Assembly (NCBI GenBank): GCA_041640655.1
Contig: JBEPZV010000038.1
Coordinates: 1 to 22,458, forward strand
DNA from: a bacterium
Lineage (GTDB): Bacteria > Acidobacteriota > Blastocatellia > HR10
Direction: 5' to 3'
Length of the DNA: 22,458 bases
In this document: positions 1-22,458 of the stretch, one piece after another
Layout: every line of letters starts with the position of its first letter
How positions within the stretch are numbered: the first letter of the stretch is position 1
Made by a program: the position numbers and the translations under genes
The notes under the pieces: generated by a model
What the model saw: the letters and a program-made list of their open reading frames with translations, nothing else
Database searches by the model: none
Told to the model about the DNA's origin: nothing

Positions 1-311
1 GTCCGCGCGCGATCGCGCGACGCATCACGTCGGCGGGGCTTGTGCTCATCGGCCCGCATTCCCCGGCGAGCGCGAGCGATTACGTGCTCGGCACGAATCA
101 CGTCTTGCCGACCGGAGGGACGGCGGCCGCCTATTCCGGCCTCTCGGTGCTCGATTTCCTGAGGCGGGCGACCTACGTCGAATGTGCGCGCCGAAGCCTC
201 CCGCGATTCGTGGGGCCGGTGCGCGCGCTCGCTCTCGCCGAGGGCTTGCCGAATCATTATCGCGCGCTGGAGGAGCGCGTGCGGGGTGATCTGCATCGAG
301 CGATGAGATGA
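1..311 (+). CDS. hisD: Histidinol dehydrogenase, C-terminal part (5' end outside window)
   Basis: Frame open from position 3 (PRAIARRITSAGLVLIG...); HisD motif SASDYVLGTNHVLPTGGTA...SGLSVLDF...LALAEGLPNH; stop overlaps hisC start (ATGA at 308-311). Confidence 0.95.
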   Translation, partial: PRAIARRITSAGLVLIGPHSPASASDYVLGTNHVLPTGGTAAAYSGLSVLDFLRRATYVECARRSLPRFVGPVRALALAEGLPNHYRALEERVRGDLHRAMR

Positions 312-1375
312 GTGCCTGGTGGCAGCGAAGACTCGACGAGTTGGAATCCCTGGAGGGGTATCCGGTCCCCGAGGTCGAGGAGCTCTCCGAAGGGAAGCTC
401 GATGCCAATGAGAACATCTTGCTGCCGAGATCGCTGCTGATGGCGTTGGCACGTCGCGCGGTGGAGGCGCTTGATCCCCGCTTCTATGCGGTCGCGGAGG
501 CGCGGGCGCTCGTGCAGGATCTCGGTCGTCATCTCGGCGTGGAGACCGAACGCATCGTCTTGGGGAGTGGAGGGGATCAGCTCATTGATCTCGTGGCGCG
601 CATGTTCCTGGATGCAGGAACGACGGCGGTCACGATCGCGCCCACGTACTCGTTCTATCGCATCCGCAGCGCGCTAACGGGAGCGCGCGTGATCGAGGTG
701 CCGCTGCGCGAGGATTTCTCTCTCGATCTCGAGGCCCTGCTTCGAGCGGCGCGGGACGCGCGCCTCCTCTTCCTCTGTTCGCCGAACAATCCGACGGGGA
801 ATCAGTTCCCCCTGGAGGAGCTCGAGCAGGTGGCGCGCGAGTTCTCGGGCATCCTCGTCGTGGACGAGGCGTACGTCGAGTTCGCGGACGCCACAGCGCT
901 GCCGCTGCTGGAGCGTTCGGCCAATGTGATTCTTCTCCGGACGTTCTCGAAAGCCTTCGGATTGGCGGGAATGCGGCTCGGTTACCTTCTGGCGCATCCG
1001 CGTCTGAGCCGCATCTTCGCCGAGAAGGTGCAATACCCTTATCCGGTGAACGCCTTCGCGGTGCGGTTGGCGCGCCTGCTCCTGGAGGCGTACGCGGAGG
1101 TGCGCGCCGCTGTTGAGATCGCCAAGCGAGAGCGGGAATGGATGCGAGCGGAGTTGTGCGCTTTGGGCGCGCGCGCCTTTCCCTCGCAGGCGAATTTCAT
1201 CCTCTTCGTGGTGGGCGATCGCGCGTCGGCCGTGTGGCGGCATTTGGCCGCGCATCGCCTGCGGGTGAAATATATCGGCGAGGTGCTCGGTCTTGGGGCC
1301 TGCCTGCGGGTGACGGTCGGCGCGCCGGAGACGAATCGCGCGGTGATCGCGCGGCTTCGGGAGGTCCTCGGATGA
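308..1375 (+). CDS. hisC: Histidinol-phosphate aminotransferase
   Basis: KLDANEN, CSPNNPTG, VVDEAYVEF, PLP-lysine motif LRTFSKAFGLAGMRLGY, LRVTVG; his operon context. Confidence 0.95.
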   Translation: MSAWWQRRLDELESLEGYPVPEVEELSEGKLDANENILLPRSLLMALARRAVEALDPRFYAVAEARALVQDLGRHLGVETERIVLGSGGDQLIDLVARMFLDAGTTAVTIAPTYSFYRIRSALTGARVIEVPLREDFSLDLEALLRAARDARLLFLCSPNNPTGNQFPLEELEQVAREFSGILVVDEAYVEFADATALPLLERSANVILLRTFSKAFGLAGMRLGYLLAHPRLSRIFAEKVQYPYPVNAFAVRLARLLLEAYAEVRAAVEIAKREREWMRAELCALGARAFPSQANFILFVVGDRASAVWRHLAAHRLRVKYIGEVLGLGACLRVTVGAPETNRAVIARLREVLG

Positions 1376-2553
1376 GCTATCGCGAGCGGCGCACGGAGGC
1401 GGGCATCGTGTACATCCGGGACGATTGGGCGTCCGGCGGATCCCGAGCGGACCTCATCCTCTTCGATTGCGATGGCGTTCTGATTGACGTGCGACCGTCG
1501 TATGACGCGGCCATTCGAGAGGCCGTCTCCTACATCGTGAGTAAGCTCGCCGGGCGTCCGGTCACGCGCCCGGTCTCGCGGCGGCTCATCTATCGGTTTC
1601 GGCACAGCGGGGGGTTCAACAACGATTGGGATACGGTGTGCGCCATCCTATGGGGGATCGCCGTCCAGTTGCCGGAGCGATGGGCAGAGGATTTCCTTCG
1701 CGCGGATGAGGATCTCGCGGGTCAGGGGCTTCGCGATGCCGCCGAGCGATTCATGGCCTACGTCAGAGGCTTGCGCCGCCCGAAGACGCTGGAGGAAGTG
1801 CTCGAGCTGCGGCATCCCTTCCCCTCGGCGCCCATGCGGCGTCGGCTTCTGGAGCTGGCCGAGCGCGCCGATAGCTCCGGCCTCCGTTCGGTCGAGCGCA
1901 CGATCCTCGAGCAGTGGGGGGTATCGGGCCTGCGGCGCGAGGCGTTTCGCGCATTCCAGAGGTTCCTCGGCTATCCGGGTGAGCCCGAACAAAGCATAGT
2001 CATTCGGGTGTTCAACGAGTTCTTCTACGGTGCCGCCTATTGTCGCGAGCGATTCGGATGGGAGCCGAGGTTCCATCTGGGACCGGGGGGCATGGAGCAA
2101 GAGCGACCGATCATCACCGAAGCCACGCTCCGGTGGCTGGAGCGGACGTTCGGGCGTGCGCGTCTGGGGATCGTCTCGGGGCGATCGCGCGAATCGGCGC
2201 GTCGGACGCTGGGGGAGCGGCTCGAGGCGTTCAATCCTGAGGCGCTCGTCTTTTTAGAGGACGAATGGAGCGGGGTTCCCGAGGGCGTGGCGATCGGCAA
2301 GCCCGAGCCGTACGGCTTGTGGCGTGCGGTTCGCGCGATGGGAGAATTCCGACGCGCGCTCTATGTCGGGGATTCCGCCGAGGACGCGCTCATGGTCGAG
2401 CGCGCGCGCGATGCGCGGTTCGAGTTCATCGGGGTCTACGGCACGGGATATGGAGCGCGTGAGAAGATCGCCTGGTTTCGTGCTCGACGCGCCGCGGCCA
2501 TTCTCCCGACGGTGAATGAGCTGCCGGAGCTGTTCGACAGACATATCGGGTGA
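1372..2553 (+). CDS. HAD-superfamily hydrolase with large cap insertion; candidate histidinol-phosphate phosphatase
   Basis: Start re-called at ATG 1372 (ATGA overlap with hisC stop). HAD motifs: I FDCDGVLID, II IVSGRS, III KPEP, IV YVGDSAED. Lies between hisC and a monofunctional hisB. Confidence 0.85.
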   Translation: MSYRERRTEAGIVYIRDDWASGGSRADLILFDCDGVLIDVRPSYDAAIREAVSYIVSKLAGRPVTRPVSRRLIYRFRHSGGFNNDWDTVCAILWGIAVQLPERWAEDFLRADEDLAGQGLRDAAERFMAYVRGLRRPKTLEEVLELRHPFPSAPMRRRLLELAERADSSGLRSVERTILEQWGVSGLRREAFRAFQRFLGYPGEPEQSIVIRVFNEFFYGAAYCRERFGWEPRFHLGPGGMEQERPIITEATLRWLERTFGRARLGIVSGRSRESARRTLGERLEAFNPEALVFLEDEWSGVPEGVAIGKPEPYGLWRAVRAMGEFRRALYVGDSAEDALMVERARDARFEFIGVYGTGYGAREKIAWFRARRAAAILPTVNELPELFDRHIG

Positions 2554-2571
2554 GGGCTGGGAGGCGGAGCT

Positions 2572-3150
2572 ATGGAGAGATGCGCTCGCGTGCAGCGCAC
2601 GACGCGCGAGACGAACATTCTGGTCGAGGTTCGCCTCGATGGGCAGGGGCGCGCCGTCGTGGAGATGCGTGTGGCGTTCCTCAAACATCTGATCGAGGTG
2701 CTCAGCCACCACAGCTTGATGGACGTGACAATCAGGGCTGAGGGAGACTTGATCCACCATCTGGTGGAGGATACGGCGCTCGCGCTCGGCGCGGCCATGA
2801 ATCAGGCGCTCGGAGAGCGGACGGGCATCATGCGTTTCGGATCGGCGCTCGTCCCCCTGGATGAGGCGCTGGCGTGGGCGAGCGTGGATCTGGCGCGTCG
2901 TCCGTTCAGCGTCACCGATCTCAAGCTCCAGCGGGAGATGATCGAGGATCTGCCGCGTGAGGACATCGCACATTTCCTGCGCTCTCTGGCGACGGCGATG
3001 GAGGCGTGCGTGCACATCGTCGTGCAGTACGGGGAGAACGATCATCACAAGATCGAGGCGGGCGTGAAGGCGCTTGCGCTCGCGCTGCGCACGGCCATGA
3101 GCCCGGATCCCCGACGATCAGGCGTGCCGAGTTCCAAGGGGGTGATCTGA
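2572..3150 (+). CDS. hisB: Imidazoleglycerol-phosphate dehydratase (monofunctional)
   Basis: RTTRETNI, HHLVED, PLDEAL, NDHHKIEA, VPSSKG; RBS GGAGG upstream. Confidence 0.96.
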   Translation: MERCARVQRTTRETNILVEVRLDGQGRAVVEMRVAFLKHLIEVLSHHSLMDVTIRAEGDLIHHLVEDTALALGAAMNQALGERTGIMRFGSALVPLDEALAWASVDLARRPFSVTDLKLQREMIEDLPREDIAHFLRSLATAMEACVHIVVQYGENDHHKIEAGVKALALALRTAMSPDPRRSGVPSSKGVI

Positions 3151-3152
3151 CC

Positions 3153-3767
3153 GTGCGCGTTCTCATCCTCGATTACGGCGTCGGGAATCTGTTCAGCCTG
3201 CGGGCGGCTTTGGAGCGCGAGGGGGTGGACCCGATCGTATCGGCCGACCTGCCCTCGACCGAGGACGTGGCGGCCCTCATCCTCCCCGGGGTGGGACACT
3301 TCACGCCGGTGGCCGATCGGCTCCGAGGACTTCGAGAGCGCTTGCAACGGATGATCGAAAGGGGGACGCCGATTCTCGGCATTTGTCTGGGGATGCAGGT
3401 GCTCTTTGAGGAGAGCGAGGAAGGCGCGGGGCAGGGCCTCGGTTTCTTCAGCGGGCGGGTCGTGCGCTTGCCGGACTCGGTGAAGGTTCCCCATATCGGG
3501 TGGAACGCGCTGCGCCTGCGGCAGCGCCATCGCGTGCTCGAGGGGATCGAGGACGGGGCGTGGGTGTACTTCGTGCATTCGTATCATCCGCAGCCGATGG
3601 ATCCGGGGATCGTCCTCGCGGAGGCAGAATACGGTCGGCCGTTTCCGGCGATCGTGGCGCGCGGCGCGCTCTTTGGGACGCAGTTTCACCCGGAGAAATC
3701 GGGATCGGTCGGACGGCGCGTGTTGCGCAACTTCCTGGCTCTGGTGAGAGAGCGATGGACATCTTAG
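3153..3767 (+). CDS. hisH: Imidazole glycerol phosphate synthase, glutamine amidotransferase subunit
   Basis: Start re-called at GTG 3153; DYGVGNL, LPGVGHF, LGICLGMQ, VPHIGWN, YFVHSY, QFHPEKSG. Confidence 0.96.
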   Translation: MRVLILDYGVGNLFSLRAALEREGVDPIVSADLPSTEDVAALILPGVGHFTPVADRLRGLRERLQRMIERGTPILGICLGMQVLFEESEEGAGQGLGFFSGRVVRLPDSVKVPHIGWNALRLRQRHRVLEGIEDGAWVYFVHSYHPQPMDPGIVLAEAEYGRPFPAIVARGALFGTQFHPEKSGSVGRRVLRNFLALVRERWTS

Positions 3768-4522
3768 CGGCCGTGGATCTCTTCACGGGGAAAGTCGTGC
3801 GCTTGACGCGCGGGCAGATCGCCACGGCGAAGGTCTACAGCACCGATCCGATGGCCGTGGCCCGGCAGTGGCAAGATCAAGGGGCCGACGCGCTGCATCT
3901 GGTGGATCTGGATGCGGCCTTGGGCGTGGGGTCCAATTTCCCCACGATCCTCCGCCTCGTGAAGGAAGCGACGATTCCTGTTCAACTCGGAGGGGGGATT
4001 CGCAGCGAGCGCGCGGCGCGAGAGTGGTTGGAGCGGGGCGTCGCGCGCATCGTCCTGGGGACGCTGGCCCTGCGAGATCCCTCTTGCATCGAGCGATTGG
4101 TCGAGGCGTTCGGGCCGGAGCGGATCGTCGTCGCGCTCGATTTCTCGCAGAAGAGCGTCGTGATGGAAGGATGGACGCAACCGACTGCGCTCACGGTCGA
4201 GGAGGCGTTCACGCGATTTCGGGACCTCGGTGTCCGGCAATTCCTGGTGACGGCCGTCGAGCGCGATGGAACCTTGAGTGGCCCGGACGTCCGCATCTAC
4301 GCGCATCTGTGTGCCACCACGGGCGTCCGCGTCTTCGCCAGCGGGGGCATCAGCACTGTGGCCGATGTCCTCGAGCTGGAGCGCGCGGGTGTCTCTGGCG
4401 TGGTGATCGGCAAGGCGCTCTATGAGGGGCGGATGACGCTCGCCGAGATTCGTCGGGCGCTCATCGAGGCGAGCCGGGGCGATGCTTTGACGTCAGATGC
4501 CGCTCCCTTCTCGACACAGTGA
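3755..4522 (+). CDS. hisA: ProFAR isomerase
   Basis: Start re-called at ATG 3755; AVDLFTGKVVRL, LHLVDLDAA, QLGGGIRS, RDGTLSGPD, ASGGIS, GKALYEG. Confidence 0.95.
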   Translation: MDILAAVDLFTGKVVRLTRGQIATAKVYSTDPMAVARQWQDQGADALHLVDLDAALGVGSNFPTILRLVKEATIPVQLGGGIRSERAAREWLERGVARIVLGTLALRDPSCIERLVEAFGPERIVVALDFSQKSVVMEGWTQPTALTVEEAFTRFRDLGVRQFLVTAVERDGTLSGPDVRIYAHLCATTGVRVFASGGISTVADVLELERAGVSGVVIGKALYEGRMTLAEIRRALIEASRGDALTSDAAPFSTQ

Positions 4523-4534
4523 GGGGGGGTACGC

Positions 4535-5305
4535 ATGGGACTGACCAAGCGGATCATCCCGTGCTTGGATGTCGATCAAGGACGGGTTCGAAAAGGAACC
4601 CACTTTCTCTCCCTGCGCGATGCCGGGGATCCGGTGGCGCTCGCCGCTCGCTACCGAGATGAGGGCGCCGATGAATTGGTCTTCCTGGACATCACGGCAT
4701 CGGTCGAAGGGCGGCGGACCGTGCGCAGTTGGGTGGAGCGCGTGGCGCGCACGCTCGATATCCCCTTCACCGTCGGCGGGGGGATTCGCACCGTGGAGGA
4801 AGCGCGCGCCATTCTCTGCAGCGGTGCGGATAAGATCTCCGTGAACACGGCGGCGGTGGAGCGTCCCGAGCTCATTCGCGAGTTGAGCGAGATGTTCGGA
4901 CGGCAATGCGTCGTCGTCGCCATTGACGCGCGGCGACGCGCGGATGGCGAGCGCCTCTGGTTCGAGGTCTATTCGCATGGAGGAAGACGGCCGACGGGAC
5001 GCGATGCGATCGCCTGGGCGCAGGAGGCGGAAGCGCTCGGGGCTGGGGAGATCCTGCTGACCTCCATTGACCGAGATGGGACCGAAGCCGGGTACGATCT
5101 GGACCTGACACGCGCCGTCGCCGAGCGCGTGCGCATCCCCGTGATCGCCAGCGGCGGATGCGGACGTCCCGAGCATATTCTCGACGTCCTGACCCTCGGC
5201 GGGGCCGACGCCGCGCTCGCGGCCTCCATCTTCCACTATGACAAGTATCCCCTTCCACAAGTGAAGCGGTTCCTCCGCGAGCGGGGGATCGAGGTGAGGT
5301 TATGA
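4535..5305 (+). CDS. hisF: Imidazole glycerol phosphate synthase, cyclase subunit
   Basis: [58 protein letters not shown]. Confidence 0.97.
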
Positions 5306-5661
5306 GTGGAGTCGCGCTCGAGGAGCTGGATTTTCGGAGATCCGGCGGGCTCGTGCCCGTCGTTGTGCAAGACGCCGTGACGCGCGAGGTGCTCATGGTG
5401 GCTTTCGCCAACCGCGAGGCCATCCTCGAGACGCTGCGCACCGGGTACGCGCATTACTTCAGTCGTTCTCGCGGCCAACTGTGGAAGAAGGGGGAGACCT
5501 CCGGCCACGTCCAACGCGTCCGCGAGATCCTCGTGGATTGCGATCGGGATACGGTGCTCTACCTTGTGGAGCAAGAGGGCGTGGCGTGTCATCGGGGAAC
5601 GCGCTCCTGTTTCACCGAACCGCTCATTGGTGACGCTCCGCGCGACGCCACTCCTCCTTGA
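5302..5661 (+). CDS. hisI: Phosphoribosyl-AMP cyclohydrolase (stand-alone, no HisE fusion)
   Basis: [44 protein letters not shown] overlap with hisF stop. Confidence 0.96.
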
Positions 5662-5686
5662 CACCCGACCGGTGGCGAGGCACAAT
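5658..5686 (+). promoter_or_regulatory. sigma70-type promoter for the tRNA gene
   Basis: TTGACA (5658-5663), 17-nt spacer, CACAAT (5681-5686), 13 nt upstream of tRNA base 1. Confidence 0.8.
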
Positions 5687-5699
5687 CATCCCCAGGTGT

Positions 5700-5772
5700 G
5701 GGCCCTTAGCTCAACCGGCAGAGCAGCGGACTCATAATCCGTCGGTTCCAGGTTCGAGTCCTGGAGGGCCCA
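5700..5772 (+). tRNA. tRNA with CAT anticodon, most likely tRNA-Ile2 (lysidine-modified); CCA not encoded
   Basis: Acceptor stem GGGCCCT/AGGGCCC, D arm TAGCTCAA..GGCAGAGC, anticodon arm GCGGA-CTCATAA-TCCGT (CAT 5733-5735), T arm CCAGG-TTCGAGT-CCTGG, discriminator A. Paired G1-C72 excludes initiator Met; C4/C5 acceptor pairs are Ile2-like. Confidence 0.93.
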
Positions 5773-5805
5773 GGCGCTTTCGCTTCAGCTCCGATCTGGC
5801 GCGCG

Positions 5806-6546
5806 TCATTTCGGGGAAGACGGTCCCGAGGCGGCGGGCGACCGATACGGGGGGTACAGAATGATCTCGGCCGTGCGTCGGGCTTCGTCGAGCCAGGCGA
5901 TCATCTCCGACTTCACCTTCTCATTGCGGAGGATCTGCTCGATGAGCGAGCGGACCTGTTCGAGCGGGGGAGGTGCTGTCCCGCGACGTCGCGCCTCCGG
6001 GACCACGCGATTCTCGTAGTACCATTGAACTTCCGGCTCGCTCACGAAGACGAAGGCGCGGAATCGGAAGTCAATGAAACGCAGGACCTCCACCCGATGG
6101 CGCGCGATCGCGCGCAGCGTCGTCTCATCCAGCCCGGCGGCCGTCAGGCGCCGCGCGAACGCGCGCTCGGACGGGAAGCGCGCGCGCAGCTCGGTCAGAT
6201 ACCGCTCGATCTCCTCCTCGGTGATGGCGATGCTCGGCAGTTTCTCGGCCTCTTGATGCAGGAGCATCTGATCGATGAGCTGCTGAAGCGCGCGGGATTT
6301 CACCTCTTCGGCATATTCACCTTCGGGCGTCTCCGGGTCCAGGGCGAGAGACCAGCGAATGTCGCTCTCGGTGATCACCCGACCGTTGACGACGGCAGCG
6401 ATGCGATCCAGCAGGATCGCTTGGGCGAAGACGGACGACACGAGGGCGCCCATGCCCACCCACACGATGTATCGGAGGGCGGACCCGATCCATCCCGTGC
6501 TTCCATAGGATGGGGCATGCGGACCGAAACGACGTGAGCCTCTCAT
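5806..6546 (-). CDS. SurA N-terminal-domain periplasmic chaperone-like protein lacking a parvulin domain
   Basis: Hydrophobic signal-like segment ending VFA-QA, then LLDRIAAVVNGRVITESDI, LQQLIDQMLLHQEAEKL, VSEPEVQWYY, WLDEARRTAEI; directly downstream of the Omp85 gene. Start codon uncertain. Confidence 0.8.
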   Translation of the reverse strand: MRGSRRFGPHAPSYGSTGWIGSALRYIVWVGMGALVSSVFAQAILLDRIAAVVNGRVITESDIRWSLALDPETPEGEYAEEVKSRALQQLIDQMLLHQEAEKLPSIAITEEEIERYLTELRARFPSERAFARRLTAAGLDETTLRAIARHRVEVLRFIDFRFRAFVFVSEPEVQWYYENRVVPEARRRGTAPPPLEQVRSLIEQILRNEKVKSEMIAWLDEARRTAEIILYPPYRSPAASGPSSPK

Positions 6547-6557
6547 CGCCTGCCGCT

Positions 6558-9392
6558 TCAGAAGGGATTCCCGAACGTGATGTGGAGCTGCGTGCGCGGG
6601 ACGCCCGCGACGCGCTTGACCAGGGCCCCGAAGTCGAGGCGAAGGGGGCCAAGCGGCGTCCTGATGCGAAGCCCGAAGCCGAGCGTATGCGTGAGATCGC
6701 GCGGGCGGATGTCGGAGATGCGCGCGAAGACGTTACCACCATCGTAGAAGATCGCGCCGCCCAGGCGCAGACGGCGGAGCAGCGGAAAGCGAAGCTCCGC
6801 GTTCGCGATGAGCAGGGCATTTCCCCCGAGAGGACGCGTCCGACCCGGGCGATGGGGATCGGCCGCGCGTGGCCCCGCCTGCTCGAATCCGAAGCCGCGG
6901 AGCGTCGTCGAGCCACCGGCGAAGAACCGTTCGCTGATGGGGATCGTCGCCGAGCGTCCATAGGGGTGCGCCAGTCCCAGGCGCACGTTCGAGGCGAAGA
7001 TGACATCCGTTCCCGGGACGATCCGATACATGCGTTGATGTTCGCCGAAGAAGCGGATGAAGTTCTCACTCCCGCCCAGGAAGCGAGAGATGAAGGAGAG
7101 ATCGAGCGTCGTGAACGTCCCGTGCGTGGGGTCGAAGGGGTTGTCGCGCGCATCGCGCACGAAAGAGGCGGAGAGCCGACCGAGCTGCACGGTGGTGTCC
7201 TCCCGGCGCAGCTCCTCGGGCTCGGTCACGTTGGAGATGATCACGTTGCTGAACGTGTAGCGGAAGAGCAGGGAGCTTCTGGGCCCAAGAGGTCGCTCCA
7301 CCTGAGCGAGCACGGTGAGGCGACTGGCGTCGAACGCGACCTCCTCCTGCCGTTGGAAGAGGAGGGAGGCGAGCCCGGAGAGTTCCGTGCCGAAGAGCTT
7401 CGGATCGGTGAACGAAAGCTGTCCGGTCTGTTCGCGACGGCTCGCGCGAAGGCGAAAGGCTGCTGTGCGCAGCTGGCCGAGGAAGTTCGCGTTCGAGAGT
7501 TCGACGAGTCCGCGCGGCCCATCGTCGGTGCGAAAGCCGAAGCCATACGTCAATTGAGAGCGCGGCGCCTCATCCACCTCGACGCGCACGTCCCGAACGG
7601 TCTCCGACTCGGGATTGGCCTCGACGGGCTCGGCAGTGATGGAGACGCGGCGAAAGGCGCCGGTGCCGTAGAGCCGTTCCTCACTGCGCGCGAGCTCGGC
7701 GGGACGCAGGACGTCCCCCTCACGAAAGCTCAGGTATCGCGCGATCGCCCGATCGCGGGTGAGCCGGTTCCCGCGAATGCGGATGGTGCCGATCCGAAAC
7801 TGCTTTCCCTCCTGAATGCGGAACGTCACGGTGACGCGATGCGCCTCATCCTCTTGGACGAGGGGGGTGATCGTCGCCTCGACATAACCGCGATCGGCAT
7901 ACAGCTCGGCCAGTCGCGAGACGGCTTCCCGCACGTGCGCTTCGACGAAGGGAGTGCCTGGCTGCAGTCCGCTGGCGCGCACGAGGTCCTCCGGGGGAAG
8001 CGCGCGCGCGCCCTCCATATGTACTCGGGAGAGCATCAACCGCGGCCCTTCTTCGACGACGTAGATGATGATGAGGTCATCCTTCTTCAGGCCGATGGCC
8101 AGGCGCGCAGCGACCACGCGAGCGTGCGCATATCCTCGCTCGCGCAAGGCCTCGACGATCGCGCGTTGATCGCGTTGCATGAGCTGGCGGCTGGTGAGGC
8201 CGCGCCCCCATCTCCCACCGAGGAGCGACCCCAGGCGCGGTCGGATCTGTTCGAGCGTGAGCGCGGAGGTCCCCTCCAGGCGAATCGCTCGAAGGGCGTA
8301 TCGCCGACCGCGCTCGACCGTATAGCGGAGGTGGACGCGGCCGTTCTCTTCCGTGCGCGTCACTTTCGCTTCGGCGAAGAAATATCCTTGGCGCTGGACG
8401 TGATCGAGCACATTCAACCGTCCCTCTTCCACCGTCGCGTCATCGAGCCCACCCTGGCGGAGGATCGGCAAAAGTTGCCGTCGCTCCTCCATCGAGAGAG
8501 AGACGCCTTCGACTTCGACATCAACCAAAGGGCCGGACTCGACCGCGATCTCCACGATCACGGCGTTCTCCTCCTCAGCGCGCTCCAGGCGCGGCGGCGC
8601 GATGCGCGGCGCCAAGTATCCGTGCCGAAGATGCAGCTCGCGAATACGCTGCAAATCCCCCTGCAGGCGCAGGGCATCGAAGGGCGCGCCCGGCTTGCTC
8701 TCCAGGCGAGCGAGCAGCTCCTTTCGGTCCAGCTTCACATCGCCGGTGAGGCGCACCTCGGCTAAGCGCGCAGGGGGGCCGGGGACGACGCGGAACAGCA
8801 GATGTGCCGTCCGTCCATCGTCCGTGAGCGTCACCTGTGGCGTGACCTCGCACGCGAAGAAGCCGAGGCCGTGATAGAATTCGACGATCTCATCAGCCGC
8901 GCGGGCGAGCACGGCTTCGGTGAAGCGCGCGCCCGGCGTCAGGGCGCCGAGGCGCAGTGAGAGGCGCGATTGCGTTTCGGGATCCACGCCTTGAAAGCTC
9001 ACGCGCCCGATGCGCGGCTGTGGGGTGAGGCGAAACCTCAGGCGAACGCCCGTCGGTGCCTCCTCCGCTTCGACGAGGACATTCGAGGCCAACGCCGATT
9101 CGTAAAGCGCGAGGATCGCGCGCCGCACATCCGCGAGGCGAAGCGGATCGCCCACTCGCAATGGGATCGCCCGCGCGAATTCATCCTGAGGATCAACGAT
9201 GGGTTTCTCGTTCACGAGGATCTCGATGTGGGCGATGGGCTTCCCGTGTACCGAGGCGAATGTCAGGCGTTCGCCTTGAGCGCGAAGGCCGCCGGGCCAC
9301 AGCAGCGCGAGCGTGAAGCCGAGAAGGAGTGAGCGCGCGCGAAGCGGCCGGAGATACGCCCTGCCTATCCCATCAGCGGCCGATCGCTTCAT
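6558..9392 (-). CDS. Omp85-family (TamA/BamA-like) outer-membrane insertase with multiple POTRA domains
   Basis: Signal peptide; repeated POTRA signatures (GFFACEV, GYLAPRI, GYFFAEA, GYAHARV, GYVEATI, GNRLTRD); barrel motif ERFFAGGSTTLRGF, TPLGPLRLDFG, terminal Phe. ATG 9392 (RBS-like AAGGTGG) preferred over GTG 9401. Confidence 0.9.
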   Translation of the reverse strand: MKRSAADGIGRAYLRPLRARSLLLGFTLALLWPGGLRAQGERLTFASVHGKPIAHIEILVNEKPIVDPQDEFARAIPLRVGDPLRLADVRRAILALYESALASNVLVEAEEAPTGVRLRFRLTPQPRIGRVSFQGVDPETQSRLSLRLGALTPGARFTEAVLARAADEIVEFYHGLGFFACEVTPQVTLTDDGRTAHLLFRVVPGPPARLAEVRLTGDVKLDRKELLARLESKPGAPFDALRLQGDLQRIRELHLRHGYLAPRIAPPRLERAEEENAVIVEIAVESGPLVDVEVEGVSLSMEERRQLLPILRQGGLDDATVEEGRLNVLDHVQRQGYFFAEAKVTRTEENGRVHLRYTVERGRRYALRAIRLEGTSALTLEQIRPRLGSLLGGRWGRGLTSRQLMQRDQRAIVEALRERGYAHARVVAARLAIGLKKDDLIIIYVVEEGPRLMLSRVHMEGARALPPEDLVRASGLQPGTPFVEAHVREAVSRLAELYADRGYVEATITPLVQEDEAHRVTVTFRIQEGKQFRIGTIRIRGNRLTRDRAIARYLSFREGDVLRPAELARSEERLYGTGAFRRVSITAEPVEANPESETVRDVRVEVDEAPRSQLTYGFGFRTDDGPRGLVELSNANFLGQLRTAAFRLRASRREQTGQLSFTDPKLFGTELSGLASLLFQRQEEVAFDASRLTVLAQVERPLGPRSSLLFRYTFSNVIISNVTEPEELRREDTTVQLGRLSASFVRDARDNPFDPTHGTFTTLDLSFISRFLGGSENFIRFFGEHQRMYRIVPGTDVIFASNVRLGLAHPYGRSATIPISERFFAGGSTTLRGFGFEQAGPRAADPHRPGRTRPLGGNALLIANAELRFPLLRRLRLGGAIFYDGGNVFARISDIRPRDLTHTLGFGLRIRTPLGPLRLDFGALVKRVAGVPRTQLHITFGNPF

Positions 9393-9407
9393 GAGACCCA
9401 CCTTTGC

Positions 9408-12400
9408 TCAGAAGCGCTTGCGGATTCGCAGATCGAAGCTGAAGTTCCCATCCTGATCGCGCGCCCCCACCAGCGAGAACCGATCGCTCAGGCGATATTC
9501 GACGATGATGACCTGCTCTTGCGGACCGGAGAGATTCGTCGCGTAGAGGATGGAGAGATTGCGGTTGATCTGCCGCCCGACGGTGAGCCGCGCCGTGGGA
9601 TCCGAGCCTCGGCCGACGATCAGCGGATCAATTTGAAAGCGGTTGATGCCGAAGACCTTCCCCGTGAACTCCTCGGCGCGATGCGTCAGCTCCCCGATGA
9701 GCAAATTGGCCGCCGTCCCCAATCCGGTTTGGGGCGTCGTCAACGCCGCGCGCTGCGAGATCTCGCCCGTCGCGATCAGCGCGAGGATCTGCTCCGGAGG
9801 CAGGGCCGGCTCGGAGCGAAGCGTCGTTTGGAACCGATCGAGCGTGCCCGTGAATCCGACGATCACACGATATCCGGCGATGTCGCTCTCCGCCTCGAGG
9901 TGAATGCGCGGCTCGCTCTGAGCCGCCTCCTCGCGGGGGAGATCAAGGCGCCCTCGCGTGATCTGATACTCGCGGTTGCGAAAGCGCACGACGCCGCGGG
10001 TGACGATGAGATTGCCGGAGAGGCGAGGGGCGGCGAGGGTCCCCCCGATGTGGAGCGAGGCGCTGCCCACGGCATCGGCGAGGTTGTTGCGAACGATGAG
10101 CGTGTCGAGCGCATTCACGCGAATGTCGAGCGAGATCGGCGGATGAATGGAGATTTCCGGGAGCGAGGGACGCGGTCGCTCTCCCGCCTGAGCGAAGATG
10201 AGTTGAGCCAAATCCACGTCCTGTGTGTATTCCGAACGACGCACGGTGAGCGTGCCCGAGAGGACCTGCACCTGACGGTTCCCCTGTAACGTGAGCATCC
10301 CATCCACAATGGAACGAAGTCCCGGGGGGTACGTGAGGACGACGGCGTCGCTACGAATCAGGATCCGCCACTGGTCGGCGCGAAGACGGCGCAGCAGGAG
10401 GCCGCCGCTGATGGTCACGTCGCCCTCATTGGCCCGAGCTCGCAAATGCTCGATCAATGCTTGCGAGGCGGTGAAACGAATGCGCCCTTGTCCATGCGCG
10501 AGGGCGATCGGCCAATCGAGCACGCGGAGTGAGAGGTCCTCGATCTCCATGAGGCCGCTCAAACGCGGCTCCTCGAAATATCCGCGCAGAGAGGCGCGAA
10601 TCGTCGCGCGTCCTGCCGCGAAGAGGCCGGGATACAGACCGCGCAACAGACGCAGATCCACCGACCCGTTCACATTCAGGTCATGTCCGCTGCCAAAGCG
10701 CTCGCCGAGGGATTCGCTCAAGTCCACCGTACCGCTCAGGTCGAGACTCGTGTTCTCGCCGACCAGCGCGGCGGATTCGATCGTGAGCATCCGACCATGC
10801 AGACGCAGCGTGAACGGCCGGCGCGCGTGAAGCGCGTACTCGCTGAACGCCAGGCGGAGGTTCGAGATGGCGAGCGTCGCGCGCACGCCTGTGGCGACAT
10901 CCTCGCGACGTCGGGGGGCTGTCGGGTCGAGACGCGCGCCGATCGGCCATTCGAGCTGCAACTCCCCGCTCATCGTGCCGCTCCACTCCGAGAGCCGGCG
11001 GATGAGACGAAGATATGGAGTCAGCGAGAGGTCTTCAAAGCGCGCGCGCACGCGCACCGTGGGCGCAGGATCCGTGAGGTCGAGCGTGCCGAGCAGCGCG
11101 TGCGTCTGCCCAAAGAGCGCAGCCGTGATGGGGATCAGAAGGCGGCCTTCGTTCGTCCTCAACTCGGCCGCGATCTCTCCGGCTGGACGCCCGCCGATCG
11201 AGAGTCGAGAGATGCGTATCTCGCCAAAGAGACGAGGGTCTGAGAGTGTGCCCTGACCCGAGAGCGAGAGCGAGAGACGCCCCCGCACGTTCATCGTTCG
11301 CCACATCGCCGCGCGCAGTAGGGAATCCAGCTCGATGTCCTCCGCGCGCATTCGAAGCGCATACGTGTCCTCATCGGTTCGGAAAAATCCGGACAGCGCG
11401 ATCGTCCCGAACGGAAGATCGAGTCGAGCGTCTTGGACCTCATACCGAGGAGGGTCGAGGTGAAAAGTCCCCGCGAGGCGACGAAAGCGCGCCGGCCGCT
11501 CAAGCAAGAGAACCTCGCCCTCCTCCAGCGCGATCCGCGCCGTCCCCGTCGGTGCCTTGGGGAGACCGGAGAGCGCGACCTCGCCTGAGAGCATCCCCGA
11601 GAAGGGCAGCTCAAGACCGAGAGCTTTCGACCATCGGTCGAGATTCACGCGATGCAATCGGCCGCGCAGGGCGAGGCCATTCTCCTGACCCGAGAGCGCC
11701 GTCAGGCGAACTTCGGCGCGCGCGCCCGTCTCCCAGAGGACATGAGCGTCCTCGATCTCCCATCGCCCGTGCGCGTAGGCGAAGCGCGCCCGTAGCAAGC
11801 GAGCCGGTTCCCCGGCCACGAGGAGCCCCCTCAGCTCGCCCTCTCCGGAGATCGCGTGCATTCCATCCCGCGTGATGAGACGAAGGCGGTAATCGGCCGT
11901 CCCGGTGAGCTGCGAGATGAAGTCGTGCGTCAGCGTCCGCAGCCGATAGCCGTAAGCTTCGAGCAGCCGCTGTTGTTCGGACAGGTCGTCCGAGCGCACG
12001 TCGAAAGCCAAATCGAGATCCCCACGCCAGCTCACACTTCCGGAGAGCATCACCTTCGAGCGTCCGATGGTGAGCGAAGACGCCGTCACAGACAGTCCGC
12101 GCGGGGACAGGGTCGCGTCCAATGTGCCCCGTACCGGAAGCGCCTCCGCCATCGGGACGGAGCGTGGCGTGATCCTCAGCGCGAGGACACCGGAAGCTCG
12201 CGTGACGGTCAGTCCCGGCCATCGCGCGGTGAGAGAGCCCTGGGCCGCCCCTTCAAGAGGCAGGGGACGGTGAAGGAAGCGCGTCGCCATGTCGCGCACG
12301 TCCACATCCTCGAACCGCAGGTGAGCCTCTGAGAGCGGCTCGTGGCGGTTCTCCTCTCGGGATCCCCAGGCGAAGCGAACGCGCGCATATCCGCGCACGC

Positions 12401-13697
12401 GCCCCCCGAGCGCGCGCAGGTCGAGGTCTTCGATGAACGCGTGTTCCGGCTCCACGCGCAGGCGCGCGCGAATCCCCTCAAGCGGAAGCGGACCGAGAAG
12501 CGCCGCGCGCCCGCCGATCATCCCGTCGAACACAAGATCAGGAGAAGCAGGCAACGTTCCCGTCACCGCGATCCCACGCGCGCGAAAGAAGGCAGCCGCC
12601 AGCGCCTCCGCCGTCATTCGAAACGCGAAGCGCGTGCCGGAGGAATCCCGCGCGGGTATAGCCTCCGGCGTGCGGATGTTCCAGGACGCGTTCGTCACCC
12701 GAATCCCCCACATCGTAGCGCGCGCTGCCGTCGCCGTCGCCTCGAGCTGATAGACGCGCCCCCGGCCGCGCACCCGCCCGCGCAGAGCCACATCTCCCGA
12801 GAAGGCAAATGGAGACGGTCCGTTCGCCACCACACGATCCAAGTGCACGAGCGCCGTCAACACGAGGTCATACTGCGGCTCCGTCCATCCCCGGATCGTC
12901 CCGGTCAGAAGTGCCTCGCCGACATCGCTCGTCACCCGAGCGCGTTCCAGTCGCACCTGATCGTCCGTGATCGCGGCGCGCCATTCCAGTCGCGCTCGCG
13001 CGATCACCCGCTCGTCCCACGTGAGATCGAGCCGCTCGATCTCCCCCAGCGCGCGCGGCTCCGAAGGCGTTGGCACGAGCGAGAAGGTCACTCCATCGGC
13101 CTCAAGGTGGAACCGATAATTCTGAGCGTTCGCGAGGATGCGCCCATCGGTGATCGTCACGCGCTCCACGCGGAGCGTATAGGGCCTCGGCTCCTTCGGG
13201 CGGCGAAGAGCCGACCAGTCTATGTCGGCGAAGTTAGGACGCCCACTTGCATCCACGGTGATGAGGATCTGCGGACGGTCAAGGCGGAGATCGGCGATGG
13301 AGAACGCGCGGGCGAGGAGGTCCTCGATGCCGAAGCGCGCGCTCAGATGCAGGACGCGAAGCAGTGGATCAGCATGCGAACCCGGGAAGAGGCGCAGGTC
13401 GGTGAACTCCACCGTCCCTCTCCAGAGCGAAACGTTCGCATCTTGGAATTCGACTCGAACGTGGAGCGGTCCCAGCCGAGCATTGAGCGTCCGTTCGAGG
13501 AATCGGTCGAAATGCTCACTCCTCGCCCAGAGGGCGAGACCGAGGATGATCGCGAGCGCCATCCCACAGGCAAGAGCAGCGATGACGGCAATCCGTGAGC
13601 GTCTCATGTGCGATGACCCGGTGGAATCTCCGAACTCCTTTTTAGAAGCGACCTTCGGAGAGCCGCGTTGCTCGTCTCTCACATCAGCTTTCGCCAC
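9408..13697 (-). CDS. tamB: Translocation and assembly module TamB (AsmA-like, DUF490 C-terminus)
   Basis: N-terminal TM anchor, long amphipathic beta-repeat body, C-terminal LRSEPALPPEQILALI...ARLTVGRQI...VEYRLS...FDLRIRKRF; adjacent to the Omp85 gene. Start GTG 13697 or ATG 13607. Confidence 0.88.
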   Translation of the reverse strand: MAKADVRDEQRGSPKVASKKEFGDSTGSSHMRRSRIAVIAALACGMALAIILGLALWARSEHFDRFLERTLNARLGPLHVRVEFQDANVSLWRGTVEFTDLRLFPGSHADPLLRVLHLSARFGIEDLLARAFSIADLRLDRPQILITVDASGRPNFADIDWSALRRPKEPRPYTLRVERVTITDGRILANAQNYRFHLEADGVTFSLVPTPSEPRALGEIERLDLTWDERVIARARLEWRAAITDDQVRLERARVTSDVGEALLTGTIRGWTEPQYDLVLTALVHLDRVVANGPSPFAFSGDVALRGRVRGRGRVYQLEATATAARATMWGIRVTNASWNIRTPEAIPARDSSGTRFAFRMTAEALAAAFFRARGIAVTGTLPASPDLVFDGMIGGRAALLGPLPLEGIRARLRVEPEHAFIEDLDLRALGGRVRGYARVRFAWGSREENRHEPLSEAHLRFEDVDVRDMATRFLHRPLPLEGAAQGSLTARWPGLTVTRASGVLALRITPRSVPMAEALPVRGTLDATLSPRGLSVTASSLTIGRSKVMLSGSVSWRGDLDLAFDVRSDDLSEQQRLLEAYGYRLRTLTHDFISQLTGTADYRLRLITRDGMHAISGEGELRGLLVAGEPARLLRARFAYAHGRWEIEDAHVLWETGARAEVRLTALSGQENGLALRGRLHRVNLDRWSKALGLELPFSGMLSGEVALSGLPKAPTGTARIALEEGEVLLLERPARFRRLAGTFHLDPPRYEVQDARLDLPFGTIALSGFFRTDEDTYALRMRAEDIELDSLLRAAMWRTMNVRGRLSLSLSGQGTLSDPRLFGEIRISRLSIGGRPAGEIAAELRTNEGRLLIPITAALFGQTHALLGTLDLTDPAPTVRVRARFEDLSLTPYLRLIRRLSEWSGTMSGELQLEWPIGARLDPTAPRRREDVATGVRATLAISNLRLAFSEYALHARRPFTLRLHGRMLTIESAALVGENTSLDLSGTVDLSESLGERFGSGHDLNVNGSVDLRLLRGLYPGLFAAGRATIRASLRGYFEEPRLSGLMEIEDLSLRVLDWPIALAHGQGRIRFTASQALIEHLRARANEGDVTISGGLLLRRLRADQWRILIRSDAVVLTYPPGLRSIVDGMLTLQGNRQVQVLSGTLTVRRSEYTQDVDLAQLIFAQAGERPRPSLPEISIHPPISLDIRVNALDTLIVRNNLADAVGSASLHIGGTLAAPRLSGNLIVTRGVVRFRNREYQITRGRLDLPREEAAQSEPRIHLEAESDIAGYRVIVGFTGTLDRFQTTLRSEPALPPEQILALIATGEISQRAALTTPQTGLGTAANLLIGELTHRAEEFTGKVFGINRFQIDPLIVGRGSDPTARLTVGRQINRNLSILYATNLSGPQEQVIIVEYRLSDRFSLVGARDQDGNFSFDLRIRKRF

Positions 13698-13735
13698 GCC
13701 GCTTCCCCGTGCCTTCGATACCCAGGGCGCACCCC

Positions 13736-13780
13736 TCCGGAAGGGGCTCGCTCACGCGCGCGTCCTCCTCCCCTTCCGGA
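13736..13780. repeat. 11-bp perfect inverted repeat spanning the ribBA stop codon
   Basis: TCCGGAAGGGG (13736-13746) and CCCCTTCCGGA (13770-13780), 23-nt loop; no following U-tract. Confidence 0.6.
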
Positions 13781-14987
13781 AAGAGCTGACATCGGCACTG
13801 GAGTCCGAGAGCGGGACCGTCTCGACGATCTCCAAGCCGAATCCTGAGAGCGCGGCGAGCTTCTTCGGATGGTTCGTGAGCAGCCTCATGCGTCGGACCC
13901 CGAGATCATAGAGGATTTGCGCCCCGATCCCGTAATCCCGCATGTCCCAGGAGAGGCTCCCAGGCACCCGACCGCTCTCCGACTCCGGCACCACGCGAGT
14001 CGTCTCGGTCATCTGCGGGGCATCGCCCGCGTGATGGCGCAGTAGCGAAGCCAGGAGCTGTTCGCTCAAATGTTCTCGCCGGATGAGATAGAGCAAAACG
14101 CCGCGCCCCTCTCGGGCGATCAGCTCGAACGCGCGATGCAATTCGGCTCCTGCTTCCTCCTCTCGGCATCGGAAGACATCGCCGAGGATCGAGAGCGTAT
14201 GGACGCGGACCAGAATCGGCTTGTCCGGGGCAATCACTCCCTTCACCAGGGCCAGATGAATTTCCCCATTGATGGGATTCTCGTACGCCGAGACGCGAAA
14301 CTCGCCATAAGGGGTCGTGAGCGACGCTTCCGCCCGCTTCCGCACCACGCGCTCGTGCTGCAAGCGATAACGGATGAGGTCGGCCACAGTGACGATCTTC
14401 AACCCGAAGCGGCGAGCGAACGTGATAAGTTGCGGCAACCGCGCCATCGTCCCATCGCCGTTCATGATCTCGCAGATGACGCCCGCCGGCGTCAATCCCG
14501 CCAGTCGGGCCAGATCAACAGAGGCTTCCGTCTGCCCGGCGCGCACAAGAACCCCACCCTCGCGCGCGCGCAGGGGGAAGATGTGTCCCGGACGCACCAA
14601 GTCCGAAGGCCGCGTGCGCGGATCAATGGCCGTCCGAATCGTGCGCGCGCGATCGGCGGCGGAGATGCCCGTGGTGATCCCCTCGCGCGCGTCAATCGAG
14701 ACGCAGAAGGCCGTCTCGAACCGAGAGGTATTCTCCGGCGCTTGAAGCGGCAGGTTCAGCTCTTCACACCGCTCGGGCGTGAGCGAGAGGCAGATGAGCC
14801 CGCGCCCGTACTTGGCCATGAAGTTGATGATCTCCGGCGTCACCTTCTCCGCCGCGCAGCAGAGATCACCTTCGTTCTCCCGATCCTCGTCATCCACGAG
14901 GATGACCATGCGCCCTTGCCGGATCTCCTCGATGGCCTCCGGGATGGAGGCGAAGGGCGGCCCCTCGCGTCGTCGGCGTGCCCTCAT
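13752..14987 (-). CDS. ribBA: 3,4-dihydroxy-2-butanone-4-phosphate synthase fused to a degenerate GTP cyclohydrolase II-like domain (RibBX type)
   Basis: Start re-called at ATG 14987 (ATGA overlap with ribE stop). RibB motifs [33 protein letters not shown] intact; RibA-like half has LVRVH and [14 protein letters not shown] but lacks the three-cysteine Zn motif. Confidence 0.92.
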
Positions 14988-15643
14988 CCCCCACGCTCCT
15001 GATCCGTGAAGTGTTCGAACGCCACGTTGGACGCCTTCGATCGGACGTGCGCCAGAAGCGGCTCCATCATGCGCTCGACGTACTTGGCCAGCACATCCAC
15101 TTCCAGGTTGACGCCATCGCCAGGGCGCAGCTCCCGAAGATTCGTCATCCGAAACGTATGAGGGATAATGGCGACCTCGAACCACGCATCGCTCAATCCG
15201 GCGATCGTCAGGCTGATCCCGTCCACGGCGATCGAGCCCTTCGGGACGAGATACCGACGCAGCTCCGAGGGGAAGGCGAAGCGGAAGATCCAGGAATCCC
15301 CCTCCGGGCGGCGTTCGAGGAAGCGGCCGACGCCGTCCACATGACCCTGCACAATGTGCCCGCCGAGCCGATCCCCAGGCCTGAGCGCGCGCTCGAGATT
15401 CACCGCGCGCCCCGCGCGGAGCCGACCGAACGTCGTCCGACGAAGCGTCTCCGCCGAGAGCTGCGTGCGAAAGCCATCGCGCTCAACCCCAGTCACCGTC
15501 ACACAGACGCCGTTGACGGCGATGCTCGCGCCCACCCGCAAATCCTCCAGGACCGCGCGCGCTTCCACGCGCACCTCCCCCCCAGCACTCGTGAGCGCGA
15601 GCTGACGAATCCGCCCGACCTCCTCGATCAACCCCGTGAACAT
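14984..15643 (-). CDS. ribE: Riboflavin synthase alpha chain
   Basis: N-terminal MFTGLIEE signature, [47 protein letters not shown] (ribC in E. coli nomenclature). Confidence 0.97.
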
Positions 15644-15687
15644 ATTCCGAAGGTGGAAGCATACCGAATCCCTTCGGAATCGAGCAA
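15644..15687 (-). promoter_or_regulatory. Putative ribE promoter overlapped by a 10-bp inverted repeat
   Basis: Minus strand TTGCTC (15687-15682), 18 nt, TATGCT (15663-15658); arms ATTCCGAAGG (15644-15653) and CCTTCGGAAT (15671-15680). Confidence 0.5.
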
Positions 15688-15891
15688 GGCATCGGCCGGG
15701 AGCAGAAATCCTTCGCGCGGCATGGGGCCCCGCTGCTGCTCACGAAGGCGTTGATCCTCACGCCCTCTCGGATCTCCGTGACGGAGATCACGATCGCGCA
15801 TGACCGCGATCATTGATCCGACGTCGCGACCGGGATTCAATGCCCACCGGGACGCCGAAAGGTGTCCGAAACACACACGGGGAGGAAACTT

Positions 15892-17002
15892 GTGCGCAGG
15901 CAATGACTTTCGATGCAGCGAAGAGGGTCTGATCTCCAAACGCAGCGAGGGAGATGGGGGATCCTCACGACAGCGCTCATTGTAGGGGGGCTTGTTGTTG
16001 ACTTCGTCTCCTTTCTCGCGGGCATCGGTCGGAGGGTGTATCTCATCGGCTTCGCCTGGGTACCCGTCCGATCACCTGCGCGCGCACATCTTCTCTGAGG
16101 CGCAGACGATCTATATCCCACTCGCCTATGAATGGGGATCCGCTCGAGCCGAACAACAACAGTTCCCACACGATGCTCGTGACCCCGATCTTTTCCACAA
16201 TGGAAGGGAAGGCACGCCCATTCCCGGGCGCAGGGTGACGCTCGCTCCTGCGGAAGTGCGATACATGGCGTTAGCCGACTTGCTCGAGGAGGCCTCTCAG
16301 GGCCACAATATGAGCGGTCTGGCGCTTCACTACTCCGGTCGGATGTTAGAAGCGGGCGCGCAGATCATCCTGAAACTCGGCGAGGTCGGAAGCGTGGATG
16401 TTCCTTTCACCAGCCGTAGTGATTACCGCTCGACGGTTCAGGAAGCTGTGTGGTGGATGCCCTGCCGCGCGCAAGCGATCATAGTGCTCGGAAATGCGTC
16501 CGAAGCGCCTATTCGCGTGCGGGTGCAGGATACCGAAGGTGAGGAGGGGGTTCGCCTCAATCCCTATACTTCGCGGATCCTCCATCGTTCGGGACATTGC
16601 CCCCCACGTCCGCGGCAGGCGCAGTCGGGGCCCTTCGGCTCGAGACAACGGGTCCGGTGGGGAGCTTGCGTGCTTGGGGCGTCATCACCTCCAAAGAGGA
16701 TCTTTTCGCAAGTCCGATTCGATTCTACGACCTGGGAGGGATTCGTCAGCCGCACCTTTTCGCCATGGGCCTTCGGGTGAAGGAAGCGACCCCTCACCTT
16801 GTAATGAAGAATACGACGGGCGTGCCGATCTCCGCCCGACTGCGATTCCTTCCCCTCTCGCCTGCGGTGGATGACGTGCTGGAGGGGATGCCGGTCATCA
16901 TCGGGCCGCATGAAGTACGGGAGATGGATCTCACACCCTTCTCCAGGAAACTGCGACAAGATCACATCTTGACGTCGTCAGCGTCCACGTCATCAATGAG
17001 AG
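15892..17002 (+). pseudogene. Degraded gene for a secreted beta-rich protein of unknown function, 3'-truncated at the IS remnant
   Basis: RBS GGAGG (15881-15885) and GTG 15892, in-frame TGA at 15904; signal peptide split at G6 run (15985-15990); protein-like sequence continues across ORFs 15913, 15992 and 16597 with further shifts near 16140-16212, the C6 run 16600-16605 and ~16938. Confidence 0.7.
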
Positions 17003-17629
17003 CCGACCTCGCCGGTTCCCCCGGCGATGCCGGGGATTCTTGGGGATGCAGGCCAGGATGCCCCGGCGGCGGAGCACCGTCCGCACGGGACGGCTGTCAT
17101 AAGCCCCATCGCCGGCGACTTCCTTCGCCCCACCCGCACCGTCCCCAGGACTTCGGAAAAGACCGTCGCCTCGTGCTTCCGGGCCGACGTCACCTCGACC
17201 CCCACAGGCACCCCCTGGGCGGTCACGACCGCATGGACCTTCGTCCCCTTCCGCCGACGGTGGCCGTCGAAGCCCACCTCTTCCCCCCTTTTTGCCTCCA
17301 CCGTCGTCCCCTCCAGCGACAGCCGACCGACCCGGTATCCCCAATCCAGACGGCGCCTCCACAGCTTCTCCCACACTCCCCGGGCCTCCCACTCCCTCCG
17401 CCGCCAGGCCGTCTCGGCCTATCCATCCACCGGCATCCCGTCAAGAATCCCGTTCAGCGTCTTGCGGTCGTCGGCTCGGGGCCTCCCCGTCCGGGCCTTC
17501 CGAGGTCGCAGGGGCCCGATGAAAGCCCACGGCTCATCCCTCAGCTCCCGGCATTCCATCCTTCACCTCCGTCCCAGCCAGGGAATTCCGGGGTTATCTT
17601 AACACCTCAGGAGTTTTGAGACGAGTTCT
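17003..17629 (-). mobile_element. Degenerate IS5-family element (transposase pseudogene, one end retained)
   Basis: RBS GGAGGTG and ATG 17559: MECRELRDEPWAFIGPL..ARTGRPRADDRKTLNGIL / TGCRWMD / TAWRR..W...GVW / KGTKVHAVV...GVPV / GDGAYDS...LRRRGILACIP over several frames; A5G6 run at 17283-17293; candidate terminal repeat AGAACTCGTCTCAAAACTC (17629-17611); C-terminal motif and other end absent. Confidence 0.88.
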
Positions 17630-17830
17630 TGGAGAAAGTCCCTCTGGAGGCCGACAAAGAGGACGTGAGGTTCTCCGTGAGTTTGCGGGACGCCTCCGTT
17701 CGGCAGATACTCGACGCTTTAGTGAAAGCGGACAAGCGGTACACCTGGAGGCGGTATAAAGGGTACCTGCCGAATGTCCCTACGCGAACCGACCTGATCA
17801 ATGTGCTCCCCCTTGATGCCGACAAAGATC
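17630..17830 (+). pseudogene. Internal fragment of a gene with a secretin/TonB N-terminal (STN)-like segment
   Basis: Reads EKVPLEADKEDVRFSVSLRDASVRQILDALVKADKRYTW...LINVLP, begins exactly at the IS end with no RBS; the rest of the ORF runs into the rpsU promoter and looks non-coding. Confidence 0.5.
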
Positions 17831-17911
17831 AGGAAGGACGGTCACCACTGTCTCCCGCGAGGATCATTTCGCCTGTCGTCGCATGGGGGGCACGATGGGC
17901 GCCGGACTTTC

Positions 17912-17941
17912 TTGACAGAACCGAGGCGAAATTGGTATAAG
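17912..17941 (+). promoter_or_regulatory. sigma70-type promoter of rpsU
   Basis: TTGACA (17912-17917), 18 nt, TATAAG (17936-17941), preceded by extended -10 TGn. Confidence 0.8.
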
Positions 17942-17988
17942 CTTCCCCTGTGTGATGCGTGAGAATCTTCGAGAAGGGAGAGGATCGA

Positions 17989-18189
17989 GTGGCGTTGATC
18001 ATCGTCAATGAGGGAGAGTCCATTGAGAGCGCACTTCGGCGCTTCAAGCGCAAGGTGCAGCAGGAAGACATCATCAAGGAGATCAAGAAGCATTCTTTCT
18101 ACCTCAAGCCGGGCGAGAAGCGGCGGCTGAAGGAGGCGCTGGCTCGAAAGCGGCTTCGTCGTCGGATGAAACGTGAGATGGGGGAGTGA
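17989..18189 (+). CDS. rpsU: 30S ribosomal protein bS21
   Basis: Start re-called at GTG 17989 after GGAGAGG; EGESIESALRRFKRKV..EDIIKEIKKHSFYLKPGEKRR.K..ARKR. Confidence 0.97.
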   Translation: MALIIVNEGESIESALRRFKRKVQQEDIIKEIKKHSFYLKPGEKRRLKEALARKRLRRRMKREMGE

Positions 18190-18191
18190 GG

Positions 18192-18494
18192 TCTCCTGAA
18201 GTGAGTCTGAGCTTCCACGAACGCCGACTTCCCAGGTGGAATTCTCTGCAGAGACGATCCCCGACACCAACCTGAGGCGGACCTGCGGGTCCCGTCAAAT
18301 CTCTCCTCGGAGGTTCCGCGAGGAGGCACCGGACGTCAGCAGAGAAAGTATTCGCGCTTTCAGAGCGGGCATCTTTCGCGCGGAGGGCGACTCAGAGTTT
18401 CCTTGGGGCGCTGGCTCCTGCCAGTTCCTGATCAGGTGGGGAGTCATGGCTCCTTCGTGATCTTGAGGAGCTTCCGGCAGCGCCGTACAGGAGA
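18192..18494 (+). ncRNA. Candidate ~300-nt structured non-coding RNA of unassigned family
   Basis: Nested long-range complementarity closing the whole segment plus several internal hairpins (see findings); G-U pairs favour the + strand; no credible ORF. Confidence 0.55.
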
Positions 18495-18550
18495 GATGCA
18501 TTGTGCTCTCGCGGTCTCCGGCGTGTTCGCATTGCCTCCGCGGCGGTGTT

Positions 18551-19441
18551 TTATTGCTCCGCGCTGGGGACGATGAGCACGGGACAAGGGGCGTGGCGAG
18601 TGACGCGCACGGTCGTCGTGCCGATCACCGTGGCATCGAAGAAGCGTTTGTGCTGAGCCCCGAGGACGATGAGGTCGCTCTCCAGCTCGCGGGCCGCTTC
18701 GATGATCTGCTCAGCGGCGTCCCCGCGTCGGATCATTTCTTTCACCTGACAGTGGAGGCGCACGTCCTCCGGCACCCATTCGCACAGATGAGCGAGCGCC
18801 TCGCGCTCGGTGGTCTTCCGAACTTCGGCTTCCAGGACATGTACGACCACGAGTTCGGCTTCGAAGCACTGGGCGACGGCGACCGCATGCCGCAGGGCTT
18901 TCATGGCGATCGGGGTATAATTCACCGGGCAGAGCAAGCGTCGGATCGAGACGTGCGGCTCTGGCGCACCGTCGGGCTTGTATCGGATGGTCAAGACGGG
19001 GCGATCGCTCTCCCGAAGGACGCGTTCGGTGACGGAACCGAGCATCATACGGCTCAACCCGCTGCGTCCGTGCGTGCCCATGACGATGAGGTCAGCCCGG
19101 CGCTCTCTCGCTGTGGTGAGGATGGCTCGCGCGGGCGTGTCTTCCACGAGCTGCGTCTCGGTGGGGACCGATTCGCCGACGATGTTCTGAACGTACTCAG
19201 CCAGATGGCGCCGCGTCGCCGCTTTGGCGCGCTCCAGGGCCTGGAGCAGCTCCTCGACTTGCCCCAAAGTGAAATGCGGAGGGGGGAGGAATGGATCGGC
19301 GTACATCACGAGGAGCCGCGCGTTCGAACAGCGCGCCAGCTCCGCCGCGTATCGCAGGGCGACTGTCGCCAGCTCGCTGAAATCCGTAGGGCAAAGGATA
19401 AGCTGTGGGGGGAACGTGATCTTGGATTCTTCGGCCGCCAT
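18551..19441 (-). CDS. Universal stress protein with two tandem USP domains
   Basis: ILCPTDFSE, DLIVMGTHGRSGLSRMMLGSVTERVLR; second domain LLCPVNY, DLIVLGAQHK..GTTTVRVTRHAPCPVLIV; RBS AGGAG. Confidence 0.95.
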   Translation of the reverse strand: MAAEESKITFPPQLILCPTDFSELATVALRYAAELARCSNARLLVMYADPFLPPPHFTLGQVEELLQALERAKAATRRHLAEYVQNIVGESVPTETQLVEDTPARAILTTARERRADLIVMGTHGRSGLSRMMLGSVTERVLRESDRPVLTIRYKPDGAPEPHVSIRRLLCPVNYTPIAMKALRHAVAVAQCFEAELVVVHVLEAEVRKTTEREALAHLCEWVPEDVRLHCQVKEMIRRGDAAEQIIEAARELESDLIVLGAQHKRFFDATVIGTTTVRVTRHAPCPVLIVPSAEQ

Positions 19442-19456
19442 AGGTCGTCTCCTTTC

Positions 19457-22400
19457 TTATTCTCGTTCTCCCGACCATGCGGGCTCTCGCGCCGGTGTGC
19501 GCCATTCGCTCAGGTAATAGAGGACGGGCACGGCCATGCGCGAGAGCAGGAGCGAGGCCACTTCGCCCGCCATGAGCGAGAGGGCGAGCCCTTGAAAGAT
19601 CGGGTCGAAGAGGATCACGGCCGAGCCGACGATGACGGCTGCCGCCGTCAGCATCATCGGGCGGAAGCGCACGGCGCCCGCTTCAATGACGGCTTCGGCC
19701 AAGGGGATCCCCTGTCGTCGTCGCAGCTCGATGAAGTCCACCAGGATGATCGAATTCCGCACGACGATGCCCGCACCCGCGATGAAGCCGATCATGGACG
19801 TCGCCGTGAAGAAGGCTCCCAAGAGGGCGTGCGCGGGCAGGATGCCCACGAGCGAGAAGGGGATGGCGGCCATGATCGTGATCGGCGTCTTGAACGATTG
19901 GAACCATCCGACCACGAGGATATAGATGAGCACGAGCACGGCGGCGAAGGCCAGGCCGAGATCGCGGAAGACCTCGTAGGTGATGTGCCATTCTCCGTCC
20001 CACTTCATGGCGTAGCGATCGGCGAGAAATGGCTGGCGCGCGACATAGCGTTCCAGCTGATACCCCTCGGGCAGGCGCAGCGCATCGAGCGCGCGATTGA
20101 GTTTCAGGATGGCATAGACCGGACTCTCCTCCTCGCCGGCCACGTCGGCCATCACATAGACGACAGGCATCAGATTCTTGTGATGGATGCTCTTATCGGC
20201 CGTGACCTCCTCAACGCGCGCGATCTCGCCCAGCGGGACGAGCCGTCCGGCCGCGCCCATGAGTTTCAGCGAGAGGAGATCGGTGAGGCTCGAGCGTTCC
20301 TCACGGGGGAGTCGGAGCACGATGGGGACGTCTTCTTTCTCCTCAGCCCGATGGAGCAGTCCGATGGGCATCCCTGCCACCGCTAATCGCACCGCGCGCG
20401 TGACCTGTTCGGTCGAGATCCCGTTGAGCTCGGCCTTCGCCTTCTCCACCGTGATGCGATACTTCGGCTGATCATCTTCTACGGACCAATCCACGTCCAC
20501 GACGCCCGGGGTGCGCTCGAAGAGGTCGCGGATCTCTCGGGCGATCTCGATCTGACGCGCGTAATCAGGCCCGTAGACCTCGGCGACGAGCGTTTGCATG
20601 ACGGGGGGGCCCGGAGGGACCTCGGCGATCTTCACGCGCGCCCCGTATCGCGCGGCGATCGCCTGAACGGGCGGGCGCACGCGCCGCGCGATATCGTGGC
20701 TTTGCGCCTGGCGCTCGCCTTTCGGCATGAGGTTCACTTGGATGTCGGCGACATTCGGTCCCCGCCGGAGGAAGTAGTGGCGCACGAGTCCGTTGAAGTT
20801 GTGTGGAGCCGCCGTCCCGATATACATCTGCAGATCGGTCACCTCGGGCACCGTGCGCAGGTATTCGCCGATCTCGCGCGTGACGCGCGCCGTCTGTTCC
20901 AGCGTCGTCCCTTCGGGCATGTCAATGATGACCTGGAACTCGCTCTTGTTGTCGAAGGGGAGCATCTTCACGCGCACGACCTTCGCCGGCAGCAGCGCGA
21001 GCGCGGCCAGCAGCAGCAGCGATACGCCGAGGAGGAATCCCGCGCGCCATCGTCGGTCATGGATGAGCGGTCTCATCGCCCGGCGATAGAGGCGTGTCGT
21101 CCATCCCTCCTCGTGGGTCGCCCGCTCGGCCTCGCGCGGGAGGATGCGCAGGCTCGCCCACGGGGTGACGATGAACGCCACGAGCAAGGAGAAGAGCATG
21201 GCGGCTGATGCCCCTATCGGGATGGGACGCATGTACGGCCCCATCAATCCGCGCACGAAGGCCATCGGGAGGATCGCAGCGATCACCGTGAGCGTCGCCA
21301 GGATCGTCGGATTCCCCACCTCATCCACCGCGCGCACGATGATCTCTCGAAGCGAGCGCCCGCGATTCTCCGGCAACCGATAATGGCGGATGATGTTCTC
21401 GACGACGACGATGGCATCGTCCACCAGAATACCGATCGAGAAGATGAGGGCGAAGAGCGTCACGCGATTGAGTGTGTATCCGGACAGGTAGAACACGGCG
21501 AGCGTGAGCGCGAGCGTCACCGGGATGGCGATGGCGACGATGCCGGCTTCACGCAAGCCGAGCGCCAGCCCGATGAGCAGGGAGACCGAGACGACGGCGA
21601 TCATCATGTGGAAGAGCAGTTCGTTCGATTTTTCAGTCGCCGTCTCGCCGTAGTTGCGCGTGACGGTGATACGCACGTCCTCCGGGATGAGCGTGCCGCG
21701 CAGTGCCGCGACTTTCGCGAGGACGCGGTCTGCGATCTCGATGGCGTTCGTGCCTTTCCGCTTAGCGACGGAGATGGTGACAGCCGGCCAGATCCCTTCG
21801 CTCCTCTCGCCTTCGGTCGCCGCATCGAGCCGATGGCTGAATCGGGCCGCCGGACCCTGTGCGAAGAGCACGTAGTCGGCCGGCTCCTCCGGCCCGTCCA
21901 CAATCTGTGCGACGTCGCGCAAGTACACTGGGCGTTCCTCGAAGACGCCGACGACCACGCGACCCACGTCCTCGGCGCCCTGCAGAAAGCCACCGGTCTC
22001 CACGAGCATCTCGCGGTTTCCCGTGGCGAAGCTCCCAGCGAGCCATTGCCGATTCGCGTGCTCCAGGCGCGCGGCGACGAGCGTGGGGTCCAGGTGATAG
22101 GCCGCCAGACGCGCCGGATCGAGCAGCACGCGCACCTGGCGGCGCTGCCCGCCGATGATCTTCACCTCCGAGACGTCTTCGATCTCCTTGATCTGATCGT
22201 GAAGCTGAGCGGCCAGTCGCCGGAGCGTGAAGTGATCATACCGGTCGCTCCAGAGCGTGAGCGCGAGAATCGGCACATCATCAATTGAGCGCGGCTTGAT
22301 GAGTGGCAGGCTCGCCCCCGGGGGGATGAGATCGAAATTGGCGAACATCTTCTGATTGAGCCGCACGATGCTGCGCTCTTCGTCTTCGCCCACGCGGAAC

Positions 22401-22458
22401 CGAACGATGGCCATGGCGAAGCCGGGGGAGGACGTCGAGTAGATGTACTCGACGCCGG
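19457..22458 (-). CDS. RND efflux transporter permease (AcrB/AcrD/AcrF family), 5' end outside window
   Basis: Frame open to the window edge ([18 protein letters not shown]...); TM4 [37 protein letters not shown]. Confidence 0.95.

What the first reader, a model, noticed from the sequence alone, without database searches (positions are those of the whole stretch)
1..5661. Histidine operon looks TACK-archaeal inside a diderm bacterial genome
Seen: order hisD-hisC-HAD-hisB-hisH-hisA-hisF-hisI next to clearly bacterial genes (TamB, Omp85, rpsU, MFTG-type riboflavin synthase). From recall, hisD-hisC-HAD-hisB-hisH-hisA is the arrangement in Nitrososphaeria-related archaea, and several details resemble those proteins more than typical bacterial ones: HisD ITSAGLVLIG..SASDY (bacteria usually NAGAIFLG..GDY); HisC W....LDE...GY..PE.....KLDANEN; HisB GDLIHHLVED, DLARRPF, EDIAHFL, CVHIVVQYGENDHHK; HisH GNLFSL; stand-alone HisI DF..SGGL. 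Inference: whole-operon archaea-to-bacteria transfer, old enough to be ameliorated to host GC.
Basis: partly seen in the sequence, partly recalled or inferred. Interest (0 to 1): 0.72.

Follow-up and report, generated by a model that had tools for sequence, protein, structure and literature searches.

The report
Archaeal histidine operon in a hot-spring acidobacterium
A hot-spring soil-type bacterium makes histidine with a whole gene cluster that its ancestors took over from archaea, keeping only a half-decayed piece of its own original pathway.

Summary
Window 1-5661 holds hisD(3' part)-hisC-HAD-hisB-hisH-hisA-hisF-hisI on a Blastocatellia (Acidobacteriota) contig, next to BamA, TamB and other bacterial genes. 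The same order, with the same HAD gene, is found in Bathyarchaeia and Nitrososphaeria. That HAD is a relative of the published histidinol-phosphate phosphatase nmHisN.

- **Trees:** all 7 single-gene trees and a 6-gene tree put the clade of this bacterial order inside the Nitrososphaeria/Bathyarchaeia clade (100/100). They place it away from other Acidobacteriota, Chloroflexota, Armatimonadota, Atribacterota and E. coli.
- **AU tests:** a bacterial placement is rejected (p 9e-53). A merely sister position to the archaea is also rejected (p 0.006).
- **Database searches:** three searches of 5.8 billion proteins (HisB, HAD, HisF) name only archaea beyond the own order.
- **Not a chimera:** the flanks are syntenic in 4 of 4 sister genomes, G+C matches the host, and a metagenome contig bridges the junction.
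- **No second his set** was found. The exception is a native fused hisIE elsewhere, whose cyclohydrolase half has lost its conserved motifs in all 9 order genomes examined.

This is an old archaea-to-bacteria operon displacement: a clear new case of a known process. The scan had not noted it before on other DNA.

The parts
1..311 (+). hisD, 3' part (histidinol dehydrogenase). The contig starts inside the gene, and its stop overlaps the hisC start (ATGA).
   Evidence: TIGR00069 and PF00815, profile positions 303-393 of 393. It is 46-57% identical to Bathyarchaeia and 38-39% to same-class Acidobacteriota.
308..1375 (+). hisC, histidinol-phosphate aminotransferase (355 aa).
   Evidence: TIGR01141, 282.9 bits (cut-off 276.55). 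In the tree the own clade (99) is sister to Nitrososphaeria+Caldarchaeales (92), then Bathyarchaeia (95).
1372..2553 (+). hisN-like HAD phosphatase (393 aa), predicted histidinol-phosphate phosphatase of the nmHisN (Nmar_1556) type.
   Evidence: PF00702; TIGR01548 scores 61.5 bits, below its cut-off of 140.2. HAD motifs D32xD34, S269, K310, D334/D338, and fingerprint Y44, D45, R77, D85 (+I48, I73) by alignment to Nitrosopumilus homologues; inside the archaeal clade (100). PMC10804674 (passages read) shows HolPase activity for Nmar_1556.
2572..3150 (+). hisB, imidazoleglycerol-phosphate dehydratase only (192 aa), with no fused phosphatase.
   Evidence: PF00475, 161 bits; 67% identical within the order, up to 60% to Thermoproteota, at most 53% to other Acidobacteriota and at most 47% to Chloroflexota and Armatimonadota. 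Tree.
3153..3767 (+). hisH, glutamine amidotransferase subunit (GTG start, 204 aa).
   Evidence: TIGR01855, 220 bits. Start codon. Tree.
3755..4522 (+). hisA, ProFAR isomerase (255 aa); overlaps the hisH end by 13 bases.
   Evidence: TIGR00007, 250.9 bits. Tree: own rows are interleaved with Nitrososphaeria (92).
4535..5305 (+). hisF, cyclase subunit (256 aa).
   Evidence: TIGR00735, 375.9 bits; 23 of 23 organism-named non-own hits are archaeal. Tree.
5302..5661 (+). hisI, stand-alone phosphoribosyl-AMP cyclohydrolase (119 aa), with no HisE part.
   Evidence: NF000768, 153 bits; PF01502. Canonical motifs are kept. Tree.
5699..5773 (+). tRNA-Met(CAT) gene between hisI and the SurA-like gene, with a sigma-70-like site at 5658-5686 just upstream.
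   Evidence: It is conserved after hisI in 4 of 4 same-genus loci but absent from the loci of the 3 other genera of the order.
5806..13697 (-). Host context: SurA-like chaperone (5806-6546), BamA/Omp85 (6558-9401) and TamB (9408-13697), which are outer-membrane biogenesis genes of a diderm bacterium.
   Evidence: The same genes follow hisI in L013-L016 at 65-83% identity.

Best explanation
An ancestor of this Blastocatellia order, which lives in hot springs, took up en bloc a hisG-hisD-hisC-hisN(HAD)-hisB-hisH-hisA-hisF-hisI operon from a TACK archaeon. The donor lay on the Nitrososphaeria side, in the wide sense that includes Caldarchaeales.

The imported operon replaced the native histidine genes (xenologous displacement). 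It has since been fully adapted to the host in base composition and ribosome-binding sites. It is now the only set for 8 of the 10 enzymatic steps encoded in the window, plus hisG in sister genomes.

The HAD gene supplies the histidinol-phosphate phosphatase step, as its archaeal relative nmHisN does. The archaeal operon carries no hisE. The host therefore kept its native fused hisIE gene (G000 contig C41) for the pyrophosphohydrolase half, while the now redundant cyclohydrolase half of that gene decayed.

**Shown:** gene content and order, phylogenetic placement, absence of a second set in this assembly, conservation across the order, and motif loss in HisIE.

**Inferred:** the direction and single origin of the transfer, the HolPase activity of the HAD, and the division of labour between archaeal HisI and native HisE.
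For: **Same gene order, including the HAD, in archaea.** Of the 80 loci kept by the HAD search, 69 are archaeal and 11 bacterial.

**Identity to the window, medians (Bathyarchaeia versus other Acidobacteriota of the phylum):**

| Protein | Bathyarchaeia | Other Acidobacteriota |
|---|---|---|
| HisB | 54 | 46 |
| HisC | 41 | 34 |
| HisA | 45 | 35 |
| HisF | 66 | 56 |
| HisI | 55 | 48 |

The hisG of sister genome G001 is 65-72% identical to Bathyarchaeia and Caldarchaeales, against 26-37% to every bacterium sampled.

**Phylum scans with HisB.**
- Among 301 Acidobacteriota genomes, only G000 and G008 exceed 53%.
- The maxima elsewhere are Thermoproteota 60% (162 of 201 matched), Chloroflexota 47% (41 of 61) and Armatimonadota 46% (40 of 41).

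**Database-wide nearest neighbours** are archaeal.

**Trees.**
- All 7 single-gene trees nest the own clade among Nitrososphaeria/Bathyarchaeia.
- The 65-row 6-gene tree gives a 32-row clade (100*) of own rows plus only archaea.
- The careful 34-row tree gives 100/100 for that clade, 99/99 for own+Nitrososphaeria and 99/99 for the separate bacterial clade that holds the same-class Acidobacteriota.
- AU tests: own + 9 bacteria held together costs dlnL 208, p 9e-53. The 13 archaea held together without the own clade costs dlnL 31, p 0.006.

**Composition.** The operon has GC 0.64-0.66 and GC3 0.74-0.81, against flanks with GC3 0.73-0.83. The archaeal his regions have median GC 0.47 (Bathyarchaeia) and 0.35 (Nitrososphaeria). 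Compositional attraction would therefore pull the own clade towards GC-rich Acidobacteriota, not towards these archaea.

**Not a chimera.**
- SurA-like, BamA and TamB follow hisI in 4 of 4 same-genus loci on contigs of 41-551 kb.
- A peptidoglycan enzyme (NamZ) follows hisI in G007.
- One 6310-base contig of run X1 covers 4300-6155 without a difference.

**Native remnant.** The fused HisIE on C41 matches same-class Acidobacteriota best over its full length: 44.7% over 217 aa, and 53% to G012. In the 9 own-order genomes with a scored HisIE (10 sequences aligned, including outgroup G012), the HisI half has lost WSRSR..LWxKGxTSGN. It has also lost ACH in 8 of the 9 (G004 keeps it), and in four genomes DCDxD and the second Cys as well. 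The HisE half is conserved, and the outgroup G012 is canonical.

**HAD function.** Passages of PMC10804674 report HolPase kinetics for Nmar_1556 and a four-residue fingerprint, which the window's HAD keeps.
Against: - **Limited labelled bacterial sampling.** The trees cover Acidobacteriota (25 loci outside the order), Chloroflexota, Armatimonadota, one Atribacterota and E. coli. No Euryarchaeota, Firmicutes, Actinobacteria and so on were included.
- **Mostly unnamed database hits.** Only about a quarter of hits carry an organism name. One unnamed protein (P0057) is the nearest outgroup of the own clade in the HisB tree, so a closer, unknown intermediary cannot be excluded.
- **Post hoc group.** The group in AU test B was named after the tree had been seen.
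- **Unresolved sister.** The exact archaeal sister is unresolved (44/44 and 36/34).
- **Non-monophyly in two trees.** In the HisA and HAD trees the two families of the order do not form one clade. This could mean later replacements, or poor resolution.
- **Model fit.** Many rows depart from the model's single composition.
- **Labels.** Organism labels are record titles of metagenome bins.
- **hisG.** It is not in this assembly (89.8% complete, contig cut), so its presence here is inferred from sister genomes.
Confidence: 0.85

Rival explanations
1. Indirect route: the operon reached this order through another bacterial lineage, not yet sampled or named, that had earlier received the TACK-type operon. 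Alternatively, both the archaea and this order received it from an unknown third group.
For: The unnamed P0057 is sister to the own clade in the HisB tree (92). A Krumholzibacteriaceae HAD (L079) nests among Bathyarchaeia HADs, so other bacteria have also acquired parts of this system.
Against: Every organism-named near neighbour outside the order is archaeal: 6 of 6, 10 of 11 and 23 of 23. The unnamed hits fall among labelled archaea. The type is spread over two archaeal classes, whereas among 301 Acidobacteriota genomes only the own order has it.
Confidence: 0.08
2. Reverse direction: the operon type arose in bacteria related to this order and was passed to the ancestors of Nitrososphaeria and Bathyarchaeia.
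For: The order hisGDC-BHAFI is also the classic enterobacterial order. The tree is unrooted. Distant HAD relatives sit in his operons of Chloroflexota, Atribacterota and Armatimonadota.
Against: The own clade is nested inside the archaeal diversity (99/99; AU p 0.006). The archaeal distribution is far wider than one bacterial order. The host still carries a decaying native fused hisIE of acidobacterial type, which is expected in a recipient, not in a donor.
Confidence: 0.04
3. Vertical inheritance with accelerated or convergent evolution, or a tree artefact such as long-branch or compositional attraction.
For: His proteins are short, and many rows violate the compositional assumption. Some other Acidobacteriota reach 51-53% HisB identity.
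Against: AU p 9e-53 against a bacterial placement. All 7 genes agree. The extra HAD gene sits at the same position as in archaea. hisG is 65-72% versus 26-37% identical. Composition would pull the other way.
Confidence: 0.01
4. Assembly or binning artefact: an archaeal fragment joined to a bacterial contig.
For: The window comes from a fragmented metagenome-type assembly of 128 contigs. Logan contigs of 3 of 4 runs end inside 5716-5745.
Against: The break lies in the tRNA gene, where a second contig shares 30 bases, which is a graph branch at a repeat. Run X1 has one contig across 4300-6155. The same junction occurs in 4 of 4 same-genus assemblies. GC and GC3 match the host. The operon is 75-89% identical among the genus, not identical to any archaeon.
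Confidence: 0.01

Closest known systems
His operon of Thaumarchaeota/Nitrososphaeria and Bathyarchaeota with nmHisN (Nmar_1556), Protein Sci 2024, PMC10804674 (passages read). That paper credits Fondi et al. 2009 for first noting the gene between hisC and hisB.
   Same: Same gene order, hisD-hisC-HAD-hisB-hisH-hisA-hisF-hisI. The HAD is of the same family and keeps the published fingerprint. HisI is stand-alone and HisB is not fused. All proteins nest in this clade.
   Different: The host is a diderm bacterium. G+C is 64-66% against a median of 35-47% in the archaea. The HAD is only 26-39% identical to the archaeal ones and has a longer cap insert than Nitrosopumilus. 'Acidobacteria' does not occur in the paper's main text; its supplements were not read.
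Enterobacterial his operon hisG-D-C-(N)B-H-A-F-(I)E (E. coli K-12, NC_000913.3)
   Same: Same relative order of all shared genes. A phosphatase function sits directly before the dehydratase. Neighbouring genes overlap.
   Different: In E. coli the phosphatase is a fused N-terminal domain of HisB, from another HAD subfamily (from recall), and HisI is fused to HisE. Here both are separate and hisE is not in the operon. E. coli proteins are 30-49% identical and lie in the bacterial clade.
Inter-domain transfer of his genes in the other direction: Thermococcales his genes obtained from bacteria (Fondi et al. 2009, as summarised in PMC10804674). Transfer of his genes or whole operons between groups is also covered in the review PMC10138114 (passages read).
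   Same: Transfer of histidine genes, or of the whole operon, across large taxonomic distances followed by fixation.
   Different: The direction here is archaea to bacteria. The native set was displaced, and a decayed native hisIE remains as a trace. 'Acidobacteria' does not occur in the main text of either paper.

Membership tests
nmHisN-type HAD histidinol-phosphate phosphatase (Nmar_1556 family, PMC10804674) | HAD core motifs I-IV (DxD nucleophile, S/T, K, acidic pair) | tested here: met
   D32-C-D34, S269 (IVSGR), K310 (GKPEP) and D334/D338 (GDSAED) are invariant in 6 of 6 own-family sequences and align with the archaeal homologues.
nmHisN-type HAD histidinol-phosphate phosphatase (Nmar_1556 family, PMC10804674) | Cap fingerprint Y24, D25, K/R56, D/E64 (accessory I28, I52) | tested here: met
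   Alignment to Nitrosopumilus sp. homologues gives Y44, D45, R77, D85, plus I48 and I73. The mapping of the paper's numbering is my inference, because N. maritimus itself was not among the loci.
nmHisN-type HAD histidinol-phosphate phosphatase (Nmar_1556 family, PMC10804674) | Gene lies between hisC and hisB in a his cluster | tested here: met
   In the other family of the order the gene has moved elsewhere.
nmHisN-type HAD histidinol-phosphate phosphatase (Nmar_1556 family, PMC10804674) | Branches within the Thaumarchaeota/Bathyarchaeota cluster | tested here: met
   Support of 100 separates this clade, own family included, from the HADs of Atribacterota, Armatimonadota and Chloroflexota.
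nmHisN-type HAD histidinol-phosphate phosphatase (Nmar_1556 family, PMC10804674) | Specific histidinol-phosphate phosphatase activity | not testable with these tools
   Needs an enzyme assay or complementation.
NCBIfam TIGR01548 (HAD-SF-IA-hyp1) | Score at or above the curated cut-off (140.2 bits) | tested here: not met
   61.5 bits. It is the best NCBIfam hit but is not a member by that cut-off.
TACK-type (Nitrososphaeria/Bathyarchaeia) his operon | Order hisD-hisC-HAD-hisB-hisH-hisA-hisF-hisI with stand-alone HisB and HisI | tested here: met
TACK-type (Nitrososphaeria/Bathyarchaeia) his operon | Each protein nests phylogenetically in that archaeal clade | tested here: met
   Met in 7 of 7 gene trees, with enclosing supports of 86-100, and in the concatenate (100/100). 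hisD was judged by identity only, because only a 102-aa fragment is present. hisG was tested only in a sister genome.
Native acidobacterial/bacterial his operon (vertical inheritance) | Proteins group with those of other orders of the same class and phylum | tested here: not met
   Same-class rows lie in the bacterial clade (99/99). AU p 9e-53.
Bifunctional HisIE (gene on G000 contig C41, outside the window) | Conserved PRA-CH motifs (SRSR, LWxKGxTSG, DCDxD, ACH, SCF) as well as the PRA-PH half | tested here: not met
   The PRA-PH half is conserved (PF01503, 52.6 bits). The PRA-CH motifs are altered in 9 of 9 own-order genomes and intact in the outgroup G012 and in 11 of 11 comparison HisI sequences. 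The names of the motifs' roles are recalled, not tested.

The most novel reading that the evidence does not exclude
The pathway in this bacterial order is a fixed archaeal-bacterial chimera. Nine archaeal-derived genes work with one surviving native domain (HisE). The fused partner of that domain (HisI) is a domain-level pseudogene still translated as part of the protein.

Beyond this order, the nmHisN-type HAD, with or without the operon, has entered bacteria several times. It may be the 'missing' histidinol-phosphate phosphatase in several bacterial phyla where the step is still a gap:
- Krumholzibacteriota, whose HAD nests within Bathyarchaeia.
- A separate, older bacterial branch found in his operons of Chloroflexota, Atribacterota and Armatimonadota.
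Probability: 0.5. Interest if true: 0.65.

Novelty: new member of a known kind. Interest (0 to 1): 0.55.

Why it matters
- **A rare kind of transfer.** Transfers from archaea to bacteria that replace a whole essential biosynthetic operon are seldom documented in this much detail. Here the evidence combines gene order, seven concordant gene trees, topology tests, full amelioration and a decaying native remnant. Together these give both direction and relative age, placing the event at the root of one order of hot-spring Blastocatellia.
- **A natural test case.** It shows how an archaeal operon becomes expressed and integrated in a bacterium, and which native parts are retained when the import is incomplete (no hisE).
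- **Annotation.** Sources name the HAD 'phosphoglycolate phosphatase-like' or 'hypothetical', but it is most likely the histidinol-phosphate phosphatase. GapMind 2026 reports that step missing in 42 of 208 prototroph genomes (PMC13759103, passages). The C41 gene would be called bifunctional HisIE although its cyclohydrolase half looks dead.

Tried and rejected
- 'of' does not take a locus id. I followed the tool's message and obtained handles first.
- **AU test on the 65-row concatenate:** it did not finish in three calls. I replaced it with a 34-row subset chosen by me.
- **tRNA-Met as the original integration site:** rejected. It follows hisI only in the genus (window and 4 of 4 same-genus loci), not in G007, G008 or G010.
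- **Terminator scan of 5400-6000:** none found.
- **Logan contigs of runs X2-X4:** they end at 5716-5745, which I do not read as a break in the genome. The place lies in the tRNA, and a second 540-base contig shares those 30 bases.
- **PDB sequence search with the HAD:** only one generic 'Hydrolase' (6iah_A, E 2.7e-14), which was not informative.
- **'Acidobacteria bacterium' HAD (P0155):** tested as a possible independent bacterial lineage. It clusters with the other family of the same order.
- **G044, the acidobacterium with the highest outside HisB identity (53%):** it falls in the bacterial clade.
- **Earlier notes of this scan:** nothing by sequence or by words.
- **Literature:** four searches and passages of three papers gave no report of this transfer into Acidobacteria. 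Fondi et al. 2009 itself and all supplements were not read.
- **Not used:** structure prediction, complex prediction, representative-library search and protein atlas, because the question was phylogenetic.
- It was sent again with the field filled.

Full report
**What is in the window.** The window is the whole of contig C38 of a 3.13-Mb, 128-contig assembly that is 89.8% complete. On the + strand it holds these genes:
- the last 102 codons of hisD (to 311)
- hisC (308-1375)
- a 393-aa HAD hydrolase (1372-2553)
- hisB encoding the dehydratase alone (2572-3150)
- hisH (3153-3767)
- hisA (3755-4522)
- hisF (4535-5305)
- hisI encoding the cyclohydrolase alone (5302-5661)

Four gene pairs overlap, and most starts are preceded by GGAGG-like sites.

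Downstream lie a tRNA-Met(CAT) gene (5699-5773) and then, on the other strand, a SurA-like gene, BamA/Omp85, TamB, RibBA and riboflavin synthase. Further on are rpsU, a tandem universal-stress protein and an AcrB-type pump.

A record of the same genus is titled 'uncultured Blastocatellia bacterium' (L025 = G003). Runs holding the stretch are hot-spring metagenomes, in line with earlier notes of this scan on the same genome.

**Relatives of the host.**
- The operon, with the HAD, is kept in all same-genus and same-family genomes examined (L013-L017; identities 72-89% within the genus, 49-78% to G007). A long-form hisG lies upstream of hisD.
- In the second family of the order (G008, G010, G011), HisB is still 67-68% identical but the cluster is loosened. 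The HAD lies elsewhere in the genome. In G008 a BanI-type restriction-modification pair sits between hisD and hisC.
- Other orders of the class have HisB at only 40-45%.
- In a sample of 301 genomes of the phylum (189 with a match), nothing outside the order exceeds 53% (the tally includes one unpublished genome, G087).

**Relatives of the genes.** A scan of one genome per species with an alignment of the HAD returned 80 loci. Of these, 69 are archaeal (Bathyarchaeia, Nitrososphaeria/Thaumarchaeota, Caldarchaeales) and 11 bacterial, one of them the own genus.

In those archaeal loci the neighbours are hisD-hisC-HAD-hisB-hisH-hisA-hisF-hisI, exactly as in the window.

All window proteins are more similar to Bathyarchaeia than to other Acidobacteriota. 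The hisG of sister genome G001 is 65-72% identical to Bathyarchaeia/Caldarchaeales and 26-37% to all sampled bacteria.

HisB identity reaches 60% in Thermoproteota (162 of 201 genomes matched). It reaches only 47% in Chloroflexota (41 of 61; one unpublished genome, G567, is in the tally) and 46% in Armatimonadota (40 of 41).

Three searches of 5.8 billion proteins list, after the own clade, organism-named hits as follows:
- HisB: archaeal in 6 of 6.
- HisF: archaeal in 23 of 23, made up of 22 TACK and 1 Methanocellales.
- HAD: archaeal in 10 of 11. The one 'Acidobacteria bacterium' groups with the second family of the same order.

In a HisB tree they fall among labelled archaea, and one of them (P0057) is the nearest outgroup of the own clade.

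**Trees.** I extracted proteins from 153 loci by tblastn. I kept hits covering at least 60% of the query. To save time I thinned the 43 Nitrososphaeria loci to 16 (10 for HisC), and I left out L025 as a duplicate of L015.

Quick ML trees (LG+C20 PMSF, SH-aLRT) for seven genes gave these results:

| Gene | Result |
|---|---|
| HisB | Own order in an otherwise archaeal 51-row set (96*), then with Nitrososphaeria (93) |
| HisF | Enclosing supports 86 and 93 |
| HisI | Enclosing support 91 |
| HisH | Enclosing supports 87, 87, 92; one very long Chloroflexota row intrudes |
| HisA | 92, with the two families of the order interleaved with Nitrososphaeria |
| HAD | 100 against the bacterial HAD branch |
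| HisC | 92, then 95 |

A six-gene concatenate (1357 columns) was analysed at two sizes:
- **65 rows.** A 32-row clade (100*) holds the own order plus only Bathyarchaeia and Nitrososphaeria. Same-class and other Acidobacteriota sit in a bacterial clade (99*) with Chloroflexota, Armatimonadota, Atribacterota and E. coli.
- **34 rows, careful search (bootstrap/SH-aLRT).** That clade has 100/100, own+Nitrososphaeria/Caldarchaeales 99/99, Bathyarchaeia 100/98 and the bacterial clade 99/99. The exact sister is unresolved.

AU tests reject holding the own clade with nine bacteria (dlnL 208, p 9e-53). They also reject holding the 13 archaea together without it (dlnL 31, p 0.006; that group was named after the tree was seen).

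Composition cannot explain this. The own genes are GC-rich like other Acidobacteriota, while the archaeal ones are mostly AT-rich.

**Artefact checks.**
- GC (0.64-0.66) and GC3 (0.74-0.81) of the his genes equal those of the flanking bacterial genes and the genome (0.637).
- SurA-like, BamA and TamB follow hisI in 4 of 4 same-genus loci.
- In G007 a NamZ/beta-lactamase-fold peptidoglycan enzyme follows hisI.
- The stretch 4300-7300 is held, in whole or in part, in 20 runs of 14 studies. The four best may be sources. One contig of X1 covers 4300-6155 with no difference. In X2-X4 the contigs end inside the tRNA gene, where another contig shares 30 bases.

**A second set?** In this assembly each his gene of the window has one copy. 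hisG was not found, but the contig is cut inside hisD.

The exception is a fused hisIE on contig C41 (3828-4580, minus strand). Its best full-length matches are HisIE of other Blastocatellia (44.7% over 217 aa; 53% to G012).

Aligned with 11 HisI sequences from bacteria and archaea, its cyclohydrolase half lacks the otherwise invariant SRSR, LWxKGxTSG and ACH motifs. The same holds in all 9 own-order genomes with this gene (G004 alone keeps ACH). In G007, G008, G010 and G011 the DCDxD and Cys motifs are gone too. The pyrophosphohydrolase half is conserved, and the outgroup G012 is canonical.

I read this as the native gene kept for HisE, which the imported operon lacks, with its HisI half made redundant by the archaeal hisI. 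That these motifs bind metals and substrate is recalled, not tested.

**The HAD.** Passages of PMC10804674 report three things:
- The gene between hisC and hisB of N. maritimus (Nmar_1556, nmHisN) is a specific histidinol-phosphate phosphatase.
- Y24, D25, K/R56 and D/E64 form its fingerprint.
- Its main cluster holds 154 sequences from Thaumarchaeota and Bathyarchaeota.

By alignment to Nitrosopumilus homologues, the window's protein has Y44, D45, R77 and D85, together with all HAD core motifs. It is therefore most likely the HolPase of the pathway. It scores below the cut-off of TIGR01548.

**Verdict.** This is an old, order-wide, en-bloc archaea-to-bacteria transfer that displaced the native histidine genes. 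The donor lay on the Nitrososphaeria side of the TACK archaea.

Still open are the exact donor, a possible bacterial intermediary, and whether the two families of the order later exchanged hisA or the HAD.

Four literature searches and passages of three papers gave no report of this case. His-gene transfer between groups in general is well known. I therefore rate it a new member of a known kind, of moderate to good interest.

Noticed in passing
G000 contig C41: 3828-4580 (-), outside the window (L011); also L166-L174: A native fused hisIE whose cyclohydrolase half has lost its conserved motifs in all 9 genomes of the order examined, while the pyrophosphohydrolase half is kept. It looks like a domain-level pseudogene inside a working gene.
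   Followed up: yes
window 5699-5773 (+): A tRNA-Met(CAT) gene with a TTGACA-17-CACAAT site just upstream (5658-5686). It is conserved after hisI only within the genus. Assembly graphs of three metagenome runs branch inside it (5716-5745).
   Followed up: partly
L090 (Atribacteria), L101-L103 (Anaerolineae/Amarolinea), L095, L096, L164 (Armatimonadota), L100: A separate bacterial branch of the nmHisN-like HAD family lies next to hisD, hisC or hisB. These proteins have Y-R instead of Y-D at the fingerprint but keep K and D. They are candidate missing histidinol-phosphate phosphatases in these phyla.
   Followed up: partly
L079 (Krumholzibacteriaceae contig, 4131 bases): 2327-3418: This HAD nests among Bathyarchaeia HADs in two trees, which suggests another archaea-to-bacteria transfer or a mis-binned contig. 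No his gene was detected on the short contig.
   Followed up: no
L018 (G008): 5092-8097: A BanI-type restriction enzyme and an N6/N4 DNA methylase are inserted between hisD and hisC of the acquired operon. In G010 a Uma2-family endonuclease gene precedes hisB, and a HEPN/nucleotidyltransferase pair follows hisI.
   Followed up: partly
L177, L178, L179/L180 (G011, G010, G008): In the second family of the order the HAD has left the operon. In G008 it matches in two pieces within one open frame (residues 3-127 and 154-391), so it may carry an insertion.
   Followed up: no
window 15700-18500: A stretch of lower G+C (0.58-0.61 against 0.65) has no family hits except a weak IS5-transposase fragment (16931-17392, minus strand, E 5e-5) and rpsU. 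The long ORFs 15992-16780, 16597-17619 and 18503-20386 have no Pfam hit and may not be genes.
   Followed up: partly
L013-L019 versus archaeal loci, hisA: HisA of the two families of the order is only 46-49% identical, and the two are not sister in the HisA tree. The cause could be fast evolution or a second replacement.
   Followed up: no
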